A DNA stretch of 64,000 bases, taken from positions 195,030-259,029 of the forward strand of contig CBDFLQ010000005.1 in the NCBI GenBank assembly GCA_965249275.1. The letters are read 5' to 3'. Numbering within the stretch: position 1 is the first letter of the stretch; each line of letters opens with the position of its first letter. This document shows, in pieces, positions 1 through 64,000 of this stretch. The translations under genes and the position numbers were made by a program. Under the pieces are notes generated by a model. That model was not told where the DNA came from. It made no database searches and worked only from the letters and a program-made list of their open reading frames with translations. The DNA is from Dehalococcoidia bacterium. Its GTDB lineage: Bacteria; Chloroflexota; Dehalococcoidia; Plut-88900.

Positions 1-1
1 A

Positions 2-277
2 ACCGAGCATCGGAGCTGCAAGGAAAACGTTCTGGAAGCCCTGGCAACGCTCGATGTTCACCCCCCCGTAACCCCCGAGGTCTTCAACATCTTCCAGAAC
101 AGCAGCCCCGACGACGATGGCAACCTTTCCGTGAAGGAGCCCGTCTCCCGGGCCGGCGACTACGTAGTCCTGCTGGCCCTCGACGACCTGATCGTAGCCG
201 GTTCGGCCTGTCCCCAGGACCTCAACCCCTGCAACGGGTTCAACCCCAGCGACCTCACCCTGGAGGTGTACGACTAG
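2..277 (+). CDS. DUF1989 (urea-carboxylase-associated) family protein, C-terminal fragment; 5' end outside window
   Basis: Frame 2 is open from the window edge to TAG 275-277. The tail ...RAGDYVVLLALDDLIVAGSACPQDLNPCNGFNPSDLTLEVYD parallels the C-terminus of the complete paralog at 8690-9301 (...KAGDYVLLRVEMDCWVCVSACPQDQNATNSG...). Confidence 0.7.
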   Translation, partial: TEHRSCKENVLEALATLDVHPPVTPEVFNIFQNSSPDDDGNLSVKEPVSRAGDYVVLLALDDLIVAGSACPQDLNPCNGFNPSDLTLEVYD

Positions 278-293
278 GGGACGGGCATCGCCA

Positions 294-1295
294 ATGAAAG
301 CCATGTCCTTCAGCGCTCCCGCATTAGTGGAGCGTAGGCCCCTCCAATTGACGGAGTCCCTGGCCCCCGAGCCCGGCCCCGGTCAGGTACTCGTCCGGGT
401 CACGGCTTGTGGCGTCTGCCGCACCGACCTCCACATCATCGAAGGTGAGCTCCCGCCCAGAAAATCCCCCCTGGTTCCCGGTCACCAGGTAGTCGGGACC
501 GTGGAGAAGTTGGGCCCCGAAGTTGAAGGCTTCGAAATCGGAGCCCGAGTCGGCATCCCGTGGGTACATCGGACCTGCGGCTGCTGCGCCTTCTGCCAAC
601 GTGGCCGCGAGAACCTCTGCGAGTCCGCCCTCTTCAACGGCTACAGCGTGAACGGTGGCTACGCCGATTACATCCTGTCTGATGAGAGTTTCACATTCCC
701 CATCCCCGACGCCTTCCCCGACCTCCAGGCCACCCCCCTCCTCTGCGCCGGGGTCATCGGCTACCGCGCCCTCCGCCTCGCCGATGTCCCAACCAACGGC
801 AGGCTCGGCCTATACGGTTTCGGAGGTTCGGCCCACGTAGTCATACAGATCGCCGTCCACATGGGCCTCGAAGTCTATGTCTTCTCCCGCAGCGAGAAGC
901 ACGGTGCCTTGGCCCGAGACCTCGGCGCAGTGTGGGTCGGAAGCGCGAAGAAAGGCCCACCCCGAAAGCTCGACGCCTCAATCATCTTCGCCCCCGCCGG
1001 CGAGCTCATCCCCCTCGCCTTGGAACATCTCACAAAGGGCGGTGTCCTCTCCCTCGCCGGAATCTACATGACCCAAGTCCCGGCCCTAGACTACACCCGA
1101 CAGCTCTACGACGAAAAGGTCATTCGCAGCGTCGCCAACAGCACCCGCCAGGACGTGAAAGAGCTGCTAACCCTCGCCGCCGAGGTCCCCGTCCGCACCC
1201 GAGTCCAACCCTTCCCCCTGGAATCCGCCAACGACGCCCTAATAGACCTAAAACAAGGCCGCATCAACGGCGCCGCCGCCCTTACCCTCACCTAA
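294..1295 (+). CDS. zinc-dependent alcohol dehydrogenase (MDR superfamily)
   Basis: 333-aa ORF with catalytic-zinc region CGVCRTDLH...PGHQVVGTVEKLG, structural-zinc motif CGCCAFCQRGRENLC and nucleotide-binding GLYGFGGSAH. Confidence 0.9.
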   Translation: MKAMSFSAPALVERRPLQLTESLAPEPGPGQVLVRVTACGVCRTDLHIIEGELPPRKSPLVPGHQVVGTVEKLGPEVEGFEIGARVGIPWVHRTCGCCAFCQRGRENLCESALFNGYSVNGGYADYILSDESFTFPIPDAFPDLQATPLLCAGVIGYRALRLADVPTNGRLGLYGFGGSAHVVIQIAVHMGLEVYVFSRSEKHGALARDLGAVWVGSAKKGPPRKLDASIIFAPAGELIPLALEHLTKGGVLSLAGIYMTQVPALDYTRQLYDEKVIRSVANSTRQDVKELLTLAAEVPVRTRVQPFPLESANDALIDLKQGRINGAAALTLT

Positions 1296-1333
1296 CCCCT
1301 CCCCCTATCCGTGTCACCCTCTATTCTTCTACT

Positions 1334-1370
1334 GTCATCCCGAGGCTCCGCGAGGGATCTAGGACTTGCC
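1334..1370 (+). repeat. 37-bp dispersed REP-like repeat, copy 1
   Basis: GTCATCCCGAGGCTCCGCGAGGGATCTAGGACTTGCC, one mismatch to the copies at 7090, 9456 and 13226. Lies between convergent genes. Confidence 0.85.
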
Positions 1371-1417
1371 CTCTCACTTACCTACTTCATTCCACTTCCC
1401 TTCTCCCCTTAAACAAA

Positions 1418-1458
1418 GCGATATGGCTGATGCTGCTTAGCAGCATCAGCCATATCGC
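1418..1458 (-). terminator. intrinsic terminator hairpin downstream of the DinB-family gene
   Basis: Perfect 19-bp stem GCGATATGGCTGATGCTGC / GCAGCATCAGCCATATCGC with a 3-nt loop. On the minus strand it is followed by TTTGTTTAAG. Confidence 0.7.
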
Positions 1459-1520
1459 ATCAAACAGGGCGGGTGGGTGGGAACCTATTTTCCCGCCGTA
1501 GGGGCACTTTCTAAGCTAGT

Positions 1521-2042
1521 CTAGTAAAACCACCCCAACCCCTTGTGCAGCCCTCGCAGGTAGGCTATCTGCCCTCCGTGCACCATCGCCTCGTTCACAA
1601 TGACCTGAACGATGTTTGCCAACGGCACCGTACCATCGCCCATCATCGAAGGCACCTGCTTGTCCAGGTCCTCGGAACTCAGCGACGCCAGGTACTCCGC
1701 CACCTTCTTCTCCGTTTGCCCGAAGTACTCCTTCAGTGCATCCACTGACCCCACACCAAACGACTCCAGGTCCTCCGCCTTATGTCCGAAGCCCATACCC
1801 TTGGTTTCCTCGGAAATTCCGCACTTCTCCGCCCATCCATCGTTCCACAACTCCGCCGACCCGTCCAAAGACGATACTAACCCGTCCTCCGCCCGAGCCA
1901 GGTGCCACAGCAGCCAAACCATCGAGTTGCATTCCGAATTCGGCCTGGTCGCAACCTCCTCATCCGAAAGGCCGCCCAGGGCCTTTCTAATCATGCTCCG
2001 GTTCCCCTTCAGCAGATTCGTCAGCAGCTCATTGGCTTCCAT
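1521..2042 (-). CDS. DinB-family (DinB_2-like) protein
   Basis: 173-aa ORF. Helical-bundle pattern with WLLWHLARAED and C-terminal HGGQIAYLRG, typical of DinB/YfiT-like metal-dependent proteins. Confidence 0.6.
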   Translation of the reverse strand: MEANELLTNLLKGNRSMIRKALGGLSDEEVATRPNSECNSMVWLLWHLARAEDGLVSSLDGSAELWNDGWAEKCGISEETKGMGFGHKAEDLESFGVGSVDALKEYFGQTEKKVAEYLASLSSEDLDKQVPSMMGDGTVPLANIVQVIVNEAMVHGGQIAYLRGLHKGLGWFY

Positions 2043-2165
2043 ATCCCCTCCGAATTGTTGCTCTATCTAGACTTCTGTTGCGCTCCCCGCGGTCGAACCC
2101 CGATTTTAACATAGCCATCCCGTCCCCCGATCCGACTAACGAAGTACGGTTATCCATGCCTTGAC

Positions 2166-4280
2166 CTACCTCACAAAAACCGACAACCCTATAAGTTGCT
2201 CACTAAGGAAGCCCTCACCTGTGTCCCGCCAGACGGTTACCGTGTACACGCCGGGCTTTTGGATAAGCCCACTCACGTCTGCCGAGAAACTGAATCTTTC
2301 ATCGGTCTCACTCCAAGAATCTGCGACTACTTCATTGCCGTCTAGGTTTGAGTAGTGCCACCCCGGTTCAGGGGGTTCAAGTATACGTATGACCGGATCG
2401 CCACATCTCGTCGTCTGCCCTCCCCCGACACAATAGCTGTCCAGTCTCTCTATCTGTGCCACAGACATCCGCACAGGTGTGGGATCGTAGTAGATGCTCA
2501 CTACTTGCCCAATGTCGATTCCCCGCTCTCGTTTTACGAGTTCCAAGGAAAGAGTCCCATTCCGAGTAAGCGTGGGCCTCGACCGAACAGTTACTGCTCC
2601 TCCCTCGAAGTGCTGTACGAATGCCACTCTCTTCTTGTTCCAAAAGATGCCTATGTTGACTGCCCTGTGGCTCTCCCCAAGTATGTTATCCCGATGGCCC
2701 CAGTCCGCATGCGCATCGTCGTACATCATCGCCCACTGGTGATTAGTTATTGCTTCCTCTGGGTCTGATAAATTGCACCTCACCAACCACGAATCGCAAT
2801 TTTGAGTTTGCCATCTTTGGTCGGTCCACCCACTGAAGGCCGCATTCTCGCTCGCGTAGCTCGTGCCCCCGTTCTGTGTGTAGACCATATATGGCTTACG
2901 GCCATCCACCCACCAGTGGCCCAGATAACCATGTTCGACCATGTCTTGGGCATGGAGCTGGGCAGCAATGTTGGAGCCCAAAACTACAGTTGATAGTCCA
3001 TATTTGGCCCTGTCCTCGTTAATCAACTTCAAAGCATGCTCTCGCAAACACTCTATGTCGTTACTGCATGGCCGAGGCGTCGCAGTAGGCCGTGGTGTTG
3101 CCGTCGGAGCAGGAATAGTGGTGGGCCTTGGCGCAGGCGTGGGCACGGGTGTAGCGGTGGGAGTTGGGAGTGGAACAGGTGTAGAAGTGGGTATCGGGGT
3201 GGAGGTCGGTACCGGAGTTGAGGTCGGTATCGGCGTCGGCGAGGGCACCGGCGTCGGCGATGGCACAGGCGTGGGCACGACGCTGCACGACGGCAGTCCG
3301 AGGGTGTTCAGATCGTCGTCGTAGATAGCAGCCTGCAGTTCCTCCGATATGCACCCTGACAACGGGTTCCCCTCCACCAGCAGGCTGGTCAACCTGCCCA
3401 TGTTGAACAGGTTGATTGGCACTACACCATTCAAGTTGTTGTCGATCAGATACAGGAGGGTGACCCTGCCATCCGAGTCCGTATCCACCCCATACCACTC
3501 CCTAAGGGGCGCGTCGCTGAGCCAGTTGCGATTGTCCGTCCAGTTCGAACCATCGGTGGCTTCATACAGCCGGACGAGTGCCTCCCGGTCGGTGGCCGGG
3601 GATTGCACGTCGGGTGGGAGGGGGAAAGGCACCGGAGTTGGGGTGAGAACCGGGGTAGCAGTAGGGCCAAGGGTTGGCGTCGGGGGCAGGGCTGTTGGAG
3701 GAGCCGGCGTAGACGTTGGGGACGGGACCGCTTCTTCTCCCTCATCAACAAAGTACGGCAAGGCCAAGTAGACCCGGACAACCCCTCCGGCAATCAACAA
3801 GACCAGACAAGCAAGAATTAGGCATCGCCGTATTTGCTTACATCCCCGATGTTGACCTCTTCCAGCATCTGTCTTACGTCCTTGAGTTTCTTCGGCAGGA
3901 CGTCTATCTCCACCCCTCGAGGCTGATTCCCTAGCCCTCCGTTCCGCCCCGGCCTTTCGTGCGACTTCCCTTGCAACCCGAGCCTTCTCTACTGCGTCTT
4001 CCGCTTGACGTACAGTTTCCTTATCTCTCCGCTTACTCTGTGCTTCATGAGCAGCTTCCCTTGCTCTGCGGGCGGTTTCACTCTTTTCGCCTGACTTATA
4101 CTCCCCACCATGCCGTCTCACCGGTCCCGACAGGAACCCTTTCCCAAAACACCTGGGGCAGCGCACCCACCGTCCGCCGGGATCACGACTCGCGTACTGC
4201 CCATGCACTCTGCCATGACCACCGCACAGGTCGCACTCGTACAGAAAAATCTCGTGACCCTGGTCTCGGTGCTGGCCCAC
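2166..4280 (-). CDS. membrane-anchored multidomain protein: N-terminal CxxC zinc-ribbon, charged coiled region, TM helix, Pro/Thr linkers, LRR N-cap-like module, CAP/SCP (YkwD-like) domain
   Basis: 704-aa ORF with CDLCGGHG...CPRCFGKG, TM segment CLILACLVLLIAGGVV and PT-rich linkers. [37 protein letters not shown] is shared with the other LRR proteins here. LINEDRAKYGL...HAQDMVEHGYLGHWW is CAP/YkwD-like. Confidence 0.6.
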   Translation of the reverse strand: MGQHRDQGHEIFLYECDLCGGHGRVHGQYASRDPGGRWVRCPRCFGKGFLSGPVRRHGGEYKSGEKSETARRAREAAHEAQSKRRDKETVRQAEDAVEKARVAREVARKAGAERRARESASRGGDRRPAEETQGRKTDAGRGQHRGCKQIRRCLILACLVLLIAGGVVRVYLALPYFVDEGEEAVPSPTSTPAPPTALPPTPTLGPTATPVLTPTPVPFPLPPDVQSPATDREALVRLYEATDGSNWTDNRNWLSDAPLREWYGVDTDSDGRVTLLYLIDNNLNGVVPINLFNMGRLTSLLVEGNPLSGCISEELQAAIYDDDLNTLGLPSCSVVPTPVPSPTPVPSPTPIPTSTPVPTSTPIPTSTPVPLPTPTATPVPTPAPRPTTIPAPTATPRPTATPRPCSNDIECLREHALKLINEDRAKYGLSTVVLGSNIAAQLHAQDMVEHGYLGHWWVDGRKPYMVYTQNGGTSYASENAAFSGWTDQRWQTQNCDSWLVRCNLSDPEEAITNHQWAMMYDDAHADWGHRDNILGESHRAVNIGIFWNKKRVAFVQHFEGGAVTVRSRPTLTRNGTLSLELVKRERGIDIGQVVSIYYDPTPVRMSVAQIERLDSYCVGGGQTTRCGDPVIRILEPPEPGWHYSNLDGNEVVADSWSETDERFSFSADVSGLIQKPGVYTVTVWRDTGEGFLSEQLIGLSVFVR

Positions 4281-4407
4281 GTGCGACCTGCAGAGTAGCC
4301 TCCAGTCCGTTTGGCAGTAGCAATACGCCGGAAGCCCGCAGCGAGGAACACTGCAATAGAAGCCCTCGCTCTGTTGGAACGCATTGAAGCGACCTTATCC
4401 TAGAACA

Positions 4408-5538
4408 TTAAGCCCCGTTAATCGGCGGCCCCCCCTCCCCTTCTGACCCCGCCACCTCGCTCGGGTACACCAGCTTCCGTACCGGGTAGTTGATCTCGAT
4501 CCCTTCCTCCCTGAACCTCCGGTGCACTCCCCGGATGATCTGGTCCCTGAGTAAGTACTGATCCACGAACCCCTTCACCTTATAGATGATCGAGAAATCG
4601 ATGTTTGAATCTCCAAAGTTGCTGAACCTCACCGCCGGTGTATAGCTCATGTCCGCCCTGTCCGTCCGGCTTAACACGTCGTTGACAACCTCCAGGGCCA
4701 CGTCGTTTACGTGCTGCAGGTCGCTCTCGTAGCTTACCCCTCCCTTCACTATCGCAAAGACAGAAGGATCGGGCCCCTGGTAGTTCGTCACCAACGACTC
4801 CGATAGCTTCCCGTTCGGTATGATCATCATGTTGTTCCAGAACGTCCTTATCTTCGTCGTCCGCCACCCCACGTGCACCACCCACCCTGACGCTCCGCTC
4901 TCCATCTCGATGTAGTCTCCTACCCCGATCCCACTCTCCGTCACCGTATACGTACCCGCTACAAAGTTTGCCAGCGTCGGCTGAATCGCCAGGGCCACGG
5001 CCAACCCGCCGATGCCTAGTCCGGCAATCAGAGGACTCACGTTCAACCCCTGCGACTGCAGGACCAGCATCACCACGAGGCCATAGATCACCACGCTGGA
5101 CACCCGTTGGACCAGGGGCAGCACCCTGTCGTCCCAAGTGGCCGCCGTTTTCCCGGCAATCTCCTGGCCGTACCAGATGATCACCGCATCGATCACCCGC
5201 TTTATCAAGTAACCCACTACCAGGATCAGTGCGGAAAGCAGGCCTCTGTCTACCAGTTCCTGGTGCTCGTCCAGAAAAGTGGTGGCTGTCAAACCTATGT
5301 ACGGGCCGAAAACCAGCACGAACAGGAAGACCGGCCGGCCTATCGCGCTGACCAGGAGGTCGTCCAGAGACGTGCTCGTCCTGCCCGTCGCCTTCCTGAC
5401 TACCTTGCTGACAATGAAATACACCAGGAAGGCCGCCACTATAGCCACCCCGAAGTAGGCCGCTCCGAATGCGGCCTCCAACCCCGCCGACCCTACCGCA
5501 AATTCCGGAAGCAGGTATGTTGCCTCATTTTCGTTCAT
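4408..5538 (-). CDS. mechanosensitive ion channel family protein (MscS-like)
   Basis: 376-aa ORF with N-terminal TM helices and pore-helix region PLIAGLGIGGLAVALAIQPTLANFVAG, followed by a beta-domain. Confidence 0.85.
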   Translation of the reverse strand: MNENEATYLLPEFAVGSAGLEAAFGAAYFGVAIVAAFLVYFIVSKVVRKATGRTSTSLDDLLVSAIGRPVFLFVLVFGPYIGLTATTFLDEHQELVDRGLLSALILVVGYLIKRVIDAVIIWYGQEIAGKTAATWDDRVLPLVQRVSSVVIYGLVVMLVLQSQGLNVSPLIAGLGIGGLAVALAIQPTLANFVAGTYTVTESGIGVGDYIEMESGASGWVVHVGWRTTKIRTFWNNMMIIPNGKLSESLVTNYQGPDPSVFAIVKGGVSYESDLQHVNDVALEVVNDVLSRTDRADMSYTPAVRFSNFGDSNIDFSIIYKVKGFVDQYLLRDQIIRGVHRRFREEGIEINYPVRKLVYPSEVAGSEGEGGPPINGA

Positions 5539-5634
5539 AGCTTTTTATCCCGTTCATTGAGAGTCCTTGGCCACTTCAGGCCATTATACTTAGCCGCCCT
5601 ACTAAGGCGAAGGCCAAACCCCCTCTGGTCATCC

Positions 5635-5672
5635 CCCACCCCAGGGCGACCGGCCGGTCGCCCTGGGGTGGG
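5635..5672. repeat. 38-bp perfect palindrome in a divergent intergenic region
   Basis: CCCACCCCAGGGCGACCGG|CCGGTCGCCCTGGGGTGGG, two exact 19-nt arms. Preceded by GTCATCCC, the same 5' octamer as the REP-like repeat. Confidence 0.9.
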
Positions 5673-5754
5673 CCCCCTGTTTCGTTCTCAATACCGGAAC
5701 GTTAGAATAGGTGCCGCGCCTATAGAGCGCCGCCACAAGTAACCGGAGGTCTCC

Positions 5755-6273
5755 ATGCCCGAACCCACCCAAGATATGGGGCTCGTAACCACCTTCATCG
5801 CCGAGTCCATCGGCCAGCCCGGCAAACGTACTTTCCGGCTCCTCTTGGGTTCGGATGCGGGCACTGCCGTCATCTGGCTTGAAAAAGAGCAGCTCCTGGA
5901 GCTAAGCCTCCATCTCAAACGGACAGTCGGCATGCTCGACGAGACCGAGCAGCCCCCCACCCCCAGCCAAGAATACCCGGGCCCCGAGACCCCCGTCGTA
6001 GAGTTCAAGCTCGGCAAGCAAGCTATAGAGTTCGACGAAGAGCACTCTGTCTTCCGTTTCTGGAACTACGACGTAGAAGATGAGTCCAACGTAGCCTCCC
6101 TGGTCTTCGAAGCAACCATAGCGCAGGTCGAGCACTTCTCCGATGAAAGCCTCAAGGTCTGCTCCTCCGGTCGACCCATCTGCCAGCTCTGCCACCAACC
6201 CATCGATCCCGACGGCCACTTCTGCGCCCGCTCCAACGGCCATCCCATCAACGCGGTCGAGAGGTTGCAGTAA
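5755..6273 (+). CDS. DUF3090-family protein
   Basis: 172-aa ORF. FIAESIGQPGKRTFRLLL N-terminus and C-terminal Cys/His cluster CQLCHQPIDPDGHFCARSNGH. Immediately followed by an SCO1664-family gene, the usual partner. Confidence 0.7.
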   Translation: MPEPTQDMGLVTTFIAESIGQPGKRTFRLLLGSDAGTAVIWLEKEQLLELSLHLKRTVGMLDETEQPPTPSQEYPGPETPVVEFKLGKQAIEFDEEHSVFRFWNYDVEDESNVASLVFEATIAQVEHFSDESLKVCSSGRPICQLCHQPIDPDGHFCARSNGHPINAVERLQ

Positions 6274-6274
6274 C

Positions 6275-7045
6275 GTGGCACGGGAGGATGAGGGCACCGA
6301 GAGCCCGGCCCCGCCTAGCATCGACCCTAACCTCCACCCCGATATCTGCCGCGACCTAATCCGTTCCTCCGCAGTCAAATGCGATCAGATTCTCCGGGGT
6401 TCTAACTACACCTTCCTGGTCGAACTCACCCTTGACGGTAAGCCCTTCGAATACGGCGTCTACAAGCCCCAGCGCGGCGAAAATCCCCTCTGGGACTTCC
6501 CCATCGGCACCCTATACAAACGGGAGGTCGCCGCCTATGTTCTCAGCGAAGCCCTCGGCTGGCACTTCGTCCCTCCCACCGTCATATGGGATGGCCCTTA
6601 TGGTGAAGGCTCCCTGCAGCTCTTCATCCGCGACTCCCATACAACCCACTATTTCGAGCTTCGCGACACTCACCCTGAGCAGGTGAAGCCCATCGCAGTT
6701 TTCGATCTGATGGTCAACAACACCGATAGAAAAGGGGGCCACTGCATCAAGGACCCGGGTGGCAAGGTATGGGGCATCGACCACGGCCTGACTTTCAGCA
6801 TCGAGTCCAAGCTCCGCACCGTGATCTGGGACTTCGGCGGTGAGAAGATCGCGCAAGACACCCTCACCCCGATAGCCCGGGAACTGGCCCGCTTCTACAA
6901 CCCCGAGGGCCTTGCTACCATGCTCCACCCTCTCCTAGACTCCGACGAGATCGACAGCCTGGCCAGGAGAATGCAAGCCGTCCTCCAGGACCCCGTCTTC
7001 CCCATCCTCAGAAGCCGCTATGAAGTCCCCTGGCCCCTGGTCTAA
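6275..7045 (+). CDS. SCO1664-family protein (PI3/4-kinase-like fold)
   Basis: The track ORF 6143-7045 overlaps the upstream gene. An in-frame GTG at 6275 follows the upstream stop. Conserved GSNYTFLVEL...GVYKPQRGENPLWDFP...REVAAYVLSEALGW...NNTDRKGGH. Confidence 0.7.
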   Translation: MAREDEGTESPAPPSIDPNLHPDICRDLIRSSAVKCDQILRGSNYTFLVELTLDGKPFEYGVYKPQRGENPLWDFPIGTLYKREVAAYVLSEALGWHFVPPTVIWDGPYGEGSLQLFIRDSHTTHYFELRDTHPEQVKPIAVFDLMVNNTDRKGGHCIKDPGGKVWGIDHGLTFSIESKLRTVIWDFGGEKIAQDTLTPIARELARFYNPEGLATMLHPLLDSDEIDSLARRMQAVLQDPVFPILRSRYEVPWPLV

Positions 7046-7089
7046 ACCCCCCTCGCCCCGAGCCCGCCGAAGACCCCACCCTGCTCTGT

Positions 7090-7126
7090 GTCATCCCGAG
7101 GCCCCGCGAGGGATCTAGGACTTGCC
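7090..7126 (+). repeat. 37-bp dispersed REP-like repeat, copy 2
   Basis: GTCATCCCGAGGCCCCGCGAGGGATCTAGGACTTGCC, between convergent genes. Confidence 0.9.
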
Positions 7127-7175
7127 CACTCACTTACCTCCTACTCACGTCGTCCAACCCCCCGTGGTCACACCC

Positions 7176-8084
7176 CTAAGAACTTCCCCCAAAAACCCCC
7201 TTCACCTTATCCACAAGCGTCTCGTGTCTCGCGTACCGCGCCAGGTACCGCACCATCTCCTCACTGCCCACCATTATCGGCGAGTGCCAGTCCCTTAGGC
7301 GCGCGCCACCGCCCTTCCCCTCCCCCGACGCATTGCCAAACCTGCAAAACTCATGCCACTGCTTCTTTGCCCTGTCGTACGTCAGCACCGAGCCTGCCGC
7401 CTCTTTCGCCAACGCTATGCCCGCCGCCACGTCCCAGATCCGAGGTGCTGTGAACACCGAGTATTGGAAAACTCCGCTCGATGTCAGGGCCATTTCGTAA
7501 GCCAGGCTCCCGGGCCCACGCGCCTCGCCAATGGGCGCACTAGCGCCCGCATTCTTGCCGTACAACAGCCTGAAGTCTCGATGAAAAATAGCCAGTTGAC
7601 CGGGCTGTGGCACCGAGTTCGATCGCACGGTAATCGGCGTCTCGTCCATAAATGCCCCACCACCCTTGCAGGCGTGGAACAGCGCTCCTTCGGCCTTCGC
7701 CGGCCAGGGCGTCCATATGCACCCTACCTCGGGCACACCTCTGTTCAATACCCCTATCGAGACCGCGTATATAGGCAGGCCGTTAATGTAGTTGAGCGTG
7801 CCGTCCAGCGGGTCCAGAACCCAAAGGAAGTCGGAATCCTCGGGCTTCTCGTCCGTCCCCTCTTCACCCACTATCCCGTGGCCCGGGTATCGACGCCTGA
7901 TCTCTCCCTTCAGGTAAGCTTCGCTCTCCTTGTCCGCCTCCGAGACCAGGTCCGACTTGCTTCCCCCCTTCCCATGCACACCTCCCACGTGGCCAAAGTG
8001 CGACTCCAGTATCCTGGCCGCCCCTTTCGCCATCTCGATGGCCGAGTCTTTGATATCTGCCAGCGAGATGGCTTCTTGTCCCAT
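7176..8084 (-). CDS. inositol monophosphatase family protein
   Basis: 302-aa ORF with IMPase motifs LVSEADKESE and WVLDPLDGTLNYINGLP. Confidence 0.85.
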   Translation of the reverse strand: MGQEAISLADIKDSAIEMAKGAARILESHFGHVGGVHGKGGSKSDLVSEADKESEAYLKGEIRRRYPGHGIVGEEGTDEKPEDSDFLWVLDPLDGTLNYINGLPIYAVSIGVLNRGVPEVGCIWTPWPAKAEGALFHACKGGGAFMDETPITVRSNSVPQPGQLAIFHRDFRLLYGKNAGASAPIGEARGPGSLAYEMALTSSGVFQYSVFTAPRIWDVAAGIALAKEAAGSVLTYDRAKKQWHEFCRFGNASGEGKGGGARLRDWHSPIMVGSEEMVRYLARYARHETLVDKVKGVFGGSS

Positions 8085-8100
8085 TCCTTTTTCTACGCTC

Positions 8101-8583
8101 CTACAGCCCGGTATCCGAGTCCAGCAAAACGTCCCGAAGCAGCTCTACTGCAGCCGCCGACGCCATCTCCCGGTTTTCAGCCCGATCGCCGGAAAACCGC
8201 CGTTCTACACACACGTCTATCTCATTCCCCACAACCGCTACGAAGAATAGCCCGACCGGCTTGGCCCTTGTACCGCCCGTCGGGCCCATCACCCCCGTCG
8301 CCGAGACCGCCAGGTCAGACCCTATTAGCCGTCGGGCCCCTTTGGCCATTTCCCGCGCCGTCACCTCCGAAACCGACCCCTCACGAATCATTACTTCTTT
8401 GGGAATGCCCAGCACATTCTCCTTTATATCGTTGGCATACGCCAAAACTCCCCCAACAAAGAACCTCGAGCTCCCCGGCACGCTGGTCAGCTTGGCCGCT
8501 ATCAACCCCGAGGTACATGCCTCCGCCACGGACACCGTAAGCCCTCGCTCCTTCAGAATTCCTGCAACTTCCTCTTCGATCAA
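8101..8583 (-). CDS. CinA C-terminal domain / nicotinamide-nucleotide amidohydrolase (PncC-like)
   Basis: 160-aa ORF with AEACTSGLIAAKLTSVPGSSRFFVGGVLAYAN, matching the ESCTGG...GG.V.Y.N pattern of CinA-C. Confidence 0.8.
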   Translation of the reverse strand: MIEEEVAGILKERGLTVSVAEACTSGLIAAKLTSVPGSSRFFVGGVLAYANDIKENVLGIPKEVMIREGSVSEVTAREMAKGARRLIGSDLAVSATGVMGPTGGTRAKPVGLFFVAVVGNEIDVCVERRFSGDRAENREMASAAAVELLRDVLLDSDTGL

Positions 8584-8689
8584 ATCTCCCCCTTCAATGC
8601 CCGTTTTTTATTACCTCCCCAATTATAGCCCCCAAACCTCCTCCTTCCCCTTTCCGGCACCCCGTCCCGGAGCCGTAATCGATCCCCAC

Positions 8690-9301
8690 CTAAGACCCCA
8701 CCTCCACACTGATATCCGTAGGCGTGCCGCTATTCGTCGCATTCTGGTCCTGCGGACACGCCGACACGCACACCCAGCAGTCCATCTCCACCCTGAGCAG
8801 CACGTAGTCCCCTGCCTTAGTCTCCGGCGCCGCTATGTCCATCCTACCGTCTATAAACACGCGAAAGTTGGTGAACAGGTTAACCGGCTGCGGTATCTCC
8901 ACCCCTGGCACCCCGATGGCCTCCATACACTTCCGAAGGTTCTCCTCACAGCTGGCATGCCACCCCTCCACCCCCAATTCCCGGTACCTGCTGGGATTGC
9001 ACGACGCGTACAGCAAGTCGTGAATTCCGGGGCTATGGTCCTCGACAAGCGTGAGGATAGGTCGGCGCTCCTGGGTATAGAACGCCTCTTCCTCCTTCGG
9101 AAACAGCCTGGAAATGGAGGGCCTCGTATGTTCGGCGCTCAGGTACTCTTTCACGTTCTCCACGTTGAAGGCAAACAGGTCCACGGCCTGCCCGCCATGC
9201 AGATCTATCACCTTAACCAGCTCACCCTTACTTGCCCGAAACGCCTTCCCTTCCCGAGCCGGTACATGGTAATCCAATCGTTTCTGCCTTAGCTCCGTCA
9301 T
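8690..9301 (-). CDS. DUF1989 (urea-carboxylase-associated) family protein
   Basis: Start moved to the ATG at 9301, which is preceded by GGAGGTG. YHVPAREGKAFRASKGELVKVIDLHGGQAVD and C-terminal ACPQD, as in the fragment at 2-277. Confidence 0.75.
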   Translation of the reverse strand: MTELRQKRLDYHVPAREGKAFRASKGELVKVIDLHGGQAVDLFAFNVENVKEYLSAEHTRPSISRLFPKEEEAFYTQERRPILTLVEDHSPGIHDLLYASCNPSRYRELGVEGWHASCEENLRKCMEAIGVPGVEIPQPVNLFTNFRVFIDGRMDIAAPETKAGDYVLLRVEMDCWVCVSACPQDQNATNSGTPTDISVEVGS

Positions 9302-9455
9302 CTGCTCACCTCCGCTCTCGATTCGCTTGTTTCCCATGACAGTTTAATCCGTCCAAGCTCCCGCATACACCCCCACCCCCTCAACCATCCCGATAACCTC
9401 ACCAACACTTTTCAGACATCCTTTGCGACCTACCCAGCATCCCACTCTTGACTGT

Positions 9456-9492
9456 GTCATCCCGAGGCCCCGCGAGGGATCTAGGACTTGCC
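9456..9492 (+). repeat. 37-bp dispersed REP-like repeat, copy 3
   Basis: Exact GTCATCCCGAGGCCCCGCGAGGGATCTAGGACTTGCC. Confidence 0.9.
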
Positions 9493-9581
9493 CAACCACA
9501 CCCTTCCCCCTTTACGCCTTCCCATTCCTCGTGGTTGCCCTACCCCCTCCCCACTGCCCCCCAATCAAAGGATCACCCTAT

Positions 9582-9622
9582 GTGACACCAACCCCTTGAC
9601 TCCATCAGACCATACGTACTAA
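9582..9622 (+). promoter_or_regulatory. conserved promoter-like module, copy D (degenerate -10)
   Basis: GTGACACCAACCCCTTGACTCCATCAGACCATACGTACTAA aligns with the modules at 36891 (+), 41172 (-) and 56009 (-). TTGACT at 9596-9601. Confidence 0.45.
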
Positions 9623-10043
9623 CCTCCTCTTGGTCCCCGTCTGCACAGCCGACTCACTACCGCCGACATCCTCACCTCTTCTTTCCGAACGGTTTTCCCT
9701 CCGACCCAACAACCCCATACACCTAATCCTGAAGGACCTTGCCCAATTCTTAAACTCCAGCAGCCATTCCAACACCCCTCTCCCCGAGAATTTCTCCTTC
9801 CCTGGCCTATGATTCAAATTCCCTCCGACAAGCAGACAATCAGAATTCGTGCCTGCTGCCCGCAAACAATCAAACACAAAGCTGATTCCTTTGATTGCCC
9901 CCTTCGACTTTGATAGTAGTATGTCAACTTGCCCCCACGCCTTGCCTCCCACCCCCTATCCGCCTAAACTATCCCAGCATCTCTGGTATAACATTGTCTA
10001 ATACACACAATAACCAATTGCATGGATTCACACCCTGGGGAGA

Positions 10044-10277
10044 ATGGACATAGAAGGAGACATAGCAGTAGCCGACCACTGGGACGCCGGTCACATGGGC
10101 TGCGGTGAGGTTGTCATCATGCTCAGGATGCGATTTCAACCCCTCGCTCCTGGCCAGGTCTTCAAGCTCACGACCCAGGACCTGGGCGCCCACGAAGACA
10201 TCCCCGCCTGGTGCCGGCTCACGAGTCGCCGCCTCCTCAAAGCCGACCACCCCCACTACTGGATCGAGCAGAAATAG
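10044..10277 (+). CDS. TusA/SirA-like small sulfur-carrier-fold protein
   Basis: 77-aa ORF. DAGHMGCGEVVIMLRMRF...PGQVFKLTTQDLGAHEDIPAWCRLT parallels the TusA layout (Cys-loop, then ...D..A..DIP.WC). The Cys sits in a CG context rather than CP. Confidence 0.6.
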   Translation: MDIEGDIAVADHWDAGHMGCGEVVIMLRMRFQPLAPGQVFKLTTQDLGAHEDIPAWCRLTSRRLLKADHPHYWIEQK

Positions 10278-10295
10278 ACCTTGGAAGGAGTCGAC

Positions 10296-10658
10296 ATGTC
10301 CGGAAAGTTCTGCGTCAGCCTCACCCATGCCAAGGACAACACCGACAAAGCCACCGTGGCCTTCGTAATAGCCAACGCCGCCTTGGGTTCGGAGAAGGAG
10401 ACCATGGTCTTCCTCAGCACCGAGGGAGTTCGTGTTGCCGAGAAGGGTTATGCCGACGACATCAACGAGGAAGGGTTCATGCCTCTCAAGGATCTGATGG
10501 ACAGTTTCGCCGCATTCGGTGGTGATATCTACGTCTGTGCCCCGTGCTTCAAGAAGCGCGGCCTCGACGAGAACAACCTCGTTGACGGGGCCACGATAGT
10601 AGGAGGCGCCAAGCTCGTAGAGTTCCTCTCCGATAACAGCCCTTCCGTCTCTTACTGA
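10296..10658 (+). CDS. DsrE/DsrF-like family protein
   Basis: ATG at 10296 is preceded by GGAAGGAG. KATVAFVIANAALGSEKETMVFLSTEGV...IYVCAPCFKKRGL is typical of DsrE/F-like sulfur-relay folds. Confidence 0.65.
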   Translation: MSGKFCVSLTHAKDNTDKATVAFVIANAALGSEKETMVFLSTEGVRVAEKGYADDINEEGFMPLKDLMDSFAAFGGDIYVCAPCFKKRGLDENNLVDGATIVGGAKLVEFLSDNSPSVSY

Positions 10659-10679
10659 CCTCCCGCACCCGAGCCTCTC

Positions 10680-12200
10680 ATGGACCCTATCGAACGTCAC
10701 GTATACCAGCCCGACGTCAGCTTCGACGGCGGTGATCTCGACTGCGGCGGCGGTCTGCTCCTGCTCATCCGCCGTCACATCGACCCCATGGAGCGCGGCG
10801 GCCTCCTGGAGATCCTCTCCACCGACTCCACCGTCGAGGTCGAGCTGCCAGCCTGGTGCCGCATGACCAAGAACGAGATGGTCTCCTGGACCAAGAGGAA
10901 TGGTCAGCGCAGCTTCCTGGTCTGCAAGGGTCTTATGGAAGAGCGTCGGCCCACGGCCACCCTCCCACCCCCCGCCTCCATAGGCGAACAGCTGCGCGTG
11001 AAGGTCACCATCCCCGACTCCCTCCCCCCACCCTCCCCTGCTCCCGAAATCACGCCTTTGTCGGTCATGGGTATCGGGAGTTGGCCCCGGCCCCGCTGGA
11101 TGCTCCAGGCAGTCCACGACAGGCTGGAAGGGCGCCTCAATGAAGAGGACTTCCAAGCCACCGCTAACGATGCCGCTCGACTCTCCATCGACACCCAACT
11201 TCGCGCCGGTGTCGACGTGGTCACAGACGGCGAGCAGCGCCGCGACAGCTATGCCAGCTTCGTAGGCGGCCTTCTCGACAACTGCCAGCTCATCCCACTA
11301 ACCGATCTCACCGCTATGGTCGACGACCCAGACAAGTTCGAGAAGGAGCTGCGCGCCCTCGATGTGCCCGCTGGCGACGTACGCCACCCTGTCGTCTACG
11401 GCAAGCTCGGCCGAAGCAAACCCCTCGCACTCCACGAGCTTGAATTCGCCGCCCAATGCACCGACAGGCCCATCAAGGTCGCCCTCCCCGGCCCTTACCT
11501 CCTCACCCGTACCATGTGGCTCGACTGCCTCACCGACCTCCCCTACGAGACCCGTGAAGACCTAGCCCAAGACGTCGTCCGGGTCCTCCGCGAAGAGCTA
11601 CACTTCCTTCTTGCATCCGGTGCAGCCCTAGTCCAGTTCGACGAGCCCGTTCTCACTGAGGTCGTATTCGGCGCCCCAAGCGGCAACCGCACCTTCATGT
11701 GCGGTGCCCTCAGCGAAAAACTGGCCCCTGCCGCAGAGCTTGATTTTGCCGCAGGCCTCCTCAACGACGTCGTTACCGGCCTCCCACCCGACCGCCTTGG
11801 CCTCCATATCTGCCGCGGCAACTGGACTCGCGACGAGTCTGCCGCCCTCTCCGGCGACTACCGCCCCCTCCTCGACCTTCTCGAACAAGTCCAGGTAGGG
11901 ACCCTATTCCTGGAGCTCTCAACCCCCCGCGCCGGTGAAGCTGCAGTTCTCCGTTCTCTCCCCGACGACAAGCGCATCGCCATCGGCGTCGTCAACCAGA
12001 AGCTCGACGCTGTGGAGAGCCCCGAGGACATCAGCCGGAACATAGACCTCGGCCTCAACCTCTTCGGAAGTGAACGCCTTCTCCTCACCCCTGACTGCGG
12101 CTTCGCAACCTTCGCCGACAACCCCGTCGCCTCCGCCACCATCGCCGAGGCCAAGCTCCGGGCCATAACACAATCCCGAGACCTGGTACCTGCATCATGA
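10680..12200 (+). CDS. fusion protein: N-terminal TusA-like domain plus cobalamin-independent methionine-synthase-like (MetE C-terminal, Meth_synt_2) domain
   Basis: 506-aa ORF. N-terminus DLDCGGGLLLLIRRHI...LEILSTD...ELPAWCRMT. The C-terminal ~370 aa have GSWPRPRW, DVVTDGEQRRDSY, FDEPVL, the zinc motif LHICRGN and a second zinc Cys in TPDCGF. Confidence 0.7.
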   Translation: MDPIERHVYQPDVSFDGGDLDCGGGLLLLIRRHIDPMERGGLLEILSTDSTVEVELPAWCRMTKNEMVSWTKRNGQRSFLVCKGLMEERRPTATLPPPASIGEQLRVKVTIPDSLPPPSPAPEITPLSVMGIGSWPRPRWMLQAVHDRLEGRLNEEDFQATANDAARLSIDTQLRAGVDVVTDGEQRRDSYASFVGGLLDNCQLIPLTDLTAMVDDPDKFEKELRALDVPAGDVRHPVVYGKLGRSKPLALHELEFAAQCTDRPIKVALPGPYLLTRTMWLDCLTDLPYETREDLAQDVVRVLREELHFLLASGAALVQFDEPVLTEVVFGAPSGNRTFMCGALSEKLAPAAELDFAAGLLNDVVTGLPPDRLGLHICRGNWTRDESAALSGDYRPLLDLLEQVQVGTLFLELSTPRAGEAAVLRSLPDDKRIAIGVVNQKLDAVESPEDISRNIDLGLNLFGSERLLLTPDCGFATFADNPVASATIAEAKLRAITQSRDLVPAS

Positions 12201-12880
12201 CCGGCCCGGCTGGCCCTCCACCCACCGACGACGAGGCCATCCAGGTCCAGGGCTACCAGCGGTTCCGTGCCCCGGAAGGCCATTCCGGCCAAGGCATCCT
12301 GATCAACACCTCCCGCGGCAGCATATTCAGTCTTTTTCACCCCACCGAGACCATGGACGCCGCCGTCCTTTGGGTCTGGGGCGCCAGCGGGGGCGTCACC
12401 GGCCCCGCCGACAGCATTTACGTCCGCCTCGCCGAGCGCCTCGCCAGTGAAGGCATAGCCTCCCTCAGGCTCGACTACCGTTTACCCAATGACCTCTACG
12501 AATGCGTACTCGACACCCTCGCCGGGACAACCCTGCTGCTGGGTGTTGGCTTCAAGCGATTGGCCTTGGTTGGCCACTCATTCGGAGGGGCTGTGGTCAT
12601 AGCCGCCGCCCCCTACAATGACAAGATAGTAGCCGTAGTGGGTCTGTCCAGCCAGAGCGCAGGTGCGCAACGTGTTTCGGAAGTCGCCCCCAGGCCCTTG
12701 CTCCTGGTCCACGGCGCCGACGACGCCATAATCCCCGTCCGAGCCTCCCAGTTCATCTATGACCTCGCCGATCAACCCAAGGAACTCCGCTACTTCCAGG
12801 GCGCGGGCCACGGCCTGAACGAGTGCCGTGAAGAGCTGGACGAACTCCTTCACGGCTGGCTTAGGGATAAGCTGGCTTAG
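12197..12880 (+). CDS. alpha/beta hydrolase (dienelactone-hydrolase-like)
   Basis: 227-aa ORF with nucleophile elbow GHSFGG, and later HGADD and GAGH. The ATGA overlap with the upstream stop suggests translational coupling. Confidence 0.7.
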   Translation: MTGPAGPPPTDDEAIQVQGYQRFRAPEGHSGQGILINTSRGSIFSLFHPTETMDAAVLWVWGASGGVTGPADSIYVRLAERLASEGIASLRLDYRLPNDLYECVLDTLAGTTLLLGVGFKRLALVGHSFGGAVVIAAAPYNDKIVAVVGLSSQSAGAQRVSEVAPRPLLLVHGADDAIIPVRASQFIYDLADQPKELRYFQGAGHGLNECREELDELLHGWLRDKLA

Positions 12881-12890
12881 GGACTAGCAG

Positions 12891-13304
12891 ATGAAGCTAA
12901 AGTACGCTGTCGTCTATGAACAAACGCCCAACAACTTCTGCGCCTACGCTCCTGACCTGCCCGGTTGCGTCAGTACGGGCAAGACTTGGGACGAAGTCCG
13001 AGAGATGATGCGGGAGGCAATCGGATTCCATTTAGAGGGAATGCTGGAACATGGCGAATCCGTCCCGGAACCGCGAATGTCCATTGAAGACGCTAAGGCC
13101 TATCACAACGACCCTCTCTCCAAGCAAGAGCAAAAGGCCCTTGCAGCCTACGGCGCTGATGCTCCCAACCTGTCAACCACTTTCGACATGGCAGAGATTG
13201 AGGTAAACCTCGCCCCTACCCCCATGTCATCCCGAGGCCCCGCGAGGGATCTAGGACTTGCCCCTTCACATCCCTCTCGACCATCCCCTCCCTACCCCTC
13301 CTGA
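12891..13304 (+). CDS. HicB-like (UPF0150) antitoxin-fold protein, orphan; C-terminal tail encoded by the REP-like repeat
   Basis: N-terminus MKLKYAVVYEQTPNNFCAYAPDLPGCVSTGKTWDEVREMMREAIGFHLEGMLEHGESVPEP is a typical HicB N-domain. The last ~27 codons read through the repeat at 13226-13262 (MSSRGPARDLGLA). Confidence 0.65.
   Translation: MKLKYAVVYEQTPNNFCAYAPDLPGCVSTGKTWDEVREMMREAIGFHLEGMLEHGESVPEPRMSIEDAKAYHNDPLSKQEQKALAAYGADAPNLSTTFDMAEIEVNLAPTPMSSRGPARDLGLAPSHPSRPSPPYPS
13226..13262 (+). repeat. 37-bp dispersed REP-like repeat, copy 4
   Basis: Exact GTCATCCCGAGGCCCCGCGAGGGATCTAGGACTTGCC. Confidence 0.9.
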
Positions 13305-14539
13305 TTACACACATCCAGCGCCGTAGCTGCCATCACCTTGGCGCAGGTGACCATGTCGCTGATGCGGACGTAGTGGTCCGGTTCATCTTCCCGTGCGTCC
13401 CAATCGCCCCCGGGTCCGTAAAGCACGCACGGAATGCCTGCCTTCCACATGTGGGTGGTGTCGTTCCCCGAGTAGGAGTTCGGGGTCTTGCTCCCGACGT
13501 AGGCCAACTCGCCCCCCGTAACCGCCCTGAACCCCCGAGCCACTGCCTTCACGATCTCCTCGTCCGTGGGCATGTTCATCGGCTCCATCACCGTGCGAAG
13601 AACTCTGTAATCTGCCGGGGGCGGCATCTCGATCTCATAGTCGAACTCGGGGTCCGACGCTTTGACTCCATCCAACGCCCGCCTCACCTCTTCCAAAACA
13701 CCCGCAGAGGTCTGCCCAGGGACCATGCGCCCGTCAACTAGCGCCGTGCAGAAGTCCGGCACGAAGTTCGGGCCGTTAATAACATGGTTCCTCCCCTGTC
13801 CCCCGATAACCGCCCCAACGTGCAGCCGAGGCAAGGATGGCAGAGCCGCAAACGGTGTGTGCGAAAGCTCAAGCCCATTTATCGCCTCAATGGCCTTGGC
13901 CATCTTCTGAATGGCGTTGACCCCGCTCTCTTTCTGGCTTATATGCCGAGACTCGCCCAACACGTGTACCGCCATCTCCAGCCATCCCGCGTGGATCGTG
14001 AGTACGGTGTCCGCATCGTTCGGCTCCGCCACTATCGCCATGTCGGGCCGGTACCCGTGCTCCAGGGCGTACTCCGTCCCCACCCCTCCCTGCAGCTCCC
14101 CGACAACGCACGCCACCTGTAGGTCACCTTTAAGTGACGCCTTGGCCCGGCGCACCGCCTCAGCCGCCGCCACTATCGACGCAACACCGCCCTTCATGTT
14201 GTATATCCCCGCCCCATACAGCCGGTCACCTTCCACCGAGGACTTCCACGGGTCACGCTTCCAACCCATTGAAAGCGGGTCCTGGTCTATGTGCCCGTTC
14301 AGCATCAGGGTTTTCCCACCTCCCGTGCCCCGCAGCGTAGCAATGACCTGGTATCGGCCCGGATCGACCTCCTGAAGGTCGACCTCATATCCCCATCGCC
14401 GGAAGTTCGATGCCAGGAACAGCGCTATCTGAGATTCCTCGGTCTTGAAGCTGGGTATGTCGATTAGCTTCTTCGCAAGCCCGACAACCCAGTCTTCCTT
14501 TACCCGATTCGTTACTCTGTCTAAAGTTGTTGCAGCCAT
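13292..14539 (-). CDS. M20-family metallopeptidase / deacylase (ArgE/DapE/ACY1-like), paralog 1
   Basis: 415-aa ORF with LMLNGHIDQDP, GAGIYNMKGG, VVGELQGGVGT and SYSGNDTTHMWKAGIPCVLYGPG. Confidence 0.85.
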   Translation of the reverse strand: MAATTLDRVTNRVKEDWVVGLAKKLIDIPSFKTEESQIALFLASNFRRWGYEVDLQEVDPGRYQVIATLRGTGGGKTLMLNGHIDQDPLSMGWKRDPWKSSVEGDRLYGAGIYNMKGGVASIVAAAEAVRRAKASLKGDLQVACVVGELQGGVGTEYALEHGYRPDMAIVAEPNDADTVLTIHAGWLEMAVHVLGESRHISQKESGVNAIQKMAKAIEAINGLELSHTPFAALPSLPRLHVGAVIGGQGRNHVINGPNFVPDFCTALVDGRMVPGQTSAGVLEEVRRALDGVKASDPEFDYEIEMPPPADYRVLRTVMEPMNMPTDEEIVKAVARGFRAVTGGELAYVGSKTPNSYSGNDTTHMWKAGIPCVLYGPGGDWDAREDEPDHYVRISDMVTCAKVMAATALDVCNQEG

Positions 14540-14554
14540 TCTCGACCTCCCCGG

Positions 14555-15799
14555 CTAGGCCGGCAGGTTACAGACTTCCAGTGCCGTTAGGGCGTGAGTC
14601 TTTGCACACTCGACCATTTCGCTCACGTTGACGAAGGTATCGGCCTCTCCACCGAGCGACCTGTCGCCCCCCGGCCCGTTCAGGACACACGGAATGCCCG
14701 CCTTCCAAAGGTGGCACGTGTCGTTGCCCGCGTAGGACCGAGGCAGTATCGCTCCGACATTCTCGGGTGGCGCACCCATGTGCCCTTCAATGGCCCGTGA
14801 CACCGCCCCGACTATGTACTCGTCCTTCGGGATGTCCACCGGGTCCATGGTCACGGCTACTCCCTTGTATTTCGCAGGCGGTGGTATCTCCAGCTCCCAT
14901 TTCAGTTCCGGGTCCTCGGCGCTCAGGCCGTTCAGGACCTTCCTCACGTCCTCCTCTACGGTCTCGGCGGTCTGTCCGGGGACTATGCGCACGTCCCAGA
15001 TGGAGGTGCAGAAGTCGCTCACGTAGTTGGGGCCCTTCAGGTCGTGGTCCCGGCCCCGCCCCCCGATAATTGCCCCACAGTTTATCCTCGGCAGCCCCGG
15101 CAGTTCGGGGTGCGGCGTATGCCTCAGTTCGACTTTGTCCACCGCATCGATCACCTTCATCATCTTCCCAATCGCGTCGACCGCCTCTTCCCTCACCGTG
15201 ATGTGCTTGGAGTACCCCAGGACGTTGATCGCCATCCCGATAACTCCGGCATGGATAGTCATGATAGTCTTCGACCCGAAGGGCTCGGCTACAATGGCCA
15301 TGTCCGCCGTCACCCCGCTTTCGAGAGCGTGGACCGTCCCCACCCCTCCCTGCAGCTCTCCCACCACGCACGCCACTACTATGTCTCCCTTAAGCTCCAC
15401 CTTAGACTTACGAATAGCCTCCGCCGCCGATATCATCGAAGCGACTCCACCCTTCATGTTGAAGGCTCCACCCCCGTACAGCCGGTCCCCTTCCCAGCTG
15501 GGCGTCCACGGGTTCCGTTTCCAGCCCATCGCCAGCGGGTCGATGTCTATGTGCCCGTTCAACATCAGGCTCTTCCCCCCACCCGACCCCTTAAGCGTAG
15601 CTATGGTCTGATACCGCCCCGGCTCCACTTCCTGTAGATCGACCTCATATCCCCTCCGCCGGAAGTACGTGGCGAGATACTTGGCTACCTTCTGCTCTTC
15701 CGTCTTGAAGCTCGGTATGCGGAGGATCCTGCTGCACAGGTCCACCACCTCCCGATCCTTGATCTTTCCCAGAACCCTATCCTTCACTGCTGCATCCAT
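14555..15799 (-). CDS. M20-family metallopeptidase / deacylase, paralog 2
   Basis: 414-aa ORF, collinear with 13292-14539 (LMLNGHIDIDP, NMKGGVAS, VVGELQGGVGT). Confidence 0.85.
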   Translation of the reverse strand: MDAAVKDRVLGKIKDREVVDLCSRILRIPSFKTEEQKVAKYLATYFRRRGYEVDLQEVEPGRYQTIATLKGSGGGKSLMLNGHIDIDPLAMGWKRNPWTPSWEGDRLYGGGAFNMKGGVASMISAAEAIRKSKVELKGDIVVACVVGELQGGVGTVHALESGVTADMAIVAEPFGSKTIMTIHAGVIGMAINVLGYSKHITVREEAVDAIGKMMKVIDAVDKVELRHTPHPELPGLPRINCGAIIGGRGRDHDLKGPNYVSDFCTSIWDVRIVPGQTAETVEEDVRKVLNGLSAEDPELKWELEIPPPAKYKGVAVTMDPVDIPKDEYIVGAVSRAIEGHMGAPPENVGAILPRSYAGNDTCHLWKAGIPCVLNGPGGDRSLGGEADTFVNVSEMVECAKTHALTALEVCNLPA

Positions 15800-15842
15800 C
15801 GGTTTCTCCGTAAGCTATTGGGCTGGCAGCCTCACTCACCCG

Positions 15843-16529
15843 TTATTCTTCTACCTTTGTGACCGGCTTTGACAACTTTTCCTTCAACGGATTTGTTGGC
15901 CTGACGGGATACAAAGAGTCTAGGCTTTCCAATTCCGAGAGCACCTTCACCAAAGCACGACGCGTGGTAGGCCTGCAACCCTGTATCGCCTTAATCAGTT
16001 CCCGAACGGTTTTGTCGCTAGTCTCCTTCTTATTTTGTGCGAAGTCGTTTTGCGCATAGTTGATGGAAAACTTATCCATGCTGGTCAGCGACCCGAATTT
16101 GGGACGCCACCAAGTGGGACACAAATTCAGAAGGTCGACTTCTTCCCTAACCGTAATCACCACCACGTCAACGCCTCGCTTGCGTAGAGTATCCAATTTC
16201 CGGCATTTCTCTTCGCTGGGCGGACTGCTGACAACCACTTCGATGATTCTGAGCGGCTTGACTTCGTCGTCGCCGTAGAGGATGAGATCAGGCACGATGC
16301 CTCCCACACTGTCCCACTCCGGGTCTGGAACCTTGACACTCCCAACTCCGGCCCGCAGGTCGTGCGACAGCTCCCCGTCCGGTTCAAGTCTCGCCCGAAT
16401 CTCCTCTCCCCTATCTAAGTCAGGGCGCGTCAACTCGTCGTAGAGCAGAGCTACAGCCCGTTCGTGCAGAGCACTGACAGGCCAAGCCTGCGTTCCGACA
16501 TTCCTGGCCATGTCCCCGTTCTCGCTCAT
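15843..16529 (-). CDS. hypothetical protein with possible PD-(D/E)xK (CoiA-like) nuclease core; lower-GC insert in the M20 array
   Basis: Start placed at MSENGDM (16529) to avoid overlapping the upstream gene. Segment GIVPDLILYGDDEVKPLRIIEVVVSSPPSEEKCRKLDTLRKRGVDVVVI resembles a D...(I/V)E(V)x.S nuclease core. Visibly less GC-rich than its neighbours. Confidence 0.4.
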   Translation of the reverse strand: MSENGDMARNVGTQAWPVSALHERAVALLYDELTRPDLDRGEEIRARLEPDGELSHDLRAGVGSVKVPDPEWDSVGGIVPDLILYGDDEVKPLRIIEVVVSSPPSEEKCRKLDTLRKRGVDVVVITVREEVDLLNLCPTWWRPKFGSLTSMDKFSINYAQNDFAQNKKETSDKTVRELIKAIQGCRPTTRRALVKVLSELESLDSLYPVRPTNPLKEKLSKPVTKVEE

Positions 16530-16546
16530 TGGGATACCCCCCTCCC

Positions 16547-17797
16547 CTACTTCTCCTGGTTGCACCAGTCCATCGCCGCCAGGGCATACGTCTTCGCCAG
16601 CTGCACCATGCTCGGCACTATGACGTAGGAGTCGGGCTCACCCTTCTGGTCCCGGCCGTTCTCGGCGCCCATCAGGCACACTGGAATACCCGCCTCCCAA
16701 ATGTGGCAGCTGTCGTTGCCCGCATAGGATTGGGTCAGTATCGCCCCTATCTTGTCCGGCGCCCGACCCGAAACCTTACGGTAGGCCTTCTCCAGGTTCT
16801 GCACTATCACGTTGTCTTTGGGCACGTCCATCGGGTTCATGAACACCGTCATCACCTTGTACTCCGGCGGCACCGGCGTCACGATTTCGTACTCGAAGGT
16901 CGGGTCCTCTTCCTTGATCTTGCTCAGTGCCCGGTCAAGGTCTGCCTTGACCGTCACGTGCGACTGCCCAGGCACGATCCTCGCATCGACTATCACCGTG
17001 CAGTAGTCACAGGTGAAGTTCGGCCCTTTCAGGTCGTGGTTCCTCCCCCTCCCCCCGATTATCGTCCCAGCGATAATCCGTGGCAGATCGGGCAGGTCGG
17101 GCCTGTGCTCGTAGGTGAATTCTACGTTCTTGATTGCCGGTATGGCCTTTGTCATCATCTCCAGGGCGTCGACGGCCAGATGAGAGCGGCTCACGTGCTG
17201 CGACTGCCCGACGGTGCTGATAGCCAGCTCCACGACTCCTGCGTGAGTCGTCATTATGTTGTCTCCGTCGCCCGTGGGCTCCGCGACATACGCTCCGTCA
17301 GTTCTCAGTCCTTGGTTCAAGGCGTAGACCGTCCCCACCCCTCCCTGTAGCTCCCCGACAACGCACGCCACGACAAGGTCGCCCTTCATCGGGGCCTTGG
17401 CCTTCCGAATAGCCTCGGCAGCGGTGATGATCGCCGTCACGCCGCCCTTCATGTTGTTGATCCCAGCACCGTACAGCCGGTCCCCTTCCCAACTGGGAGT
17501 GAACGGCTCCCGCACCCAGCCCATCGCCAGCGGGTCGATGTCTATGTGCCCGTTCAGCATCAGGCTCTTGCCCCCACCCGACCCCTTCAGCGTCGCTATC
17601 GTCTGATACCGACCCGGCTCCACTTCCTGCAAATCTACCTCATACCCTCTGCGACGGAAGAACCCGGCCAGGAACCTTGCAACTTTCTGCTCTTCCGTCT
17701 TGAAGCTAGGCATGGAGATCAGGTCGCTGGCCAGCTTGACTGTCTGCTCGGTCTTGATCTGACGAAGGACGCGTTCCTCGACCGCTTGGTCAACCAT
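16547..17797 (-). CDS. M20-family metallopeptidase / deacylase, paralog 3
   Basis: Start moved to the ATG at 17797, preceded by GGGAGGT. Collinear with the other two paralogs (LMLNGHIDIDP, NMKGGVTA, VVGELQGGVGT). Confidence 0.85.
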   Translation of the reverse strand: MVDQAVEERVLRQIKTEQTVKLASDLISMPSFKTEEQKVARFLAGFFRRRGYEVDLQEVEPGRYQTIATLKGSGGGKSLMLNGHIDIDPLAMGWVREPFTPSWEGDRLYGAGINNMKGGVTAIITAAEAIRKAKAPMKGDLVVACVVGELQGGVGTVYALNQGLRTDGAYVAEPTGDGDNIMTTHAGVVELAISTVGQSQHVSRSHLAVDALEMMTKAIPAIKNVEFTYEHRPDLPDLPRIIAGTIIGGRGRNHDLKGPNFTCDYCTVIVDARIVPGQSHVTVKADLDRALSKIKEEDPTFEYEIVTPVPPEYKVMTVFMNPMDVPKDNVIVQNLEKAYRKVSGRAPDKIGAILTQSYAGNDSCHIWEAGIPVCLMGAENGRDQKGEPDSYVIVPSMVQLAKTYALAAMDWCNQEK

Positions 17798-17931
17798 TCT
17801 TACCTCCCGAGACACATGGGTTCTTTAGGAAGAAGGACTGTTTGCCCTTCTCAAGGACGAGGCGAGTATATTATCAGCCCCGACCACAAACAAGCCGAAA
17901 CGCCACTCCACCCCCGTAGGTGCACCCCCTA

Positions 17932-19589
17932 GGAGCCTGTCTCACAAGTGGGGTGGGGTGTGGCAAGAGTGAAGGGCTAGATGGGGTGTCATTTGAGCAA
18001 TGATCGGTCACGACGACTCATGCCGGGTGGCCGATGATTGAGTTGCGCACCAGCGATGGGATGAGATTGCGGCCCCATATGCGGGTTGTCCGGCCGTGCC
18101 ATACCCGCCACAGGGTGCGCAGATTGAAGGCCGAGGCCAACAGGCCCCACTCGGCGGCCACGTTGTTGAGGCCCCGCAGCAGGAACCTACGCGCCGCCTG
18201 TTGCTCTTTGATGATCCCGAACACCGGCTCTACCAGCCCCTTCCTGCGACGGTACAACTCTCTGGCTTCATCGCTGCCCATCCAGGACCGATGACGACGC
18301 AAGGCTGTGTCGTGGGGCCCTATCTCAAGCCCTCGCCCATGTCGGCCGTCCCTCGTACACACCCCGAAGACCGGGCACCCTCGGCAGATGGCCCCCGAGG
18401 CCCGGTAGAGCCTCATCGGCATCCCACGGGTGCGCTTGATTCGGGTGAAGCGTAGTCGTTGTCCTTGCGGACAGATGTAGCTGTCGGTATCCTCATCGTA
18501 GGCGAATCGGTCCTTGTGATAGGGGCGGCCCAGTGCCCGACGCTGTGCCTCAGGCATCACAACTTTCTGCTCTCTGCGCCCACACTGCTGCAGATTGCTC
18601 CCTGAGTGATAGCCCGCATCGGCCAGCGTCGTCTCAGACCTGAGGCCGGTGGTCTCCTCCGCCCTCTGAAGCATTGGAACGAGTTGGGAATGGTCGTCGG
18701 GATCATCGGCTACCTCTACTGCAGTGATCAACATGCCCTTCCCGCCTGTGTCGGTCTTCGTCGGCGATACCATCGCCTGTGCGTTGTAGCAGGGCGCTAT
18801 CCCCCGGCGAGTCCTCATCAGACGTGCGTCTTTATCCGTGAGGTTTATCTGTTTGATCTCACTGCGCTCCGAGAGTTCGTCCATAGCTCGGCGCACCTTC
18901 TCTCTCAGCGCCGTCTTCTCGGTCAACTCATCAGGCAGATGGACGGGTGCGGCATCCTCCCCCGTCTCGTTCTCAGCCTCCAGTTCCTTCAGCGACTGCT
19001 CCACACGCCTCAGCAGACGCTCCAATCCTTCTCCATCCAGGCTCCTGTCTCCCGTCGCATTCGCACCCACCTTCGTGCCGTCCACTGCCTGCAGCGTCAG
19101 GTCGATAAGGTCCATCCCGAGCGCCGTTTGCACTGTGCGCTTCAGCAGTTTACGCATCGACTGGCGATTGCTCTTGTAAAACCTCCACAGCGTGTTGTGA
19201 TCTGGACGCTGCCATCCCGTCAACCATAGATACGGTATCTGGTCACGGCAGGCCCCCTCCAGCTTGCGGCTCGACCTTACCCCCGTCATGAATCCGTACA
19301 GCCACACCCCCAACATTGCCCTGGGATGGTACGCCGGCGCTCCCGTCCAGCTTCCGTCAATGTCTACTCCCATCTCTGCCCAGTCCTCCCGTCCCAGTGC
19401 ATCGACGAACTCCGCCACGAACCGCACAGGATGATCTTCCGGCACCATCTCATCCAGGGTCGGTGGCAGCATCCACACCTGCTCTCGTCCCATCGGTCTC
19501 AGTGGCATCTCCATAACCTCCACTCAGAGCTTCTCCCCTCCTAGTTTACCCTCATGCATAAACCTCCACTCCCTTTTGAGACAGGCTCC
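17932..19589 (-). mobile_element. IS1182-family insertion sequence (~1.66 kb) with imperfect ~25-bp terminal inverted repeats
   Basis: Left end GGAGCCTGTCTCACAAGTGGGGTGG. The right end reverse-complemented reads GGAGCCTGTCTCAAAAGGGAGTGG. CTA sits immediately outside both ends (17929-17931, 19590-19592). Single transposase ORF inside. Confidence 0.85.
18018..19523 (-). CDS. IS1182-family (IS5-like DDE) transposase
   Basis: 501-aa ORF. N-terminus LPPTLDEMVPEDHPVRFVAEFVDAL (transposase DUF772-type) and C-terminal DDE region with ADAGYHS and VEPVFGIIKE. Confidence 0.85.
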   Translation of the reverse strand: MEVMEMPLRPMGREQVWMLPPTLDEMVPEDHPVRFVAEFVDALGREDWAEMGVDIDGSWTGAPAYHPRAMLGVWLYGFMTGVRSSRKLEGACRDQIPYLWLTGWQRPDHNTLWRFYKSNRQSMRKLLKRTVQTALGMDLIDLTLQAVDGTKVGANATGDRSLDGEGLERLLRRVEQSLKELEAENETGEDAAPVHLPDELTEKTALREKVRRAMDELSERSEIKQINLTDKDARLMRTRRGIAPCYNAQAMVSPTKTDTGGKGMLITAVEVADDPDDHSQLVPMLQRAEETTGLRSETTLADAGYHSGSNLQQCGRREQKVVMPEAQRRALGRPYHKDRFAYDEDTDSYICPQGQRLRFTRIKRTRGMPMRLYRASGAICRGCPVFGVCTRDGRHGRGLEIGPHDTALRRHRSWMGSDEARELYRRRKGLVEPVFGIIKEQQAARRFLLRGLNNVAAEWGLLASAFNLRTLWRVWHGRTTRIWGRNLIPSLVRNSIIGHPA

Positions 19590-19961
19590 CTAGCGGTTGC
19601 TCGTCCCTTCAGCTCCATCCAACTCCACGGCCTGCCGGATTATCCCTCCAAGGGCCGGTGCCTCCAGGTCCTCCACACTCCTGAGCTTCACGTGCCTCAT
19701 CCGCTTCCCCGTGCCCTCGATCAAACCGTCGGGGTTCGGGAGCAAGGCTCCTTGCCACAGCCCCAGGGTAACGTATTTGTCCGCCTGTGAAGCTATGTAG
19801 AAGATCCTAACCTTCTTTTCAAAGAACGGGTTGCCCCACTTAATCGACTCCCGTAAGTCGAGCCCAGCCTCCAGGAACATCCGACGTAGCTCTACTGCCA
19901 GAGGCCTCAGCCGCGTATCCACCTCAACCAACCAGTCGTCAAAACTCTTCTTAGACGGCAT
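19590..19961 (-). CDS. DUF1801 (YdhG-like) domain protein
   Basis: 123-aa ORF with ESIKWGNPFFEKK...YIASQADKYVTLGLWQG. The stop codon TAG (19590-19592) coincides with the IS flanking repeat. Confidence 0.6.
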   Translation of the reverse strand: MPSKKSFDDWLVEVDTRLRPLAVELRRMFLEAGLDLRESIKWGNPFFEKKVRIFYIASQADKYVTLGLWQGALLPNPDGLIEGTGKRMRHVKLRSVEDLEAPALGGIIRQAVELDGAEGTSNR

Positions 19962-19978
19962 AGTCGTATCCCTGTGCC

Positions 19979-20938
19979 CTATTTCGTGCCGGGAACCAGC
20001 GTGAGCAGGAACTGCAGCACCAGGTTGGCAGCGAGAAGCGAGGTTATTTCAGAAATATCGTAGGCGGGAGCCACCTCCACGATATCAAACCCAACCGCCC
20101 CGATACCCCTCAGGCTCTTGACCAGGGCCATCGCTTCCCGGCTGGTGAGCCCCGCCACCTCCGGGGTCCCGGTTCCCGGGGCGAAACCAGGGTCCACGCT
20201 GTCGATGTCGTAGGAGATGTGCACCGGACGACCCTTTGTGGCCGACCTTATCTTCTCGATAGTGGCATCGACACCCGTGTGCCAGAACTCCTCGCCCGTG
20301 ATCACGGTAATGCCCGCGGCCTTTACCTCCTCGACTATCCCCATTGAGGGCCGTCCCCGTATCCCCACCTGCACTGACGTCGCCGGGTCCATGATCCCCT
20401 CATCCGAGGCGATGCGGAACATGGAGCCGTGGTGTATAGGCATATCCTTGGGCGGCTCCCAGAAGTCGGGGTGTGCATCGAAATGGACGAGGGATATCTT
20501 CCCGTGCTTCTTGTACAGCGCCCTCAGAATAGGAAGAGAAACCGTGTGGTCTCCCCCGAGGCACACCGGGAAGACGTCCTGGGAGATGATATCCGTGACG
20601 ACAACCTCTATGCGCCTGACCGCCTCTTCAATGTACCCATAGGTGAGTTCGATATCTCCATAATCTACGATGCGGAGGCTCTTGAAGGGCTCGGTCAGCT
20701 CCGCCGCCTCCAGCCCGTGCTGCCCGACGTGCATGGACGCAGTACGTATACCCCTAGGCCCGAACCTCGCCCCCGAGCGAATGATGGTCCCCAAATCCAG
20801 CGGAAGCCCGACTATCGCCACGTCGGCTTTGGACAGGTCCCGGCTCCCGGGAATCTGCATAAAGGTGCTTGGGCTCCCGTATCGGGGCCCGTTTTGCCAC
20901 GCTTCAGGCATCAATCGATTTTCTTCAGTGTTACCCAT
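19979..20938 (-). CDS. agmatinase / guanidino-acid ureohydrolase (arginase family)
   Basis: 319-aa ORF with arginase-family Mn motifs LGGDHTVS, HFDAHPD and SYDIDSVDP. Confidence 0.85.
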   Translation of the reverse strand: MGNTEENRLMPEAWQNGPRYGSPSTFMQIPGSRDLSKADVAIVGLPLDLGTIIRSGARFGPRGIRTASMHVGQHGLEAAELTEPFKSLRIVDYGDIELTYGYIEEAVRRIEVVVTDIISQDVFPVCLGGDHTVSLPILRALYKKHGKISLVHFDAHPDFWEPPKDMPIHHGSMFRIASDEGIMDPATSVQVGIRGRPSMGIVEEVKAAGITVITGEEFWHTGVDATIEKIRSATKGRPVHISYDIDSVDPGFAPGTGTPEVAGLTSREAMALVKSLRGIGAVGFDIVEVAPAYDISEITSLLAANLVLQFLLTLVPGTK

Positions 20939-21056
20939 AAACCATTACTCCGGTTCTTGTCTGGTCACTTCCGGCATCGTTGCCGGAGATGTTAGCATAT
21001 CGCTGGAACATCCCGGTGCCGTGCGACTAGAGGTGGACAAACTCAGGAGGTGACCC

Positions 21057-22187
21057 ATGGCAACTTCTCTTATTGGAAGCTACGTTTCTGCGGATGGACA
21101 CGTCGTGGAACCGAAGGATCTGTTCTCTTCCCGCATGGACCCGAAGCTCGTGGAAAAGGCCCCTCACATCGAGTCCCGGGACTCCGGCGACTTCTATGTC
21201 ATGGAAGGCTTCGGAGAATTCGCCATCGGCCTTTCCGGCGAGGGCAGTGCAGCCACAGACAAAGCCGAGGGCAAGGAAATCCACATGGCTGGCCTCCGCT
21301 ATGATGACACCCGACCCGGCGCCTGGGATCCCGCCGCACGGCTCAAAGATCAGGACCTGGACGGCATCCGCGCCGAGGTCATGTACCCCGGTGTCTTTGG
21401 CCTCTGGTGCTATAACGCCTCCGACGCCGACCTACACATCGAAATCGTCCGCGTCTATAACGACTGGATCGCCGAGTTCAGCGCCTCCGCCCCCGACCGC
21501 CTGGTTGGCGTCGGCATCCTGCCTATGAGAGGTTCGACCGAAAGCAAAGTCGCCGAAGTGGAAAGGGTCGCCAAGCTTGGGCTCAAGTCAGTGATGCTTC
21601 CCCTGGAAGTGGAGGGCGGCTACGTCAACATGGAGGGTGGCGACCGGCTTTGGGCTGCCCTTCAGGACGTCGGGCTGCCCCTCGGATTTCACGTCGGCTC
21701 CAGCACCAAGTCGGTCAGCGCTGACAAGTACCGGAGCCTGGGAGTAGGCGTAGCCGTAATCGAGCAGAAGATCTGCGCCGTGGCCCGTGGCCTCACCGAC
21801 CTCATCCTCTCCGGCGTCCCCCAGTCCTTCCCCGGCCTCCGGTTCGTCATGGCCGAGGGCGGCATCGGCTGGATACCTTCAGTCCTACGTCTCAACGACC
21901 ACTGGTGGGAAGACCACCGGCACTGGATGGAGCCCAAGCTGGAAGAGGCGCCGAGCAGCTACTTCTTCCGCCAGTTCTGGGCCACTTTCGAAGACGACCG
22001 CGCCGGCCTCCTCACCCGGGAACTCCTCAACGTCGACCACCTGATGTGGGGGTCCGACTACCCCCACCCCGAGGGTGTCTTCCCCTTCTCAAGACAGCAG
22101 ATCGCCAAGGACTTCCACGACATCCCCGAACATGAAACGGTAAAGATCGTCGGCGACAACGCAGCGGCGCTGTACGGCCTGAATTAG
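21057..22187 (+). CDS. amidohydrolase-2 family protein (ACMSD-like metal-dependent hydrolase/decarboxylase)
   Basis: 376-aa ORF with N-terminal SADGHVVEP, LDGIRAEVMYP and C-terminal MWGSDYPHPEG. Confidence 0.75.
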   Translation: MATSLIGSYVSADGHVVEPKDLFSSRMDPKLVEKAPHIESRDSGDFYVMEGFGEFAIGLSGEGSAATDKAEGKEIHMAGLRYDDTRPGAWDPAARLKDQDLDGIRAEVMYPGVFGLWCYNASDADLHIEIVRVYNDWIAEFSASAPDRLVGVGILPMRGSTESKVAEVERVAKLGLKSVMLPLEVEGGYVNMEGGDRLWAALQDVGLPLGFHVGSSTKSVSADKYRSLGVGVAVIEQKICAVARGLTDLILSGVPQSFPGLRFVMAEGGIGWIPSVLRLNDHWWEDHRHWMEPKLEEAPSSYFFRQFWATFEDDRAGLLTRELLNVDHLMWGSDYPHPEGVFPFSRQQIAKDFHDIPEHETVKIVGDNAAALYGLN

Positions 22188-22383
22188 GATCTCCATCCGT
22201 AAACTTGGGGAACTGCTCGCCCTAAGCCTGTCGAAGGGTCGAGCGTAAGCGCATGCCTAGTGCGTCATTCCTGCGGAGGGCACATTTGTGCCTCTGGTAT
22301 ACAGGCTGCAAGTACGCCAAGCTGAAAGTTTTCCTCCGGCGGAGCGTGAGCCCATCCCCCCACTTGTATGCTACCCTCAACGC

Positions 22384-24540
22384 ATGAGAACTGCTTCCTT
22401 GGCCCTCCTTTTCCTCATCGCCGCCGCCCTCCTCTCAGCCTGCTCCACCGACCCGACGCCCACACTCATACTCACACGCACAGCCACTTCCCCGTCCCCC
22501 ACCCCTGTGCTGCCGGACACGCCAACACCCGTGCGTGCCGTTCCCCACATCCCAATCCCGACCAGGGAACCCACGCCGACGCCTAATGTACAGTCCACCT
22601 TGCCAACCCTCACACCCACGCCGAGCACCAGCGGAGAGGCGCGCGCTCTCCTTGCGTCGGGTGCAGCGGCCCTCAGCGAAGCCAAAGGTGCCGCCTTTCA
22701 AATAGACGCCACACTTCAAGCCGGGACCGAAAACTTTTCCATTAATTATTCGGGGGACTTTGCTGTAATACAGTACGTTTCCACAATTGCCACCGTGACA
22801 ACTCCTGAGGGAAACGTATTCAAGAGTCGCATAATCTCAGGATTCCACGAGTTCTATTTTTTCAATGAGACGACTCGAGAGTGGGAATCTTCAGACTATA
22901 GGGACGCGCCGTTTGTCACCAACATTGGCGCCCTTTTCGGATGGCGATGGGATATGCTTACCGGCTTGTCCCTCGGAGACCGAAAGACAATTGAGGGCGT
23001 TGAGTCTCAGGCGGTGTCGGGCCGACTGGATTCGCTACAGTTTAGTGGCCATCGTGGAGACTTTGAAGCTACTTATTGGTTCGGCGTGGAAGACAACCAT
23101 TTGAGGAAGGTCTCTCTATCGGGCATCATCCAACTCGACGAAGAATATTCAATTGTTGGTGTCGACGCTCAGCCCGGGGCCCAATTGTCCTTGGAATTGA
23201 CCGCCCGAGTGTTCGATCACGGCAAAAGAGTTCCCGTGCTTACACCGGACCCCTACTTTCCTGTCTATTCCGGTCACAAGGGGATACTGCTGGACGACGG
23301 CCGGGTCCTTATGGCGGGAGGATTTACCGGCTTCGTAGCCAACAACAACCTCATCATTCCCTCTCCTGTCGGTCCCGTCCAGATATACAACCCATCCACT
23401 GAAGAATGGGCTTTATTAGAGCCTATCGAAGGCCCAGGACTGCTCTATTCCATAGTCGAGCTGGTCGATAAGAAAATTCTCATGGTCGGAATGCGCAGTG
23501 ACGAAGAAGGCGAAGTTGTCCCTATGGCCTCTTTGTTCGATGCCGCCTCGGACTCTTGGACCGCCGCCCCGCGGCCCACTGCCCTGAGAGCCCAACCTAA
23601 CTTACTGCTGCTTCAGGACGGACGCGTCCTGATGACCGGAGGATGGGCCGTCACCGATAACGATGCCATGTTCTTCGCCGATCCCGAAAACTTGAACTCA
23701 TCCGAGATTTTTGAACCCTCCACCGGACTATGGACGCAAGCGGCGCCCACTCACAAGGTGATGGAAGGACAGAGGTTATCCTTATTGGAAGACGGCCGCG
23801 TCCTGGCGATCGGGACGGCAGGGGATGCATATGCCCCGACATCTCATGCAGAAGTATATGATCCCGCAACGGACGAATGGAGCGTCTTGGAAAGCTTGGA
23901 CCCCCACTATGTGCCCACCAATGTGGTCAGACTCGCCGATGGAAGGCTGCTGGTGACGGGCGATTACACCGCAACGGATAATGCGAGCATCGTACATCGC
24001 GCTGCTGGAGTAGTCACTCTCCAGCTTCCCGACGGTACCCTCCTAACCTTTGAGTATGACGACACCGGGATACAATCTGTCCAGCTTCCCGACGGCACCC
24101 GAATATCCAATGCGGACTTCGGGGCCCGGTTCTTTGGGGCTAAGTTGTATGATCCCTCCATCGACCTTTGGGCCCCCGCGGGAATGACGGCCCCTGCTGG
24201 ACTGATGATCCACCCACGAGAGGCAGCCACTTTGACCCTACTATCCGACGGACGAATACTAGCCGCTGGAGGGGTGAAAGTGGTTCTACCGTGGAGATTC
24301 TTCCGCACTCAAGACCCTTCTAGCGAAGACCCAACATTGATCTCCTTCACCGAAATCTTCGATCCGGTTACCGGTCTGTGGTCATTGGGGCCTGAGCTCT
24401 CCGAACCGCGAGTGGACCACTCTGCAACCGCGCTGCCCGATGGACGCGTGTTGATTGCCGGCGGCATCGGCTTAACTCGGACAGAGAACCCGGAGATTTA
24501 TCCGCTGGCTGCGTCCGAAGTTATAGACCCTAACCCTTAA
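22384..24540 (+). CDS. lipoprotein with Kelch-type beta-propeller repeats
   Basis: Start placed at MRTASLALLFLIAAALLSAC (lipobox). PT-rich linker, then repeated DGRVLMAGG / DGRVLMTGG / DGRVLAIG / DGRLLVTG / DGRILAAGG / DGRVLIAGG blades. Confidence 0.7.
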   Translation: MRTASLALLFLIAAALLSACSTDPTPTLILTRTATSPSPTPVLPDTPTPVRAVPHIPIPTREPTPTPNVQSTLPTLTPTPSTSGEARALLASGAAALSEAKGAAFQIDATLQAGTENFSINYSGDFAVIQYVSTIATVTTPEGNVFKSRIISGFHEFYFFNETTREWESSDYRDAPFVTNIGALFGWRWDMLTGLSLGDRKTIEGVESQAVSGRLDSLQFSGHRGDFEATYWFGVEDNHLRKVSLSGIIQLDEEYSIVGVDAQPGAQLSLELTARVFDHGKRVPVLTPDPYFPVYSGHKGILLDDGRVLMAGGFTGFVANNNLIIPSPVGPVQIYNPSTEEWALLEPIEGPGLLYSIVELVDKKILMVGMRSDEEGEVVPMASLFDAASDSWTAAPRPTALRAQPNLLLLQDGRVLMTGGWAVTDNDAMFFADPENLNSSEIFEPSTGLWTQAAPTHKVMEGQRLSLLEDGRVLAIGTAGDAYAPTSHAEVYDPATDEWSVLESLDPHYVPTNVVRLADGRLLVTGDYTATDNASIVHRAAGVVTLQLPDGTLLTFEYDDTGIQSVQLPDGTRISNADFGARFFGAKLYDPSIDLWAPAGMTAPAGLMIHPREAATLTLLSDGRILAAGGVKVVLPWRFFRTQDPSSEDPTLISFTEIFDPVTGLWSLGPELSEPRVDHSATALPDGRVLIAGGIGLTRTENPEIYPLAASEVIDPNP

Positions 24541-24575
24541 TTTCCTAAAACCCTATATAGCCTAATGAACAGGCT

Positions 24576-25409
24576 CTAAGGCCGCCAAGCCTCGGGAATC
24601 GGGCCGCTGGGCGGGTATCCACCCTGGTCGTCGTGGGTCTCCTCTCCAACCAGCGGAGGATTGAACACGCTCATCAGGTAGAAATCGGTGTTCGCCTGTA
24701 TCTGGTGCCGGTCCTTGGGCCCGACTACGTATACCGTCCCCGGGGCAAGGTCCCACTCCTCCCCTGTCGTCTGGTCCTTCACAGAACCTTCGCCCTCCAG
24801 GATGTAGTTAGCCTCCACGTGGTTCTGGTACCAGAGGACAGTGCTCTTGCCCGCAGGGGCGCGGGGCGTAGATATTGTGAAGCCGCACCCGTCTTCCTGG
24901 GTGAGGTATCGATAGGCGTTCGCGCGGCCGTGGCCTATTACGATTACCGGGATGTCTTCCAGTCTTTTCACGTACATAGTTCGGCCCGCATCACCCTGCC
25001 AGGCAGGGGGGATATCGCCGGTTGGGGGGAAGGCGCCGTCCGCGTCGTGTCTCTCATTACCCATCACGGCGGGGCTGAAAATACTGACCAAGTGGACATC
25101 AGTCTTGGCCGTTAGACGATGTCTATCCTTAGGCCCGACCACGTACAGTCCTCCGTCCTCCAGGTCCCAACTATTGCCGTTGCTCAGGTCTGTCACCTCG
25201 ATGACCCCTTTGATGATCAGATTCCCCTCCACGTGGTTCTTGTAGTGAAGGTCGATGGAGAATCCCGCCGAGAAACGGACGTCGGCAAGGGAGAAGCCGC
25301 AACCGTCGGCCTTAGTCAGGAGACGCCTGGCATGCAACACCTTGTCGCCGTCGCGTCGCACCATCTCTTTGTCGGTCCCGGCCAGATCATCCAGCCTTCT
25401 TGCGAACAT
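24576..25409 (-). CDS. fused di-EctC (two ectoine-synthase-like cupin domains), tandem copy 5
   Basis: 277 aa. Both halves align to the EctC pattern (M.VR.L.DL.GTD...HYKNHVEG...GLYVVGPKDRH...VF.P...G.E.HD.DG.YPP). GGAGGTG lies upstream of the ATG. Confidence 0.8.
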   Translation of the reverse strand: MFARRLDDLAGTDKEMVRRDGDKVLHARRLLTKADGCGFSLADVRFSAGFSIDLHYKNHVEGNLIIKGVIEVTDLSNGNSWDLEDGGLYVVGPKDRHRLTAKTDVHLVSIFSPAVMGNERHDADGAFPPTGDIPPAWQGDAGRTMYVKRLEDIPVIVIGHGRANAYRYLTQEDGCGFTISTPRAPAGKSTVLWYQNHVEANYILEGEGSVKDQTTGEEWDLAPGTVYVVGPKDRHQIQANTDFYLMSVFNPPLVGEETHDDQGGYPPSGPIPEAWRP

Positions 25410-25514
25410 AATTGCACCTCCAAATGATGTGGCCGCTCATATGTCGACCCCCCAGCGGAGGATCTTGGGCAGTACGAGCGGCCACCTGGTCCGCGGAATT
25501 TTCTGCCTATCGCG

Positions 25515-26348
25515 CTACGGCCGCCACCCCTCGGGGATGGGGCCGGTGGGTGGGTAACCTCCCTGGTCGTCGTGGGTCTCGCCACCGTATATTGGCGGGT
25601 TGAAGACACTCATCAGGTAGAACCCGGTGCTGGACTTCAACTGGTGCCGGTCTTTAGGCCCGACCACGTACAGCGTGCCCGGGTACAGGTCCCACTTCTC
25701 GCCAGTTGTCTTGTCTTCGACGGAACCCTCGCCTTCGAATATGTAGTTGGCCTCGACGTGGTTCTGGTACCAGAGGACGATGCCATCGCCCGCAGGGGCG
25801 CGGGGCGTGGATATAGTGAACCCGCACTCGTCATCATGGGTGAGGTAGCGGTATGCCTTGGTGCGCCCGTGGCTTATGCCGACCACGCGGGTCTCCGAGA
25901 GCCTTCTTACGAACATGGTCCGGCCGGATTCTCCCTGCCAGGCGGAGGGAATCTCGCCGGTAGGCGGGTAGGACCCGTCGGCGTCATGCCTCTCGTTGCC
26001 CATTGTAGGGGGGCAAAACACGCTGACTATGTGCGCATCTGACTTGGCCGTACCCCGGTGCCGGTCCTTCGGGCCGACAACGTAAAGGTCCCCGGGGCCC
26101 AGGACCCAGCTGTCGCCGCTGGTCAAGTCAGTCAACTCCATTTCGCCGGTAACGATGAGGTTTCCCTCCACGTGATTCTTGTAATGCAGGTCTGTGGACA
26201 TGCCCGCAGAGATGCGGACGTCGGAAAAGGAGAAGCCACAGCCGTCAGCCTTGGTGAGCAGGCGCCTGCCCTGAAGTTTCTTGTCGCCGTCGACCCGCAG
26301 CATCTCCTTGTCCGTTCCGGCCAGGTCTTCCACTCTTCTAACGAACAT
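25515..26348 (-). CDS. fused di-EctC protein, tandem copy 4
   Basis: Start moved to MFVRRVEDLAG (ATG at 26348, GGAGGTG 6 nt upstream). The track ORF extension to 26447 overlaps the upstream gene. Confidence 0.8.
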   Translation of the reverse strand: MFVRRVEDLAGTDKEMLRVDGDKKLQGRRLLTKADGCGFSFSDVRISAGMSTDLHYKNHVEGNLIVTGEMELTDLTSGDSWVLGPGDLYVVGPKDRHRGTAKSDAHIVSVFCPPTMGNERHDADGSYPPTGEIPSAWQGESGRTMFVRRLSETRVVGISHGRTKAYRYLTHDDECGFTISTPRAPAGDGIVLWYQNHVEANYIFEGEGSVEDKTTGEKWDLYPGTLYVVGPKDRHQLKSSTGFYLMSVFNPPIYGGETHDDQGGYPPTGPIPEGWRP

Positions 26349-26370
26349 AACTACACCTCCGGGTTTGGTC

Positions 26371-27204
26371 CTACGGCCTCCACGCCTCTGGGATGGGACC
26401 GTTGGGCGGGTAATTGCCCTCTTCGTCGTGAGTTTCGCCCCCGACAAGGGGCGGGTTGAAGACGCTGAGCAAGTACGTATCGGTGAACTTCACGGTCTGG
26501 TGTCGGTCCTTGGGCCCGACGAAGTACATGGTGCCGGGGGCCAGGTCCCACTTCTCGCCGGTGGTCAGGTCTTCCACCGTCCCTTCGCCTTCCAGGATGT
26601 AGTTCGCCTCCACATGGTTCTTGTACCAGAGGACGATACCCTTGCCCGCAGGGGAGCGGGGTGTCGACATGGTGAAACCGCAACCGTCCTCCTGGGTGAG
26701 GTAGCGGTAGGCCGTGGACTTGCCGTGGCTGATACCGACTACCCTGGTGTCCTCCAGGCGCTTCACGAACATAGTCCGCCCATTCTCTCCCTGCCATTCG
26801 GGTGGGATTTCGCCGGTGGGCGGGTAGGAGCCGTCCGCGTCGTGCCGCTCGGTGCCGAGGGTCGCGGGGTTGAAAACGCTGACGATGTGGATGTCGCTCT
26901 TGGCGGTGATCCGGTGCCGGTCCTTGGGCCCGACCACATACAAACCTCCGCCGCTCACGTCCCAACTGTTGCCGTTGTTGAGGTCTTCCACCTTCAAGTC
27001 GCCACTGACCACCAGGTTCCCCTCGACGTGGTTCTTGTACCAGAGGTCGATTGACCATCCCTCCGATAGCCGAACGTCCGACATTGAGAAGCCGCAAGCG
27101 TCGGCCTTGGTGACCAGGCGCCTGGACTGCAATCTCTTGTTGCCGTCGACGCGCACCATCTCCTTGTCCGTGCCGGCGAGCTCCTCCAACGTTCTTACGA
27201 ACAT
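26371..27204 (-). CDS. fused di-EctC protein, tandem copy 3
   Basis: 277 aa, collinear with the other copies, with an SD-like GGAGGTG upstream. Confidence 0.8.
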   Translation of the reverse strand: MFVRTLEELAGTDKEMVRVDGNKRLQSRRLVTKADACGFSMSDVRLSEGWSIDLWYKNHVEGNLVVSGDLKVEDLNNGNSWDVSGGGLYVVGPKDRHRITAKSDIHIVSVFNPATLGTERHDADGSYPPTGEIPPEWQGENGRTMFVKRLEDTRVVGISHGKSTAYRYLTQEDGCGFTMSTPRSPAGKGIVLWYKNHVEANYILEGEGTVEDLTTGEKWDLAPGTMYFVGPKDRHQTVKFTDTYLLSVFNPPLVGGETHDEEGNYPPNGPIPEAWRP

Positions 27205-27295
27205 AACTTCACCTCCAGATCCTTTTCATATATACGGGTCTCGGGGGACAGTCTAACTTAAACCGAGAAAGCGGACACTCACCATTGCCGGCTCT

Positions 27296-28129
27296 CTACG
27301 GCCTCCAGGCCTCAGGGATGGGGCCGGTGGGGGGGTAGCCGCCCTGGTCATCGTGGGTCTCATTGCCGACGAGGGGCGGGTTGAATACGCTCACCAGCGC
27401 GAAGGCCGTGTTGAAGGACATCAAGTGCCTATCCTTCGGGCCAACGAAGTACATCGATCCGGGAGCCAGGGCCCACTTTTCCCCCGTGTTCAGGTCATCG
27501 ACGGAACCCTGGCCCTCCAGAACGTAGTTGGCCTCGACGTGGTTCTGGTACCACAACTCCTTCCCGTGGCCCTCCGAGGAACGGGGGTTAGAGATGGTGA
27601 AGCCGCAGCCGTCGGCCTGGGTGATGTAGCGGAAGGCTTGGGCACCCGTGCCCCGGACGCCGACGGCCTGGGCATCGGACTGTCTCTTCACGATCATGCT
27701 GCGGCCCGACTCACCAGCCCAGGCAGGTGGAACTTCACCGGTTGGGGGATAAGCGCCGTCTTCGTCAGGGGTCTCATCGCCTTTGAGCGCTGGGTTGAAA
27801 ACCGTGACGGCGTGCAATTCGGTCTTGGTCGAGACGTGATGCTTGTCCTTCGGCCCGACCACGTACAAGTCCCACGCCCCGACCTCCCAGCTCTTGCCGG
27901 TGGCGTACTCCGTAACCGTGGCACTGCCGGAGACTATGAGGCTTGCCTCCACATGGTTCTTGTAGTGACAGTCGATCTCCCAGCCAGCGGAGAGGGTGAC
28001 GTCGGCGAGGGAAAAGCCGGCGCCGTCATCCCTGGTTACTAATCGGACGGCCTTAAGCCACAGGTCTCCATCCTGCCATTTGACTTCCTTGTCGGTGCCT
28101 GCGAGATGGTCAAGGGTTCTTACAAACAT
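27296..28129 (-). CDS. fused di-EctC protein, tandem copy 2
   Basis: 277 aa, same two-cupin layout (HYKNHVEASLIV...; WYQNHVEANYVLEG...). Confidence 0.8.
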   Translation of the reverse strand: MFVRTLDHLAGTDKEVKWQDGDLWLKAVRLVTRDDGAGFSLADVTLSAGWEIDCHYKNHVEASLIVSGSATVTEYATGKSWEVGAWDLYVVGPKDKHHVSTKTELHAVTVFNPALKGDETPDEDGAYPPTGEVPPAWAGESGRSMIVKRQSDAQAVGVRGTGAQAFRYITQADGCGFTISNPRSSEGHGKELWYQNHVEANYVLEGQGSVDDLNTGEKWALAPGSMYFVGPKDRHLMSFNTAFALVSVFNPPLVGNETHDDQGGYPPTGPIPEAWRP

Positions 28130-28192
28130 GTCGGGTGTCCTCCGGCAGATATTTCGTATAAGGGGATAAAGACTAGTCCGGCCTCAACTCTC

Positions 28193-29035
28193 TCATGCGT
28201 ACCTAGGTATCCACGCCTCGGGGATGGGGCCGGTGGGCGGGTAGCCGCCCTGGTCATCGTGGGTCTCATTGCCGACGAGGGGCGGGTTGAATACGCTTAA
28301 CAGGTAGAAGCCGGTGGTGGTGTTAACCTGGTGCCTGTCCCTGGGGCCCACAAAGTACATGGACCCGGGGAACAGGTCCCATTTCTCGCCAGTGGTCAGG
28401 TCTTCGGCAGTCCCCTCGCCCTCAATTACATAGTTAGCTTCCACGTGGTTCTTGTAATGGAGCACGATGCCGTCTCCCGCAGGAGAGCGGGGGGTGGAAA
28501 TGGTGAAGCCGCATTCATCTGCCTGGGTGAGGTAGCGATAGGCCTTGGCAGCGCCATGGCTAACGCTGACTTCACGGGTGTCCGCAAGTCTCTTGAGGAA
28601 CATCGTCCCTCCCGAATCACCGGCCCATGCGGGTGGGACCTCGCCCGTCGGTGGGTATGCGCCGTCCTCATCGGGTTTTTCGTTGCCGATAAGCGCGGGG
28701 TTAAATACGGTGACGGCGCGCATCTCGGTTTTAGTTGACACGTGGTGCTTGTCCTTCGGCCCGACCACATACAAGTCCCCCGGGCCCACGTCCCAGCTTT
28801 TGCCGGTGGCATATTCCGTTAGCGTCGCGTTGCCGGAAATGATGAAGCTGGCTTCGATGTGGTGCTTGTAGTGGCAGTCTATCTCCCATCCTGCAGAAAG
28901 CCGGACGTCGGCGAGGGAGAAGCCGACAAGGTCGCTCTTGGTCACAAGCCGCGCGGCTCTGAGCCACAGGTCTCCGTCCTGCCATCTGCCTTCTTTGTCG
29001 GTACCTGCGAGTTGGTCAACGGTTCTTACGAACAT
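28193..29035 (-). CDS. fused di-EctC protein, tandem copy 1
   Basis: 280 aa, same layout, with a slightly extended C-terminus. Confidence 0.8.
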   Translation of the reverse strand: MFVRTVDQLAGTDKEGRWQDGDLWLRAARLVTKSDLVGFSLADVRLSAGWEIDCHYKHHIEASFIISGNATLTEYATGKSWDVGPGDLYVVGPKDKHHVSTKTEMRAVTVFNPALIGNEKPDEDGAYPPTGEVPPAWAGDSGGTMFLKRLADTREVSVSHGAAKAYRYLTQADECGFTISTPRSPAGDGIVLHYKNHVEANYVIEGEGTAEDLTTGEKWDLFPGSMYFVGPRDRHQVNTTTGFYLLSVFNPPLVGNETHDDQGGYPPTGPIPEAWIPRYA

Positions 29036-29164
29036 AGGGTCACCTCCGGTTTGATTTTTCGTGTGGTATGGGTCTGCCGTGAGTCGTTCAATTTAAAGCG
29101 ATGATTCGGGTCGGGAAACTATATTAAGAAATATCCTCACTCACTATTCTGTCTCTAAGTTGCA

Positions 29165-30337
29165 TCAGCCTTGACTAAACATTTGCTCTAAAACCCACGG
29201 ATTTGCAGAATCCATTAGTAGTTTATCTATTCTCAAACGGTCTTCTTTGTGTAGCAATTGAAGTGAATCAGGTGACATTGCAGCAACGCCAGAGGTTTCG
29301 CGCATCAACCTTTCCATGAAGCATACTCCAGAGGCATCCTCGGGCATTGATATCATTTCACTATAGCGAAGTGCTTCCAGCAGATCACTAAAATGCTTTG
29401 ATCCTTTGGTCCAAGAAACTACACTGATTTTGTGCAAATTGTCTTGCCCGGGCAACACGGTTACTGAGACATCCTGCTTATAAGTGAGGGAAGCAGCAAA
29501 ATGCAGCGTTGATCGAAAGGACTGTACACATTTGTCGGCAATGGGTAACGGGCGGTCTCCATAAGAGCTTTTCTTATACCAACTGATTCCCAGTCTTTTA
29601 GCAAGTTCATTTAAGCTTCTCTTTGTATTGAAGAACCTCCTCTTGTAGGTTATCCATACTGTGCGCGCCGCTCGGTTTTGGTGCCTCATTGTCATTCTGT
29701 CCCAGTGGTTTAGGAATGATTCACCTTGAGGAATTAATGCTGTATCGTACAGAACAGCGCGATATCCAGCTAGGAAACTGACACTATGGTCTGCGAAATC
29801 CAAGTCTTGGAGGTCTATCCTGTTGAACTGTTGATCATGTTGCTTACAAGCAAAAGTGCCAGTGCATGCTTTGTCTATACCGATTGGCTGTGGTTCAAAT
29901 ACGGATGGATTTGACAAGTCTATCGGATGCTCCGGACTACTCTGCATGAATAGGTGAGTCCAGTTTTGAGGACTCCAGTTGAATTCCAGTACCTTGCCAG
30001 AAATGTCTTTGAATAATCCCAGGACATTTCGTTTCGAGATGGCGTGACAGTTAACCGCCGGTTCAGAACAGAGTTTTCCATCCTCGTTAATCACGAACAA
30101 GCAATGACCACGATAATTCTGAAATGAGCTTCTTAATTGACCGAACCTTTTTGCTGCAACAGGTTTCTTATCCTTAGGTACGTATGTATCTCTTCTTTTG
30201 TTTAGTCCCAATTCCCTGCTGTGCCTACTTTCTTGGCGGTTTATCTCTGATCCTTTATTGGAACCCTGTTTTTCATTTTTTCGAGATGAATCCTCATATA
30301 CCAGCCATGAAAGGCTGGATGTGTTGTGCCGTCCCAT
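29165..30337 (-). CDS. hypothetical protein, low-GC orphan
   Basis: 390-aa ORF in a clearly AT-richer ~1.3-kb block. The ATG overlaps the upstream stop as TAATG. Lys/Arg/Ser-rich N-terminus and scattered Cys/His motifs (AVNCHAISKR, CTGTFACKQHDQQF). No family recognised. Confidence 0.5.
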   Translation of the reverse strand: MGRHNTSSLSWLVYEDSSRKNEKQGSNKGSEINRQESRHSRELGLNKRRDTYVPKDKKPVAAKRFGQLRSSFQNYRGHCLFVINEDGKLCSEPAVNCHAISKRNVLGLFKDISGKVLEFNWSPQNWTHLFMQSSPEHPIDLSNPSVFEPQPIGIDKACTGTFACKQHDQQFNRIDLQDLDFADHSVSFLAGYRAVLYDTALIPQGESFLNHWDRMTMRHQNRAARTVWITYKRRFFNTKRSLNELAKRLGISWYKKSSYGDRPLPIADKCVQSFRSTLHFAASLTYKQDVSVTVLPGQDNLHKISVVSWTKGSKHFSDLLEALRYSEMISMPEDASGVCFMERLMRETSGVAAMSPDSLQLLHKEDRLRIDKLLMDSANPWVLEQMFSQG

Positions 30338-31536
30338 TAAGTGTCCTTGCTCAAAAACTCCAACGGCAGCTTGGACAGCAGTTCCAGCCCCGACTCCGTC
30401 ATGACGAAAGTGTCAATGAGCCCCGCGGACCGGGCATCCTTGCCCCGAGAAAATATCTCGTAGTTGGTGACAAATCCCGGCTGCATCGGCTCGTCGACGA
30501 ACCCGCCACCCACGACACGCGTGTGCCCCACCCAGTCGGGTGGCAAAGAGAGGCCAACATCGTAGCCTCCGCGGTCCACCTCACCGGCCAGCCCTAAGGA
30601 TGCGAGATATTCATCAATGTTCTTGCCGATAGCCGTGGGCGGGTCGCCGGGCTTGACCCGATCCTGGACGTAGGGGATGCTCTCCGCGAGGGCCTTCATG
30701 CGCTCGCTAGCCTTCTCGGTGGGCTCACCGAGACAAAAGAAGCGGCAAAGGTCGGCGTGGTAGCGATTGTAGACGCCACACACGTCGGCAAAGATAGTCT
30801 CCCCAGCCTCCAGGCGCATCCGGGTGGTGGGCTTGTGGGGCATACGGAACCCCTCCTTGCTGACGACGCATCGGATGGCGGTTTCCTCGCCGCCGGCCTT
30901 GGCCATGGCGTACTGCATAGCGCCGTTGACCTCAAGCTCTGTAATACCGGGGGCGGCGGCTTCCAGCCCCGCCATGATTCCGATGTCGGCGATCTCGGCA
31001 GCCTTCCTCACACAGGCGACCTCCAGCGGCGACTTGGTGAGTCCCACGGTATCTACAATCCATGACCCGTCGACAACACGAGCCCCGGCTCCCGACATGC
31101 GCTCCTCCATAGCCTGCATCATCGCAGGCGAGGGTGCGTAGGCCCACTTTTCAATGCCGACGCAGCCGCCGAGCAGGCCTCGGTCTTTCATGGAGTCGAT
31201 GACCGTTCCCAGCTGTGGCCCCATCGGGTGGAATGGGAAGGTAGCGTAGAAGACGGCCTCGTCGATGTAGCAGAAGTCGTTGACCATGCGCTCGTGGTAG
31301 GAGTCAAAGAAGAGAACCTTCTCGGAGTCGGCCCGGATGACGAGCCCCGTGGGCGAGGCATGGTAGAACCAGATTATGTCGAAACCCGTGAGGTAGGTGA
31401 TGTTCCTGGGCGAGCTGACGTAGAGGACGTCGATCCCGCGGTCAACCATTCTCTGGCGCACCTTGGCTCGGCGGGCGTCATATTCGTCGTTGGGAAACAC
31501 GGCCCCAAAGGTCCTTTCGTTGGGCAAGTCAGTCAT
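30337..31536 (-). CDS. M24-family metallohydrolase with creatinase-type N-domain (creatinase / Xaa-Pro peptidase / DoeA-like)
   Basis: 399-aa ORF. N-domain ...RRAKVRQRMVDRGIDVLYVSSPRNITYLTGFD; pita-bread domain with FADVCGVYNRYHADLCR and later acidic ligand positions. Confidence 0.75.
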   Translation of the reverse strand: MTDLPNERTFGAVFPNDEYDARRAKVRQRMVDRGIDVLYVSSPRNITYLTGFDIIWFYHASPTGLVIRADSEKVLFFDSYHERMVNDFCYIDEAVFYATFPFHPMGPQLGTVIDSMKDRGLLGGCVGIEKWAYAPSPAMMQAMEERMSGAGARVVDGSWIVDTVGLTKSPLEVACVRKAAEIADIGIMAGLEAAAPGITELEVNGAMQYAMAKAGGEETAIRCVVSKEGFRMPHKPTTRMRLEAGETIFADVCGVYNRYHADLCRFFCLGEPTEKASERMKALAESIPYVQDRVKPGDPPTAIGKNIDEYLASLGLAGEVDRGGYDVGLSLPPDWVGHTRVVGGGFVDEPMQPGFVTNYEIFSRGKDARSAGLIDTFVMTESGLELLSKLPLEFLSKDT

Positions 31537-31691
31537 TGTCGTCTCCTTATTAACTCACTTTGATGGCACTGGGTTATTCGAAGAATTCAAGAGAGTCTTC
31601 GAGGCTAACCAGGGTTAGGCCTCAGGCGAAAGAGAGCAAGGAATCATGGAACTTACAATACCGTCAGCCGACCGCGCGGGGCAAGGGGGAG

Positions 31692-34283
31692 ATGGCGCAG
31701 TGGCAGTGTTATCATTGTGCAGATGCTAAGGGATTCGCGAAAATGAACGAAGCTACAGCACGGATAAAGATCAACGGACTGCTTGAGAAGGCAGCTTGGC
31801 GTTTCTTCCCTGAAGGGGATAACCCTGCCAACATTCAGCTTGAGCCGGGAGTCGCGCTCAAGCCATCCGACCTGGACCAAATTGGGAATGATTTTGAGAA
31901 AACAGAGAAGGGATTCATAGATTACCTTCTTCTGGATGAGCGTGGATTCCCCCTCGTTGTGCTCGAAGCCAAGTCAGAAAAGTTGCAGCCGCTGGCCGGA
32001 AAGGAGCAGGCCCGGAGATATGCCCGCTCCAAGAACTGCCGCTTCGTCATCCTATCCAATGGCATCCTGCACTATTTCTGGGACTTGGAGCGGGGCAATC
32101 CCTACATAATCACCAAGTTCCCAAAGCCGGAGTCGGTTGCTGGGTACAGTAAGGTTAATCCCGACCCAAAGCGATTGATTGCCGAAAAGGTAGATGCCGA
32201 CTACATCGTTCTCAGCCAGCGGCCCAACTACCTTTCCGAGGCAGCGTGGAAGAACGAGGCCGAGCGACAAAACTTCATTAGCTCCAACAAGCTTCGCTTT
32301 CTCCGAGACTATCAGTCGAGGGCCGTCCATGCCCTTCAACGGGCCGTTAAGGACGGTAATGACCGCTTTCTGTTCGAAATGGCAACTGGCACCGGGAAGA
32401 CGCTTACCGCCGCGGCCGTCATAAAGCTGTTCCTCCGCTCGGGCAATGCATACCGGGTCCTGTTCTTGGTGGACCGCCTTGAACTCGAGGTGCAGGCCCA
32501 TAAGGTCTTCACTGACCTCCTATCGGCCGATTTCCAAACCGCCATATACAAGGAGAGGCGCGACGACTGGCGTTCGGCTGAGATCGTGGTCACCACCGTC
32601 CAATCCCTGCAATTCAACAACAAGTACCAGGCCCTCTTCTCTCCCACCGACTTCGACCTCGTGATTTCCGACGAAGCCCACCGCTCCATCAGCGGCAACG
32701 CGCGAGGGGTGTTTGACTACTTCGTCGGCTATAAGCTTGGCCTCACTGCGACGCCCAAAGACTACTTGCGAGGATCCGACAAGACCGGTCCCAACGTCCG
32801 TGACCCGCGCGAGGTGGAGCGGAGGCTGCTGCTGGACACCTACCGCACATTCGGATGCGAAAGCGGTCAGCCAACCTTCAGGTACTCACTTCTTGATGGA
32901 GTCAAGGACGGATACCTCATCAACCCCACCGTAATAGACGCTCGGACCGAGGTGACTACACAACTCTTGGCAGAAGACGGCTTTGTAGTTTCTTCCACCG
33001 ATGATACCGGCGAAGAGCATGAAGAGACTTTCAAGCAGCGGGAGTTCGAGAAGCGGTTCTTCTCCGATGCGACTAACCAACTATTCTGCAAGACGTTCTT
33101 GGAGAACGCACTAAAAGACCCGGTAAGCGGAGAGATCGGCAAGTCCATCATCTTCGCTGTGAGCCAGAACCACGCCGCCCGACTCACTCAGACCCTGAAT
33201 GAGATCGCCGACGCCATGTTTCCGGGCAAATATCAGTCCGACTTCGCCGTTCAAGTCACCTCCCGAGTTCAGGACGCTCAGCAGTTCACAATCAATTTTG
33301 CCAACAACAATCTGATGGGCTCGGGCAACTTGCTGTCCTCATACCGCACCAGCAAGGCTCGGGTCTGCGTAACCGTCGGCATGATGACCACGGGCTACGA
33401 CTGCACGGATATCCTGAACCTTGGCATGTTCCGTCCCATCTTCTCCCCCACCGACTTCGTACAGATCAAGGGGCGGGGAACACGTAAGCATAACTTTCTT
33501 GAGCATCTGCATGATCCCGACGCCGCAGATGCCGTCGCCGACCCCGAAAAGACCACTTTCAAGCTCTTTGACTTCTTTGCCAACTGCGAATACTTCGAGA
33601 CCGAGTTTAACTACGACCAGGTAATCCAGTTGCCGCGGCCTCAACCTCGCAGTGACGGGGGTGGAAACGGAGGGGACGACCCGCCCCCGACGATCTTCAG
33701 TGGCTACGAGCATATGGGCGAGGACATCCTAAAGGAAATCAAGGAAGTGCAAATCGGGTCTGAGGGCATGAAAATCGACCGCATGTTTTTTGACCGGTTC
33801 GCGGACGCCGTCAAATCGGACGACGCTGTCAAAGAAGCAATCGAGGCCGGCCAGTGGGACCGGGTCATCGACTACGTGAACCGGGAGGTCTTTGACAAGC
33901 CCGAGGAATACTACTCCCTGGAAAAGCTCCGTAGAGCCGCTTCCGTCGACCGCCGCCTCAGCCTGCGGGAAATTCTTGAAAAGGTCTTCGACCTCATTCC
34001 CGCCTTCAAGTCCAAAGACGAACTGTTGGAAGAGGAGTTCAACAAGTTCGTTGCCGACCACAAGCCTGACCGCTCCGCTTCCATTCTCGCCATCAAGACC
34101 TTCTTCAAGGCGTATATCACCAACGGGATCACCCGAGAGGCTGTTGACAATAAGGAGTTCAACTGCCTGGCTACCAACGCCGCGTTTACTATGAAAGACT
34201 ATAGGGCGGTCCCCGAAAAATACCAGGAGCTCGTTCCAGAATACATCAAGGACTACGTCCCACTGAACCAGTTCGCAGCGTAA
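31692..34283 (+). CDS. hsdR: Type I restriction enzyme R subunit
   Basis: N-terminal nuclease domain (IDYLLLDERGFPLVVLEAKSE), SF2 helicase motifs (FEMATGTGKT, VISDEAHRS, QIKGRGTR) and a long C-terminal helical domain. The start is uncertain: ATG at 31692, 31743 or the track start 31560. Confidence 0.85.
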   Translation: MAQWQCYHCADAKGFAKMNEATARIKINGLLEKAAWRFFPEGDNPANIQLEPGVALKPSDLDQIGNDFEKTEKGFIDYLLLDERGFPLVVLEAKSEKLQPLAGKEQARRYARSKNCRFVILSNGILHYFWDLERGNPYIITKFPKPESVAGYSKVNPDPKRLIAEKVDADYIVLSQRPNYLSEAAWKNEAERQNFISSNKLRFLRDYQSRAVHALQRAVKDGNDRFLFEMATGTGKTLTAAAVIKLFLRSGNAYRVLFLVDRLELEVQAHKVFTDLLSADFQTAIYKERRDDWRSAEIVVTTVQSLQFNNKYQALFSPTDFDLVISDEAHRSISGNARGVFDYFVGYKLGLTATPKDYLRGSDKTGPNVRDPREVERRLLLDTYRTFGCESGQPTFRYSLLDGVKDGYLINPTVIDARTEVTTQLLAEDGFVVSSTDDTGEEHEETFKQREFEKRFFSDATNQLFCKTFLENALKDPVSGEIGKSIIFAVSQNHAARLTQTLNEIADAMFPGKYQSDFAVQVTSRVQDAQQFTINFANNNLMGSGNLLSSYRTSKARVCVTVGMMTTGYDCTDILNLGMFRPIFSPTDFVQIKGRGTRKHNFLEHLHDPDAADAVADPEKTTFKLFDFFANCEYFETEFNYDQVIQLPRPQPRSDGGGNGGDDPPPTIFSGYEHMGEDILKEIKEVQIGSEGMKIDRMFFDRFADAVKSDDAVKEAIEAGQWDRVIDYVNREVFDKPEEYYSLEKLRRAASVDRRLSLREILEKVFDLIPAFKSKDELLEEEFNKFVADHKPDRSASILAIKTFFKAYITNGITREAVDNKEFNCLATNAAFTMKDYRAVPEKYQELVPEYIKDYVPLNQFAA

Positions 34284-34291
34284 ACCAGGTC

Positions 34292-36094
34292 ATGCTGGAC
34301 TCAGACACCAAACGCCGCATAGATACGGCCCGGGACATCCTGGTGGGCAAGGTGCCCGACCCCAAGAGCCAGGTCGAGCAGATCACCATTGCCCTCATCT
34401 ATAAGTTCATGGACGACATGGACGCCGAAAGCGAAGAGCTGGGCGGCAAGCGGACATTCTTCGCCGACGGGTTCGCAAGGTACGGCTGGGCCAAGCTCAT
34501 GAGCCCCGGCATCGGAGGGCACGAGACGCTGAACCTCTACGCCGAGGCCATAACCAAGATGCCGGAGAACCCCGGCATTCCCCAACTCTTCCGGGAGATC
34601 TTCAACAACGCTTATCTTCCCTACCGGGACCCCGAGACCCTACGCTCCTTCCTGAAAGTTATTGACGGGTTCAGCTATGACCACTCGGAGCGGTTGGGCG
34701 ACGCATTCGAGTATCTCCTCTCCGTCCTGGGCGCCCAGGGCGATGCCGGGCAGTTCCGCACCCCGCGCCACATCATAGACTTCATGGTCTCCGTCATAGA
34801 CCCGAAGAAGGATGAAGTGGTGCTGGACCCCGCCTGCGGCACCGCCGGCTTCCTCATCTCATCATACAAGCACATCCTGGTCTCCAACACCGGCGAAGAC
34901 GGCAGCAGCACGCTAACTCCCGACGACAGGGGCCGGATGGCCTCCAACTTCAAGGGCTACGACATCTCTCCCGACATGGTGAGGCTATCCCTGGTAAACC
35001 TCTACCTCCACGGATTCGCCGCTCCCCAGATATACGAGTACGACACCCTGACCAGTGATGAGCGGTGGAACAAGTACGCCGACGTAATCCTTGCCAACCC
35101 GCCCTTCATGTCTCCGAAGGGCGGCATCAGGCCGCACAACCGCTTCTCCATCCAGTCAAAGCGCAGCGAAGTCCTGTTCGTGGACTACATGGCGGAGCAC
35201 CTAACCGCAAAGGGCAGGGCAGGCATCATAGTCCCCGAGGGGATAATATTCCAGAGTCAGAACGCCCACAAACGGCTGCGCAAGATGCTGTTGGAGACAT
35301 GCCTGGTGGCCGTAGTCTCCCTGCCGGCGGGCGTGTTCAAGCCTTACTCCGGGGTCAAGACCTCCATCCTGATACTCGATAAATCACTGGCGCGAAGGAC
35401 GGACAGCGTAGCCTTTTTCAAGGTGGAAAACGACGGCTTCGACCTCGGCGACCAGCGGCGTCCTATAGACGCGAACGACCTGCCACAGACGGCCCGTGCG
35501 GTCCGGGAATGGCTGGATGGCCTCCGGTCAGCGCAAGGGGCTATGGTGCGGGAAGAAAGCGCCGTCTACACAGCCGGGCCCGGCGAGCATGGCATGACCG
35601 ACCTGCAGGTCCTTATGGAGAGGGGGGCCGCTCTCTCGGCGAGCAAGGCGGAGATTGCCGCCGACGGGGAGTGCAATCTGAGCGGGCAGCGGTATCGAGA
35701 AAAGACTCTTCAGCATTTGTCAAAGTGGCCTATGGTGAAGGTCAGGAGCATCTGTAAAGAGATTCTCAGCGGAGGCACTCCGTCAACAAAAAACGAGGAT
35801 TTCTGGTCAGGTTCTATCCCTTGGATTACAAGCGCCGATATTGTGGATATCAAGACTGCCATTCCACGCAGGCATATAACCAAGGACGCTATTGCAACTA
35901 CGGCAACAAACCTGATTCCGAAGGGTAATGTGATAGTCGTTACGAGAGTCGGACTTGGGAAACTGTTCCGGAACAACTTTGACGTCTGCATAAGCCAGGA
36001 TTCTCAGGGGCTGATACTTAAGGACTTGGCTGATGCTGACTACCTCGTACATGTACTGCAAAGAGCTGTCGTGGCATTTAAAGAGCTAGGCTAA
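34292..36094 (+). CDS. hsdM: Type I N6-adenine DNA methyltransferase (HsdM) running without a stop into an HsdS target-recognition domain
   Basis: HsdM N-domain, AdoMet motif VLDPACGTAGF and catalytic NPPF (ILANPPFMSP). From ~35732 (MVKVRSICKEILSGGTPSTKNEDFWSGSIPWITSADI) the sequence is a typical HsdS TRD. Terminated by TAA 36092-36094. Confidence 0.85.
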   Translation: MLDSDTKRRIDTARDILVGKVPDPKSQVEQITIALIYKFMDDMDAESEELGGKRTFFADGFARYGWAKLMSPGIGGHETLNLYAEAITKMPENPGIPQLFREIFNNAYLPYRDPETLRSFLKVIDGFSYDHSERLGDAFEYLLSVLGAQGDAGQFRTPRHIIDFMVSVIDPKKDEVVLDPACGTAGFLISSYKHILVSNTGEDGSSTLTPDDRGRMASNFKGYDISPDMVRLSLVNLYLHGFAAPQIYEYDTLTSDERWNKYADVILANPPFMSPKGGIRPHNRFSIQSKRSEVLFVDYMAEHLTAKGRAGIIVPEGIIFQSQNAHKRLRKMLLETCLVAVVSLPAGVFKPYSGVKTSILILDKSLARRTDSVAFFKVENDGFDLGDQRRPIDANDLPQTARAVREWLDGLRSAQGAMVREESAVYTAGPGEHGMTDLQVLMERGAALSASKAEIAADGECNLSGQRYREKTLQHLSKWPMVKVRSICKEILSGGTPSTKNEDFWSGSIPWITSADIVDIKTAIPRRHITKDAIATTATNLIPKGNVIVVTRVGLGKLFRNNFDVCISQDSQGLILKDLADADYLVHVLQRAVVAFKELG

Positions 36095-36127
36095 GGCTCA
36101 ACCATAAGGGGTGTAACCAAGAAGCAA

Positions 36128-36865
36128 TTGGCGGACCTAAGCATTCCGCTCCCCCCGCTTCCCGTGCAACGGGAGATAGTGGAGGAGATAGAGGGGTATC
36201 AGAAGGTGATAGACGGGGCGAGGGGGGTGGTGGACAACTACCGGCCCCACATCTCGGTTGACCCGGACTGGCCACTGGTGCCAATCAAGTCAGTTGCGGA
36301 TGTCGAAAGTGGATTTGGCTTCCCTATCGCTTTCCAAGGCAACCTCAATGAGGCTATTCCATTCCTTAAAGTCAGCGACATGAACTTACCAGGCAACGAG
36401 ACGGTGATTACCTCTTGGAACAACTCAATCTCCAACGACGTTTTGAGGGAACTTAGGGCCAAGTCATTCCCCAGCGGGACTGTAATTTTCCCGAAGATCG
36501 GTGCCGCTATTGCTACTAACAAGAAACGTATCCTCAGTCTTGAGTCCACTTACGATAACAATGTAATGGGCATAGTTCCCAATACGCAAAAGCTGTTATC
36601 GCGCTTCTTGTACAATTGGTTGATTGGATTTGACCTGTCCCATTGGGCTAGTGACAGTCAACCGCCATCAATGAGAAAGACGATGGTTGAGCGGCACAAC
36701 ATTCCCTTCCCACCCCTCCCCACCCAACAAGCCATCGTCGCCGAGATCGAAGCTGAGCAAGAGCTTGTCAACGCCAACCGGGAACTGATAGCCCGCTTTG
36801 AAAAGAAGATTCTGGGCGTGATTGACCGGGTGTGGGGAGCGTCCTCCCCCGGCATTCCCGAGTAA
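36128..36865 (+). CDS. hsdS: Type I specificity subunit remainder (central conserved region + TRD2 + C-terminal conserved region)
   Basis: In the same frame as the upstream ORF. Across the TAA the sequence reads ...FKELG*GSTIRGVTKKQLADLSIPLPPLPVQREIV... The only nearby start is a weak TTG at 36128. The second conserved helix is IPFPPLPTQQAIVAEIEAEQELV. Confidence 0.7.
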   Translation: MADLSIPLPPLPVQREIVEEIEGYQKVIDGARGVVDNYRPHISVDPDWPLVPIKSVADVESGFGFPIAFQGNLNEAIPFLKVSDMNLPGNETVITSWNNSISNDVLRELRAKSFPSGTVIFPKIGAAIATNKKRILSLESTYDNNVMGIVPNTQKLLSRFLYNWLIGFDLSHWASDSQPPSMRKTMVERHNIPFPPLPTQQAIVAEIEAEQELVNANRELIARFEKKILGVIDRVWGASSPGIPE

Positions 36866-36890
36866 TCGGGCCGTAGGCTCGCCTCGGCGA

Positions 36891-36933
36891 GTGACATCTC
36901 CCCTTGACCCGATAAGAACATATGTTGTATATT
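36891..36933 (+). promoter_or_regulatory. conserved promoter module, copy C (TTGACC-18-TATATT)
   Basis: GTGACATCTCCCCTTGACCCGATAAGAACATATGTTGTATATT aligns, spacer included, with the modules upstream of the two large ncRNA candidates. Confidence 0.6.
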
Positions 36934-37021
36934 CCCACCCATGACCACCTCTCTCCAACTCACCTTTCGTCCTGCCCCTTCGGCCCCGCGAAAAACTTTC
37001 GCGAACCTTCTAGGCGTCATT

Positions 37022-37112
37022 CAATCAAAACAGCTACGAATTCAATCAACCTTCAATCAAGTTCAATCGACTTTCAATCAAGACCAATCATCCTCCAATC
37101 AATCGTCAATCA
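37022..37112 (+). repeat. array of eight direct (T)TCAATCA repeats at 10-11-bp spacing
   Basis: CAATCA (one CAATCG) starts at 37022, 37043, 37054, 37064, 37075, 37085, 37096 and 37107. The array sits between two convergent genes. Confidence 0.9.
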
Positions 37113-37126
37113 AAGGGACGGCTCGC

Positions 37127-38425
37127 CTAAAGAGTCTTCCGCCAGTCCGCCGAGTCCCCCTCCTGGAAGCGGGTGAAACGGAAGGGGTGAAGATCGACGC
37201 TTGGTGTCTCTCCCATGACAAGCTGAGACATAACCAGCCCAGCCCCGGGGCCCATGGCGATCCCGTGGCCGCTCATCCCCGTGGCGAAGTAGAACCCCTT
37301 CACGCCGGGGACCTCCCCCAGAACAGGCGTAGCATCAGGGCTGGCGTCTATCCTGCCCGCCCACGTCCGCTGTATGCCCAGATCTCCAACCGAGGGCAGC
37401 AGCTTTCTCAAATGGCTAATCGACTGCTCGACAAACCGGCCATTGGGCTCAGGCTCAACCCCGACAGTGTGTGCGAAGGGGTGGGCTTTGGCCGGGGAGC
37501 CGGGCAGTGCCCTCAGCACATCATCGAACAGTTCCTTGCCGACGTGAACATTCATCGTCTTCTTCACCCGCAGAAAGTTGCGTATGAAAAGCCCGAAATT
37601 TTGCAAGGATTGAAGATCGACGTAGTAGTCTGACCTCGTGCCGTTCGATATGTAGAAGGTCCCGTCCCGCTTCTGCCGAAAAGTCACGTCCGGGGTCATC
37701 ACCGTGCAGTGGGAGATAATGTCGGTGGGCTCGGTGCAGACGACGGTGCCTTTCACCACCCGCTGGGGCAGGTGAACTCCCACCATCCGCCCAACCTTCG
37801 ATGCCCAGGCCCCCGCCGCGCAAACAACCTTATCCGTTTCAATTCGACCCTTGTCGGTGACGACGGCTTTAACGGCGCCACCCTCCACTTCTAACCCTTC
37901 CACAGCGCGCCCGGTGTGTAGAGCGACCCCACTTTCTCTAGCGGCCCAGGCTATCGCCTCGGTTGCGCGGCGGGGCTCGGTCTGGCCGTCGGAGGGAGTG
38001 TGGATTCCACCAACGAACGGTCCCTCGAGCGCGGGTATCTCGCGCTTAACTTCGTCCCTGGTTAGGACCCTGGTGTCGAGACCCAAGACTCGGGCCTCCC
38101 GGGCCCAGTCCTCGAAGTGAGAGAGGTCCTCTTCCGTGTAGGCCAGCTTGAGGGACCCTTCCTCAATCCATTCAACGTCCGCGCCTATTTCGTCGGTGAG
38201 CCCCGACCAAAGGCCCTTGGAGAACGTGACAAGGGGAAGCTCTCTCGGGTTCCGACCCTGCTGCCTGACCCAGCCCCAGGCTCGGCTGGACTGCTCGCCT
38301 GCTACCTCACCCTTCTCCACGATTGCAACTTTCACGCCTCTCTTGGCGAGGTAATACGCCGTGCAGCACCCGACAATCCCCGCCCCGATGATGACCACGT
38401 CGGCTTTGGAATCGTTAGTTGTCAT
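37127..38425 (-). CDS. FAD-dependent oxidoreductase (DAO family; sarcosine/D-amino-acid oxidase-like)
   Basis: Dinucleotide fold DVVIIGAGIVGCCTAYYLAKRGVKVAIVEKG and C-terminal GFYFATGMSGHGIAMGP. Start is at 38425 (GAGGAGG upstream) or 38455. Confidence 0.8.
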   Translation of the reverse strand: MTTNDSKADVVIIGAGIVGCCTAYYLAKRGVKVAIVEKGEVAGEQSSRAWGWVRQQGRNPRELPLVTFSKGLWSGLTDEIGADVEWIEEGSLKLAYTEEDLSHFEDWAREARVLGLDTRVLTRDEVKREIPALEGPFVGGIHTPSDGQTEPRRATEAIAWAARESGVALHTGRAVEGLEVEGGAVKAVVTDKGRIETDKVVCAAGAWASKVGRMVGVHLPQRVVKGTVVCTEPTDIISHCTVMTPDVTFRQKRDGTFYISNGTRSDYYVDLQSLQNFGLFIRNFLRVKKTMNVHVGKELFDDVLRALPGSPAKAHPFAHTVGVEPEPNGRFVEQSISHLRKLLPSVGDLGIQRTWAGRIDASPDATPVLGEVPGVKGFYFATGMSGHGIAMGPGAGLVMSQLVMGETPSVDLHPFRFTRFQEGDSADWRKTL

Positions 38426-38484
38426 AGCCTCCTCGGGCCCGGGCTGGTTGTCCATACATCAGCCGCAACGATTTGGAGAGCAAT

Positions 38485-38561
38485 TGGTACCCCCAACGGG
38501 ATTCGAACCCGTGATCTCCGCCTTGAAAGGGCGGTGTCCTTGGCCGCTAGACGATGGGGGC
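38485..38561 (-). tRNA. tRNA-Glu (anticodon UUC), CCA encoded
   Basis: The minus strand reads GCCCCCATCGTCTAGCGGCCAAGGACACCGCCCTTTCAAGGCGGAGATCACGGGTTCGAATCCCGTTGGGGGTACCA. It folds as a cloverleaf with anticodon loop CTTTCAA and T-loop TTCGAAT. Confidence 0.95.
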
Positions 38562-38680
38562 GCGCGAAAACCGGTCGGCTGAAAATCGCCCGCCGTATGA
38601 AAACACACGCAAGGTCCAGTTGCAACCGGGGAGGGGGCGCTGTCCTTGTGAATCAAGCGGGCATGGCCTATCATCCACCT

Positions 38681-38896
38681 ATGCGGGGTCACGAATTCGT
38701 CGACCGCCTGCGCAGGATTGGCAAGGCGAGAGGCGTCGATATCTTTGTGAATCCGGAGCAGGGCAAAGGAAGGCATGTAACTCTTTACTTTGGTGGCCGC
38801 TTTACGACTTTCTAAGCCCCTCGTAAGGAAATTGGCCCCGGCCTTCTATCAGCCATGATCCGCCAGCTAGGTCTTACTCGCCAAGATTTCCGGTAG
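38681..38896 (+). pseudogene. hicA: hicA toxin gene interrupted by an in-frame TAA
   Basis: MRGHEFVDRLRRIGKARGVDIFVNPEQGKGRHVTLYFGGRFTTF*APRKEIGPGLLSAMIRQLGLTRQDFR*. The TAA at 38813-38815 is in frame and the HicA-like sequence continues to TAG 38894-38896. Confidence 0.75.
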
Positions 38897-38916
38897 TCAA
38901 CAAGGACAATATAGCG

Positions 38917-39354
38917 ATGCGTTTTGTTTATCCTGCACGACTGCGGCGTGCCTCCGCCGATGAGATAGTTGTCTCCTTCCGGGACCTCCCCGAGTGCCTG
39001 ACCTCCGGCAGGGACGAAGCTGAAGCCCTGTTCGAGGCTCAGGACGCCCTCGAAGAGGCTATCGCAGGCCGCATTGACGATGCCGAGTGTATCCCCATAC
39101 CGAGCCCCAGGAAGAACGGAGAACGGCTGGTAGCCGTACCCACCGCTACAGCCGCCAAAGCCGCCCTTGCCCTTGCGCTACGGGACAGCGGTCTCTCTCA
39201 TGCCGAGTTCGCCAAACTTTTCCGCACCGACGAGGAGTCCGTCCGTCGAATGCTCGACCCGCGGCACCGTACATCATCTGACCGAATCGGGAAAGCGCTC
39301 CATGCCCTGGGCCGACAAATCGCCCTAGAGCTTCGGGAACTGACTCCCGCCTAG
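38917..39354 (+). CDS. hicB: HicB-family antitoxin with C-terminal HTH-like region
   Basis: 145-aa ORF. YPARLRRASADEIVVSFRDLPECLTSGRDEAEALFEAQDALEEAI is a HicB N-domain. The C-terminal ...LSHAEFAKLFRTDEESVRRMLDP is Xre-like. Confidence 0.75.
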   Translation: MRFVYPARLRRASADEIVVSFRDLPECLTSGRDEAEALFEAQDALEEAIAGRIDDAECIPIPSPRKNGERLVAVPTATAAKAALALALRDSGLSHAEFAKLFRTDEESVRRMLDPRHRTSSDRIGKALHALGRQIALELRELTPA

Positions 39355-40382
39355 GGGAACAGGGCAAGGGATTCGAGTCCCATCTCCTCGGGATACCCGG
39401 CCATCACGTTCATGTTCTGGATTGCCTGACCTGCCGCGCCCTTGACCAGATTGTCGATGCAGCTGACCACCATCACCCGCCCCGTCCGAAGGTCGAGGGT
39501 TGGATATACCAGGCAATAGTTGTTACCCCAAGTCTGCTTGGTCTGAGGTGGCGCATCCACGACCCTGACAAAAGGCTCGCCCGCGTAGAATTCTCGATAT
39601 AGTCCTGTTAACTGCTCCCTGCCCTTCTCATCGACCGAAATGGAGGTGCCCGAAAGGGTGGCGTAGCAGGAGCTCAAGATTCCCCGGGTCATGGGTATCA
39701 GGTGTGGTAGGAAGGTGATCTGAGCATCGAGACTGGAGTCCAGCAGCGACACCTCCTGCACGATTTCCGGCAAGTGCCTGTGCCCGTCTATCCCGTAGGC
39801 CTTGACGTTCTCGTTCACCTCGGAAAAGTGGGTGTTCAGGCTGAGACCCCTCCCCGCCCCCGACACCCCGGACTTGCTGTCTATGATTAAGACTGGCTGG
39901 ACAAGCTTCTCCTTTATCAGCGGGGCAAGACCGAGAATCGCCGAGGTCGGGAAGCAGCCGGGGTTGGCAACCAACCGGGCTGACTCAATCTCCGATCGAT
40001 AGAGCTCGGTGAGACCGTAGACCGCCTCCTCCTGAAGCGCGGCGCTTGCGTGGGGGGTTTTGTACCACTCCTCGTACTCGGCAGGAGAGCGTAGACGGAA
40101 GTCGGCGCTAAGGTCCACGACCCGCGAGCGGTCCTCCACTAAGGGCACGACCCTTTCGCCACTGGACTTGTGGGGCAGGGCAGAGAAGACCATCTCCTCC
40201 CCATTTGGCTCGGCTTCGATAACCAGATCGATGTCGGAAAGATGGGGGAACACTTCTCCCAGCTTTTGTCCCTGGGCGCTGCGGCCCGTGATCGAGGTAA
40301 GCTCGATTTCGGGGTGGTTGTGAAGCAGCCGGGCCAGCTCGGCCCCCGCGTAGCCGGTTACGTTTAGAATTGCAGTCTTCAA
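39351..40382 (-). CDS. argC: N-acetyl-gamma-glutamyl-phosphate reductase
   Basis: 343-aa ORF with N-terminal NVTGYAGAEL Rossmann region and active-site NPGCFPTS. Confidence 0.9.
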   Translation of the reverse strand: MKTAILNVTGYAGAELARLLHNHPEIELTSITGRSAQGQKLGEVFPHLSDIDLVIEAEPNGEEMVFSALPHKSSGERVVPLVEDRSRVVDLSADFRLRSPAEYEEWYKTPHASAALQEEAVYGLTELYRSEIESARLVANPGCFPTSAILGLAPLIKEKLVQPVLIIDSKSGVSGAGRGLSLNTHFSEVNENVKAYGIDGHRHLPEIVQEVSLLDSSLDAQITFLPHLIPMTRGILSSCYATLSGTSISVDEKGREQLTGLYREFYAGEPFVRVVDAPPQTKQTWGNNYCLVYPTLDLRTGRVMVVSCIDNLVKGAAGQAIQNMNVMAGYPEEMGLESLALFP

Positions 40383-40491
40383 CTCAGCATCTCCCTAGGC
40401 TAAGGAAAGAGGCTACAGTCTGACAATATCCGGTGGGGAAATCAAGGCAGTGTACTCGTTCGGTAGATTAGTGACACACTGGCCTTTTCTT

Positions 40492-41123
40492 CAGTTGTGG
40501 GGGTTCGGTTTCAGTTCTGTCTGTTAGGTTTTGGGTTGGCGATGAAAGACGCTTGCTGGATTCGGCTCCCTATCTTTAGATAATGCGGGCTAGGAGGCGT
40601 CCCGGGAACGTGGGGACGGGGCTCCGCCGCCGCCTAGACCTGGAAGTATGGTCGGACATACGGGTCCGTCATCCGTCATAGGCTCCAATGAAGGTTGGCT
40701 GCGCTGTCCGCCGTAGGCGGATGCAGGAAGGGGAAAGTCCAGGGTCAGTTCCCCTCGCAGGAGTACGGGGTATCCAGTTCGCCGCCTGTATCCAGGAGCC
40801 GGGAGTGGCGGACAGTCCAGTTTTATTTGAGGAAGCGGACGGAGAGCCGAGCGGGCCTCGGCTACGGGCCGCCCCGTTCCGCTCCATGGGACGAGAGCTC
40901 CGAAAGGAGCCATAGGGACAATTACGGTCCAGGGCGTCTTCCATCGCCTGGGGTCAGGGAAGGGGGCGCGGGGCCCGGTAAGAGGAGATGGCGGCGTTTG
41001 CTTGAGCCGCGGGCCCCGTGTATGGGCCGTTGGGATGGGCTTGGACGTTGAGTCCTCGTTGTGGGCCGGGTGGGCTTCCCTGGGTGTTGGTTTCCTCCTT
41101 AAGGTGGGTGTCGGGTCTAGACT
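40492..41123 (-). ncRNA. candidate large structured ncRNA (unclassified), copy A
   Basis: ~630 nt with no credible ORF. Homologous in blocks to 55306-55959. Consensus promoter at 41130-41172. Long-range helix 40538-40552 with 40934-40948, plus several conserved hairpins. Ends are approximate. Confidence 0.6.
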
Positions 41124-41129
41124 GGTCCA

Positions 41130-41172
41130 ATAATAGAACATGTGTCTTATGAAGTCAAGGGGGTGATGTCAC
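41130..41172 (-). promoter_or_regulatory. conserved promoter module, copy A (TTGACT-17-TATTAT)
   Basis: The minus strand reads GTGACATCACCCCCTTGACTTCATAAGACACATGTTCTATTAT. Confidence 0.7.
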
Positions 41173-41309
41173 CCCTCTATGTGAACGGGATCAGCTACTA
41201 TCCTCACCATGACACCATCTTATGTGTCACCAATCTTTGTGAATGCCTTGACAGATATGGACTAGTGTTTTATTCTGCGCCGCAGGATTTTTTCTAACAA
41301 GGTTAGCAC

Positions 41310-43619
41310 ATGCCTCACGTCCTGCGAGCGTCCTACACGTTTGGAATCTTCGCCATCATCGGGATTGCCCTGTTCTTTGCAGTCGGAGTCTTTGCCGACG
41401 ACCATAATCCCGTGGACCTCTACCCTTCCGTTTCATGGGAGGGGGAGGAGATCACCCAGCCGGTTGTCGGGGAGTTCCTAACGGCAGCCCTGGTTGCCAA
41501 AGACCCGACCGGCATGTCCTGGCAGTGGGCCCGCTCCCAAGATGGAGAGGGCGGATGGGAGGACATTGAGGCTGCAACCTCTACGAAGTACATCCCCACC
41601 AATGATGACGTAGGGCGCTACCTCCGGGCAACAGTCTCCTATACCGATGGAGACGGCAACACCCAGAGTGCAGAGGCAAGCACCACCGATCAGGTGGTGC
41701 TAGAGAGGAGTGGTGTCCGCTGCCCATGGTGCGAACCTGAGCCGATATGGACGGCGACCTCCGTGCCCACTAATACACCCGTGCCCACTAATACACCCGT
41801 GCCCACCAGTACACCCGTGCCCACCAATACACCTTTACCCACCTCGAACCCTGACCCGTGTGACAGCACCAGGCACGCTCACGATTGCCACCCAGGGTAC
41901 GAGACGCCAACACCGCAGCCGACATCCACGGCCGACCCATGTGACAGTACCAGGCACGCTCACGATTGCCATCCAGGGTACGAGACGCCAACACCGCAGC
42001 CGACATCCACGGCCGACCCATGTGACAGCACCAGGCACGCCCACGATTGTCACCCGGACTATGAGACACCCACTCCCACACCGACTCCCACACCCACTCC
42101 CACACCGACTCCCACACCGACTCCCACGCCTACTCCCACGATCATGCCTTGTGCAAATTGCCCCACCCCGACCCCTATTCCGACCGCCACGCCAACGACA
42201 ACCCCATCTCCAACGCCTGACCCGGACGAGGAGGAAGAGACCGACGACAGCGAGCCGACGGGCGATTGCGCCGTGGCGATAGCCGCAAGTAGGTGGAGTG
42301 ACTATAACACCGCGGCCCTTGAGGATGAGTGTGGCGTCCTGCTTGCCATCAGTGATGCCTCCCGGGGGTCCTCCAGCCTCAACTGGACGGGCGACTCGTC
42401 CTTTGACAGGTGGACTGGGGTGTCGGTCAGTTTCGTGAGCGATGTGCCCCGGATAATTGGCATCTACCTGAGCAACCGGGGGCTGGAGGGACAACTGCCC
42501 TTCCAGTATGGCCAACTCCGTCAACTCACGACTCTGTATCTGGATGGCAACAACTACTCGGGGGCTGTCCCGTACGAGATCAGTTCCCTGCCCAATCTTC
42601 TCTTCCTTAACCTGGCGGGGAACGCCCTCACCGGTAACATACCGGTCCCAAGTTCACGGACCATCCAGCTCCTCATGCTTTCCAACAACCAGTTCAGCGG
42701 GTCGATCCCGGGATCCCTGGGTACGAAAGTGTCCCTGCGACTCCTCGACCTCTCGAACAACAACCTGACGGGGTCAATCCCCTCGGAGCTGACACAGTTG
42801 GCAGACACGTTGATGAGCCTGCGGATCGCCGGCAACAACTTCAGCGGGTGCGTGCCACATGCCATAGCTCTGGCCTTGGGACAGATTCGCAACCATGACC
42901 TTGGACATCTCAACATACAGGTCTGCTACGCAGACATCATCGAGTCCCCGGGGCACGCAGCAAACTGCTTTAGTCTCGTGTCTTGGTCGAGCGGCCAGGG
43001 GGTCAGTGAAACCGTAAGGCTGACCTCCCCCAGCGGGTACGACCACGAGTTCCACGTCGAATCGTATGGATCCAACGGCGTCCTCCTAAGCCGTCAATGC
43101 CTGCAAGCCCGATTCGTGGGGGTTTCGACACCCGGGGCCCAAAGGCTTGAGTGGGGCGGGACCGTACACTACGTCCCGCCGAGGTTCTTCACGCTGTCCC
43201 TTAGTGAAATAACGAACCTTAATGCGAGTAGTTTCCGTGCTTCTCTCAACAATGACCTGCCCGCAGGCGCTGACTCGCAGGTCCTGTCCGTCGATACCTC
43301 CTGTACCCAATGTAGAGGAGGCAATGCCCAGCCTACACTTGGTCACTGGGTTGACTTGAAGCACAATAGTTACATGATGGCAGTGTATGGGTACTATACG
43401 TTTACAGTAGGCAACGTTAGCCAGACATTGAGGGCGTCTCACGAGTGGTCGCTGGAACCGCCCCACACCATCCCGACCCACTGGGGCAACCCCCTGCTCA
43501 CTGCCGCAGAGCAAGCTATTGCGAACCAAGCGTGGGAGCTGGCTACCTACGCAATTCATCTGGGGTTTGATGCATTGGTCGCCGAATTGCAAGAGCAGTA
43601 TGAGGACTGGATTAATTAG
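41310..43619 (+). CDS. membrane-anchored/secreted protein with Cys/His-rich tandem repeats, PT linker and plant-type leucine-rich repeats
   Basis: 769-aa ORF. N-terminal TM segment, 3 x DPCDSTRHAHDCHPGYETPTPQPTSTA, (TP)n, then LRRs (LDLSNNNLTGSIPSELTQL etc.) and an unassigned C-terminal domain. Confidence 0.7.
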   Translation: MPHVLRASYTFGIFAIIGIALFFAVGVFADDHNPVDLYPSVSWEGEEITQPVVGEFLTAALVAKDPTGMSWQWARSQDGEGGWEDIEAATSTKYIPTNDDVGRYLRATVSYTDGDGNTQSAEASTTDQVVLERSGVRCPWCEPEPIWTATSVPTNTPVPTNTPVPTSTPVPTNTPLPTSNPDPCDSTRHAHDCHPGYETPTPQPTSTADPCDSTRHAHDCHPGYETPTPQPTSTADPCDSTRHAHDCHPDYETPTPTPTPTPTPTPTPTPTPTPTPTIMPCANCPTPTPIPTATPTTTPSPTPDPDEEEETDDSEPTGDCAVAIAASRWSDYNTAALEDECGVLLAISDASRGSSSLNWTGDSSFDRWTGVSVSFVSDVPRIIGIYLSNRGLEGQLPFQYGQLRQLTTLYLDGNNYSGAVPYEISSLPNLLFLNLAGNALTGNIPVPSSRTIQLLMLSNNQFSGSIPGSLGTKVSLRLLDLSNNNLTGSIPSELTQLADTLMSLRIAGNNFSGCVPHAIALALGQIRNHDLGHLNIQVCYADIIESPGHAANCFSLVSWSSGQGVSETVRLTSPSGYDHEFHVESYGSNGVLLSRQCLQARFVGVSTPGAQRLEWGGTVHYVPPRFFTLSLSEITNLNASSFRASLNNDLPAGADSQVLSVDTSCTQCRGGNAQPTLGHWVDLKHNSYMMAVYGYYTFTVGNVSQTLRASHEWSLEPPHTIPTHWGNPLLTAAEQAIANQAWELATYAIHLGFDALVAELQEQYEDWIN
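41853..42080 (+). repeat. three tandem 81-bp coding repeats
   Basis: Units start at 41853, 41934 and 42015, nearly identical at the DNA level. Followed by an ACNCCN (Thr-Pro) microrepeat to ~42140. Confidence 0.9.
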
Positions 43620-43631
43620 AGAGAGGAACCC

Positions 43632-44309
43632 ATGAAGAAAAAAGCCCTTCTGCTTATGGCGGCATTAGCCATGGTGGTGGTAATGTCCTGCTCTACGCGT
43701 TTGGGGGCCCAGGATCTACGGGTCCAGGCCTGTCAAAGCGCCGAGGCGCTTACGGACTTCGATGTGGAGTCAACGGTAACGAATTACGAGGACGGGAAGG
43801 TGGTCATGACAGCCACGGCTGTTCTCCAGGTCGATGCTCCTAACTGGCACAGAGTGGACTCCGACGAAGAGGGGGTTAAGCGAGGCGAGTTCCTGTTGTA
43901 TGAGGGCGACCTGTACTGGCAACAAGGAGATGAGGGGTGGACAAAAGTCGGAGATGAGTCCACCCAGGAAGGCCAGGACGAACTGCGCTTCCCCATCGGC
44001 CCTACCTCGATCTGCCCAACGCTGACTGCCTTCAGCTATGACGCTGACGAGAAACTGGGCGAGGAAACGAGCAAGCGGTTCTCCGCCCCATCACTAACCG
44101 GGCAGGAGTGGGGAGATGACGCCCCGACGAACTCCCCTTACCAGGCGAACTTTATCATCTGGATAGATTTCGATGGGTACATAGTCAAGTCGCAGTGGGA
44201 CTTTATTTACCCTTCCACCATGTGGGATGAGCCAACACCGGACCGCTACATCAGGGTTACCAGTGTGCATTCAGGGCACGGTGAACCCAACATCCTGCCG
44301 ACGCCATAA
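43632..44309 (+). CDS. hypothetical lipoprotein
   Basis: 225-aa ORF with signal peptide and lipobox MVVVMSCS. No family recognised. Confidence 0.5.
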   Translation: MKKKALLLMAALAMVVVMSCSTRLGAQDLRVQACQSAEALTDFDVESTVTNYEDGKVVMTATAVLQVDAPNWHRVDSDEEGVKRGEFLLYEGDLYWQQGDEGWTKVGDESTQEGQDELRFPIGPTSICPTLTAFSYDADEKLGEETSKRFSAPSLTGQEWGDDAPTNSPYQANFIIWIDFDGYIVKSQWDFIYPSTMWDEPTPDRYIRVTSVHSGHGEPNILPTP

Positions 44310-44311
44310 AG

Positions 44312-44602
44312 ATGGACAGGAAGTACATCTGGCCGTTGGTCCTGTTCGTAGCCCTACCTGCCGTAACGGCCTTGGCATTCCAAGTAATGGAGGTGGCCTT
44401 CTTTAGATCGCTGCTCAGAGATTTGCTGGGGATTCCACGATACCTTTACATTGAGTGGGTCTTTGCGCTCATCTTCATTGCCGTCTACCTGCGTCTGATC
44501 CTGAGGCCGCCCAGCCCGATATTCCGTCCACTTGCGGGCATTGGGCTGACCCTGCTGATAATCCGCACGGCATGGGCGGACACCCGGCCGGCCACACGAT
44601 AG
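44312..44602 (+). CDS. small hypothetical membrane protein
   Basis: 96-aa ORF with three hydrophobic segments, starting 3 nt after the upstream stop. Confidence 0.4.
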   Translation: MDRKYIWPLVLFVALPAVTALAFQVMEVAFFRSLLRDLLGIPRYLYIEWVFALIFIAVYLRLILRPPSPIFRPLAGIGLTLLIIRTAWADTRPATR

Positions 44603-44939
44603 ACTCCCGGACCCCAGTGTGGACACCGGCGCGGTCGGGGTGATCGGACTATCGTTGGAGAAGCGGGCTCCGCTCCGGGTTGCCCTAAGCGCCCTGGAAG
44701 ACCGAATCGCCGAGAACCTCTCTAGGCCGAACGGCCAATAAATGTCCGCGCCCGCCCTCCGTGCCACGACACTTCGGGCAGGGTCTTCGCGATGAAATTT
44801 CCCAGGGGGATATTGATAGTAGAATGCGACAGGCAAAGCTTTAGATTTGGGAAGGGAGGGCGCGAATATTTAACAGTTGGTTATGAAGTAACGAGGAGTC
44901 GTTAGCACTACACTGGCCTTTTGGCCGGACTATGAGGTA

Positions 44940-46391
44940 ATGAAATTGATTGATGGATCGAATCGGACTTTCCGGGGCGCCAAGAAACAAAGGATGGCCC
45001 TGGGTCTCCTAAGTATATTTCTAGTACTGGTCATGGTGGCCGCGGCCTGCGGAGAGGCGGCTACGCCAACCCCGGCGCCCCCAACGTCGGCCCCCGCTAC
45101 GGCGGTTCCCGCTACCGCAGTGCCTCCCACCTCGGCGCCCGACACTTCGGAGCCCGACACTTCGGAACCGGCCACCGCAATGCCCGAGCCCGCAGCGACA
45201 ACTGCGCCTGCCCCGGCAGCGACTGCCACGTCTCAGCCACCCACTGCCGTTCCCGAGCCGGAAATAACCCTCAGACCTATTTCTGAATGGACTCCGGAGA
45301 ACCCAGCGACCCTGGAGGAGATAGAAGCTGAATTAGAGAAGCGCAGAGGTGAGACCTTCACCTTCGTATCTGCAGGCGGTGCATACCAGGCGGCCGAAAG
45401 GCAGGCATGGCTGGACCCGTTGCGGGAGAAGTTCGGCCTTGTGATAATCGAGGATAGTCCAGAGCCGAGCGTAGCCCAAACGCGATCTAATGCGGAGACC
45501 GGCAACATCGTGTATGACATAATACCCATGGGCGGCGCCAACGCTGCTGCCCTTCTCAAAACCGATAGCTTGGGACAGTACGATCGGGCTATCGTGGATG
45601 ACAGAGATCTGCTGGACATCTTTACGGCACAGGGACCGTACCTTGCTGGCGGAGCGATCACCTGGTCTACAGTTCTTGCCTATAACACGGATGTCTACCC
45701 TGGGGATACCGGACCCAAGAGTTGGGCCGACTTCTTTGATCTGGAGCGATTCCCCGGCCGTCGCGCTCTGCGGAATGCGGTCGCCTACGGGGGACAGTTG
45801 CAGATCCAGAGACTGGCCCGAGAACCCGAGTTGCTGAGCGGCCAAGAAGGAAGGCGGTCGGTCGCTACACCTACTCAGGAGGAGATGATAGAAGACTTCG
45901 CATGGTTTGACGAATGGACCGATGAGGCAGGAAGCGACATCGTTTACTGGTCATTGGGCTCTGAGTGCCCCGAGTTTCTAATAGCCGGTGAAGTTGACAT
46001 GTGCTCCGCCTGGAACGGCAGAATATTCGATGCCGCCCAGACGGGGGCGCCCATAGCGGTCTGCTGGGAGTGCGGATTCATGACGGGGATTTCCGCCTAT
46101 ACAGTAGCGAAGGGCCTCAAAGAGCAGGACCCGGAGCGGTACGAGCTAGTCAACTTAGTTATCGCCTGGATCACGTTCCCCGAAAACAACGTGAGAATAT
46201 CCCAGTTCATCACCTACGGTCCCGGTAACAGGAAATCATTCGCATTCATGGATGACCCGGCCTACGATCTAGTCCGGGACGAGCTGCCCACCTCGGGTTC
46301 AAACATCTCGTACGCCATACTATGGGATGAGACCTGGTTCGCAGCCAACTCGGACTGGGCCAGCGAACAGTTCGAACAAGCGATCCAATAG
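44940..46391 (+). CDS. ABC-transporter periplasmic substrate-binding lipoprotein (PotD/polyamine-type family), orphan
   Basis: 483-aa ORF with signal/lipobox LVMVAAAC, a Pro/Ala/Thr linker and an SBP_bac_1/8-like body. No permease or ATPase gene is adjacent. Confidence 0.7.
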   Translation: MKLIDGSNRTFRGAKKQRMALGLLSIFLVLVMVAAACGEAATPTPAPPTSAPATAVPATAVPPTSAPDTSEPDTSEPATAMPEPAATTAPAPAATATSQPPTAVPEPEITLRPISEWTPENPATLEEIEAELEKRRGETFTFVSAGGAYQAAERQAWLDPLREKFGLVIIEDSPEPSVAQTRSNAETGNIVYDIIPMGGANAAALLKTDSLGQYDRAIVDDRDLLDIFTAQGPYLAGGAITWSTVLAYNTDVYPGDTGPKSWADFFDLERFPGRRALRNAVAYGGQLQIQRLAREPELLSGQEGRRSVATPTQEEMIEDFAWFDEWTDEAGSDIVYWSLGSECPEFLIAGEVDMCSAWNGRIFDAAQTGAPIAVCWECGFMTGISAYTVAKGLKEQDPERYELVNLVIAWITFPENNVRISQFITYGPGNRKSFAFMDDPAYDLVRDELPTSGSNISYAILWDETWFAANSDWASEQFEQAIQ

Positions 46392-46466
46392 TGGGAGTGT
46401 GCCGGGGGCCAAGGACCGCGGCCTTTAGCTAACAGCATCCCGTAACGGCCTGCACATACAAATGAG

Positions 46467-46498
46467 GCCCCCGGCCCTGAACATTCAGGGTCGGGGGC
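46467..46498. terminator. hairpin between convergent genes (likely bidirectional terminator)
   Basis: GCCCCCGGCCCTGA-ACAT-TCAGGGTCGGGGGC, a 14-bp stem with one G-T pair, followed by TTCAGCTTTA. Confidence 0.6.
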
Positions 46499-46626
46499 TT
46501 CAGCTTTATCCCGGGTTGATCAAGAGTTCCCTAGAGGGGCTCTTGGACTGGTCCACTTGCGGTTGCTTTGTGGGCAACCCTCTCCCCTGGCCGGGTGAGA
46601 AGGAGCAATAAGAACAATTGGGGAGT

Positions 46627-47361
46627 CTATTTGCCTTTGCGCCGTAGCTCGCTGGAAGGGCACTGGTCCTCCAGGACACACAAGTCGCAAAGGGGCCTCT
46701 GCGCCTTACATACCTGCCTGCCGTGAGCGATGATGTAGATGTGCGCCCCGAGTACGTCATCGGGCGGGACCTTAGCCTCCAGAATGTCATGGGCGTCGTC
46801 CGCCGACACTTTGGCCCCGATCAGATTCAGCCGTTTCGCCACCCTGTGGACGTGGGTGTCGACGATCATCGCAGGCATGCCGAGGGAGAAGAGCAGAACA
46901 CACCCCACCGTCTTGGGCCCGACCCCCGGCAGTTCCAGCAGCCACTTCTTCGCCTCTGCCAGCGGCATTTCGGCCAGGAAGGAGAGGTCCCAGGAGCCGT
47001 TTCGCTCAAGCACAGCAGAAAGAATTTCCTGGAGTCTCGGGGCCTTGACCTTGGCCAGCCCTCCTATCCTGATCGAGTCGGCTAGCGCCTCGATGTCGGC
47101 ATTCAGCACGTCCTCCCAGGTCGGGAAGGTCTCCGTCAGCTTGGCAAAGGCCCGGTAGGAGTTGATGTCCGAGGTGTGCTGGGAAAGTACAGTGAAAATG
47201 AGCTCCGACAACGGGTCGTAGGGGCGAGGAGCGGTAGGCGGGCCATAGACGGGGCCCAGCCTCGCCATCAGCTCTGCAATTGGGATGTGCTTTACGGTGC
47301 GGCCCCTCAAGGGGGATGGTCTGCGGCGTCGGGCCGGGGGCTTGGTCTTTGGTGTAGGCAT
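46627..47361 (-). CDS. nth: endonuclease III
   Basis: 244-aa ORF with HhH-GPD region LLELPGVGPKTVGCVLLF...VDTHVHRV and a 4Fe-4S cluster motif CKAQRPLCDLCVLEDQC. Confidence 0.9.
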   Translation of the reverse strand: MPTPKTKPPARRRRPSPLRGRTVKHIPIAELMARLGPVYGPPTAPRPYDPLSELIFTVLSQHTSDINSYRAFAKLTETFPTWEDVLNADIEALADSIRIGGLAKVKAPRLQEILSAVLERNGSWDLSFLAEMPLAEAKKWLLELPGVGPKTVGCVLLFSLGMPAMIVDTHVHRVAKRLNLIGAKVSADDAHDILEAKVPPDDVLGAHIYIIAHGRQVCKAQRPLCDLCVLEDQCPSSELRRKGK

Positions 47362-47893
47362 ATGTCAACAAACCTGGACTATAGTCCACTCTATTCTACC
47401 GCTTGAGCGTTGGACTATCGAAGCATTACTAAAGGGTAGGCAGTCGCGATGCAGGTCGTCAAAGCTAATGGAACCAAGCCCCCTCGGCTAGTTCAAGCTT
47501 ATCGCTGACTCTGCAGCGTTCGCCTGCGACCTCCTCCCACCGTCATTCCCGACCACGATCGGGAATCCAGGGTCGGGAGTCCGCCAAAATACGAACGGAC
47601 AATAGGCCAATTGTGACATGGGCCTATTGCCTCGACCCCACACCACCACCCTATAATGGCGTATGTCCTTCCTCTTCCTTATCACTGTACCCTCCACCCA
47701 AGGGAACCGCGGAAAGTTTTCCCTCATATCAATCAAACAGGCACGGTTTTTTGATAGTCTCAATCAAATGCCCTATTTATGACAAGCAACTGCTCCCGTT
47801 CATCGAACGCTTACATCCTCTGGTCTAGAAACCCCAGACCCTGTTAAACTGCCTTTCCTGTCATTTGAAGTTCGACCCTCCGGAGGGAGCCCC

Positions 47894-49261
47894 ATGCCCG
47901 ACCTGCGTGACCAGATATCCGAAGCCCTGAAGGGTCACGGCGCCGACTACGTGGAGGTCCGTATAGAGGAAGGGGAGTCGACACGGCTGCTGTATAGGGG
48001 CAGAGAGCTGGAAGACGTGGGCATGACCACCAGCCTGGGAGGAAACGTCCGGGCGCTGGTGAACGGAGGATGGGGGTTCGTCAGCTTCAACAATATCGAA
48101 GGTCTGAAAGATCGGGTGGAGAACGCGGTGCGGCAGGCAAGGCTGGTCGGGCACGAGAAGAGCGAGTTGGCAGGCGTCGACCCCATCGTTGACATCGTTG
48201 GACCACAATTGGATAAAGACCCTCGCTCCTTGACACTGGCTCAGAAGAAAGACCTGATGGACCAGTACAACGGCATCATGTGGGAGGTTGAGGGCATACA
48301 GACAACGCTGATAGGGTACGGGGACGGCCACAAGCGGGTAGTCTTCGCCAGTTCGGAAGGTACCTACATAGAGCAGCAGAGAGTCGACGTGAGCCTGCGA
48401 TTGTCGGCTACGGCACGGGACGGGGCGGAAGTGCAGCAGGCCGGCGTCAGTCTGGGCAGCAACGGTAACTTCTCCGTGGTGGAAGGACTTCACCAGCAGT
48501 CCCGTGACATAGCAGAGAAGGCAGTGAGCCTGCTATCGGCGCCCAAGGTCCGAGGCGGCGAGTACACCGTAATCCTCGACCCCGTACTGGCTGGGGTTTT
48601 CACCCACGAGGCCTTTGGCCACCTCTCCGAGTCTGACCACGTCTACGAGAACGACCGGCTCAAAGAGGTAATGGTCCTCGGGCGGCAGTTCGGGGGCGAA
48701 CACCTGAACATAGTGGATGGGGCTGCCGTCCCGGGCCTGAGGGGCAGCTATAAGTACGATGACGAGGGCGTCCCTGCAACTCGGTCGTACCTGATCAAGG
48801 AGGGGGAACTGGTGGGTCGGCTCCACTCCCGGGAGACGGCGGGCAAGATGGGCGAGCCCCTCTCCGGCAACGCCCGTGCCATCGACTTCAGATTCGAACC
48901 CATAGTTCGAATGACAAACACGTTCATCGAGCCCGGCTCCACAACGTTCGAAGAGATGATCTCCGACGTGAAAGAGGGCGTGTATGCCTGCGACTGGTAT
49001 GGCGGCATGACCAGCATGGAGATGTTCACCTTCTCAGCCCGGGAGGCGTATATGATCCGGGATGGGAAAGTCGCCGAGCTTTTACGCCCTGTGACCCTTT
49101 CTGGCAACGTCTTCGAGACCCTTAAGAACCTGGACGCTGTAGGCAACGACTTGGACATGAACCAGGGCGGCGGCTGTGGAAAGGGCGGGCAATCACCGTT
49201 GCCGGTGTCGAACGGCAGCCCACACATACGAATAGCAAAATGCCTGGTTGGAGGCGCGTAG
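47894..49261 (+). CDS. tldD: TldD/PmbA-family metalloprotease (TldD-like)
   Basis: 455-aa ORF with HEAFGHLSE metal motif and C-terminal GGGCGKGGQSPLPVSNGSPHIRI. Confidence 0.8.
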   Translation: MPDLRDQISEALKGHGADYVEVRIEEGESTRLLYRGRELEDVGMTTSLGGNVRALVNGGWGFVSFNNIEGLKDRVENAVRQARLVGHEKSELAGVDPIVDIVGPQLDKDPRSLTLAQKKDLMDQYNGIMWEVEGIQTTLIGYGDGHKRVVFASSEGTYIEQQRVDVSLRLSATARDGAEVQQAGVSLGSNGNFSVVEGLHQQSRDIAEKAVSLLSAPKVRGGEYTVILDPVLAGVFTHEAFGHLSESDHVYENDRLKEVMVLGRQFGGEHLNIVDGAAVPGLRGSYKYDDEGVPATRSYLIKEGELVGRLHSRETAGKMGEPLSGNARAIDFRFEPIVRMTNTFIEPGSTTFEEMISDVKEGVYACDWYGGMTSMEMFTFSAREAYMIRDGKVAELLRPVTLSGNVFETLKNLDAVGNDLDMNQGGGCGKGGQSPLPVSNGSPHIRIAKCLVGGA

Positions 49262-50569
49262 TTGGAAGAGATTTTAAAGGCGGCCCTTAAGGTCGCAGAC
49301 GCCGCTGACCTGTTCTGGGTGGAGAGCCGCTCCACCCCCGTAGCTTTCGAATCGAACCGTCTGAAGCATCTCCAGACCAAAGAGTCCCGGGGAGTGGGGC
49401 TGAGGATTATCAAGGACGGTCGCATCGGCTTCTCCGCCACCAACCGGATGGAGGACGTCGACGGCATAGTAGGCAGGGCCTTGGAGGTATCTCCCTATGG
49501 CGCCAGGGCTGAATTCAGCCTACCCACAACTGCCGAGCACCCCCAGGTTCCGACCTACGACCCCGAAGTTCCGCAGGTATCCATCGAGAAGATGGTCGAA
49601 CTGTCTCAGGCCATGGTGGAGGGCGTCCTTGCCGACCATCCGGACGTGCTGTGTGACGCGGGCGTCTCGCAGTCTGTGGTCAAAGTGAGGATACTGAACA
49701 GCAAGGGGCTGGACGCTTCATACGAGAAGACGGTTTTCTCCCTGGGATTGGGAGGCACCCTCGTGCGGGGCACTGACATGCTCTTCGTCGGAGACGGAGA
49801 GAGTTCATGCCGGCCCATAACTGACGCCTCGGAGATCGTGGCCCGCGTCACGGGCCAGCTGGACCAGGCTCATGATATGGCCGAGGTCACCACGGGCAGC
49901 TTCCCAGTGGTATTCACCCCCGACGCAGTCGCCGGTCTGCTCCTATCTCCCCTCCTGGTTGGCTTCAACGGGAAGACCGTGCTGCAGGGCTCTTCCCCAC
50001 TCGTGGGAAGGCTCGGCGAAAAGATTATCGATGAGCGTTTCTCCCTATATGACGACGGCACTATCGCCTACCGCCCCGGGAGCCGTCCCTGGGACGATGA
50101 GGGGATACCCACCAGGATAACGCCCCTAATCGAGCATGGTGTAGCCCGAAACTTCATCTACGACCTCAAGACGGCTGCCCAGGCGGGAGCAGAGTCCACG
50201 GGGAACGCTTCCCGCGGTGCGGGGTCACTTCCTTCCCCTTCCACGAGCGTTATTTCCATCGCCGAAGGCGACATGTCCTTCGAAGACATGGTCGCAGACA
50301 TGAAAGAGGGCCTCGTCGTCGAGCGGTTCCTGGGCGCTGGGCAGACCAACATATTGGCCGGCGATTTCAGTGGCAACGTCCTGCTGGGCTATAAAGTTGA
50401 AAACGGGCGCATGGTGGGCCGAGTTAAGAACAGTATGCTCTCCGGCAACGTATACGAAACGCTCAACAACCTGATAGCTATCGGCAGCGAGGCGAGGTGG
50501 CGGGGTGGCTCACTCCGGACACCACACCTCTATTGCAGTAACGTATCGGTGGCCAAGACGGAAGGGTAG
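49262..50569 (+). CDS. pmbA: TldD/PmbA-family protein (PmbA-like partner)
   Basis: 435-aa ORF directly abutting tldD (TTG start), collinear with the PmbA family (...GNASRGAGSLPSPS...). Confidence 0.7.
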   Translation: MEEILKAALKVADAADLFWVESRSTPVAFESNRLKHLQTKESRGVGLRIIKDGRIGFSATNRMEDVDGIVGRALEVSPYGARAEFSLPTTAEHPQVPTYDPEVPQVSIEKMVELSQAMVEGVLADHPDVLCDAGVSQSVVKVRILNSKGLDASYEKTVFSLGLGGTLVRGTDMLFVGDGESSCRPITDASEIVARVTGQLDQAHDMAEVTTGSFPVVFTPDAVAGLLLSPLLVGFNGKTVLQGSSPLVGRLGEKIIDERFSLYDDGTIAYRPGSRPWDDEGIPTRITPLIEHGVARNFIYDLKTAAQAGAESTGNASRGAGSLPSPSTSVISIAEGDMSFEDMVADMKEGLVVERFLGAGQTNILAGDFSGNVLLGYKVENGRMVGRVKNSMLSGNVYETLNNLIAIGSEARWRGGSLRTPHLYCSNVSVAKTEG

Positions 50570-50666
50570 ACGCAAGAAACGAATCAATACAGTTCTGCAA
50601 ATAATTGACCACAATATGCGGCATACCTAAAATCTAGTCAGGAGTAGACCTACGAGCAACGAATCC

Positions 50667-51092
50667 ATGAAGATCGCCTACCCGGTTTCCGCCGGGGGTG
50701 TCGTCTATCGGCAGAACGGGGATGGGGTTCAGATCGCACTATGTGGGCATGTCCGCCCCACCAGTTGGCGATTGCCCAAGGGTACCCCGGACCCCGGTGA
50801 GACCCGGGAAGAGACGGCCCTGCGGGAGACGCGGGAAGAGACCGGCCTTGAAGTTGCAATAGAAGAACAGCTGGGGAGCGTAACCTACTGGTTCGTGGCC
50901 TCCGGTGTTCGAAATCACAAGACCGTCCATTTCTATCTGATGCGGGCCACAGGAGGGTCGACGGACCTGCACGATCCCGAGTTTGACGTCGTAAGGTGGT
51001 TCGACTCAGATGAAGCACAGAAGGCGTTGACTTACAAGAACGAAGAGAAAGTAGTGGCCGAGGCGCTCGGCAAGATCAGGGACCGGCAGTGA
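50667..51092 (+). CDS. NUDIX hydrolase
   Basis: Nudix box GTPDPGETREETALRETREETGLEV. Confidence 0.85.
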   Translation: MKIAYPVSAGGVVYRQNGDGVQIALCGHVRPTSWRLPKGTPDPGETREETALRETREETGLEVAIEEQLGSVTYWFVASGVRNHKTVHFYLMRATGGSTDLHDPEFDVVRWFDSDEAQKALTYKNEEKVVAEALGKIRDRQ

Positions 51093-51670
51093 TATTACGC
51101 GGCGACAAGGTGGTGCTTAGGGAGAAGAGGCTGGAAGACGCCTACCAAGACTACCTCTGGCGCACCGATGATGAGCTGGCCCGCCTGGACGCCACGCTGC
51201 CTTTACAGACTCGCTTCACCAGCTACAGGGCTTTCTACACCGACGAGTTGCAGTTTCCACAGCCCTTCAAGTACAAGTTCGCAATCGACAGCCTGAAGGG
51301 CAGACATATAGGCAACTGCATGTACTATGACCTTGATCCTGACAGGGCCCAGGCCGAGGTGGGCATCATGATCGGGGACAAGGACTATTGGGGGCATGGC
51401 TACGGCGCCGACGCCGTTCGCATACTGGTCAAGTACCTGTTCAACGTGGAGGGCTTGAGGACCGTATATCTTCACACGCTGGAATGGAACGTGAGAGCGC
51501 AGCGCTCCTTCGAAAAGTGCGGGTTCATGGCCCGGGACAAGGTTAGGAGAGACGGCAAGACCTTCATCTTCATGGAGCTATCCAGGGCCAGGTGGGAGAG
51601 GCTCCCGATTTTGATTAACGGGCAGGCTGAGGCTGAGCCGTACTCAGTGGTCCGGGAACCTCATTCCTGA
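51089..51670 (+). CDS. GNAT-family N-acetyltransferase (RimJ/RimL-like)
   Basis: 193-aa ORF with GIMIGDKDYWGHGYGADAVRILVKYLF acetyl-CoA-binding region. 4-nt overlap with the upstream gene. Confidence 0.75.
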   Translation: MILRGDKVVLREKRLEDAYQDYLWRTDDELARLDATLPLQTRFTSYRAFYTDELQFPQPFKYKFAIDSLKGRHIGNCMYYDLDPDRAQAEVGIMIGDKDYWGHGYGADAVRILVKYLFNVEGLRTVYLHTLEWNVRAQRSFEKCGFMARDKVRRDGKTFIFMELSRARWERLPILINGQAEAEPYSVVREPHS

Positions 51671-51698
51671 TTTAGCCCAAAAACAGGTTAAAAAACGA

Positions 51699-51728
51699 GG
51701 GGCCGCCGGTTATCTAACCGGCGGCCCC
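51699..51728. terminator. bidirectional intrinsic terminator
   Basis: GGGGCCGCCGGTT-ATCT-AACCGGCGGCCCC, flanked by AAAAAAC upstream and TTAGTTTT downstream, between convergent genes. Confidence 0.8.
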
Positions 51729-51762
51729 TTAGTTTTCATTCGGGGCTTTATGGATACGAAGC

Positions 51763-52686
51763 CTACTTCCTGGGAGGCTGGGGTGGGCCGGGGTTAACCA
51801 GGTCCTCACCGATGGCTACCGGGAACTCACGAGCGATCTCGTCGAAAGTCCAGCGGCCCGACTGCTTGTACAGGTCTTTCACCTCGTCGGGGTGGCTCAT
51901 CAGGCCAACGAATCCACCAGCAACGTGGAGGATTTCGCCATTGAAGTTCTGGGCCTGGTCGGTGCAGAGGAAGGCCACTGCTGGAGCTACGCCCTCGGGC
52001 GGGTCCAGCCTCTCGTCTTCGGCACCGCCCTGACCTGCTGCGGCGCGGATCTCTCGAGCTTTTCTGACCTCTTCGGTCAGCGTCATTCGGGTGGCGGCTG
52101 AGGGAGAGATTCCGTTGCAGGTGACGCCGTACTTGCCCAGGTCCTGGGATACGCAGCGCACTATACCGGCAATTCCATCCTTGGCCGCGCCGTAGTTGGC
52201 CTGCCCGGAGTTACCGAACAGCCCCGACGTGGAGCTGAAGCAGACTATGCGTCCGCCTCTCTGCTGTCTCATCAAAATGGATGCGTGCTTTATGCACGTA
52301 AAGGTCCCCTTCAGGTGGACGGCTATAACGTCGTCCCATTCCTGCTCTGTCATGTTGAAAACCATCCGGTCCCTGAGGATTCCAGCCACGCAGACCAGGA
52401 TGTCGACCTTGCCGAAGTTGTCGACGCAGGTCTGGATGATGCTCTCGCCGCCTTCCATGGTGGCGACGGAATCGTAGCAGGCGACGGCCTCGCCACCGTT
52501 CTTCTTAATCTCAGCGACGACCTCGTCTGCAGGGCTCTGGGAGGCCCCAGACCCGTCAACCTCGCCGCCAAGGTCATTCACTACTACCTTGGCGCCTTCT
52601 GCGGCCAGAAGCAGCGCAATGCCACGGCCAATACCGCGGCCCGAGCCGGTTACGACGGCCGCTTTCCCTTTAAGTGTGTCTGTCAT
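51763..52686 (-). CDS. short-chain dehydrogenase/reductase (MFE-2-type hydroxyacyl-CoA dehydrogenase-like), paralog 1
   Basis: TGSGRGIGRG cofactor motif and catalytic YGAAK. 307 aa. Confidence 0.8.
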   Translation of the reverse strand: MTDTLKGKAAVVTGSGRGIGRGIALLLAAEGAKVVVNDLGGEVDGSGASQSPADEVVAEIKKNGGEAVACYDSVATMEGGESIIQTCVDNFGKVDILVCVAGILRDRMVFNMTEQEWDDVIAVHLKGTFTCIKHASILMRQQRGGRIVCFSSTSGLFGNSGQANYGAAKDGIAGIVRCVSQDLGKYGVTCNGISPSAATRMTLTEEVRKAREIRAAAGQGGAEDERLDPPEGVAPAVAFLCTDQAQNFNGEILHVAGGFVGLMSHPDEVKDLYKQSGRWTFDEIAREFPVAIGEDLVNPGPPQPPRK

Positions 52687-52723
52687 TCCGTTCTCCCTGA
52701 TGTTCTAGAATTTAGCGTCCGTC

Positions 52724-53638
52724 CTACGAGGCTTTCCCTACGTACTGGTTCTTCACCTTCTTACCGAAGGAATTGGGGATAGCCTCCAGAAGCTCGTCGA
52801 CGCTCCAGAGTCCATCCTTGGAAATTGCTCCGATGATTCTCGGCTGGGAGACCAGGGAGATCAGCCTGCCCCTGACGGAGAAGGTCTGACCGTTGACGTT
52901 GGCCGCCTTGTCGCTGGCGAGGTAGCAGAGGAAGGGAGCTATGTCCTCGGGATCCTGGGGCTCGTCGGAGAACTCTTCGGGGAGGCCTGCGGCCTGGCGG
53001 ATTTCCCGGGCTTTACGCACTTCTTCGGTCAGAGTCATGCGGGTGTCGGCGGACGGGAGTATGGAGTTGGCAGTCACGCCGTACTTGCCCAAGTCCCGGG
53101 CCACGACCTTGGTCAGACCGGCGATGCCGGACTTGGCCGCACCGTAGTTGGTCTGGCCGGTAGTGCCCATAACACCACTGCTGGACGAGAAGGTGATGAT
53201 CCTTCCGCCGCGTTGCTGCCTCATCAGAATCGATGCGTGCTTCACGCACGTGAAGGTACCCTTCAGGTGAACGGCTATGACGTCGTCCCATTCCTGTTCG
53301 GTCATGTTAAAGACCATACGATCTCTAAGGATTCCGGCGACGGTAACCAGAATGTCGATCTTTCCGAAGTTGTCGACGCAACTCTGGATGATGTGCTCGC
53401 CGCCTTCCATCGTGGCAACGGTGTCGTAGCAAGCGATGGCGTTGCCGCCTGCTGCCTTTATCTCATTGACGACTTCATCGGCAGGGCCTTGGTCTCCGCC
53501 GGAGCCGTCAAGGGCTGCGCCGAGGTCCGCGACCACTACGCTAGCGCCGTGGGCTGCCAACGCTTTGGCTACACCGCGGCCGATACCCCTTCCACCACCA
53601 GTCACCACCGCTGCTTTTCCTTCTAAAGGTTGGGCCAT
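52724..53638 (-). CDS. short-chain dehydrogenase/reductase, paralog 2
   Basis: TGGGRGIGRG and YGAAK, collinear with 51763-52686. Confidence 0.8.
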   Translation of the reverse strand: MAQPLEGKAAVVTGGGRGIGRGVAKALAAHGASVVVADLGAALDGSGGDQGPADEVVNEIKAAGGNAIACYDTVATMEGGEHIIQSCVDNFGKIDILVTVAGILRDRMVFNMTEQEWDDVIAVHLKGTFTCVKHASILMRQQRGGRIITFSSSSGVMGTTGQTNYGAAKSGIAGLTKVVARDLGKYGVTANSILPSADTRMTLTEEVRKAREIRQAAGLPEEFSDEPQDPEDIAPFLCYLASDKAANVNGQTFSVRGRLISLVSQPRIIGAISKDGLWSVDELLEAIPNSFGKKVKNQYVGKAS

Positions 53639-53746
53639 ATTTTCCTCCTGCTCCCCATTCAGGGGCGGCCTGACGGCCGGTTTGGATCTATCTCTACTTA
53701 TTTAATCCGATTCATAATTCGGGGTCGGGTATAAACCCGGTGCGCT

Positions 53747-54175
53747 CTAGCCTTTGGAAGGAAGAGCCACGGTGGCCTTGCCGGGGGTGGTGGCTTTGCC
53801 TTCGTTGTTCTCACCCCAGATCTCGCACTCTACAAGATTCTCGCCGCCTTCGACTGACTTACCGACGACCTTCCCCTTGATGTACATGGGTACGCCGGGG
53901 ACGTCCATGCCTCGGTACTGGCAGCTGAGCTTCTTGAGCACGCCTTCATCGCCGATCCAGTCGGTTACGACCTGGCCGAGCCATGCGTTCTTGAGAGCTC
54001 CGTGGATGATGGGGCCCGGGAGTTCGTTGCCGATTGCGTAGTCCTTGTCGTAGTGGATCTCGTAGAAGTCGCCCGATGCGCCGGCGTACTGGACCAGCTG
54101 CCGGGGGGTGGGGTTCTTCTCAAGGGTGGGGATTTCCATACCCTCGGTCACATCTTCAAAATAAACCTGTCCCAT
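53747..54175 (-). CDS. MaoC-family (R)-specific enoyl-CoA hydratase/dehydratase (HadB-like)
   Basis: 142-aa hotdog protein with hydratase motif YAGASGDFYEIHYD. Confidence 0.75.
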   Translation of the reverse strand: MGQVYFEDVTEGMEIPTLEKNPTPRQLVQYAGASGDFYEIHYDKDYAIGNELPGPIIHGALKNAWLGQVVTDWIGDEGVLKKLSCQYRGMDVPGVPMYIKGKVVGKSVEGGENLVECEIWGENNEGKATTPGKATVALPSKG

Positions 54176-54224
54176 GCTCTTTCCTCCTGGTGTTCAGCCT
54201 TGCCCTAGATAGGTCTTCGATATT

Positions 54225-54641
54225 CTAGTAGTAGATGCCCGTGTCACGGCGGGTAGCGACCATCTCCCCATCTTGGTTGGTGAAGGATATTTCCTTGACC
54301 TGGAAGGTCATCGTGCCCAGGCGGCCCTCTTTTTTGAAGACATTTGCAACCTTCGAAACTACGGTGATCTGGTCGCCGGGCTTGATAGCCTTGAAGTATT
54401 CGTACTCACTGCCACCGTCGAGCACCCGCTCATCGGGGTTACGGGGCTGGCTCTCGTCCTCATCACTGGGAATGAAGGCCCGGTTGAATGTAGGGGGGAC
54501 GGAGACGCCCTGCCAGAGGTGGTTATCGTCACCAATAGCCTCGGCAAACCGTTTAATGTGACCCTTCTCGACGTCGTAGGTAACTGGGGAAGTCGCCTTG
54601 CCCAAATCCTTGATCATACGCTCGTAAATGGCATCGCTCAT
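54225..54641 (-). CDS. MaoC N-terminal-like / UPF0336 hotdog protein (HadA/HadC-like)
   Basis: 138 aa with YDVEKGHIKRFAEAIGDDNHLW, characteristic of the non-catalytic hotdog partner. Confidence 0.65.
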   Translation of the reverse strand: MSDAIYERMIKDLGKATSPVTYDVEKGHIKRFAEAIGDDNHLWQGVSVPPTFNRAFIPSDEDESQPRNPDERVLDGGSEYEYFKAIKPGDQITVVSKVANVFKKEGRLGTMTFQVKEISFTNQDGEMVATRRDTGIYY

Positions 54642-54663
54642 TTTGGCAACCTCTCGAAAATGG

Positions 54664-55086
54664 CTAGTAACTAATGTTTACGGTCTTCTCGGTAGCGACC
54701 AGCTCACCGCGCTGGTTGACGAAGGAATTCTGCCGAGTCTCTATCAGCATGGCCCCCAGCCTGCCATGCTTCTCGCTAAAATCGATAATCTGCTGGGTGA
54801 CGGTGATGGTATCTCCGGGGCGGACAGGGACGGAATATTCCCACTCGCTGCCACCGTCCAAGCCTCGGGAGAAGGGCATTTCGAGCTCTTCCAGCTCGTT
54901 GGGGATGCACATACGGAGGAAGGTGGGTGGGGTCACCATATCCTCGCCGATCCATCTGGGGTTTGAGTCCCCAATGGCCTCCACGAACCGTTTCAAGTGC
55001 CCCTTCTCCACGTCATAGTGGGCAGGGGCGGAAGAGACGCCTACGGCGTTCTTCATCGCCTCAGAGATCAAGGGTTTATCTGTCAC
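54664..55086 (-). CDS. MaoC N-terminal-like / UPF0336 hotdog protein, paralog
   Basis: 140 aa with YDVEKGHLKRFVEAIGDSNPRW. Confidence 0.65.
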   Translation of the reverse strand: MTDKPLISEAMKNAVGVSSAPAHYDVEKGHLKRFVEAIGDSNPRWIGEDMVTPPTFLRMCIPNELEELEMPFSRGLDGGSEWEYSVPVRPGDTITVTQQIIDFSEKHGRLGAMLIETRQNSFVNQRGELVATEKTVNISY

Positions 55087-55245
55087 GTACTCCCCTAAGT
55101 GGGCCGAGAATCTTATACACTCAAGGCCGCCGGCGCGTCCCTCCGTTGCTTAGAATCCTCCAACGGTACATTGTAGGGCGCAAACCGGCGCGAAGTGTAC
55201 ATTACCGGTATTTTAGTGTCAAGATTTGGGGTAGTGGGCGGGTGG

Positions 55246-55284
55246 GGACACCGCCCCAGATTCCTCGCAGGGCATCGGAATGAC
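55246..55284 (-). repeat. divergent relative of the REP-like repeat
   Basis: The minus strand reads GTCATTCCGATGCCCTGCGAGGAATCTGGGGCGGTGTCC, with the same GTCAT..CCGA...CGAGGRATCT.GG frame as the 37-bp repeat. Confidence 0.5.
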
Positions 55285-55305
55285 AGGGGGAGGGGGTGGG
55301 TTATT

Positions 55306-55959
55306 CAGTTGTGTGGTTTCGGGTTCCGTTCTATTTGTTGGGGTGGTTGGCGATGGAAGACGCTGGCTGGACGCTGCCCCCGTTCCTGTGCTTCGGGTGC
55401 TCCGACGCCCTGGAGCAAGGCCGCCGGCCCGCTTTTGCCGCTGCTGCGGCCTGTGGCCCTGTATACGCTGGACGTGGGCAGGGACCATCAGGGCCACCAA
55501 GTCCGAGCCCGACTCCGGGGGGTTGGCTGCACCGCTATAGGGCGGCAAGGAGGCCCGTCCAGCGTCCGATGCCGGGCCTCTTGCAGGCGTAATGTGTCCA
55601 AGTTTGCCGGTGCGACCCGGAGCGCGTAGACCACCGGCTCCCGGCTTGATTAAGCGGACGGTGTACCGAGAGGGCCTCGGCGCCGGGCCTATCCGACCGC
55701 TATTCCGCTTGAAGGAGCGGCATCTCCGTTAGGAGCCTCACATGGAACGATAGCGAACCAGGGCGTCTTTCCATCGCCTGGGGGGTAGGGAAGGGTGCAC
55801 GGGACCCGTGGGGATGAGGAGATGGCGGCGTTTGCTTGAGCCGAGGCCGGGCAATGCCGACCTACGGGATGGGCTTGGACGTTGAGTCCTCGGGTGGGTC
55901 GGGTGGGCTTCCCTGGGTTTTTGGTTCCTCCTTGAGATAGTTAGGTTGGTGTTCGAACG
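55306..55959 (-). ncRNA. candidate large structured ncRNA (unclassified), copy B
   Basis: ~650 nt with no credible ORF. Shares end blocks and internal islands with copy A. Promoter at 55966-56009. Long-range helix 55349-55363 with 55763-55778. Ends are approximate. Confidence 0.6.
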
Positions 55960-55965
55960 GTGGGG

Positions 55966-56009
55966 ATAATAGCACGGATGTTCATAACGGGTCAAGGGGT
56001 TGATGTCAC
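55966..56009 (-). promoter_or_regulatory. conserved promoter module, copy B (TTGACC-18-TATTAT)
   Basis: The minus strand reads GTGACATCAACCCCTTGACCCGTTATGAACATCCGTGCTATTAT. Confidence 0.7.
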
Positions 56010-56092
56010 ACTTTGAGGGGTGGGGAATGTAGAATACTGGGAGTAAGCGCGCGGCCGGTCTGGTGGCGTGCCGCCAGACCGAAGGAGATAAA

Positions 56093-56764
56093 TTGAAAGA
56101 AAGATTCAGCGATCATTTAAGGAGTCTAGGCAGCTCGATCTGGGAGGCCCAGCATAACCATCCATTTGTCACGGGGGTCGGGGACGGGACCCTGGAGATT
56201 GAAAGGTTGAAGTTCTGGGTGCGGCAGGACTACTTGTACCTGATCGACTATGCCAGAGTCTATAACCTGGCCGCGTCCAAGGCCCCGGACCCCGAGCTTT
56301 CCGGCTGGCTCACCTTCCACGCCGACTTCACTCTAAACAAAGAGATGGCCCTGCATCGCTCCTACGCCCGTGACTTCGGAATAGGGGAGGAGGAGCTGGT
56401 GGCCGAGCAGAAGTCTCCAACATGCCAGGCATACACGGACTTCCTGATGCGTACGGCCGCCGTCGAACCCTTCGAGGCGATCATTGCTGCTCTTCTCCCC
56501 TGTTTCTGGGGCTACTACGAGATGGGCAAGTCCCTGGAAGAGCGTGGGTCTCCTGACAACGAGCTATATGTGAGGTGGATAGAGCAGTACACGGACCCAG
56601 GATACGGTGAGGAGGTGCGGAAATGCCGGGAGTTGACGGACCGGCTGGGCAAGGAAGCGTCCGCATCAACGGTAGCCCTGATGGAAGAGGCATTCGTGAC
56701 CAGCAGCCGGTACGAATACCTATTCTGGGAGATGTGCTACAGTATGGAAAGATGGCCGGTGTAA
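56093..56764 (+). CDS. tenA: TenA-family aminopyrimidine aminohydrolase (thiaminase II)
   Basis: Start set at the TTG at 56093, preceded by GAAGGAG. HPFVTGVGDGTLEIERLKFWVRQDYLYL and C-terminal YEYLFWEM are typical TenA. Confidence 0.8.
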   Translation: MKERFSDHLRSLGSSIWEAQHNHPFVTGVGDGTLEIERLKFWVRQDYLYLIDYARVYNLAASKAPDPELSGWLTFHADFTLNKEMALHRSYARDFGIGEEELVAEQKSPTCQAYTDFLMRTAAVEPFEAIIAALLPCFWGYYEMGKSLEERGSPDNELYVRWIEQYTDPGYGEEVRKCRELTDRLGKEASASTVALMEEAFVTSSRYEYLFWEMCYSMERWPV

Positions 56765-56765
56765 A

Positions 56766-58565
56766 TTACAGGCCATCGGCCGTGGGCAGGGTCCGGACGA
56801 TGGGTGTGTACCAGTAGGTCTGCCGCATCCGCACCATGTCCTTGACCCTGCCGGAGGTCGTAGGTCTATCTACGCCGGGGCTCTGAAGCGTCGACACGGT
56901 GAGCGTTACCACCTCCGGGCGGTCCTCCGAGGCTACAGCCTCTCGGCGGAGCCCACCGTCGCCTTGCTTGTCGAACACACCGCTCCGACCTATGTAATCG
57001 CCTCCGCACCGGTTGGCGAAAGCGACGAAGGCATTGTTCTCCTCGCTGCGGGAGCGGAGCAGGTGCCAATGCACATCATTGGCTTCCCTGAGGATGGGCT
57101 CTTCAAATGGAACATCAGTGGACCCCAGGCTCGTTACCCGGGGATATTTGAGGGCCGCAGGCACGCATATCAAATCGGCGCCCTTGACGCCGAAGGCCCT
57201 CGCCGCCTCTGGGAACATGGCGTCGTGCCCCACCATCAACCCAACCCGACCAGCAGGGACATCGAACACGGGGAACCCGCCGTCTCCAGGCGAGGCCCAT
57301 GCTCGGTCATCCATCGACAGGTGCACCTTACGGTAGTTTCCAACCAGTCCTTCCGGGCCGACCAGCAAGGCCGTGTTGTACATGCGCCCCGAGTCCCGCT
57401 CGACGACGCTGGTTACCACAAAGGCGTCGTTGTCTCGGGCCAATGCGGTCAGCAGCTTCACCGAATCACTATCACGTAGAACTTCTGCCAGGGTGCGGGC
57501 CTGGGACTCAGTGGTTACAGGGCCGGATAGAGCGAGTTCAGGCAACACCAGGACTTCGAAGGGCGTGTCCAGGCCGTCAATCATTTGCCGGAGTGCTGCG
57601 AGGGTCTCCTTCCGAGTTCCCAGACTCCCTTCCATCTGGCAGACGGCGATAGTGGACTCCTTCCCTGCCGGAAGTCCATCCTGCCCGTAGAGGCTGAAAT
57701 ATTCGTCGGGGTTGAATAGGTAGGTGTTGAGGACCGAGTCGGAGTAGTGAGTCGGGCGCCGTTCGAGCAGCTTGTCTCCGGTCTCGTTGGCAGCGAACTT
57801 CTTGTCCCGGGCCTTGGCAATATCGATGTATCCATAAACGATTCCGTTCCCCGTGTCCCGGTAGGACTGTATGGCTCCGTCGGGGTCGATGACGGCGCTG
57901 CCCCCGGAGAACTCCACCGTGCGTTCGTTGCCCCAGCGGTCGGCGGCCACGAGGTAGACTCCGTTTTCAAAGGCGCGGGTTATCCAGGCCGGGGCGGGCG
58001 CCTTTTCGAGAAGCCAGTTGGTGGGAAAGCAGATCACGTCGGCGCCGCGCAAGGCGAGAACTCGCGCCGTTTCCGGGAAGGATGCATCCATGCAGATGAG
58101 ACCGCCCAGGTTTCCGAGCTCCGTCCGAAATACAGGTAAATCCAGGTCCCCGTCCTTGGCCCAGGTGTTTTCGGAGATGAAGGAGTGGGTCTTGCGGTAC
58201 TTTCCGACCACACCCTCCGGCCCGACCAACGCCAGCGAGTTGTAGTAGATGTCCGTCTCGGGGTCGACTTCCGGCATGCCTACTACGATGTAGCAGCCGT
58301 ACCGAGCCGCCAGTTCCCCGAACCTCGCCGTCGTGGGGCCGGGAATGGGCTCGACGTAGGGGGCGATCTCAGCGCGGTCGAAGAAGCAATAAGCGGTTGT
58401 GGCCATTTCGACGAGTACGATGAGCTTGGCGTCGTTCTTCGCTGCCTCTTCCACCATCTCCAATTGCTCCAGCAGATTTCTCTCCTTTTCGAATAGGGTG
58501 GGGGCGTACTGGATGGCGGCGGCTTTGTAGACCGGGGTCTGGGGGAGGGGCTGATTATTGGGCAT
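56766..58565 (-). CDS. protein with two tandem carbon-nitrogen hydrolase (nitrilase-superfamily) domains
   Basis: 599 aa. The first domain has KLIVLVEM...GGLICMDASFPE; the second has EVLVLPEL...VGLMVGHDAMFPE (Cys replaced in the second). Confidence 0.7.
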   Translation of the reverse strand: MPNNQPLPQTPVYKAAAIQYAPTLFEKERNLLEQLEMVEEAAKNDAKLIVLVEMATTAYCFFDRAEIAPYVEPIPGPTTARFGELAARYGCYIVVGMPEVDPETDIYYNSLALVGPEGVVGKYRKTHSFISENTWAKDGDLDLPVFRTELGNLGGLICMDASFPETARVLALRGADVICFPTNWLLEKAPAPAWITRAFENGVYLVAADRWGNERTVEFSGGSAVIDPDGAIQSYRDTGNGIVYGYIDIAKARDKKFAANETGDKLLERRPTHYSDSVLNTYLFNPDEYFSLYGQDGLPAGKESTIAVCQMEGSLGTRKETLAALRQMIDGLDTPFEVLVLPELALSGPVTTESQARTLAEVLRDSDSVKLLTALARDNDAFVVTSVVERDSGRMYNTALLVGPEGLVGNYRKVHLSMDDRAWASPGDGGFPVFDVPAGRVGLMVGHDAMFPEAARAFGVKGADLICVPAALKYPRVTSLGSTDVPFEEPILREANDVHWHLLRSRSEENNAFVAFANRCGGDYIGRSGVFDKQGDGGLRREAVASEDRPEVVTLTVSTLQSPGVDRPTTSGRVKDMVRMRQTYWYTPIVRTLPTADGL

Positions 58566-58638
58566 TGGGATGCTCCTGGCGGTTAGGGGATCGATGAGAG
58601 GCGATGTACGCGATTATTGTATCCGAGAATGCTACAGG

Positions 58639-60510
58639 CTAGCGGATAGGGCTGGGGATGTTGCCACAGGAAACCGGCGGGTCACTCACCTGATCCGTGC
58701 CGCTCACGACTACAACGTAGGACGGGCTAAACTGGAAGAACTGAGCGGGTGTGTCCACCATACTTATGGACTTGCCGTCAACGATGTCAAAAAGGAGATA
58801 CTCGAACTGGCCGCTGGGCTCCCCACCTTCGGAGGGGCAGCTGCCCCGGCGGATGGCAGCGGCGAAGGGCCCGGGGCCCGCATCATGGAGGGTGACCGTG
58901 ACCCTGGTCCACCAGTGGATCTGGACAAGGTGCAGGGCACCGTTCAGGCCCCCCTCTCCCACGGCGACCATGTCCGCGGAGCTTGCCGTTTTAGCTATTC
59001 TCTCGTCGCCCGTCCATTCCTCGGGGAGGGGCGGTGCGGCGCACAGTTGCAGGCCGGCGGCCTGAAAGTCTCTATCCGGGATATCCGCCAAATCATGGGG
59101 GATGCATCCCGTAAAGCGATTACCGCTGAGGGACAGCGACTGCATATGGGAGAGGCGGCCCAGTTCCGACGGTATCTCTCCGCTTAAGTGGTTATTGTCA
59201 AGGTTTAATCCAGCGAGGTAGGCAAGACTACCCAATTGCGGTGGTATCTCTCCGCTCAAATCATTCTCGCTGAGGTTCAGCCACTCCAGGTTGGAGAGGC
59301 GGCCCAGTTCCGACGGTATCTCTCCGCTCAACTCGTTCCCGTTGAAGGACAGCCACCTCAGGAGGGAGAGGCGACCCAGTTCCGACGGTATCTCCCCGCT
59401 CAACTCGTTCCCGAAGAGGGAGAGCGATTGCAGTTTGGAGAGAGTCCCCAGTTCCGGTGGTATTTCTCCACTCAACTCGTTCCTGCTAAGGTGCAGCCGC
59501 TCCAGGCGGGAGAGACTGCCCAGTTCCGGCGGTATTTCTCCACTCAACTCGTTCCTGTGTAGATCCAGCCGCTCCAGGCGGGAGAGGCGACCCAGTTCCG
59601 ACGGTATCTCTCCACTCAACTTGTTCCCGTGGAGGTACAGCGATTGCAGATTGGAGGGGCCTCCCAGTTCCGGTGGTATCCCTCCGCTCAACTTGTTCGT
59701 GTGGAGGCCCAGCCCTTGCAGATTGGAGAGGCCACCGAGTTCAGACGGTATTTCTCCGCTCAACTCGTTCTCGCTGAGGGACAGCGATTGTAGATTGGAG
59801 AGAGCCCCCAGTTCCGGCGGTATTTCTCCGCTCAACTCGTTCTCGCTGAGGGACAGCACCCTCAGTAGGGAGAGGCGGCCCAGTTCCGACGGTATCTCCC
59901 CACTCAACTTGTTCGTGTGGAGGCCCAGCGATTGCAGATTAGGGAGACCCCCGAGTTCCGACGGTATCTCCCCGCTCAAATGGTTCCTGCTGAGGTCCAG
60001 CAATTGCAGATTGGAAAGACTGCCTAGCTCCAGTGGTATTTTCCCTCTCATCCCATTAAGAAAAAAGTCCATCTCAGTGATGCGGCCGCTTTCATCGGTG
60101 GTGATTCCAGACCATTGGCCGATAGGCGCATCGGTCAGCCAGTTATTGTTATCGCGCCAGTTCTGGCCGTTAGTGGCGTGATAGAGGGCAACTAGGGCCT
60201 CCCTGTCGGTGGCTGGGGATTGGGCCGGGACAGGGATGGGTGTTGGGGTCGGTGTAGGCGTGGGAGTTGAAGCAGGTGTCGGGACTGGCGTAGACGTGGG
60301 AGCAGGGGCAAGCGTTGGGGTAGGTGTAGGCATGGGAGTTGGGGCAGGCGTTGGGGCAGGCGTTGGGGTTGACGTAGGCATGGGAGCAGGGGTAAGCGTT
60401 GGGGACGGTGACAGTGTGGGCGTCGGGGTTGACGCATCGGAACAGGCGGAGACCAATATCAAAAGGAGTATTGCGGTTGCACTGAGCGGTCCTAAGATCG
60501 GCGCTGGCAT
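58639..60510 (-). CDS. secreted leucine-rich-repeat protein (about 14 plant-type 24-residue LRRs)
   Basis: Signal peptide, PT linker, cap [37 protein letters not shown], then repeats of the form [24 protein letters not shown]. C-terminal ~150-aa domain unassigned. Confidence 0.8.
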
Positions 60511-60755
60511 TCCCCACCTCCAGCAAACGGGCCATCCATGGATTCTGGCGCTATCAGCTTACCTTCTGTAACGACATGACAGGGCATTTCGTTCCTGTGG
60601 TGTGAGGCCCGTCACGGCTCGTTCGGCTCACCACGAACGGATTCTCGTTGAGGGTAGGCGCCGGGGGACAGAGTGTCCAGGGTAGAGTCGGGATATATAC
60701 TATCACTGATCCCAAGGGATGGTGGCCTGAAACATTGGATTTGAAGGGAAAGGGC

Positions 60756-61169
60756 ATGGCTGAGACAGTAGCGATACCTGCTAGAAAAGAGTTCCCGAGG
60801 ATTCTGCAACACACCCTGGAGCTTACGGGCAAAAAGGTGTCGGCGGAGAGTGTCGGGAAGCTCTACAAGATATTCAAGACGCTGCGCTGGGATTTCCCGG
60901 ACTACGAGATGTCGGCGTACACGGTGCTGGACGCTGAAGGCGCTTTCGGGTATGCAGAGTCGATTGAGGGAGCGCCGGACGCACGGATAACTATGGACGC
61001 GGAGCGGCTGCACCAGGTGGTCTATGGTCGGGGGAACATGGCAAAGATGTTCCTTTCGGGGCAGATCAAGCTGAAGGGTGTGCCGATGTACAAACTGATG
61101 AGGTTCGTTCCCTTGCTGGGGCCTTTTCTGGACAGCTACCGGGAGGCGTGCGAGGAGGCATCCAGGTAA
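60756..61169 (+). CDS. SCP2 sterol-carrier-like domain protein
   Basis: Start set at MAETVAIP (60756). ...ITMDAERLHQVVYGRGNMAKMFLSGQIKLKGVPMYKLMRF is the SCP2 C-terminal signature. Confidence 0.7.
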   Translation: MAETVAIPARKEFPRILQHTLELTGKKVSAESVGKLYKIFKTLRWDFPDYEMSAYTVLDAEGAFGYAESIEGAPDARITMDAERLHQVVYGRGNMAKMFLSGQIKLKGVPMYKLMRFVPLLGPFLDSYREACEEASR

Positions 61170-61258
61170 TGTTAATCTAGCCGCACCCTGTGGACAGTCA
61201 ACGAGGGCAGGCCATATAATGAGCCATCCTCATCGGTGACGGCGGTGCCCCAACTACA

Positions 61259-62152
61259 ATGACAGAAGCCTCTACTAAACACGTCTCGACTTCCAGCACC
61301 CCTGCCAAAGCATCCGTGGCCGATGACCACCACGAGATCCCCCGACTCACCGTCGGGGAGATGGGCAGCCTGACCCAGACCATCCGCCGCCACATCGTTC
61401 GTATGACCGCGGCTGCGGGAAGCGGCCACCCCGGCGGCTCTCTATCGTCGGTCGAAATACTGACAAGCCTCTATTTCAAAGTTCTGCGGCACGATCCTCG
61501 GGACCCGGACTGGCCGGGACGCGACAGATTCATCCTGAGCAAGGGCCACTGCACCCCGGTCCTCTATTCCACACTGGCTGAAGCGGGATACTTCCCCGTA
61601 GAGGAACTGGCGACCTTCCGGCAGGTGGACAGCCGACTGCATGGCCATTGCCACAACACCACGCCGGGCGTCGAGCAGTGCTCGGGGTCCCTGGGGCAAG
61701 GGCTCTCAGTAGGGGTGGGGATAGCGTTGGCTGGACGGCTGGACAACAGCCCGCACAACGTCTACGTGCTACTAGGGGATGGGGAATGTGACGAGGGACA
61801 GATATGGGAAGCGGCCATGGCTGCCTCGCACTTCGGGCTGGACAACATTACGGTCATAGTAGACCGGAACGGCATCCAGAACGACCGGTGGACTCACGAG
61901 GTCATGAACCTGGAGCCCTTGTCCGACAAATGGCGGGCATTCGGTTGGGACGTGCATGAGGTTAACGGACACGATCTTGGCCAGATGATGGAGGCCTTAA
62001 GCAACGCTTCGCAAAGGGACGGGCAACGGCACGCCATCATAGCTGCTACGGTGAAGGGTAAGGGCGTCAGCTTCATGGAGAACAACCCCGCCTTCCACGG
62101 TAAATCTCCCAACCCTGACGAGCTGCGGCTCGCGCTTGAGGAGCTGGCCTGA
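61259..62152 (+). CDS. transketolase, N-terminal (TPP/PP-domain) subunit
   Basis: GSGHPGGSLS, SKGHC and LLGDGECDEGQIWEA motifs. Split-type transketolase. Confidence 0.85.
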   Translation: MTEASTKHVSTSSTPAKASVADDHHEIPRLTVGEMGSLTQTIRRHIVRMTAAAGSGHPGGSLSSVEILTSLYFKVLRHDPRDPDWPGRDRFILSKGHCTPVLYSTLAEAGYFPVEELATFRQVDSRLHGHCHNTTPGVEQCSGSLGQGLSVGVGIALAGRLDNSPHNVYVLLGDGECDEGQIWEAAMAASHFGLDNITVIVDRNGIQNDRWTHEVMNLEPLSDKWRAFGWDVHEVNGHDLGQMMEALSNASQRDGQRHAIIAATVKGKGVSFMENNPAFHGKSPNPDELRLALEELA

Positions 62153-63104
62153 CACCTTGGTTACGAAAGTCGCCACCCGGGAAGCATTTGGCAAGACCTT
62201 AGTCGAACTGGGGCATGGCAACCCAAATATAGTCGTCATCGGCGGGGACCTGAACAAGTCCACCATGACCACTCTCTTCGCTAAGGAGTTCCCGGACAGG
62301 TTCTTCGACTGCGGGGCGGCAGAGCAGAACATGATGGGGATCGCCTCGGGGCTGGCGGCTTCCGGGAAAATCCCGTTTGCGAGCACCTTCGCTGTGTTTG
62401 GCTCGGGGCGGCCTTTCGACCAGATTAGGATATCGATAGCCCAGGCGCGGGCCAATGTGAAGATAGTAGTGACTCACGCCGGGATTATCACGGGCCCAGA
62501 CGGTATGTCGGCGCACGGGATTGAGGATTTAGCCCTGATGTGTTCCCTGGTGGGGTTCACGGTGGTCGTGCCCGCCGATGCGGCGGAGACAGTGCAGGCG
62601 GTGCGAGCCATGGCCGATATGGACGGGCCCTGCTACCTGCGGCTCAGTCGCCCTGCGACGCCCATAGTCTGCCCGGAAGACTACCAGTTCCAAATCGGCA
62701 AGGCGACGGTATTCAGGCCGGGGAACGACGTCACCATCATGGCCACGGGCATAATGGTGGCAATGGCCCTGGAAGCTGCAGAGAACTTGGCCCGGGAATC
62801 CATCAAGGCCCGAGTACTTAACGTGTCGACGCTCAAGCCGTTTGATTTGGAGACGGTGGTGCAGTGTGCTCGGGAGACGGGGGCGGTTGTGACGGCGGAA
62901 GAGCACCTGAGGCACGGGGGTCTGGGAAGTATTGTGGCCGAGGCGTTGGGGGAGCACTGCCCCGTGCCCATGTCCGTTGTGGCAATCGACGATGTCTACA
63001 GCCCTTCCGGGGAGGCAGAGGAGCTATTGAAAATGCGGGGCCTTACCCCCGAACGGATAGCTGACGCGGCCAAAAGCGTAGTTACAAGAAGGAAATCGCT
63101 CTAG
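62136..63104 (+). CDS. transketolase, C-terminal (Pyr + C-domain) subunit
   Basis: ATREAFGKTLVELG, FFDCGAAEQNMMGIA and HAGIITGPDGMSAHGIEDLA. Exact start unclear; the ORF overlaps the upstream stop. Confidence 0.8.
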   Translation: MRSWPDTLVTKVATREAFGKTLVELGHGNPNIVVIGGDLNKSTMTTLFAKEFPDRFFDCGAAEQNMMGIASGLAASGKIPFASTFAVFGSGRPFDQIRISIAQARANVKIVVTHAGIITGPDGMSAHGIEDLALMCSLVGFTVVVPADAAETVQAVRAMADMDGPCYLRLSRPATPIVCPEDYQFQIGKATVFRPGNDVTIMATGIMVAMALEAAENLARESIKARVLNVSTLKPFDLETVVQCARETGAVVTAEEHLRHGGLGSIVAEALGEHCPVPMSVVAIDDVYSPSGEAEELLKMRGLTPERIADAAKSVVTRRKSL

Positions 63105-63279
63105 CTAAACAATAATCTTGGAAAAGAACAACTCAGGGAATGTGGGGACGCAGTGTAGGGTAGATGATGCTTCATGTTGGGAGAGGAGGGCAGTGTATGG
63201 AAGTCTATCGGCCAGAGGGGAGTAAGTAGGGACCGTGAGCACGGGAGACTGGCTTACGGTCAGATGGGGAGGGAGTCGA

Positions 63280-64000
63280 ATGAGAAATGAAGCAAAGAGA
63301 ACAGTCCGAAAGGTAAAGGTACGAAGGACTGCCCTGGGTTTTCTGACCATCCTGCTGGTCTTGGTTTTGGCAGTTGCGGGCTGTGGCGAGGCGGCAACTG
63401 CTACGCCCGAGCCCGCTGTGCCAACGGCGGCGCCCCAACCCACTGCAACGACACCACCCTCCGAGCCGGCGACTGCCGAGCCCGACGAGCCAGAGACAGC
63501 AATTAGACCTTTGTCCGAATGGACCGTGGAGAACCCCGCCACCCTGGAGGAGATAGAGGCGGAACTGGAGAAGCACAGGGGTGAGACCCTCTCGTTCATA
63601 TCCGAAGGCGGTGCATTTCAGGCAGCCATAAGACGGGCATGGTTGGACCCTATGCGGGAGAAATTCGGGCTGGAGATAGTTGAGGAAAGCCCGGGGCCAG
63701 GCATAGCCAGAGTTCGAACCCAAGCCGAAACCGGAAACATTTCGTGGGACATAATAGACTTGGGTACCGACCAAGTAGCTGCCCTGCTAAAAACAGATAG
63801 CCTGGGCGAATACGATCCTGCAATTGTAGACGCCAGGGACCTCCTGGACATTGTTACGGCGCCAGGGCCATACATCGCCGGAGGGGGCATCACATGGTCC
63901 ACTATTCTTGCCTACAACACAGATGTCTACCCGGGAGATACCGGCCCTAAGAACTGGGCTGACTTCTTCGATCTGGAGAATTTCCCAGGCCGTCGCTCCC
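63280..64000 (+). CDS. ABC-transporter substrate-binding lipoprotein, paralog of 44940-46391; 3' end outside window
   Basis: ATG at 63280 after GGGGAGGGAG. MRNEAKRTVRKVKVRRTALGFLTILLVLVLAVAGCGEAATATPEP...IRPLSEWTVENPATLEEIEAELEKHRGETLSF is collinear with the other SBP. The frame is open to the window end. Confidence 0.7.
   Translation, partial: MRNEAKRTVRKVKVRRTALGFLTILLVLVLAVAGCGEAATATPEPAVPTAAPQPTATTPPSEPATAEPDEPETAIRPLSEWTVENPATLEEIEAELEKHRGETLSFISEGGAFQAAIRRAWLDPMREKFGLEIVEESPGPGIARVRTQAETGNISWDIIDLGTDQVAALLKTDSLGEYDPAIVDARDLLDIVTAPGPYIAGGGITWSTILAYNTDVYPGDTGPKNWADFFDLENFPGRRS

Follow-up and report, generated by a model that had tools for sequence, protein, structure and literature searches.

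The window analyzed here, a stretch of 64,000 nucleotides from a Dehalococcoidia bacterium, carries five consecutive genes on its minus strand. The first in the order of transcription is E5 (28193..29035), which encodes a bicupin EctC-like protein of 280 aa, and it is followed by E4 (27296..28129), E3 (26371..27204), E2 (25515..26348) and E1 (24576..25409, the last of the array), which each encode a similar protein of 277 aa. The genes are separated by 105, 22, 91 and 63 bp (from E1 to E5) and a GGAGG sequence is found a few nucleotides 5' of each of the five start codons. The start of E2 was taken to be the ATG at position 26348, 22 bp after the E3 stop codon; a longer ORF beginning with a TTG and extending to 26447 would overlap E3. 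These ORFs and gaps match the tandem arrangement described in an earlier reading of this DNA from the sequence alone (hereafter the sequence-only reading). From strand and spacing only, we infer that the array forms an operon.

The five proteins are 59-75% identical to one another, E4 and E5 being 75% identical. The top Pfam family for all of them was Ectoine_synth (PF06339), with scores of 211-222 bits and E-values of 1e-63 to 1e-66, and two stretches of each protein matched it (216.7 bits for E5, 222.2 for E4, 220.4 for E3, 211.2 for E2 and 218 for E1). These are paralogues that each contain an internal duplication of an EctC module, as the sequence-only reading had proposed, and PF06339 ranked ahead of every other cupin family (49 bits at most, the next best being Cupin_2). 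Compared half by half, identity was 54-82% among the N halves, 63-77% among the C halves and 37-52% between N and C halves. An AlphaFold2 model of E3 (pLDDT 96, pTM 0.93) contained two beta-barrels, to which DSSP assigned two sets of beta-strands, so that two jelly-roll barrels lie in one polypeptide as expected of a bicupin. When this model was submitted to Foldseek, the top 50 PDB matches listed were almost all two-domain cupins, and the closest whole-chain matches were quercetinase, oxalate decarboxylase, ureidoglycine aminohydrolase and YlbA. Each polypeptide thus consists of two EctC-type barrels, and the fusion claimed from the sequence is borne out by the predicted fold.

We aligned the ten halves to crystallised EctC (PDB 5ONM and 5BXX). 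The iron ligands of EctC, Glu57, Tyr84 and His92, were kept in all ten, together with Tyr52, His55, Arg25, Phe106 and the Pro/Gly/Glu C-terminal lid motif. The metal triad announced for every module is therefore present, but the His motif, given as DRH throughout, is DKH in the N halves of E4 and E5. Other positions differed from EctC. Asn38 was replaced by Ser or Ala in the ten halves (this position is a His in SaEctC), Thr40 by Val (N halves) or Pro (C halves), Leu86 by Val in all ten, and Cys104 was replaced in every half. The position aligned with Trp21 holds Leu in the N halves, which carry a 4-residue insertion before it, and Ala, Thr or Ser in the C halves. A Trp occurs one residue upstream in the N halves of E4 and E5, and none is found nearby in the other eight. 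The N halves of E4 and E5 also have a Pro in place of His116 (His117). In a true ectoine synthase, the substrate N-gamma-acetyl-diaminobutyrate (N-gamma-ADABA) is held at its alpha-amino and carboxylate groups by Asn38 and Thr40. The contacts described for this substrate are Trp21, Arg25, Asn38, Thr40 and Tyr52 (PMC6344544), from which the array halves retain only Arg25 and Tyr52. All of 437 bona fide EctC proteins carry Trp21, which is also conserved among 145 orphan EctC, and a W21A variant has 9.7% of its activity left (PMC6344544). Thirteen residues are strictly conserved in 440 EctC-type proteins (Thr40, Tyr52, His55, Glu57, Gly64, Tyr85, Leu87, His93, Phe107, Pro109, Gly113, Glu115 and His117; PMC4795551); Thr40 and Leu87 are replaced in 10/10 halves, His117 is the residue changed to Pro in two of them, and the remaining ten are unchanged.

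In related Dehalococcoidia genomes, the orthologues of each paralogue form a separate clade (for E5 it comprises loci L001, L002, L005, L008 and L072). Against these orthologues dN/dS was 0.06-0.14 for E5, 0.09-0.14 for E4, 0.04-0.14 for E2 and 0.05-0.08 for E1 (0.04-0.14 overall), and dS between paralogues was about 1 or more. By these sequence comparisons the array is old, and its members are individually conserved and under purifying selection. The five-fold amplification of the sequence-only reading thus stands as far as the existence of five paralogues is concerned, but it is not recent. The same related genomes contain a second locus with an M24 hydrolase gene and four bicupin genes, and their bicupin copies number seven to ten per genome. 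The closest database cluster to E3 is P0001 (97% identical). The bicupin is not confined to this window: the double-domain family of about 277 aa is sparse but widespread, occurs in several phyla and is often found in tandem, and its members were already listed in public databases under the automatic name 'ectoine synthase'. We found no paper describing this family. Single halves are on average 35-38% identical to EctC (E-values of 1e-21 to 1e-26 against 5ONO), and a neighbour-joining tree separates the bicupin halves, as a clade, from single-domain proteins with Trp21 and Thr40. On alignment and tree, the five genes are old paralogues of a distinct bicupin branch within the EctC (PF06339) family.

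Among 139 family members the triad is present in at least 94% for each half, and the triad together with Tyr52, Arg25 and Phe106 in at least 90%. This bears on whether only one barrel per protein is catalytic, the other being a structural or regulatory remnant, or whether the proteins are non-enzymatic ligand binders. In distant members of about 250 aa the C half has decayed and the triad is missing from it, a few members have lost the equivalents of Glu57 or Tyr52 in the C half, the strictly conserved His116/117 is Pro in two N halves of the array, and known bicupin hydrolases such as ureidoglycine aminohydrolase are among the structural matches. However, both halves of all five array proteins keep the metal ligands with Tyr52, His55, Arg25 and Phe106, purifying selection acts on the whole genes and with them on both halves, and the triad is as frequent in the family as given above. 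We consider such a loss of function in one or both barrels quite unlikely.

Upstream of the array and on the same strand lies a gene for an M24 hydrolase (30337..31536) with Creatinase_N and Peptidase_M24 domains in Pfam. Its best NCBIfam matches were the ectoine hydrolase models NF038259 (150.3 bits) and TIGR02993 (119.6 bits), both under the respective equivalog cut-offs of 575 and 613 bits. The closest solved structure was the ectoine hydrolase DoeA (6TWK, E-value of 1e-28 over the full length), ahead of prolidases (5e-18). The analogy with ectoine is one of distant similarity, because the M24 protein scores far under the DoeA cut-offs (150 vs 575 bits). In L005, L006 and L072 the M24 gene immediately precedes the bicupin array; in L001, L002 and L008 it lies 0.4-1.3 kb away from it, and in L009-L011 it is found upstream of the second array. 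The array thus always has this hydrolase ahead of it, as its conserved partner. Between M24 and E5 there is a 390-aa ORF (29165..30337, minus strand) in a low-GC stretch, with no match in Pfam or NCBIfam; it is missing here in most relatives, while L002 has a 45% homologue in the same place. It is probably an insertion outside the conserved unit.

On the other side of the array we found a gene for an Amidohydro_2 protein (21057..22187, plus strand; PF04909), whose closest PDB entries are PtmU3 and DitZ. Its orthologues (91-98%) adjoin the array in L001-L006, and it comes directly after the array in relatives without the Kelch insertion. A ureohydrolase gene (19979..20938, minus strand; PF00491) encodes an agmatinase/guanidinobutyrase-like protein that scores 198.8 bits against the agmatinase model TIGR01230 (cut-off 174.3) and 256 bits against its closest PDB entry, the guanidinobutyrase 3NIO; it is syntenic in L001-L008. 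Three M20 deacylase paralogues of the ArgE/DapE type (16547-17815, 14555-15799 and 13292-14539, minus strand; PF01546 and PF07687) complete this neighbourhood, with a 240-aa ORF between the first two, and L001-L008 and L072 have between one and three of them in synteny. The island with the guanidino-hydrolase, the amidohydrolase and the three M20 deacylases is thus kept in related Dehalococcoidia.

The automatic name of the family raises the possibility that the array encodes genuine ectoine synthases that convert N-gamma-ADABA to ectoine, as fused pseudo-dimers whose genes were multiplied to raise dosage or to cover different optima of salt or temperature. Ectoine_synth is the best family match, relatives are so named in public databases, the iron triad is intact with Tyr52, Arg25 and Phe106, and an orphan EctC of P. 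syringae is reported to complement an ectC mutant (PMC5924519). The whole proteins also exceed the curated cut-off of 128 bits of the NCBIfam model 'ectoine synthase' (NF009806) with 220-227 bits, but they pass only by the sum of their two halves, since all ten single halves fall under it (104.6-121.3 bits). Asn38, Thr40 and Leu86 are replaced and no Trp occupies the Trp21 position in any half, the neighbours are hydrolases and deacylases, and the five distinct orthologue groups under purifying selection are not near-identical dosage copies. None of the approximately 45 ORFs scanned in the window encodes a GNAT (EctA), class-III aminotransferase (EctB) or PhyH (EctD) protein, in agreement with the sequence-only reading, and ectA and ectB types were not recurrent among 388 neighbouring ORFs at 64 related loci. 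The array therefore consists of EctC-type genes outside any ect cluster, as is the case for solitary or orphan EctC. On these grounds (the loss of Asn38 and Thr40, the absence of an aligned Trp21, the scores of the halves and the lack of ect context) the judgement of the sequence-only reading that this is not ordinary ectoine synthesis holds, and true ectoine synthases appear highly improbable here. The "ectoine synthase" label that databases give to this enzyme subfamily is probably mistaken, because key substrate-contact residues are gone and the genes sit in a nutrient-breakdown cluster.

Elsewhere, bicupin genes are found beside three DoeB-family AstE_AspA genes (in Alphaproteobacteria), beside an amidase and an M24 gene, or beside Amidohydro_2/3 genes. 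The census of the 388 neighbouring ORFs at 64 loci, in which ORF calling was crude (approximately 80-85% recovery) and related loci were included so that counts are not independent, returned Amidohydro_2, TauD/PhyH, DAO, MFS, AstE_AspA, Rieske oxygenases and transporters as recurrent types. Outside Dehalococcoidia the contexts are mixed and include CoA-transferase and enoyl-CoA hydratase, Rieske and TauD oxygenases, and opine-type oxidases. The family of about 277 aa is always in catabolic contexts, yet no single pathway is implied across lineages. Such neighbours (Rieske, TauD and PhyH oxygenases, CoA-transferase, enoyl-CoA hydratase), the whole-chain matches to quercetinase, oxalate decarboxylase, ureidoglycine aminohydrolase and YlbA, and the changed substrate-contact residues would also fit metallo-cupins with a chemistry unrelated to EctC (oxygenase, isomerase, decarboxylase or KdgF-like ring-opening of non-nitrogen substrates), in which the EctC likeness reflects ancestry only. 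In contrast, similarity to EctC is strong at 35-38% identity per half, with much lower scores for other cupin families. In this lineage the array is most consistently accompanied by C-N hydrolases, among them the DoeA-like enzyme, and the proteins retain the Glu/Tyr/His site with Tyr52, which no described cupin other than EctC has (PMC6344544). We regard an unrelated chemistry as rather unlikely.

We lean slightly towards the array proteins being metal-dependent hydro-lyases with two catalytic barrels, which from their residues and neighbours would take part in the catabolism of ectoine-like nitrogen-rich solutes by opening or closing rings or by hydrating amide or amidine carbons, with a specificity that differs per paralogue. 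The chemistry would be the Lewis-acid chemistry of EctC, in which water is added or eliminated, with activation by the metal, at the carbon of an amide, amidine or imine, so that a ring opens or closes; EctC itself is able to hydrolyse ectoine analogues (PMC6344544). The substrates would be other than N-gamma-ADABA, and given the conserved pairing with the DoeA-like M24 hydrolase and deacylases, N-acyl-diamino acids or cyclic amidines, as the sequence-only reading had suggested, are plausible by analogy. The role would be the breakdown of nitrogen-rich small solutes and not osmolyte synthesis, and the five orthologue groups may act on different substrates or isomers. In a model after the Halomonas ectoine cycle, the M24 enzyme would open a cyclic amidine, and the EctC-like enzymes would close the ring again in acyl isomers that the deacylases cannot use, returning them to the cycle; a precedent is EctC acting alongside DoeA in degradation (PMC3187862). 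More tentatively, two-active-site hydro-lyases for cyclic amidines or imines could, together with the DoeA-like M24 enzyme and the deacylases, make up a so far unrecognised pathway that degrades heterocyclic nitrogen solutes resembling ectoine, each paralogue with its own ring size, acyl group or isomer; we hold this to be possible but doubtful.

Surveys of genomes and metagenomes rely on EctC to diagnose ectoine producers, and a double-domain branch that lacks key substrate contacts and passes thresholds only by being double would be miscounted as ectoine biosynthesis. With seven to ten copies in these genomes, the point is relevant here. What EctC-type proteins do outside ect clusters is a question that the literature acknowledges as open (PMC5924519, PMC6344544). 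The bicupin branch offers a handle on it through its conserved DoeA-like M24 partner, the amidohydrolase and deacylases conserved nearby, and five groups of orthologues to compare. If the two-active-site hydro-lyase reading is true, it would give a first defined function to a branch of 'orphan EctC' proteins, and enzymes that open or close the rings of other cyclic amidines would be of interest for the biocatalysis of ectoine analogues.

We compared the array with known systems. With EctC (EC 4.2.1.108; PDB 5ONM/5ONN/5ONO from Paenibacillus lautus and 5BXX/5BY5 from Sphingopyxis alaskensis) it shares PF06339, the cupin fold, Glu57/Tyr84/His92 with Tyr52, His55, Arg25 and Phe106, and the lid motif. 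However, EctC is a head-to-tail homodimer of about 130-aa subunits encoded with ectA and ectB (often also ectD and ask_ect), whereas the array proteins are two fused domains with Asn38, Thr40, Leu86 and Cys104 replaced and no aligned Trp21, and their genes have catabolic neighbours, with none of these ect genes among the window ORFs scanned. Orphan EctC proteins, which are 37-42% identical to PlEctC (Czech et al. 2018, 2019; PMC5924519, PMC6344544), likewise lie outside ect clusters, are often multicopy and keep the metal ligands while diverging from bona fide EctC. Unlike the array bicupins, which lack Thr40, Asn38 and an aligned Trp21 and stand apart in the neighbour-joining tree, the orphans described are single-domain and reportedly retain Trp21, in some cases two positions away, along with the majority of the substrate-binding residues. 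The bicupins YxaG (quercetin 2,3-dioxygenase), OxdC, (S)-ureidoglycine aminohydrolase and YlbA also have two barrels per chain (Foldseek E-values of about 1e-13 to 1e-15, TM about 0.6-0.7), but at 10-16% identity and with His-rich motifs in contrast to the Glu/Tyr/His of the array proteins. From the ectoine degradation module of DoeA/EutD (an M24 hydrolase) and DoeB/EutE (an AstE_AspA deacetylase) the array differs in that its M24 hydrolase falls far short of the DoeA equivalog cut-offs, its deacylases are M20 and not AstE_AspA, and no DoeC or DoeD types adjoin it. It resembles this module in that a DoeA-like M24 gene precedes the array, and in that the alphaproteobacterial bicupins lie beside three AstE_AspA genes; in Halomonas, EctC recycles N-gamma-acetyl-DABA beside DoeA in a degradative cycle.

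The five genes of the array lie on the minus strand: E1 (24576-25409), E2 (25515-26348), E3 (26371-27204) and E4 (27296-28129) each encode 277 aa, and E5 (28193-29035), the first to be transcribed, encodes 280 aa. From E1 to E5 (24576-29035) they are separated by 105, 22, 91 and 63 bp and a GGAGG lies a few nucleotides 5' of every ATG, in agreement with the sequence-only reading of five consecutive genes each having its own ribosome-binding site. A mechanical ORF list began E2 at a TTG at 26447; this longer form was rejected as it would overlap E3, and the start was set at the ATG at 26348 because a Shine-Dalgarno sequence precedes it and it fits the N-termini of all homologues. Promoter and terminator scans across the array gave fewer hits than shuffled controls. 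The Pfam search that the same reading had proposed found two stretches of PF06339 (Ectoine_synth) in each of the five proteins at 211-222 bits, with other cupin families far lower, so that the duplicated EctC-like module described for each protein was recovered. The proteins are 59-75% identical to each other. When the halves are compared, identity is 54-82% between N halves, 63-77% between C halves and 37-52% between N and C halves, which argues that, within this lineage, the internal duplication predates the E1-E5 set. In every particular that could be checked the initial description was correct.

An AlphaFold2 model of E3, computed from an 85-sequence alignment, consists of two beta-barrels (mean pLDDT 96, pTM 0.93). 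Comparison of this model with the PDB using Foldseek returned almost exclusively two-domain cupins, including quercetinase, oxalate decarboxylase, ureidoglycine aminohydrolase and YlbA, with TM scores of about 0.6-0.7 and identities of 8-17%. The predicted structure, also proposed as a check, thereby upholds the description of these proteins as bicupins, with two EctC-type barrels in one polypeptide. The enzymes in this list could hint at a cupin chemistry unrelated to that of EctC; with Ectoine_synth so far ahead in the Pfam search, we regard this as a rather unlikely reading that still carries some weight.

To compare active sites, the ten halves were aligned with the crystallised EctC of P. 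lautus (5ONM/N/O) and S. alaskensis (5BXX), whose sequences were taken from HMMER alignments. The iron ligands Glu57, Tyr84 and His92 are retained in 10/10 halves, as the sequence-only reading had stated for its metal triad, and so are Tyr52, His55, Arg25, Gly64, Phe106, Pro108, Gly112 and Glu114. True EctC has Trp21, Asn38, Thr40 and Leu86, whereas the bicupin halves lack the last three and carry no Trp at the Trp21-aligned position. There the N halves carry Leu and the C halves Ala, Thr or Ser; in place of Thr40 the N halves have Val and the C halves Pro. Asn38, which is His in SaEctC, is replaced by Ser or Ala, Leu86 by Val, Cys104 by Ser or Thr and, in the N halves of E4 and E5, His116 by Pro. 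This residue pattern recurs across a set of 139 family members of other genomes. Among the paralogues, the known contact positions that differ are 21 in the C halves and 23, 38, 104 and 116 in the N halves. Published work gives these replacements meaning. All of 437 ect-cluster EctC proteins have Trp21, which is also conserved in 145 orphans, and a W21A variant has 9.7% activity left; Thr40 and Asn38, for which a role as proton relays has been proposed, bind the substrate by its alpha-amino and carboxylate groups (PMC6344544). Thr40, Leu87 and His117 are within the 13 strictly conserved residues of 440 EctC-type proteins (PMC4795551). Judged from the alignment, the five conserved paralogues keep two intact EctC-type metal sites each and have lost the residues that recognise the ectoine precursor.

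Whole E1-E5 proteins score 220-227 bits against the NCBIfam model NF009806 'ectoine synthase', above its curated cut-off of 128 bits, because the scores of two halves are summed; single halves reach 104.6-121.3 bits and all fall below it. Consequently public records name the relatives 'ectoine synthase', an automatic label that is probably misleading. Scanning about 45 ORFs of the window recovered no ectA-, ectB- or ectD-type protein, as initially reported. With Asn38 and Thr40 replaced and every half below the cut-off, the view that this is not ordinary ectoine synthesis holds, and that the proteins are true ectoine synthases, as the label has it, is very improbable. In practice, EctC hits are unsafe as a marker of ectoine synthesis.

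E3 matched 481 clusters (90% identity clustering) at E<=1e-10, and a scan of one genome per species gave 235 relatives in Dehalococcoidia (up to 88% identity), Alpha- and Gammaproteobacteria, Rokubacteria, Binatia, Gemmatimonadales and Thermodesulfobacteriota. One half searched against a library of 50%-identity representatives matched only 460 proteins at E<=0.001, most of the best 35 in two stretches; the superfamily is thus small, and bicupins make up a visible minority of it. Tandem arrays recur: eight related Dehalococcoidia loci have three to six copies, a second locus in these genomes has four, and alphaproteobacterial/proteobacterial MAGs (loci L019, L022, L044 and L054) have four to six. 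By neighbour joining, E1-E5 each fall into a separate orthologue clade with proteins of related genomes, and the second locus holds members of four of these clades. Orthologues show dN/dS values of 0.04-0.14, and paralogues are separated by a dS of about 1 or more, for which reason we read E1-E5 as an old, maintained set of distinct genes. The five-fold amplification proposed earlier stands as to the five paralogues, but a recent tandem event is ruled out by the orthologue clades and the saturated dS. Intact ORFs, ribosome-binding sites and low dN/dS likewise rule out pseudogenes. In the closest relative (locus L072), whose E3 orthologue is 97% identical, the last bicupin of the array (L072 11796-12628) was called as pieces of 63 aa and 218 aa, possibly a frameshift or pseudogene, or an assembly error.

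A family-wide neighbour-joining tree recovered neither the N halves nor the C halves as monophyletic, and we therefore make no claim of one ancient fusion. Identity between the N and C halves of one protein ranges from 29 to 84% across the family (median 47%); taken with the tree, this makes repeated fusion or gene conversion likely. The extreme is a Bradyrhizobium arachidis bicupin (CP077970.1; L073 10001-10837) with halves 84% identical, suggesting either that duplication and fusion took place here recently and independently or that gene conversion has acted on the halves. In a tree that took in 32 single-domain EctC-type proteins, a comparison of the kind suggested at the outset, the bicupin halves and P0148, a single-domain protein with the bicupin-type signature, formed a clade apart from the carriers of Trp21 and Thr40. 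Five distant bicupins of ~246-260 aa (P0127, P0129, P0135, P0136 and P0141) retain the triad in the N half and have lost it from the C half, which is degenerate; this suggests how two active barrels could give way to a single one. That E1-E5 would likewise have only one active barrel, or be binding proteins, is improbable with the ligands present in both halves of all five.

Upstream of the array and on the same strand lies a Creatinase_N + Peptidase_M24 gene (30337-31536). The top NCBIfam models of its product are two ectoine-hydrolase models, at 150 bits (cut-off 575) and 120 bits (cut-off 613), and its closest solved structure is the ectoine hydrolase DoeA (6TWK; E 1e-28 over the full length, against 5e-18 for prolidases). 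Between it and E5, in a stretch of low GC (0.52), is a 390-aa ORF (29165-30337, minus strand) that has no Pfam or NCBIfam match and begins with a 1-nt overlap with the stop of the M24 gene. Most relatives lack the ORF at that place, and locus L002 has a 45% homologue there. Past the array come a Kelch-repeat gene, an Amidohydro_2 gene, a ureohydrolase gene with guanidinobutyrase as closest match, an IS1182-family transposase gene (18018-19523, minus strand; 373 bits, above cut-off) with a 67% relative at a similar place in L008, and three M20 (ArgE/DapE-type) deacylase genes (13292-17815, minus strand). These M20 genes give the island another run of tandem paralogues, the first and second of them separated by a 240-aa ORF that matches no family; related genomes show between one and three M20 matches. 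Most of the related loci L001-L008, and also L072, keep the order M24, bicupins, Amidohydro_2, ureohydrolase, M20, with no M24 match in L003, L004 and L007, and M24 and bicupins are kept in the second locus (L009-L011). The Kelch gene (22288-24540, plus strand; 750 aa, Pro/Thr-rich N-terminal region) is an insertion that L007 and L072 have and L001-L006 lack. Upstream of the M24 gene is a type I restriction-modification set (31560-36865, plus strand; HsdR 907 aa, HsdM+S fusion 600 aa, HsdS 245 aa), at which position L001, L005 and L008 retain only a match to ~130 nt of the HsdR N-terminus. Further paired or duplicated genes in the window are a TldD/PmbA pair (47894-50569, plus strand), two adjacent short-chain dehydrogenases (51763-53638, minus strand) and a 599-aa protein with two CN_hydrolase stretches (56766-58565, minus strand). 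Two LRR proteins (41310-43619, plus strand; 58639-60510, minus strand) are, like the Kelch protein, eukaryote-like repeat proteins; together with the naming style of related MAG records, they suggest a Dehalococcoidia that may be host-associated (sponge?).

A DUF1989 gene (8690-9337, minus strand) is near the island, and DUF1989 also adjoins bicupins in loci L078/L079, with amidase, M24, MFS and TonB receptor genes. Elsewhere bicupins occur as a pair beside three AstE_AspA (DoeB-family) genes; with four Amidohydro_2 genes, Amidohydro_3 and MFS; with a CoA-transferase, an enoyl-CoA hydratase and a GBBH-type dioxygenase; or with PhyH, a Rieske oxygenase, two TauD genes and a solute-binding protein. 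In B. arachidis (L073) the bicupin gene comes after an operon for an Opp-type ABC transporter, and genes for ornithine cyclodeaminase and DAO are about 8-9 kb distant. A GCV_T protein lies within one array and a sarcosine-oxidase-alpha-like protein beside another. A longest-ORF gene caller picked antisense shadow ORFs in these high-GC loci and the clustering built on it was discarded; a frame-composition filter, which recovered about 80-85% of known genes, served only for a rough tally of Pfam families among 388 ORFs lying no more than 3.5 kb from bicupins at 64 loci. The counts, inflated by related loci and based on crude ORF calling, were TauD 12, Amidohydro_2 11, DAO 10, MFS 10, AstE_AspA 9, Rieske oxygenase 8 and PhyH 6, and neither class-III aminotransferase nor GNAT was among the recurrent families. 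By family assignment, E1-E5 have a constant DoeA-like partner and surroundings that are hydrolase-rich and catabolic.

Taken together, we slightly favor a reading in which the bicupins use Lewis-acid chemistry of the EctC type to add water to, or remove it from, an amide, amidine or imine carbon. Their substrates would be nitrogen-rich solutes other than the ectoine precursor, they would serve degradation, and the paralogues E1-E5 would differ in specificity. The branch thus brings a testable functional hypothesis. Literature on EctC homologues, SAR202, sponge Chloroflexi and ectoine yielded no paper describing a double-domain EctC or this gene cluster, and a 2026 paper on the evolution of ectoine catabolism does not mention EctC, cupins or M24; database entries do exist, under the automatic name. 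The bicupins form a separate and uncharacterised branch within a known enzyme family, already public under that name. Orphan EctC proteins are described in reviews as single-domain and of unknown function (PMC5924519, PMC6344544), whereas the proteins of the window are double-domain. EctC also hydrolyses ring-size analogues of ectoine (PMC6344544). The published precedent for EctC beside DoeA is the ectoine cycle of Halomonas, in which DoeA opens the ectoine ring, DoeB clears the N-alpha-acetyl isomer alone and the N-gamma isomer is re-cyclised by EctC (PMC3187862); the window resembles it in having a DoeA-like M24 gene together with EctC-type bicupins.

Follow-up and report, generated by a model that had tools for sequence, protein, structure and literature searches.

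What does one promoter-like sequence of ~43 bp do at four sites of a single 64-kb stretch of Dehalococcoidia DNA (the whole stretch analysed here, called the window), each time ahead of DNA that seems to encode nothing? The first-pass annotation, made from the letters of the window, offered two answers. The sequence might be a dedicated promoter or regulator-binding cassette for a set of non-coding transcripts, or it might be a small mobile element that carries a promoter.

The module in the window

A search of the 64-kb window with the pattern GTGACAN{3,8}CCCTTGAC returned exactly four matches (9582+, 36891+, 41172- and 56009-, here sites D, C, A and B), which confirms the positions and sequences first proposed for them; the same pattern had no match among 100 dinucleotide-preserving shuffles of the window, the chance expectation being 0. 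The further claim, that the four align over the whole ~43 bp and not only at the hexamers, is borne out by spacer positions that lay outside the search pattern. Among 64 related sites of the clade, the spacer consensus is R-A-A-C-A-Y-N-Y-G-T-N-C, directly followed by TAWWWT, and the similarity over the whole 43 bp is real because the unsearched spacer positions are almost invariant (A 61/64, C 63/64, G 64/64, T 64/64 and C 63/64). The 100% conservation of GTGACAYC among the same 64 sites is uninformative, as this motif was itself part of the search pattern. A 19-nt weight matrix covering the spacer and the -10, trained on 59 sites from other genomes with the window excluded, placed B, A, C and D in that order as the top four sites of the window (scores in Table 1); the fifth-ranked site, at 11.5 bits, was at shuffle level.

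Scored as sigma-70-type promoters, sites A, B and C have near-consensus -35 and -10 hexamers with a spacer of 17-18 nt, inside the 16-18 nt expected of this type, agree with the consensus at 10/12 positions and are the best matches of their regions. Site D, which has a weak -10, falls below the threshold of the sigma-70 scan and received no promoter call. At least 130 nt without a plausible ORF had been reported after each site, and this holds: the ORF-free distances range from 193 to 879 nt, with 747 nt to argC (A), 879 nt to a dehydratase gene (B), 193 nt to the stop of a convergent oxidoreductase gene (C) and 418 nt to a TusA-like gene (D).

Table 1. Positions of the promoter modules and associated features in the window.
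Feature	Positions	Strand	Details
Promoter module, site A	41130..41172	-	-35 TTGACT 41158-41153, 17-nt spacer, -10 TATTAT 41135-41130; 25.0 bits
Promoter module, site B	55966..56009	-	-35 TTGACC 55995-55990, 18-nt spacer, -10 TATTAT 55971-55966; 26.6 bits
Promoter module, site C	36891..36933	+	-35 TTGACC 36904-36909, 18-nt spacer, -10 TATATT 36928-36933; 23.4 bits
Promoter module, site D (weakest of the four)	9582..9625	+	-35 TTGACT, -10 TAACCT; 16.3 bits
Complete 743-bp non-autonomous element A, TG...CA termini	40451..41193	-	No target duplication
Left terminal inverted repeat of element A, TGATCCCGTTCACATAGAGGGGTGACATCACC	41162..41193	-	Includes the GTGACA of the module; from alignment of the ends
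Right terminal inverted repeat of element A, CCAGTGTGTCACTAATCTACCGAACGAGTACA	40451..40482	-	21/32 bases identical to the left end of the insertion sequence in L069
Conserved non-coding cargo of element A	40483..41129	-	5' block from AAGGAGG; inverted-repeat arms 40948-40934 and 40552-40538
Palindrome at the predicted start, A type, (G)GTCTAGAC(C)	41110-41120	-	
Palindrome at the predicted start, B type, GTTCGAAC	55955-55962	-	
Second element copy (site B)	55196..56009	-	Outer left repeat missing; orthologue L069
Hairpin repeat module GCCGTAGGCTCGCCTCGGCGA abutting the GTGACA of site C	36870..36890	+	Same or near-identical at ~14 loci of related genomes
Untranslated unit behind site C	36934..37126	+	Bounded by a convergent FAD oxidoreductase gene (37127-38455, -) at its stop codon
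11-nt periodic TTCAATCAA array in the site C unit	37041-37113	+	6.8 copies of TTCAATCAACC
Untranslated leader, site D	9626..10043	+	~418 nt, ahead of TusA-like (10044-10277), DsrE-like (10281-10658) and MetE-like (10680-12200) genes

Distribution and promoter class

One genome per GTDB species was scanned with the pattern GTGACAYC-N1-2-CCCCTTGAC-N17-20-TANNNT. This gave 69 module matches in total, ~59 of them from five MAG assemblies of Dehalococcoidia, each 3.0-3.4 Mb in size (18, 14, 14, 10 and 3 per genome), and three of the 69 are chance matches outside Chloroflexota. The genome of the window itself is absent from this collection; its closest relatives are OZ240215.1, OZ244800.1 and CBDCTF01, with 90-94% DNA identity. 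Neither the module nor the cargo motif described below was found in a viral contig collection, which speaks against a phage origin.

The module is not the way in which this clade ordinarily builds a strong promoter. The 16S rRNA promoter region (L066) and the promoter of a four-tRNA operon (L013) have TTGAC(T/A) and a -10, and are without the C-tract, RAACA, GTNC and GTGACA; the module therefore represents a special promoter class and not the local housekeeping consensus. The matrix scan found no further site above background in the window, whose other genes are without the module. A genome-wide motif search was the check that the first-pass annotation had itself proposed, and a motif common in front of ordinary protein genes would have pointed to a generic housekeeping promoter. 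The search speaks for the opposite, as only 1-2 of ~64 sites stand directly ahead of a protein gene (L021, L039) and most lead into one superfamily of non-coding repeats.

Anatomy of the element

The repeated unit has two ends. In six copies (window A, L011, L036, L042, L056 and L065) it is complete, measures 717-845 bp between TG...CA termini, starts with TGATCCCGTTCACATAGAGGGGTGACA... and terminates with ...GTGTCACTAATCTACCGAACGAGTACA. Its repeats read TGATCCCGTTCAC... on the left and ...GAACGAGTACA on the right, and the boundaries of conservation are sharp, with an onset at or just before GTGACA and an end at ...GAACGAGTACA. The termini of window A form imperfect inverted repeats of ~30 bp (TG..C.CGTTC..TAGA...GTGACA.CAC) that can be aligned up to GTGACAYCAC, and the same terminal inverted repeats are present in L011, L036, L042, L056, L065, L076 and L072. 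Perfect 5-bp target-site duplications flank four of the six complete copies (CTCCC, CAGGG, CACCG and GAGGC), compared with a mean of 1.8/5 identities in mismatched pairings of flanks; the apparent significance of these duplications is somewhat inflated, because the element boundaries were set after the sequences had been viewed. The other two have no clean duplication: at L065 there is a 4-nt match in a shifted position, and at window A a rearrangement of the left flank, seen against orthologous loci, accounts for the absence of any. Both ends are recognisable in these six copies only. In most copies, and at sites B, C and D, other repeats abut GTGACA in place of the outer left repeat, and for copies of that kind, B, C and D included, mobility as a complete unit is only putative.

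The module of site A occupies positions 22-64 of its 743-bp element. GTGACAYC forms the inner edge of the left terminal repeat, and the right end mirrors it with GTGTCAC. The 'GTGA-CA-TCAC half-palindrome' of the first-pass annotation is thus more plausibly a piece of this repeat than a regulator site. Only the left end has the C-tract, -35, spacer and -10, the right end being without CCCCTTGAC...TAWWWT; they are therefore not required for end recognition, which favours a role in transcription. When copies are sampled via the cargo rather than via the promoter, the GTGACA region is the least conserved. Taken together, these features make it probable that the 43-bp module serves as internal promoter to non-autonomous DNA transposons, which form a family in a single Dehalococcoidia lineage. 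The family has inverted repeats, a duplication of fixed length, no encoded protein and copies at many loci with presence/absence differences. Miniature elements are usually smaller than ~0.3-0.5 kb, a size that no complete copy has (717-845 bp), so that 'MITE-like' or cassette is a better fit than classical MITE.

Comparison of loci points in the same direction. When the flanks of window A are set against the orthologous L064/L046 and against L076, the left flank differs and the sequence is common from GTGACA inward. A contig with a 97% identical ArgC has the same right junction of the element, with another left flank and another 5' subtype, and a genome with a 75% identical ArgC (L077) has no element upstream of argC, only a 189-nt gap. 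Synteny breaks exactly at the element edges. Judged from these alignments, the element is not ancestral to its neighbour argC. The first proposal of a mobile promoter-bearing element was thus right as to mobility, and what needs correction is the unit, which is the 0.72-0.85-kb element and not the 43-bp module. Head-to-head with element A, a solo right-repeat-like remnant (TGTGTCACCAATCT...) lies at 41223-41250 (+), directly upstream of the promoter of a leucine-rich-repeat protein gene (41310-43619, +). A second gene of this kind is found at 58639-60510 (-); its DNA is internally repetitive, with cross-matching repeats in L012, L061 and L067.

Sites B, C and D

Site B belongs to another 5' subtype than A, has a hairpin repeat inserted at 55259-55284 and finishes in a degenerate right-repeat-like end, TGACACTAAAATACCGGTAATGTACA, at ~55221-55196. 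Mosaics such as site B would arise from recombination among copies and from the insertion of small repeats at the GTGACA junction. The intergenic DNA of the clade, including the upstream regions of most loci, is dense in families of short hairpin repeats that form a mosaic next to the module (GCCGTAGGCTCGCCTCGGCGA, GTCATTCC..GGAATC, GGGGCGGTTCGCGAACCGCCCC and TCCCCCTCTCCCTT..AAGGGAGAGGGGGA; in the window for example at 36870-36890 (+) and 55259-55284 (-)).

No element ends were recognised in the window at sites C and D. Recombination, plainly a frequent event at the GTGACA junction, may have brought the promoter to both. The 11-nt array behind site C is also found, in differing numbers of copies, in L033, L045 and L067, where the related units stand in other contexts; it might bind proteins as DNA or act as a sponge in RNA form. 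CAATCA motifs are also seen in the leader of site D (~9850-9905) and after the element of L026. Immediately upstream of C lies a type I restriction-modification operon (31560-36865, +) that codes for an HsdR-like protein (907 aa), an HsdM/HsdS fusion (600 aa) and an HsdS (245 aa). Site D itself is conserved in position in two other genomes (orthologues L005 and L063). Positions 1-20000 of the window have far more C than G on the plus strand (GC skew -0.14 to -0.38), most strongly at 8001-10000, around the C-rich leader of D.

A candidate transposase acting in trans

The element encodes no protein, and therefore its transposase must act in trans. A candidate is found in L069, the orthologue of site B, where an insertion sequence (positions 14-1069) of 1,056 bp runs from TGT to ACA between inverted repeats of ~28 bp, is flanked by the 5-bp duplication ATTCC and codes for a single rve-type transposase of 320 aa. 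We take these features to match the IS481 pattern, the family being assigned by general features and not by an IS database. The sequence interrupts a hairpin repeat (GTCATTCC|GATGCCCTGCGAGGAATC) whose unbroken counterpart in the window, at 55259-55284 (-), represents the empty site, and another end of the same insertion sequence is present in L040.

Its left end and the right end of the element are identical at 21 of 32 positions, a level reached by only 8 of 300,000 random 32-mers of the window (p ~3e-5). Internal similarity between the element and the L069 insertion sequence was searched for and none was found; the element is therefore not a simple deletion derivative of that sequence, and we reject such an origin. 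No autonomous element with identical ends was found either, the ends of the L069 insertion sequence being only related. An IS481-like insertion sequence with an rve-type DDE transposase would be the likely source of the activity in trans, and the non-coding element probably owes its movement to such an enzyme. The link of the family to IS481 is drawn from the end similarity and the duplication length only and should be read as a putative one.

Cargo and predicted transcription

Sites A and B share ~290 nt of highly conserved sequence from AAGGAGG and a second common block ~550 nt further on. The loci analysed contain 36 copies of this 'core' cargo and ~17 'class 4' units that have the same central and 3' parts with another 5' part. 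Cargo and module go together, as the module is present in 36/36 core copies with at least 150 nt of upstream sequence (34 by the strict pattern), including the two that were located via the cargo alone. Six metagenome contigs found via the cargo motif keep the spacer element and the -10 in 6/6 cases and the C-tract and -35 in 5/5 with enough upstream sequence; in these contigs GTGACA is replaced by GTGCCA or another sequence.

The cargo is not a disguised coding region. Substitutions are even across the three codon positions (5663, 5561 and 5626, in class 4 ORFs read from ATG), indels between the A and B cargo copies break every reading frame, and a Pfam search with the mechanical ORFs 36941-37633 and 40590-41141 returned nothing, so that hidden protein genes can be ruled out. 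Known RNA families (riboswitch, HEARO, group II intron and others) are likewise ruled out by covariance-model scans: Rfam gave no match at the four sites of the window, at the gathering threshold or with E up to 5, and none in 18 related loci at the gathering threshold, HEARO included, apart from tRNA and 16S elsewhere. A small ORF with the motif GAPKGNYNAFKHGRNSRR follows class-4 units and is conserved between L007 and L032; it may code for a genuine small protein that goes with some of these units.

The genes downstream are ordinary and unrelated, and they have no function in common: argC, proA, ribF, gyrB, a succinate dehydrogenase-type flavoprotein, amidohydrolases, thiolase-like and MaoC-like enzymes, and others. 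In 26 of 35 cases the first ORF further downstream runs in the same direction as the promoter (p = 0.006, from crude ORF calls), and each downstream gene has its own -35/-10 just past the conserved unit. No intrinsic terminator was found on the transcribed strand of window copies A and B.

The following course of transcription would agree with these features. In a complete element of 0.72-0.85 kb, starting with TG and ending with CA between imperfect inverted repeats of ~30 bp and a 5-bp target duplication, the promoter would lie directly inside GTGACAYC, as a C-tract, a TTGAC -35, a 17-18-nt spacer with the conserved RAACAYNYGTNC and a TAWWWT -10. Transcription would start a few bases past the -10, cross ~650 nt of untranslated cargo and leave through the right end towards a neighbour gene that is usually on the same strand and would retain its own promoter just beyond the element. 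Both the promoter activity and the read-through into the neighbour are predictions from sequence. The first-pass idea of a dedicated promoter for non-coding transcripts survives in that these transcripts would be untranslated, the rRNA and tRNA genes and other genes of the window being without the module; it does not extend to free-standing small RNAs. From their position, the predicted downstream transcripts are long leaders or cargo running towards ordinary genes, to which site C may be an exception.

Whether the cargo acts as RNA is less certain. It contains an invariant 10-bp long-range inverted repeat (GGCGATGGAA / TTCCATCGCC) whose extensions are specific to the subfamily and yet matched (-17.7 kcal/mol with their own partner vs -13.8 kcal/mol when swapped; none of 10,000 shuffles as good), and a single hairpin position carries at least eight different stems. 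RNAalifold on the cargo returned mostly invariant pairs, with double changes in only 3 of 32. No strand-specific G-U excess was detected in the cargo, where 19 transitions are sense-compatible vs 37 antisense-compatible; the G-U pairs of the variable-stem hairpin (9 vs 20) have no transcribed-strand signature, and the folding z-scores are weak (-1.2 sense, -0.5 antisense). With no G-U signature, weak z-scores and few double changes, palindromes or nested repeats at the DNA level therefore fit equally well.

A conserved interior of ~650 nt and a near-invariant spacer are unnecessary for a passive transposon, and they point to an extra function beyond what transposition explains. Class-specific perfect palindromes (GTTCGAAC, GGTCTAGACC) stand at the predicted start sites, and in a third subtype, seen in related loci, the predicted start has a GACTGGCCAGTC-like palindrome. 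These subtype palindromes may be operators or recombination sites; in combination with the near-invariant spacer, they suggest that an additional regulator could act here. It is possible, though doubtful, that the interior works as a large non-coding RNA, or as several interchangeable RNA modules, which the transposon carries around the genome, with the spacer element as the operator of a regulator. Such a cargo might be a cis-acting leader that alters the stability, termination or translation of the downstream gene, or an RNA that serves the control or mobility of the element itself, and the family would then be a transposon with a regulatory-RNA cargo under its own regulated promoter.

Alternative explanations

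The same conservation could be expected of a host regulon. The module would then be a promoter with an operator for a dedicated factor, be it a repressor, an activator or a specialised sigma factor, that co-regulates non-coding leaders; the factor would bind the RAACAYNYGTNC spacer element and/or GTGACA, the inverted ends would be two sites for one protein, and the repeats would have spread through ordinary duplication and recombination. The spacer and -10 are indeed near-invariant across subfamilies, including the diverged LXNJ01 lineage, the features of the module are missing from rRNA and tRNA promoters, one promoter precedes no fewer than three kinds of downstream sequence without relation to each other (A/B, C and D), and the start-site palindromes GTTCGAAC and GGTCTAGACC would suit an operator. 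The LexA box of Gram-positive bacteria and Dehalococcoides is GAAC-N4-GTTC, which, in our estimation, the spacer of the module resembles: GAAC-like and GTNC halves stand 4 nt apart in it, and the box is matched at 7/8 positions at C and B and at 6/8 at A and D. However, the canonical GTTC right half occurs in only 17 of 64 sites, and the downstream genes lack a common function. The 5-bp duplications at the TG...CA ends of four copies and the similarity of the ends to an insertion sequence are signatures of transposition that a regulon leaves unexplained. The two ideas can coexist, as a regulator might act on a promoter that a transposon carries, and this would not replace the transposon reading; we consider a host regulon as the whole explanation unlikely.

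Even the designation as a promoter may be questioned, since the 43 bp could be subterminal repeats for transposase binding and end recognition, with GTGACA, TTGAC and GAACA spaced about one helical turn and the resemblance to hexamers incidental. Mu- and Tn7-type ends have several internal transposase sites, and the first 60 bp of the element do contain three TGAC/GAAC-like motifs 11-14 bp apart. A transposase should bind both ends, whereas here the similarity of the right end to the left stops at GTGACAYCAC. Hexamers and spacing come close to the consensus (10/12), elements are preferentially co-oriented with the downstream gene, and the LXNJ01 lineage keeps the -35, spacer and -10 and loses GTGACA; all of this makes an incidental resemblance quite improbable. 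As for a generic strong housekeeping promoter, alike everywhere through closeness to the local consensus, the -35 and -10 are near the universal sigma-70 consensus as it would require, but the L066 and L013 promoters and the matrix scan of the window rule it out, and the 1-2 of ~64 sites before protein genes contradict it as well; we leave it next to no probability. The internal promoter of a non-autonomous transposon thus remains the preferred reading of the module.

Implications

The family is probably a promoter-bearing non-autonomous transposon, a known type, here in uncultured soil Dehalococcoidia. Its conserved promoter-driven cargo, together with a possibly regulated promoter, could be the part that is new in kind. 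Dozens of copies of one predicted strong promoter stand before unrelated metabolic and housekeeping genes (argC, proA, ribF and gyrB), and the family offers a concrete, datable example of how promoters spread via transposition. Recombination also takes place at the copies, and synteny between close relatives is lost there. In annotation, the family explains why these genomes have long gaps free of ORFs and why spurious ORFs are called in them, and TG...CA ends, a 5-bp duplication and the 43-bp module provide a signature for finding further elements. If the cargo does act as RNA, it would represent a new class of large non-coding RNA spread by a transposon.

Comparison with known systems

Promoter-bearing mobile DNA is a known route by which promoters spread in bacteria, among others in the form of 'putative mobile promoters' (Nijveen, Matus-Garcia & van Passel 2012, PMC3575422), and mobile promoters were also described by Siddique et al. 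(2011, PMC3024310, as cited in PMC3575422). Like the Correia elements of Neisseria, ERIC and REPIN, the present family is non-coding and multi-copy, has inverted repeats and target duplications, lies in intergenic DNA beside unrelated genes and has a predicted promoter able to feed a neighbour. It differs from Correia and ERIC in length (0.72-0.85 kb vs ~0.1-0.15 kb, three to seven times longer) and in a complete consensus promoter, placed at one terminus and directed inward across the full element. Unlike in Correia, ERIC and REPIN, the interior is conserved cargo with invariant blocks and not filler, and the duplication is of 5 bp where theirs is TA.

Large multi-copy non-coding RNAs tied to mobile elements include HEARO / IscB omega RNA and the IS110 bridge RNA. 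The family resembles these in its hundreds of nt of conserved untranslated sequence, its many copies per genome, its own predicted promoter and its mobile carrier. In contrast to them, the element has no Rfam match (HEARO included) and no associated nuclease or recombinase gene, and its cargo is without strand-specific evidence of RNA structure.

IS481 elements affect the transcription of neighbouring genes in Bordetella pertussis (Amman et al. 2018, PMC6161684). The element resembles this family in its TG(T)...CA ends, a short target duplication (5 bp here) and the potential to reshape the transcription of adjacent genes, and its ends are related to those of the 1,056-bp insertion sequence of the clade. 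Unlike IS481 elements, it has no transposase gene, and it has a full -35/-10 inside the element where theirs is a partial outward promoter in the repeat. In the mobile insertion cassettes (MICs) of the Bacillus cereus group, IS-type ends surround a passenger sequence. The element is comparable in its IS-like inverted repeats around a transposase-free passenger and, as we infer for it, in mobilisation in trans; the passenger of a MIC is a protein gene, whereas that of the present element is untranslated and promoter-driven.

What the first reader, a model, noticed from the sequence alone, without database searches (positions are those of the whole stretch)
37022..37112. Eight CAATCA direct repeats spaced 10-11 bp apart, directly downstream of promoter module C
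CAATCA (usually TTCAATCAA) starts at 37022, 37043, 37054, 37064, 37075, 37085, 37096 and 37107. The spacings are 21, 11, 10, 11, 10, 11 and 11 bp, close to one helical turn. The array lies between the end of hsdS and the end of an FAD oxidoreductase gene, which are convergent, so it is not an ordinary operator region. Two readings are possible. As DNA, it could be an iteron or centromere-like array: plasmid partition sites and replication origins use about 10 direct 11-bp repeats, and the array adjoins the R-M island. As RNA, it could be a ~150-nt transcript from promoter C (predicted start ~36940) carrying eight UCAAUCA motifs, analogous in principle to protein-titrating sRNAs with reiterated motifs. 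A 7-bp hairpin CGCGAAA-AAC-TTTCGCG precedes the array at ~36987-37003.
Basis: seen in the sequence. Interest (0 to 1): 0.6.

Follow-up and report, generated by a model that had tools for sequence, protein, structure and literature searches.

The report
Dispersed promoter-side CAATCA repeat arrays
The phased CAATCA array is real, but it is one copy of a previously undescribed repeat family found up to about 50 times per genome in one genus of uncultured Dehalococcoidia, usually just upstream of gene promoters, and it is not a plasmid-type iteron or centromere.

Summary
Seven CAATCA and one CAATCG start at the stated positions, spaced 21/11/10/11/10/11/11 bp, downstream of a strong sigma-70-type promoter.

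The array is not unique. A near-invariant 40-nt "head" followed by TTCAATCAA units occurs 2-53 times per genome in 8 of 9 genomes of this genus. It was found nowhere else among about 185,000 species genomes.

Copies point at the downstream gene in 88% of cases, with a median of about 107 nt to the start codon. Those genes include recA, gyrB and rpsB. Unit number varies between species and strains.

An older, degenerate form sits at the same promoters in this genome, for example upstream of gyrB. Same-orientation units lie 10/11, 20/21 or 30/31 bp apart in different element architectures.

The window copy is atypical. A transposon-type promoter is fused to leader, head and array, and the unit ends 13 bp from the stop codon of a convergent FAD-oxidoreductase gene. 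This unit is conserved at that site in two other species and absent in six. Its upstream flank differs each time, so it has no link to the R-M genes. One metatranscriptome contig covers it.

My best reading, inferred and not shown, is a one-face docking array for a DNA-binding protein. RNA-level and selfish-DNA readings remain open.

The parts
36868..36903 (+). Upstream part of the promoter module: GGGCCGTAGGCTCGCC-TC-GGCGAG hairpin plus GTGACATCTCCCC. The same block precedes the head+array units L007 (G005) and L019 (G002).
   Evidence: Earlier notes e1-3529533 and e1-3529531 place this module at one end of a ~0.7-kb non-coding mobile element.
36904..36933 (+). Sigma-70-type promoter TTGACC-18-TATATT, with the palindrome-like GAACATATGTTG in the spacer. 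The predicted transcription start is about 36940-36941.
   Evidence: 10/12 match, the only promoter-like site in 1 kb; the two hexamers line up with like hexamers in the G004 and G006 orthologues (read off the alignment).
36941..37012 (+). G-poor leader with conserved blocks CCCACCCATG, TCCAA and CGCGAAAAACTTT. The ATG at 36941 opens frames that are not conserved between orthologues.
   Evidence: sequences read in frame: G004 has a stop after 32 codons and G006 uses another frame across the A-run.
36987..37003 (.). CGCGAAA-AAC-TTTCGCG hairpin. Only the inner A-run/T-run box (GAAAAACTTT) is kept in relatives. Old-type elements carry GGAAAnTTTCCC at the same place.
37013..37051 (+). Family 'head' GGCGTCATTCAATCAAAACAGCTACGAATTCAATCAACC, holding units 1 and 2 set 21 bp apart. 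It differs at only two positions among the three orthologues.
37020..37114 (+). Array of TTCAATCAA-type units, core starts at 37022, 37043, 37054, 37064 (CAATCG), 37075, 37085, 37096 and 37107, alternating 11 and 10 bp.
36961..37122 (.). Stretch covered by one 183-nt contig of a sponge metatranscriptome. It has 2 mismatches plus one extra 21-nt unit inserted after 37072.
   Evidence: A DNA metagenome (X6) also shows a +21-nt allele.
37127..38455 (-). Convergent FAD-dependent oxidoreductase gene (Pfam DAO). Its stop codon lies 13 bp beyond the array. This gene anchors the orthologous comparisons.
47716..47770 (+). Old-type CAATCA element in the same window: GGAAAGTTTTCCC..CAATCAAACAGGCACGG..TTTTTTGATAG..CAATCAAAT. 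Its direct units are 31 bp apart and it lies 119 nt upstream of a co-directional gene.
9836..9897 (+). Copy of the second CAATCA-bearing mosaic module (GACAATCAGAATTCGTGCCTG..CGCAAACAATCAAAC), followed by an inverted unit TTTGATTG that doubles as a -35-like hexamer.

Best explanation
What it is (shown). The array is the terminal module of a genus-specific interspersed repeat. A near-invariant ~40-nt head is followed by a variable number (2-15) of TTCAATCAA units of 10 or 11 bp. Unit number changes in steps of 10, 11 or 21 bp.

Family members sit immediately upstream of genes and point at them. Many sit at the same orthologous promoters in different species. An older, degenerate version of the element occupies the same kind of site in this genome, and in two cases the same promoter.

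The window copy is a special arrangement. A transposon-type promoter module is fused directly to leader, head and array. The unit ends 13 bp from the stop codon of a convergent FAD-oxidoreductase gene and is kept at that site in three species.

How it most likely works (inferred). Each TTCAATCAA unit is a docking site on double-stranded DNA for one subunit of a sequence-specific protein. Same-orientation units lie whole helical turns apart, so bound subunits would line up on one face of the helix and could bind cooperatively.

At most loci this protein-coated stretch would lie between about -45 and -150 of the downstream promoter, the position of an upstream regulatory or insulating site. In the window copy it lies at +80 to +175 of promoter C. 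There it would act as a roadblock or boundary for transcription from that promoter before it runs antisense into the FAD gene.

The binding protein is not identified.
For: Family and distribution. There are two loci in this genome. The array pattern hits 8 of 9 genomes of the genus and 0 of 92 other genomes of the class, and the reversed control gives 0. The head occurs 2-53 times per genome. Exact matches among about 185,000 species genomes came only from the same Dehalococcoidia MAGs (in the 80 of 106 stretches listed).

Unit anatomy. Positions outside the search word are T89% T84% before the core and A91% A81% after it. The 1-2 spacer positions carry only 0.6-0.8 bits. Only about 4% of unit positions have lost the core.

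Helical spacing in different architectures. Spacing is 10/11 bp in arrays, with a mean period of 10.54 bp in 20 long arrays. It is 21 bp in the head. In old-type elements it is 31 bp, or 20+10 bp. It is 30+10 bp in G003.

Both orientations are used. Old-type elements carry an inverted unit whose arm does not co-vary with the direct unit. An inverted CAATC overlaps the -35 of the conserved promoter at the ancestral-type locus in 5 genomes and at window 9889.

Placement. The downstream gene is co-directional in 49 cases and convergent in 7. The median distance to the start codon is 107 nt. A promoter-like site lies between array and start codon in 18 of 39 cases, against 2.7 expected from shuffles.

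Same promoters across species. 70 of 98 sampled copies fall into 30 orthologous groups. gyrB and an M20 peptidase gene carry the old type in G000 and the young type in G004/G007/G008.

Constraint. Between orthologous copies, head and array are 94% identical. The coding sequence is 92%, the promoter region 91%, the leader 82% and the upstream modules 78%.

Window unit. It is conserved in G000, G004 and G006.
Against: - No binding protein is known, and nothing here tests binding.
- The 10.5-bp coherence of long arrays is fully explained by simple 11/10 alternation. The Markov null reaches the observed value in 997 of 5000 simulations. It could therefore be a by-product of duplicating a 21-bp unit.
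- The distance from array end to the downstream -10 box varies from +7 to +146 nt.
- One module has a 29-bp spacing, counted by eye from the sequences.
- The near-identity of the non-repeated head across about 50 loci is what copy-paste spread or gene conversion produces. It is not typical of a regulon of binding sites.
- The sense strand is G-poor over leader and array alike. DNA binding does not require this.
- Long arrays are associated with promoters of their own, and one RNA contig covers this copy.
- The window copy, like 12% of copies, has no downstream promoter to act on.
Confidence: 0.45

Rival explanations
1. RNA-level element. The leader, head and array are transcribed from promoter C (elsewhere from a small upstream gene or other promoters) into a G-poor, unstructured RNA. 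Its UC-containing units every 10-11 nt serve as a multi-site landing pad. The most concrete version is a near-ideal Rho loading (rut) site that stops the transcript before it runs into the next gene. A protein- or RNA-titrating sponge, is a second version.
For: - Promoter-like sites 77-114 nt upstream on the same strand occur in 9 of 20 long arrays, 0 of 37 short ones, and 0 on the opposite strand.
- At the ancestral-type locus the array directly follows a small gene, and I saw no terminator hairpin between them when reading the sequences (not scanned).
- The promoter hexamers are kept in three orthologues although the leader has diverged.
- One metatranscriptome contig spans 36961-37122 and ends at the array's 3' end. 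Coverage in those runs is patchy and RNA-like.
- The plus-strand RNA is unstructured (z -0.30). C/G is 2.9, and a chain of 8 YC dinucleotides at 9-14-nt steps is present.
- This fits the published requirement of six YC dinucleotides with spacers of at least 7 nt in 60-90 nt of unstructured C-rich RNA (PMC5314796).
- rho is present in 8 of 9 genomes of the genus.
- 44 of 55 copies have a co-oriented transcription source upstream.
- This reading explains copies that face a convergent gene.
Against: - The RNA evidence is one unstranded contig of depth 3.1. The three runs are sparse over the 20 kb around it (bin depths mostly 0), so chance coverage is not excluded. No contig was found at the second copy or at a related locus.
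- No terminator-like site was found on the plus strand.
- Most copies (37 of 57) have no promoter within 220 nt. About a third are preceded by a terminator-like hairpin.
- Rho needs no specific 9-nt core. The array is A-rich (40% A, 29% C) rather than C-rich, and a |C-G| of 20 or more is common in this genome (11% of windows).
- Spacing in multiples of about 10.4 bp across unrelated intervening sequence, and the use of inverted units, have no RNA rationale.
- rho was not found in this 87%-complete assembly.
Confidence: 0.2
2. Selfish or neutral repeat. The head and array are simply the tail of a mobile or conversion-driven mosaic repeat, comparable to BIME/REP or MITE elements. It homes to promoter-upstream gaps and expands by replication slippage. 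The conserved core serves only its own spread, for example as a recombinase or transposase binding site, or is kept uniform by gene conversion. The window transcript is incidental.
For: - Heads are almost identical within genomes. About 40 of 53 copies in G004 match a 27-mer exactly.
- Copy number ranges from 0 to 53 among close relatives, and G003 has none.
- The head is often the last member of a fixed mosaic: a terminator-like hairpin, a CTCTCCC hairpin and an AAACAATCA module.
- 30 of 70 copies lie downstream of, and co-oriented with, the ~0.7-kb mobile RNA element.
- The old type is replaced by the young type at the same promoters.
- Alleles differing by 21 bp exist between strains.
- Downstream genes show no functional theme.
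- The window unit is absent at the orthologous site in six of nine genomes.
Against: - Most copies are old and stable at orthologous promoters across species.
- They are as conserved as the neighbouring coding sequence, while adjacent repeat modules drift.
- The core is kept while spacers vary.
- Orientation and distance to the gene are tightly biased.
- No transposase, inverted terminal repeats or target duplications were identified for this module.
Confidence: 0.25
3. Iteron, replication-origin or partition-centromere array belonging to the adjacent R-M island or to an integrated plasmid.
For: The array consists of direct 10-11-bp repeats phased by one helical turn. It adjoins a lower-GC R-M block.
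Against: There are up to 53 dispersed chromosomal copies per genome, upstream of housekeeping genes. The unit occurs without hsdS in G004 and G006 and is absent in the closest relatives. The only ORFs with a family match beside either copy in this genome are HsdS and the FAD oxidoreductase; the two ORFs flanking the second copy match no family, and none is a Rep or Par protein.
Confidence: 0.02
4. Coding repeat. The 21-bp period equals 7 codons, and open frames cross the array (ORFs 36941-37633 and 36922-37176), so it could encode a heptad-repeat peptide.
For: ORFs are listed. The 21-bp period keeps the reading frame. A leaderless ATG lies at the predicted transcription start.
Against: The open frame differs between the two copies in this genome. 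It also differs among the three orthologues: G004 has a stop after 32 codons and G006 has a frame shift in the A-run. The long ORF overlaps the real FAD gene in antisense. A G-poor strand has few stop codons by composition alone.
Confidence: 0.02

Closest known systems
Bacterial interspersed mosaic elements (BIME/REP) of enterobacteria and similar mosaic intergenic repeats
   Same: Many copies per genome, strictly intergenic. Fixed orders of short modules including hairpins. Lineage-specific and homogenised within a genome. Some BIMEs bind host proteins (IHF, gyrase) and attenuate transcription.
   Different: The active module here is a tandem array of 10/11-bp direct repeats, not a palindromic unit. 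Copies lie on the 5' side of genes and point at them. BIMEs lie mostly 3' of genes or between co-transcribed genes. No RAYT-type transposase link was tested.
MIRU-VNTR loci of Mycobacterium tuberculosis and STRR heptamer arrays of heterocystous cyanobacteria (own knowledge; STRR is named in PMC2670836)
   Same: Dispersed intergenic tandem-repeat loci of one sequence family. Copy number varies between strains and species. Orientation is biased relative to neighbouring genes.
   Different: MIRU units are 40-100 bp and lie within operons. STRR units are 7 bp. Neither has a unique conserved head, a 10.5-bp period or a promoter-upstream position.
Direct-repeat operators of OmpR/PhoB-family regulators (Pho boxes, Streptomyces PhoP direct-repeat units, OmpR F1-F3 sites; own knowledge)
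   Same: 10-11-bp direct repeats with a conserved core plus a few variable bases. All are in one orientation, on one helix face, just upstream of or overlapping the -35. The number of units varies from 2 to about 9.
   Different: Those sites define a physiological regulon and are not embedded in a copied 40-nt head or mosaic. Here the downstream genes have no common theme and the binder is unknown.
Plasmid centromere and operator arrays: parC/ParR of R1 (10 x 11-bp iterons) and omega-protein heptad arrays of pSM19035 (own knowledge)
   Same: Arrays of short direct repeats (for omega, also inverted ones) bound cooperatively by a small protein. At the ancestral-type locus a small conserved basic protein gene lies directly next to the array and a promoter.
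   Different: The elements here are chromosomal and dispersed, up to 53 copies. No partition ATPase or Rep gene is nearby. The small protein has no recognisable ribbon-helix-helix or other DNA-binding fold.
Rho utilisation (rut) sites (PMC5314796)
   Same: Unstructured, C>G RNA of 60-100 nt with six or more YC dinucleotides separated by at least 7 nt. It lies at the end of a non-coding transcription unit.
   Different: Natural rut sites are not built from a conserved repeated 9-mer and are C-rich rather than A-rich. Termination was not tested.
Protein-titrating sRNAs with reiterated motifs (CsrB/RsmZ, CrcZ; own knowledge)
   Same: A promoter-driven non-coding transcript carrying 8-11 copies of one short motif.
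   Different: No hairpin presentation of the motif and no terminator. RNA signal is low. Most family copies lack a promoter.

Membership tests
Plasmid iteron / partition centromere array | Tandem direct repeats of about 10-22 bp, phased by helical turns | tested here: met
   Spacings are 11/10 bp. The mean period is 10.54 bp in 20 long arrays.
Plasmid iteron / partition centromere array | One or few loci per replicon, next to the cognate rep or par genes | tested here: not met
   There are 2-53 dispersed chromosomal copies per genome. Flanks differ between genomes. The neighbours that match a family are HsdS and a DAO oxidoreductase; those of the second copy match none.
Plasmid iteron / partition centromere array | Bound by a Rep, ParR or ParB protein and supports replication or partition | not testable with these tools
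   Needs EMSA and plasmid stability assays.
Protein-titrating sRNA (CsrB/RsmZ/CrcZ type) | Discrete transcript with its own promoter and terminator | tested here: inconclusive
   A promoter is present and conserved. No terminator-like site was found on the plus strand. One unstranded RNA contig ends at 37122.
Protein-titrating sRNA (CsrB/RsmZ/CrcZ type) | Reiterated motif displayed in a conserved secondary structure | tested here: not met
   The MFE z-score is -0.30 and the array is unpaired. Rfam gives no hit.
Protein-titrating sRNA (CsrB/RsmZ/CrcZ type) | High abundance and a known cognate RNA-binding protein | tested here: inconclusive
   Contig depth is 3.1, similar to mRNA contigs and below the neighbouring structured RNA at 8-25. 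No partner is known.
Interspersed mosaic intergenic repeats (BIME-like) | Multi-copy, intergenic, lineage-restricted family with recurring module order | tested here: met
   Terminator-like hairpin, CTCTCCC hairpin and AAACAATCA module precede the head, in the same orientation, in 26, 29 and 22 of 77 copies.
Interspersed mosaic intergenic repeats (BIME-like) | Palindromic (REP) unit and an associated RAYT-type transposase | not tested
   The young array has no palindrome. The old type has an inverted unit without co-variation. No search for RAYT was made.
Dispersed VNTR loci (MIRU/STRR type) | Unit number polymorphic between strains or species at the same locus | tested here: met
   A +21-nt allele appears in a metatranscriptome and in a metagenome. 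The recA locus has 8, 4, 4 and 5 units in four species.
OmpR/PhoB-type direct-repeat operator | 10-11-bp direct repeats with a conserved core and variable spacer, on one helix face | tested here: met
   Multiples of about 10.4 bp are also seen in other architectures.
OmpR/PhoB-type direct-repeat operator | Fixed position relative to the -35 of regulated promoters, and a coherent regulon | tested here: not met
   The distance from array end to the -10 box ranges from +7 to +146 nt. Downstream genes are functionally mixed.
OmpR/PhoB-type direct-repeat operator | Cognate winged-helix regulator binds the repeats | not testable with these tools
   No candidate was identified. The adjacent small protein has no known fold.
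Rho utilisation site | 60-90 nt of unstructured C>G RNA with six or more YC dinucleotides spaced by at least 7 nt; Rho present | tested here: met
   C/G is 2.9 and a chain of 8 YC is present. The fold z-score is -0.30. rho is present in 8 of 9 genomes of the genus, though not found in this 87%-complete assembly. The criterion is taken from PMC5314796.
Rho utilisation site | Rho-dependent 3' ends downstream | not testable with these tools
   Needs Term-seq with and without bicyclomycin, or in-vitro termination assays.

The most novel reading that the evidence does not exclude
The CAATCA elements and the small conserved basic protein always encoded directly upstream of one array (invariant N-terminus RPGAGAP.GNRNRLRHG, no known family) form a lineage-specific promoter-architecture system. 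The protein polymerises on one face of the repeat arrays placed upstream of dozens of promoters, including recA, gyrB and rpsB. Array length, which changes by whole helical turns, tunes or insulates those promoters. The array module renews itself at the same promoters by homing or gene conversion. A paralogous small protein is likewise followed by the second CAATCA-bearing module.
Probability: 0.12. Interest if true: 0.75.

Novelty: new variant of a known kind. Interest (0 to 1): 0.5.

Why it matters
If the arrays are protein-docking sites, this genus of uncultured, sponge-associated Dehalococcoidia has placed a common, length-variable upstream element in front of dozens of genes, including core housekeeping genes. 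The element is renewed at the same promoters over evolutionary time. That would be an unusual, testable example of a repeat family doing regulatory or insulating work genome-wide.

Even on the selfish-DNA reading, the family is a clean case of a promoter-seeking, orientation-locked repeat with a tandem tail that varies in whole helical turns. It is also a ready strain-typing marker for these symbionts.

For the scan itself, the result matters in two ways. It removes the apparent link to the R-M island and to plasmid biology. It also connects at least three separate first-stage findings in other genomes to one family.

Tried and rejected
- **Over-strict pattern.** My first own-genome pattern required TCAATCA three times and missed even the window copy. 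I replaced it with a window scan in Python and a looser pattern.
- **Naive gene context.** Calling genes from the longest ORFs was misleading in this GC-rich genome; recA was scored as convergent. I replaced it with a codon-usage model trained on long ORFs.
- **Intrinsic DNA curvature.** A Trifonov wedge model, with parameters recalled from memory, gave 144 degrees for a phased A6 control. The array gave 31 degrees against 29 +/- 15 for shuffles. Curvature is rejected.
- **Long-range phase compensation as proof of selection.** Coherence exceeds an independent-draw null (0 of 5000 simulations) but not a first-order alternation null (997 of 5000). This argument is dropped.
- **RNA structure and known RNA families.** Rfam gave nothing. 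Fold z-scores were -0.30 on the plus strand and +0.37 on the minus strand.
- **Coding potential.** Reading frames are not conserved.
- **Link to R-M genes.** Rejected by the orthologous loci.
- **Small adjacent protein as a recognisable DNA binder.** Pfam gave nothing. PHROGs and NCBIfam gave only noise-level hits to small terminase subunits (E 0.04-0.4). The AlphaFold model is helical at pLDDT 67. Foldseek against PDB found nothing with E < 1.
- **More RNA evidence.** No RNA runs hold the G008 recA locus. No RNA contigs lie on the second copy or on the G002 unit.
- **Literature.** A full-text search for TTCAATCAA found nothing relevant.
Full report
**1. Observation**

CAATCA starts at 37022, 37043, 37054, 37075, 37085, 37096 and 37107. 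The unit at 37064 reads CAATCG, and a further CAATCG overlaps at 37100. The spacings are 21, 11, 10, 11, 10, 11 and 11 bp.

Tandem Repeats Finder reports periods of 21 and 11. The whole window has 28 CAATCA on both strands, as many as shuffles give, but 7 of them sit on one strand within 91 bp. The genome average is 0.16 per kb per strand, and only two loci in the assembly have 4 or more within 110 bp.

The promoter TTGACC-18-TATATT (36904-36933) is the only promoter-like site in the surrounding 1 kb. The hairpin at 36987-37003 exists. The flanking genes are a Methylase_S (HsdS) ORF and a convergent DAO-family FAD oxidoreductase.

**2. The array is one member of a family**

The second locus in this genome lies on contig 7. 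It shares a nearly identical 40-nt "head", (T)TC(T)AGGCGTCATTCAATCAAAACAGCTACGAATTCAATC, followed by a longer array. Its flanks are otherwise unrelated.

A pattern of four cores spaced 11/10/11 hits 8 of the 9 genomes of the genus. It hits none of 92 other genomes of the class and gives nothing for the reversed control. The head alone occurs 2, 7, 4, 0, 53, 9, 39, 15 and 35 times in G000-G008. An exact-match scan of one genome for each of about 185,000 species returned 106 stretches; the 80 listed all come from six Dehalococcoidia MAGs of this group.

Inspection of 57 copies shows two forms:
- A short form with 3-5 units of mostly 11 bp. It has no promoter of its own and is the majority in G004, G006, G007 and G008.
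- A long form with 7-15 units alternating 11 and 10 bp.

**3. Where the copies lie**

I called genes with a codon-usage model. In 8-kb loci the downstream gene is co-directional in 49 cases and convergent in 7. The median distance from array end to start codon is 107 nt. The upstream gene is divergent in 34 cases and co-directional in 18, and lies about 1 kb away.

A strong promoter-like site lies between array and start codon in 18 of 39 cases, against 2.7 expected from shuffles. The -10 box lies +7 to +146 nt from the array end. Downstream genes include recA, gyrB, rpsB and a class-I Glu/Gln tRNA synthetase. By eye they also include pnp, eno, a tRNA gene and many catabolic enzymes. No single functional theme emerges.

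The head is often the last, gene-proximal module of a fixed mosaic. The mosaic runs: terminator-like hairpin, CTCTCCC hairpin, AAACAATCA module, head. In 30 of 70 cases a copy of the ~0.7-kb structured-RNA element described in earlier notes lies within 1.5 kb upstream. All 30 have the same orientation as the head.

**4. Age and constraint**

Of 98 sampled copies, 70 fall into 30 groups that share the orthologous downstream gene in two to four species. Unit numbers differ within groups; the recA locus has 8, 4, 4 and 5 units.

Identity between orthologous copies, by segment:

| Segment | Identity |
|---|---|
| Head | 94% |
| Array | 94% |
| Promoter region | 91% |
| Coding sequence | 92% |
| Leader | 82% |
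| Upstream modules | 78% |

Within units, the positions outside my search word are T89% T84% before the core and A91% A81% after it. The 1-2 spacer bases are much more variable. The repeats therefore vary in number but not freely in sequence.

**5. An older layer and a likely place of origin**

This genome holds about 10 "old-type" elements. Their order is:
- a small palindrome GGAAAnTTTCCC
- a direct unit CAATCA(A)
- ACAGGCACG
- an inverted unit TTTTGATTG
- a second direct unit 31 bp after the first (variants 20+10 bp)

Nine of the ten lie 67-271 nt upstream of a co-directional gene; for the tenth I saw by eye a ribosome-binding site and ATG just after the element. One is in the window, at 47716-47770. 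The arms of the inverted repeat do not co-vary.

The gyrB gene and an M20 peptidase gene carry the old type in this genome. They carry the young head+array at the same place in G004, G007 and G008. The same promoters have therefore carried such an element since before these lineages split.

One locus stands out. A conserved 102-aa basic protein has an invariant N-terminus RPGAGAP.GNRNRLRHG. It has no Pfam, PHROG or NCBIfam family above noise, a helical model at pLDDT 67, and no Foldseek match. All 8 homologues of at least 74% identity in the genus, and a 61%-identical homologue from another metagenome, share the same downstream layout. About 100 nt after the gene comes a head+array. In all but one of these loci (the second copy in G004), this is followed by a conserved promoter and a membrane-protein gene.

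G003 has no dispersed young copies, and G001 has few. In both, the protein is only 48-51% identical and the site has just 1-3 units. An inverted CAATC overlaps the -35 of the conserved promoter in five genomes.

A paralogous small protein in this genome is followed by the other CAATCA-bearing module. The same is true in a related metagenome contig.

**6. The window copy**

At the 3' end of the orthologous FAD gene, G004 and G006 carry the same unit: promoter module, leader, head and array ending 12-15 bp from the stop codon. Their FAD proteins are 77-78% identical to the window's. Their upstream flanks are unrelated.

The other six genomes lack the unit at this site. They include the three closest relatives (FAD 95-96% identical). 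The unit is thus tied to the FAD gene's end, not to hsdS.

The three units align over their whole length at 78% column identity. The -35 and -10 hexamers are kept, as are CCCACCCATG and the A-run/T-run box. The head differs at only two positions. Reading frames from the ATG at the predicted start are not conserved.

Promoter-like sites 77-114 nt upstream of the head occur in 9 of 20 long arrays and 0 of 37 short ones.

**7. RNA evidence**

One sponge metatranscriptome (X17) contains a 183-nt contig matching 36961-37122, with 2 mismatches and one extra 21-nt unit. A DNA metagenome shows a +21-nt allele too. The contig's depth (3.1) is like that of mRNA contigs nearby. The three RNA runs are sparse over the surrounding 20 kb, so this is weak, unstranded support.

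No RNA contig was found on the second copy or on a related unit. No RNA runs exist for the G008 recA locus. The predicted RNA is unstructured on either strand and matches no Rfam family.

**8. Mechanism**

Several facts point to recognition on double-stranded DNA:
- The unit has a 9-bp core plus a variable spacer.
- Same-orientation cores lie 10/11, 20/21 or 30/31 bp apart in architectures whose intervening sequences are unrelated.
- Inverted units are used without hairpin co-variation, including one over a -35.
- The elements sit in an oriented, promoter-upstream position at the same genes across species.

I therefore favour a one-face docking array for a sequence-specific protein. It would act as an upstream regulatory or insulating site. 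In the window copy it would be a roadblock downstream of promoter C.

This is inference, and several points weigh against it:
- The 10.5-bp coherence of long arrays needs no more than 11/10 alternation.
- Intrinsic curvature is not predicted.
- No binder is known.
- The homogeneity of the head indicates copy-paste spread or conversion.

The RNA-level rival explains the promoter-bearing and convergent copies better. Its most concrete form is a Rho loading site. The array has a chain of 8 YC dinucleotides at 9-14-nt steps, C/G is 2.9, and the RNA is unstructured. rho is present in the genus, and the criterion comes from PMC5314796. It does not explain the helical multiples or the inverted units.

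A selfish-repeat reading remains substantial. The iteron/centromere and coding readings are rejected.

**9. Comparison and novelty**

In kind, this family is closest to mosaic intergenic repeats (BIME-like) combined with dispersed VNTR loci (MIRU, STRR). In anatomy, it is closest to OmpR/PhoB-type direct-repeat operators. It differs from each:
- it has a unique conserved head;
- its tandem tail varies in whole helical turns;
- it takes a strict 5'-of-gene, gene-pointing position;
- it turns over at the same promoters;
- one copy is always adjacent to a small uncharacterised protein gene.

A full-text search for the motif found nothing relevant. Three first-stage notes from other genomes describe the same repeats upstream of eno, rpsO and other genes and can now be assigned to this family.

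Noticed in passing
window 47716-47770; also G000 C6:527042, C5:168216, C5:329380, C6:287512, C5:478142, C6:840740, C7:356738, C7:812577, C2:26773: About 10 old-type CAATCA elements: GGAAAnTTTCCC, direct unit, ACAGGCACG, inverted unit, then a second direct unit 31 bp after the first. Nearly all lie 67-271 nt upstream of a co-directional gene. gyrB and an M20 peptidase gene carry this type here and the young head+array in other species.
   Followed up: partly
G000 C7:204857-205162(-) (locus L083) and orthologues L084-L089, L092, L095: A conserved 102-aa basic protein with invariant N-terminus RPGAGAP.GNRNRLRHG and no known family or fold match. In every close homologue it is followed by a head+array and, in all but one locus, by a conserved promoter and a membrane-protein gene. 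It is a candidate partner of the repeats.
   Followed up: partly
G000 C7:725249-725548(+) and locus L202:1201-1800: A paralogous small protein (MPRGGRRPGAGAPKGNYNAFKHG...) is followed by the second CAATCA-bearing module and then the promoter of an MmgE/PrpD-family gene. The N-terminal motif defines a broad family of about 150 clusters of unnamed small proteins.
   Followed up: partly
window 9836-9897: A copy of the second CAATCA module, followed by an inverted unit TTTGATTG. The reverse complement of CAATCAA is TTGATTG, a -35-like hexamer. The same overlap of an inverted unit with a -35 is seen at the ancestral-type locus in five genomes.
   Followed up: partly
window 36916-36927; L007/L019 and L077 promoter spacers: Each copy of the promoter module has its own palindrome between -35 and -10. 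The window has GAACATATGTTG, which resembles a Gram-positive LexA (Cheo) box. G002/G005 have GTACACATGTAC and G006 has CATACGAACTTGTATG. This suggests operator sites within a mobile promoter.
   Followed up: no
G004:C1:2729514, G005:C1:348748, G007:C1:533565, G008:C1:340524: A head or array lies 0-1.3 kb downstream of the rho gene on the same strand in four genomes. This may be one orthologous locus and may be coincidence.
   Followed up: no
loci L096-L175 (1.5 kb upstream of heads): 30 of 70 heads have a copy of the ~0.7-kb structured-RNA element upstream, and all 30 are co-oriented with the head. The two repeat families share the same promoter-upstream gaps and orientation but occur independently; for example, copy A in the window has no array.
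   Followed up: partly
loci L001, L051, L055-L070 (upstream of heads): A recurrent long hairpin, CCAAACTAGAGG-stem-loop-stem-CCTCTGTTTTTT, has stem sequences that differ between copies while pairing is kept, and is flanked by A- and T-runs. It looks like a bidirectional intrinsic terminator carried as a repeat module.
   Followed up: no
window 37125 junction (run X1 loose end): Some strains in the source metagenome carry the array-less junction seen in G002/G005 (TCAGCCGAC..GGGGCAAGGGGGAAGG) next to the FAD stop codon. Presence or absence of the unit is therefore polymorphic in the population.
   Followed up: no
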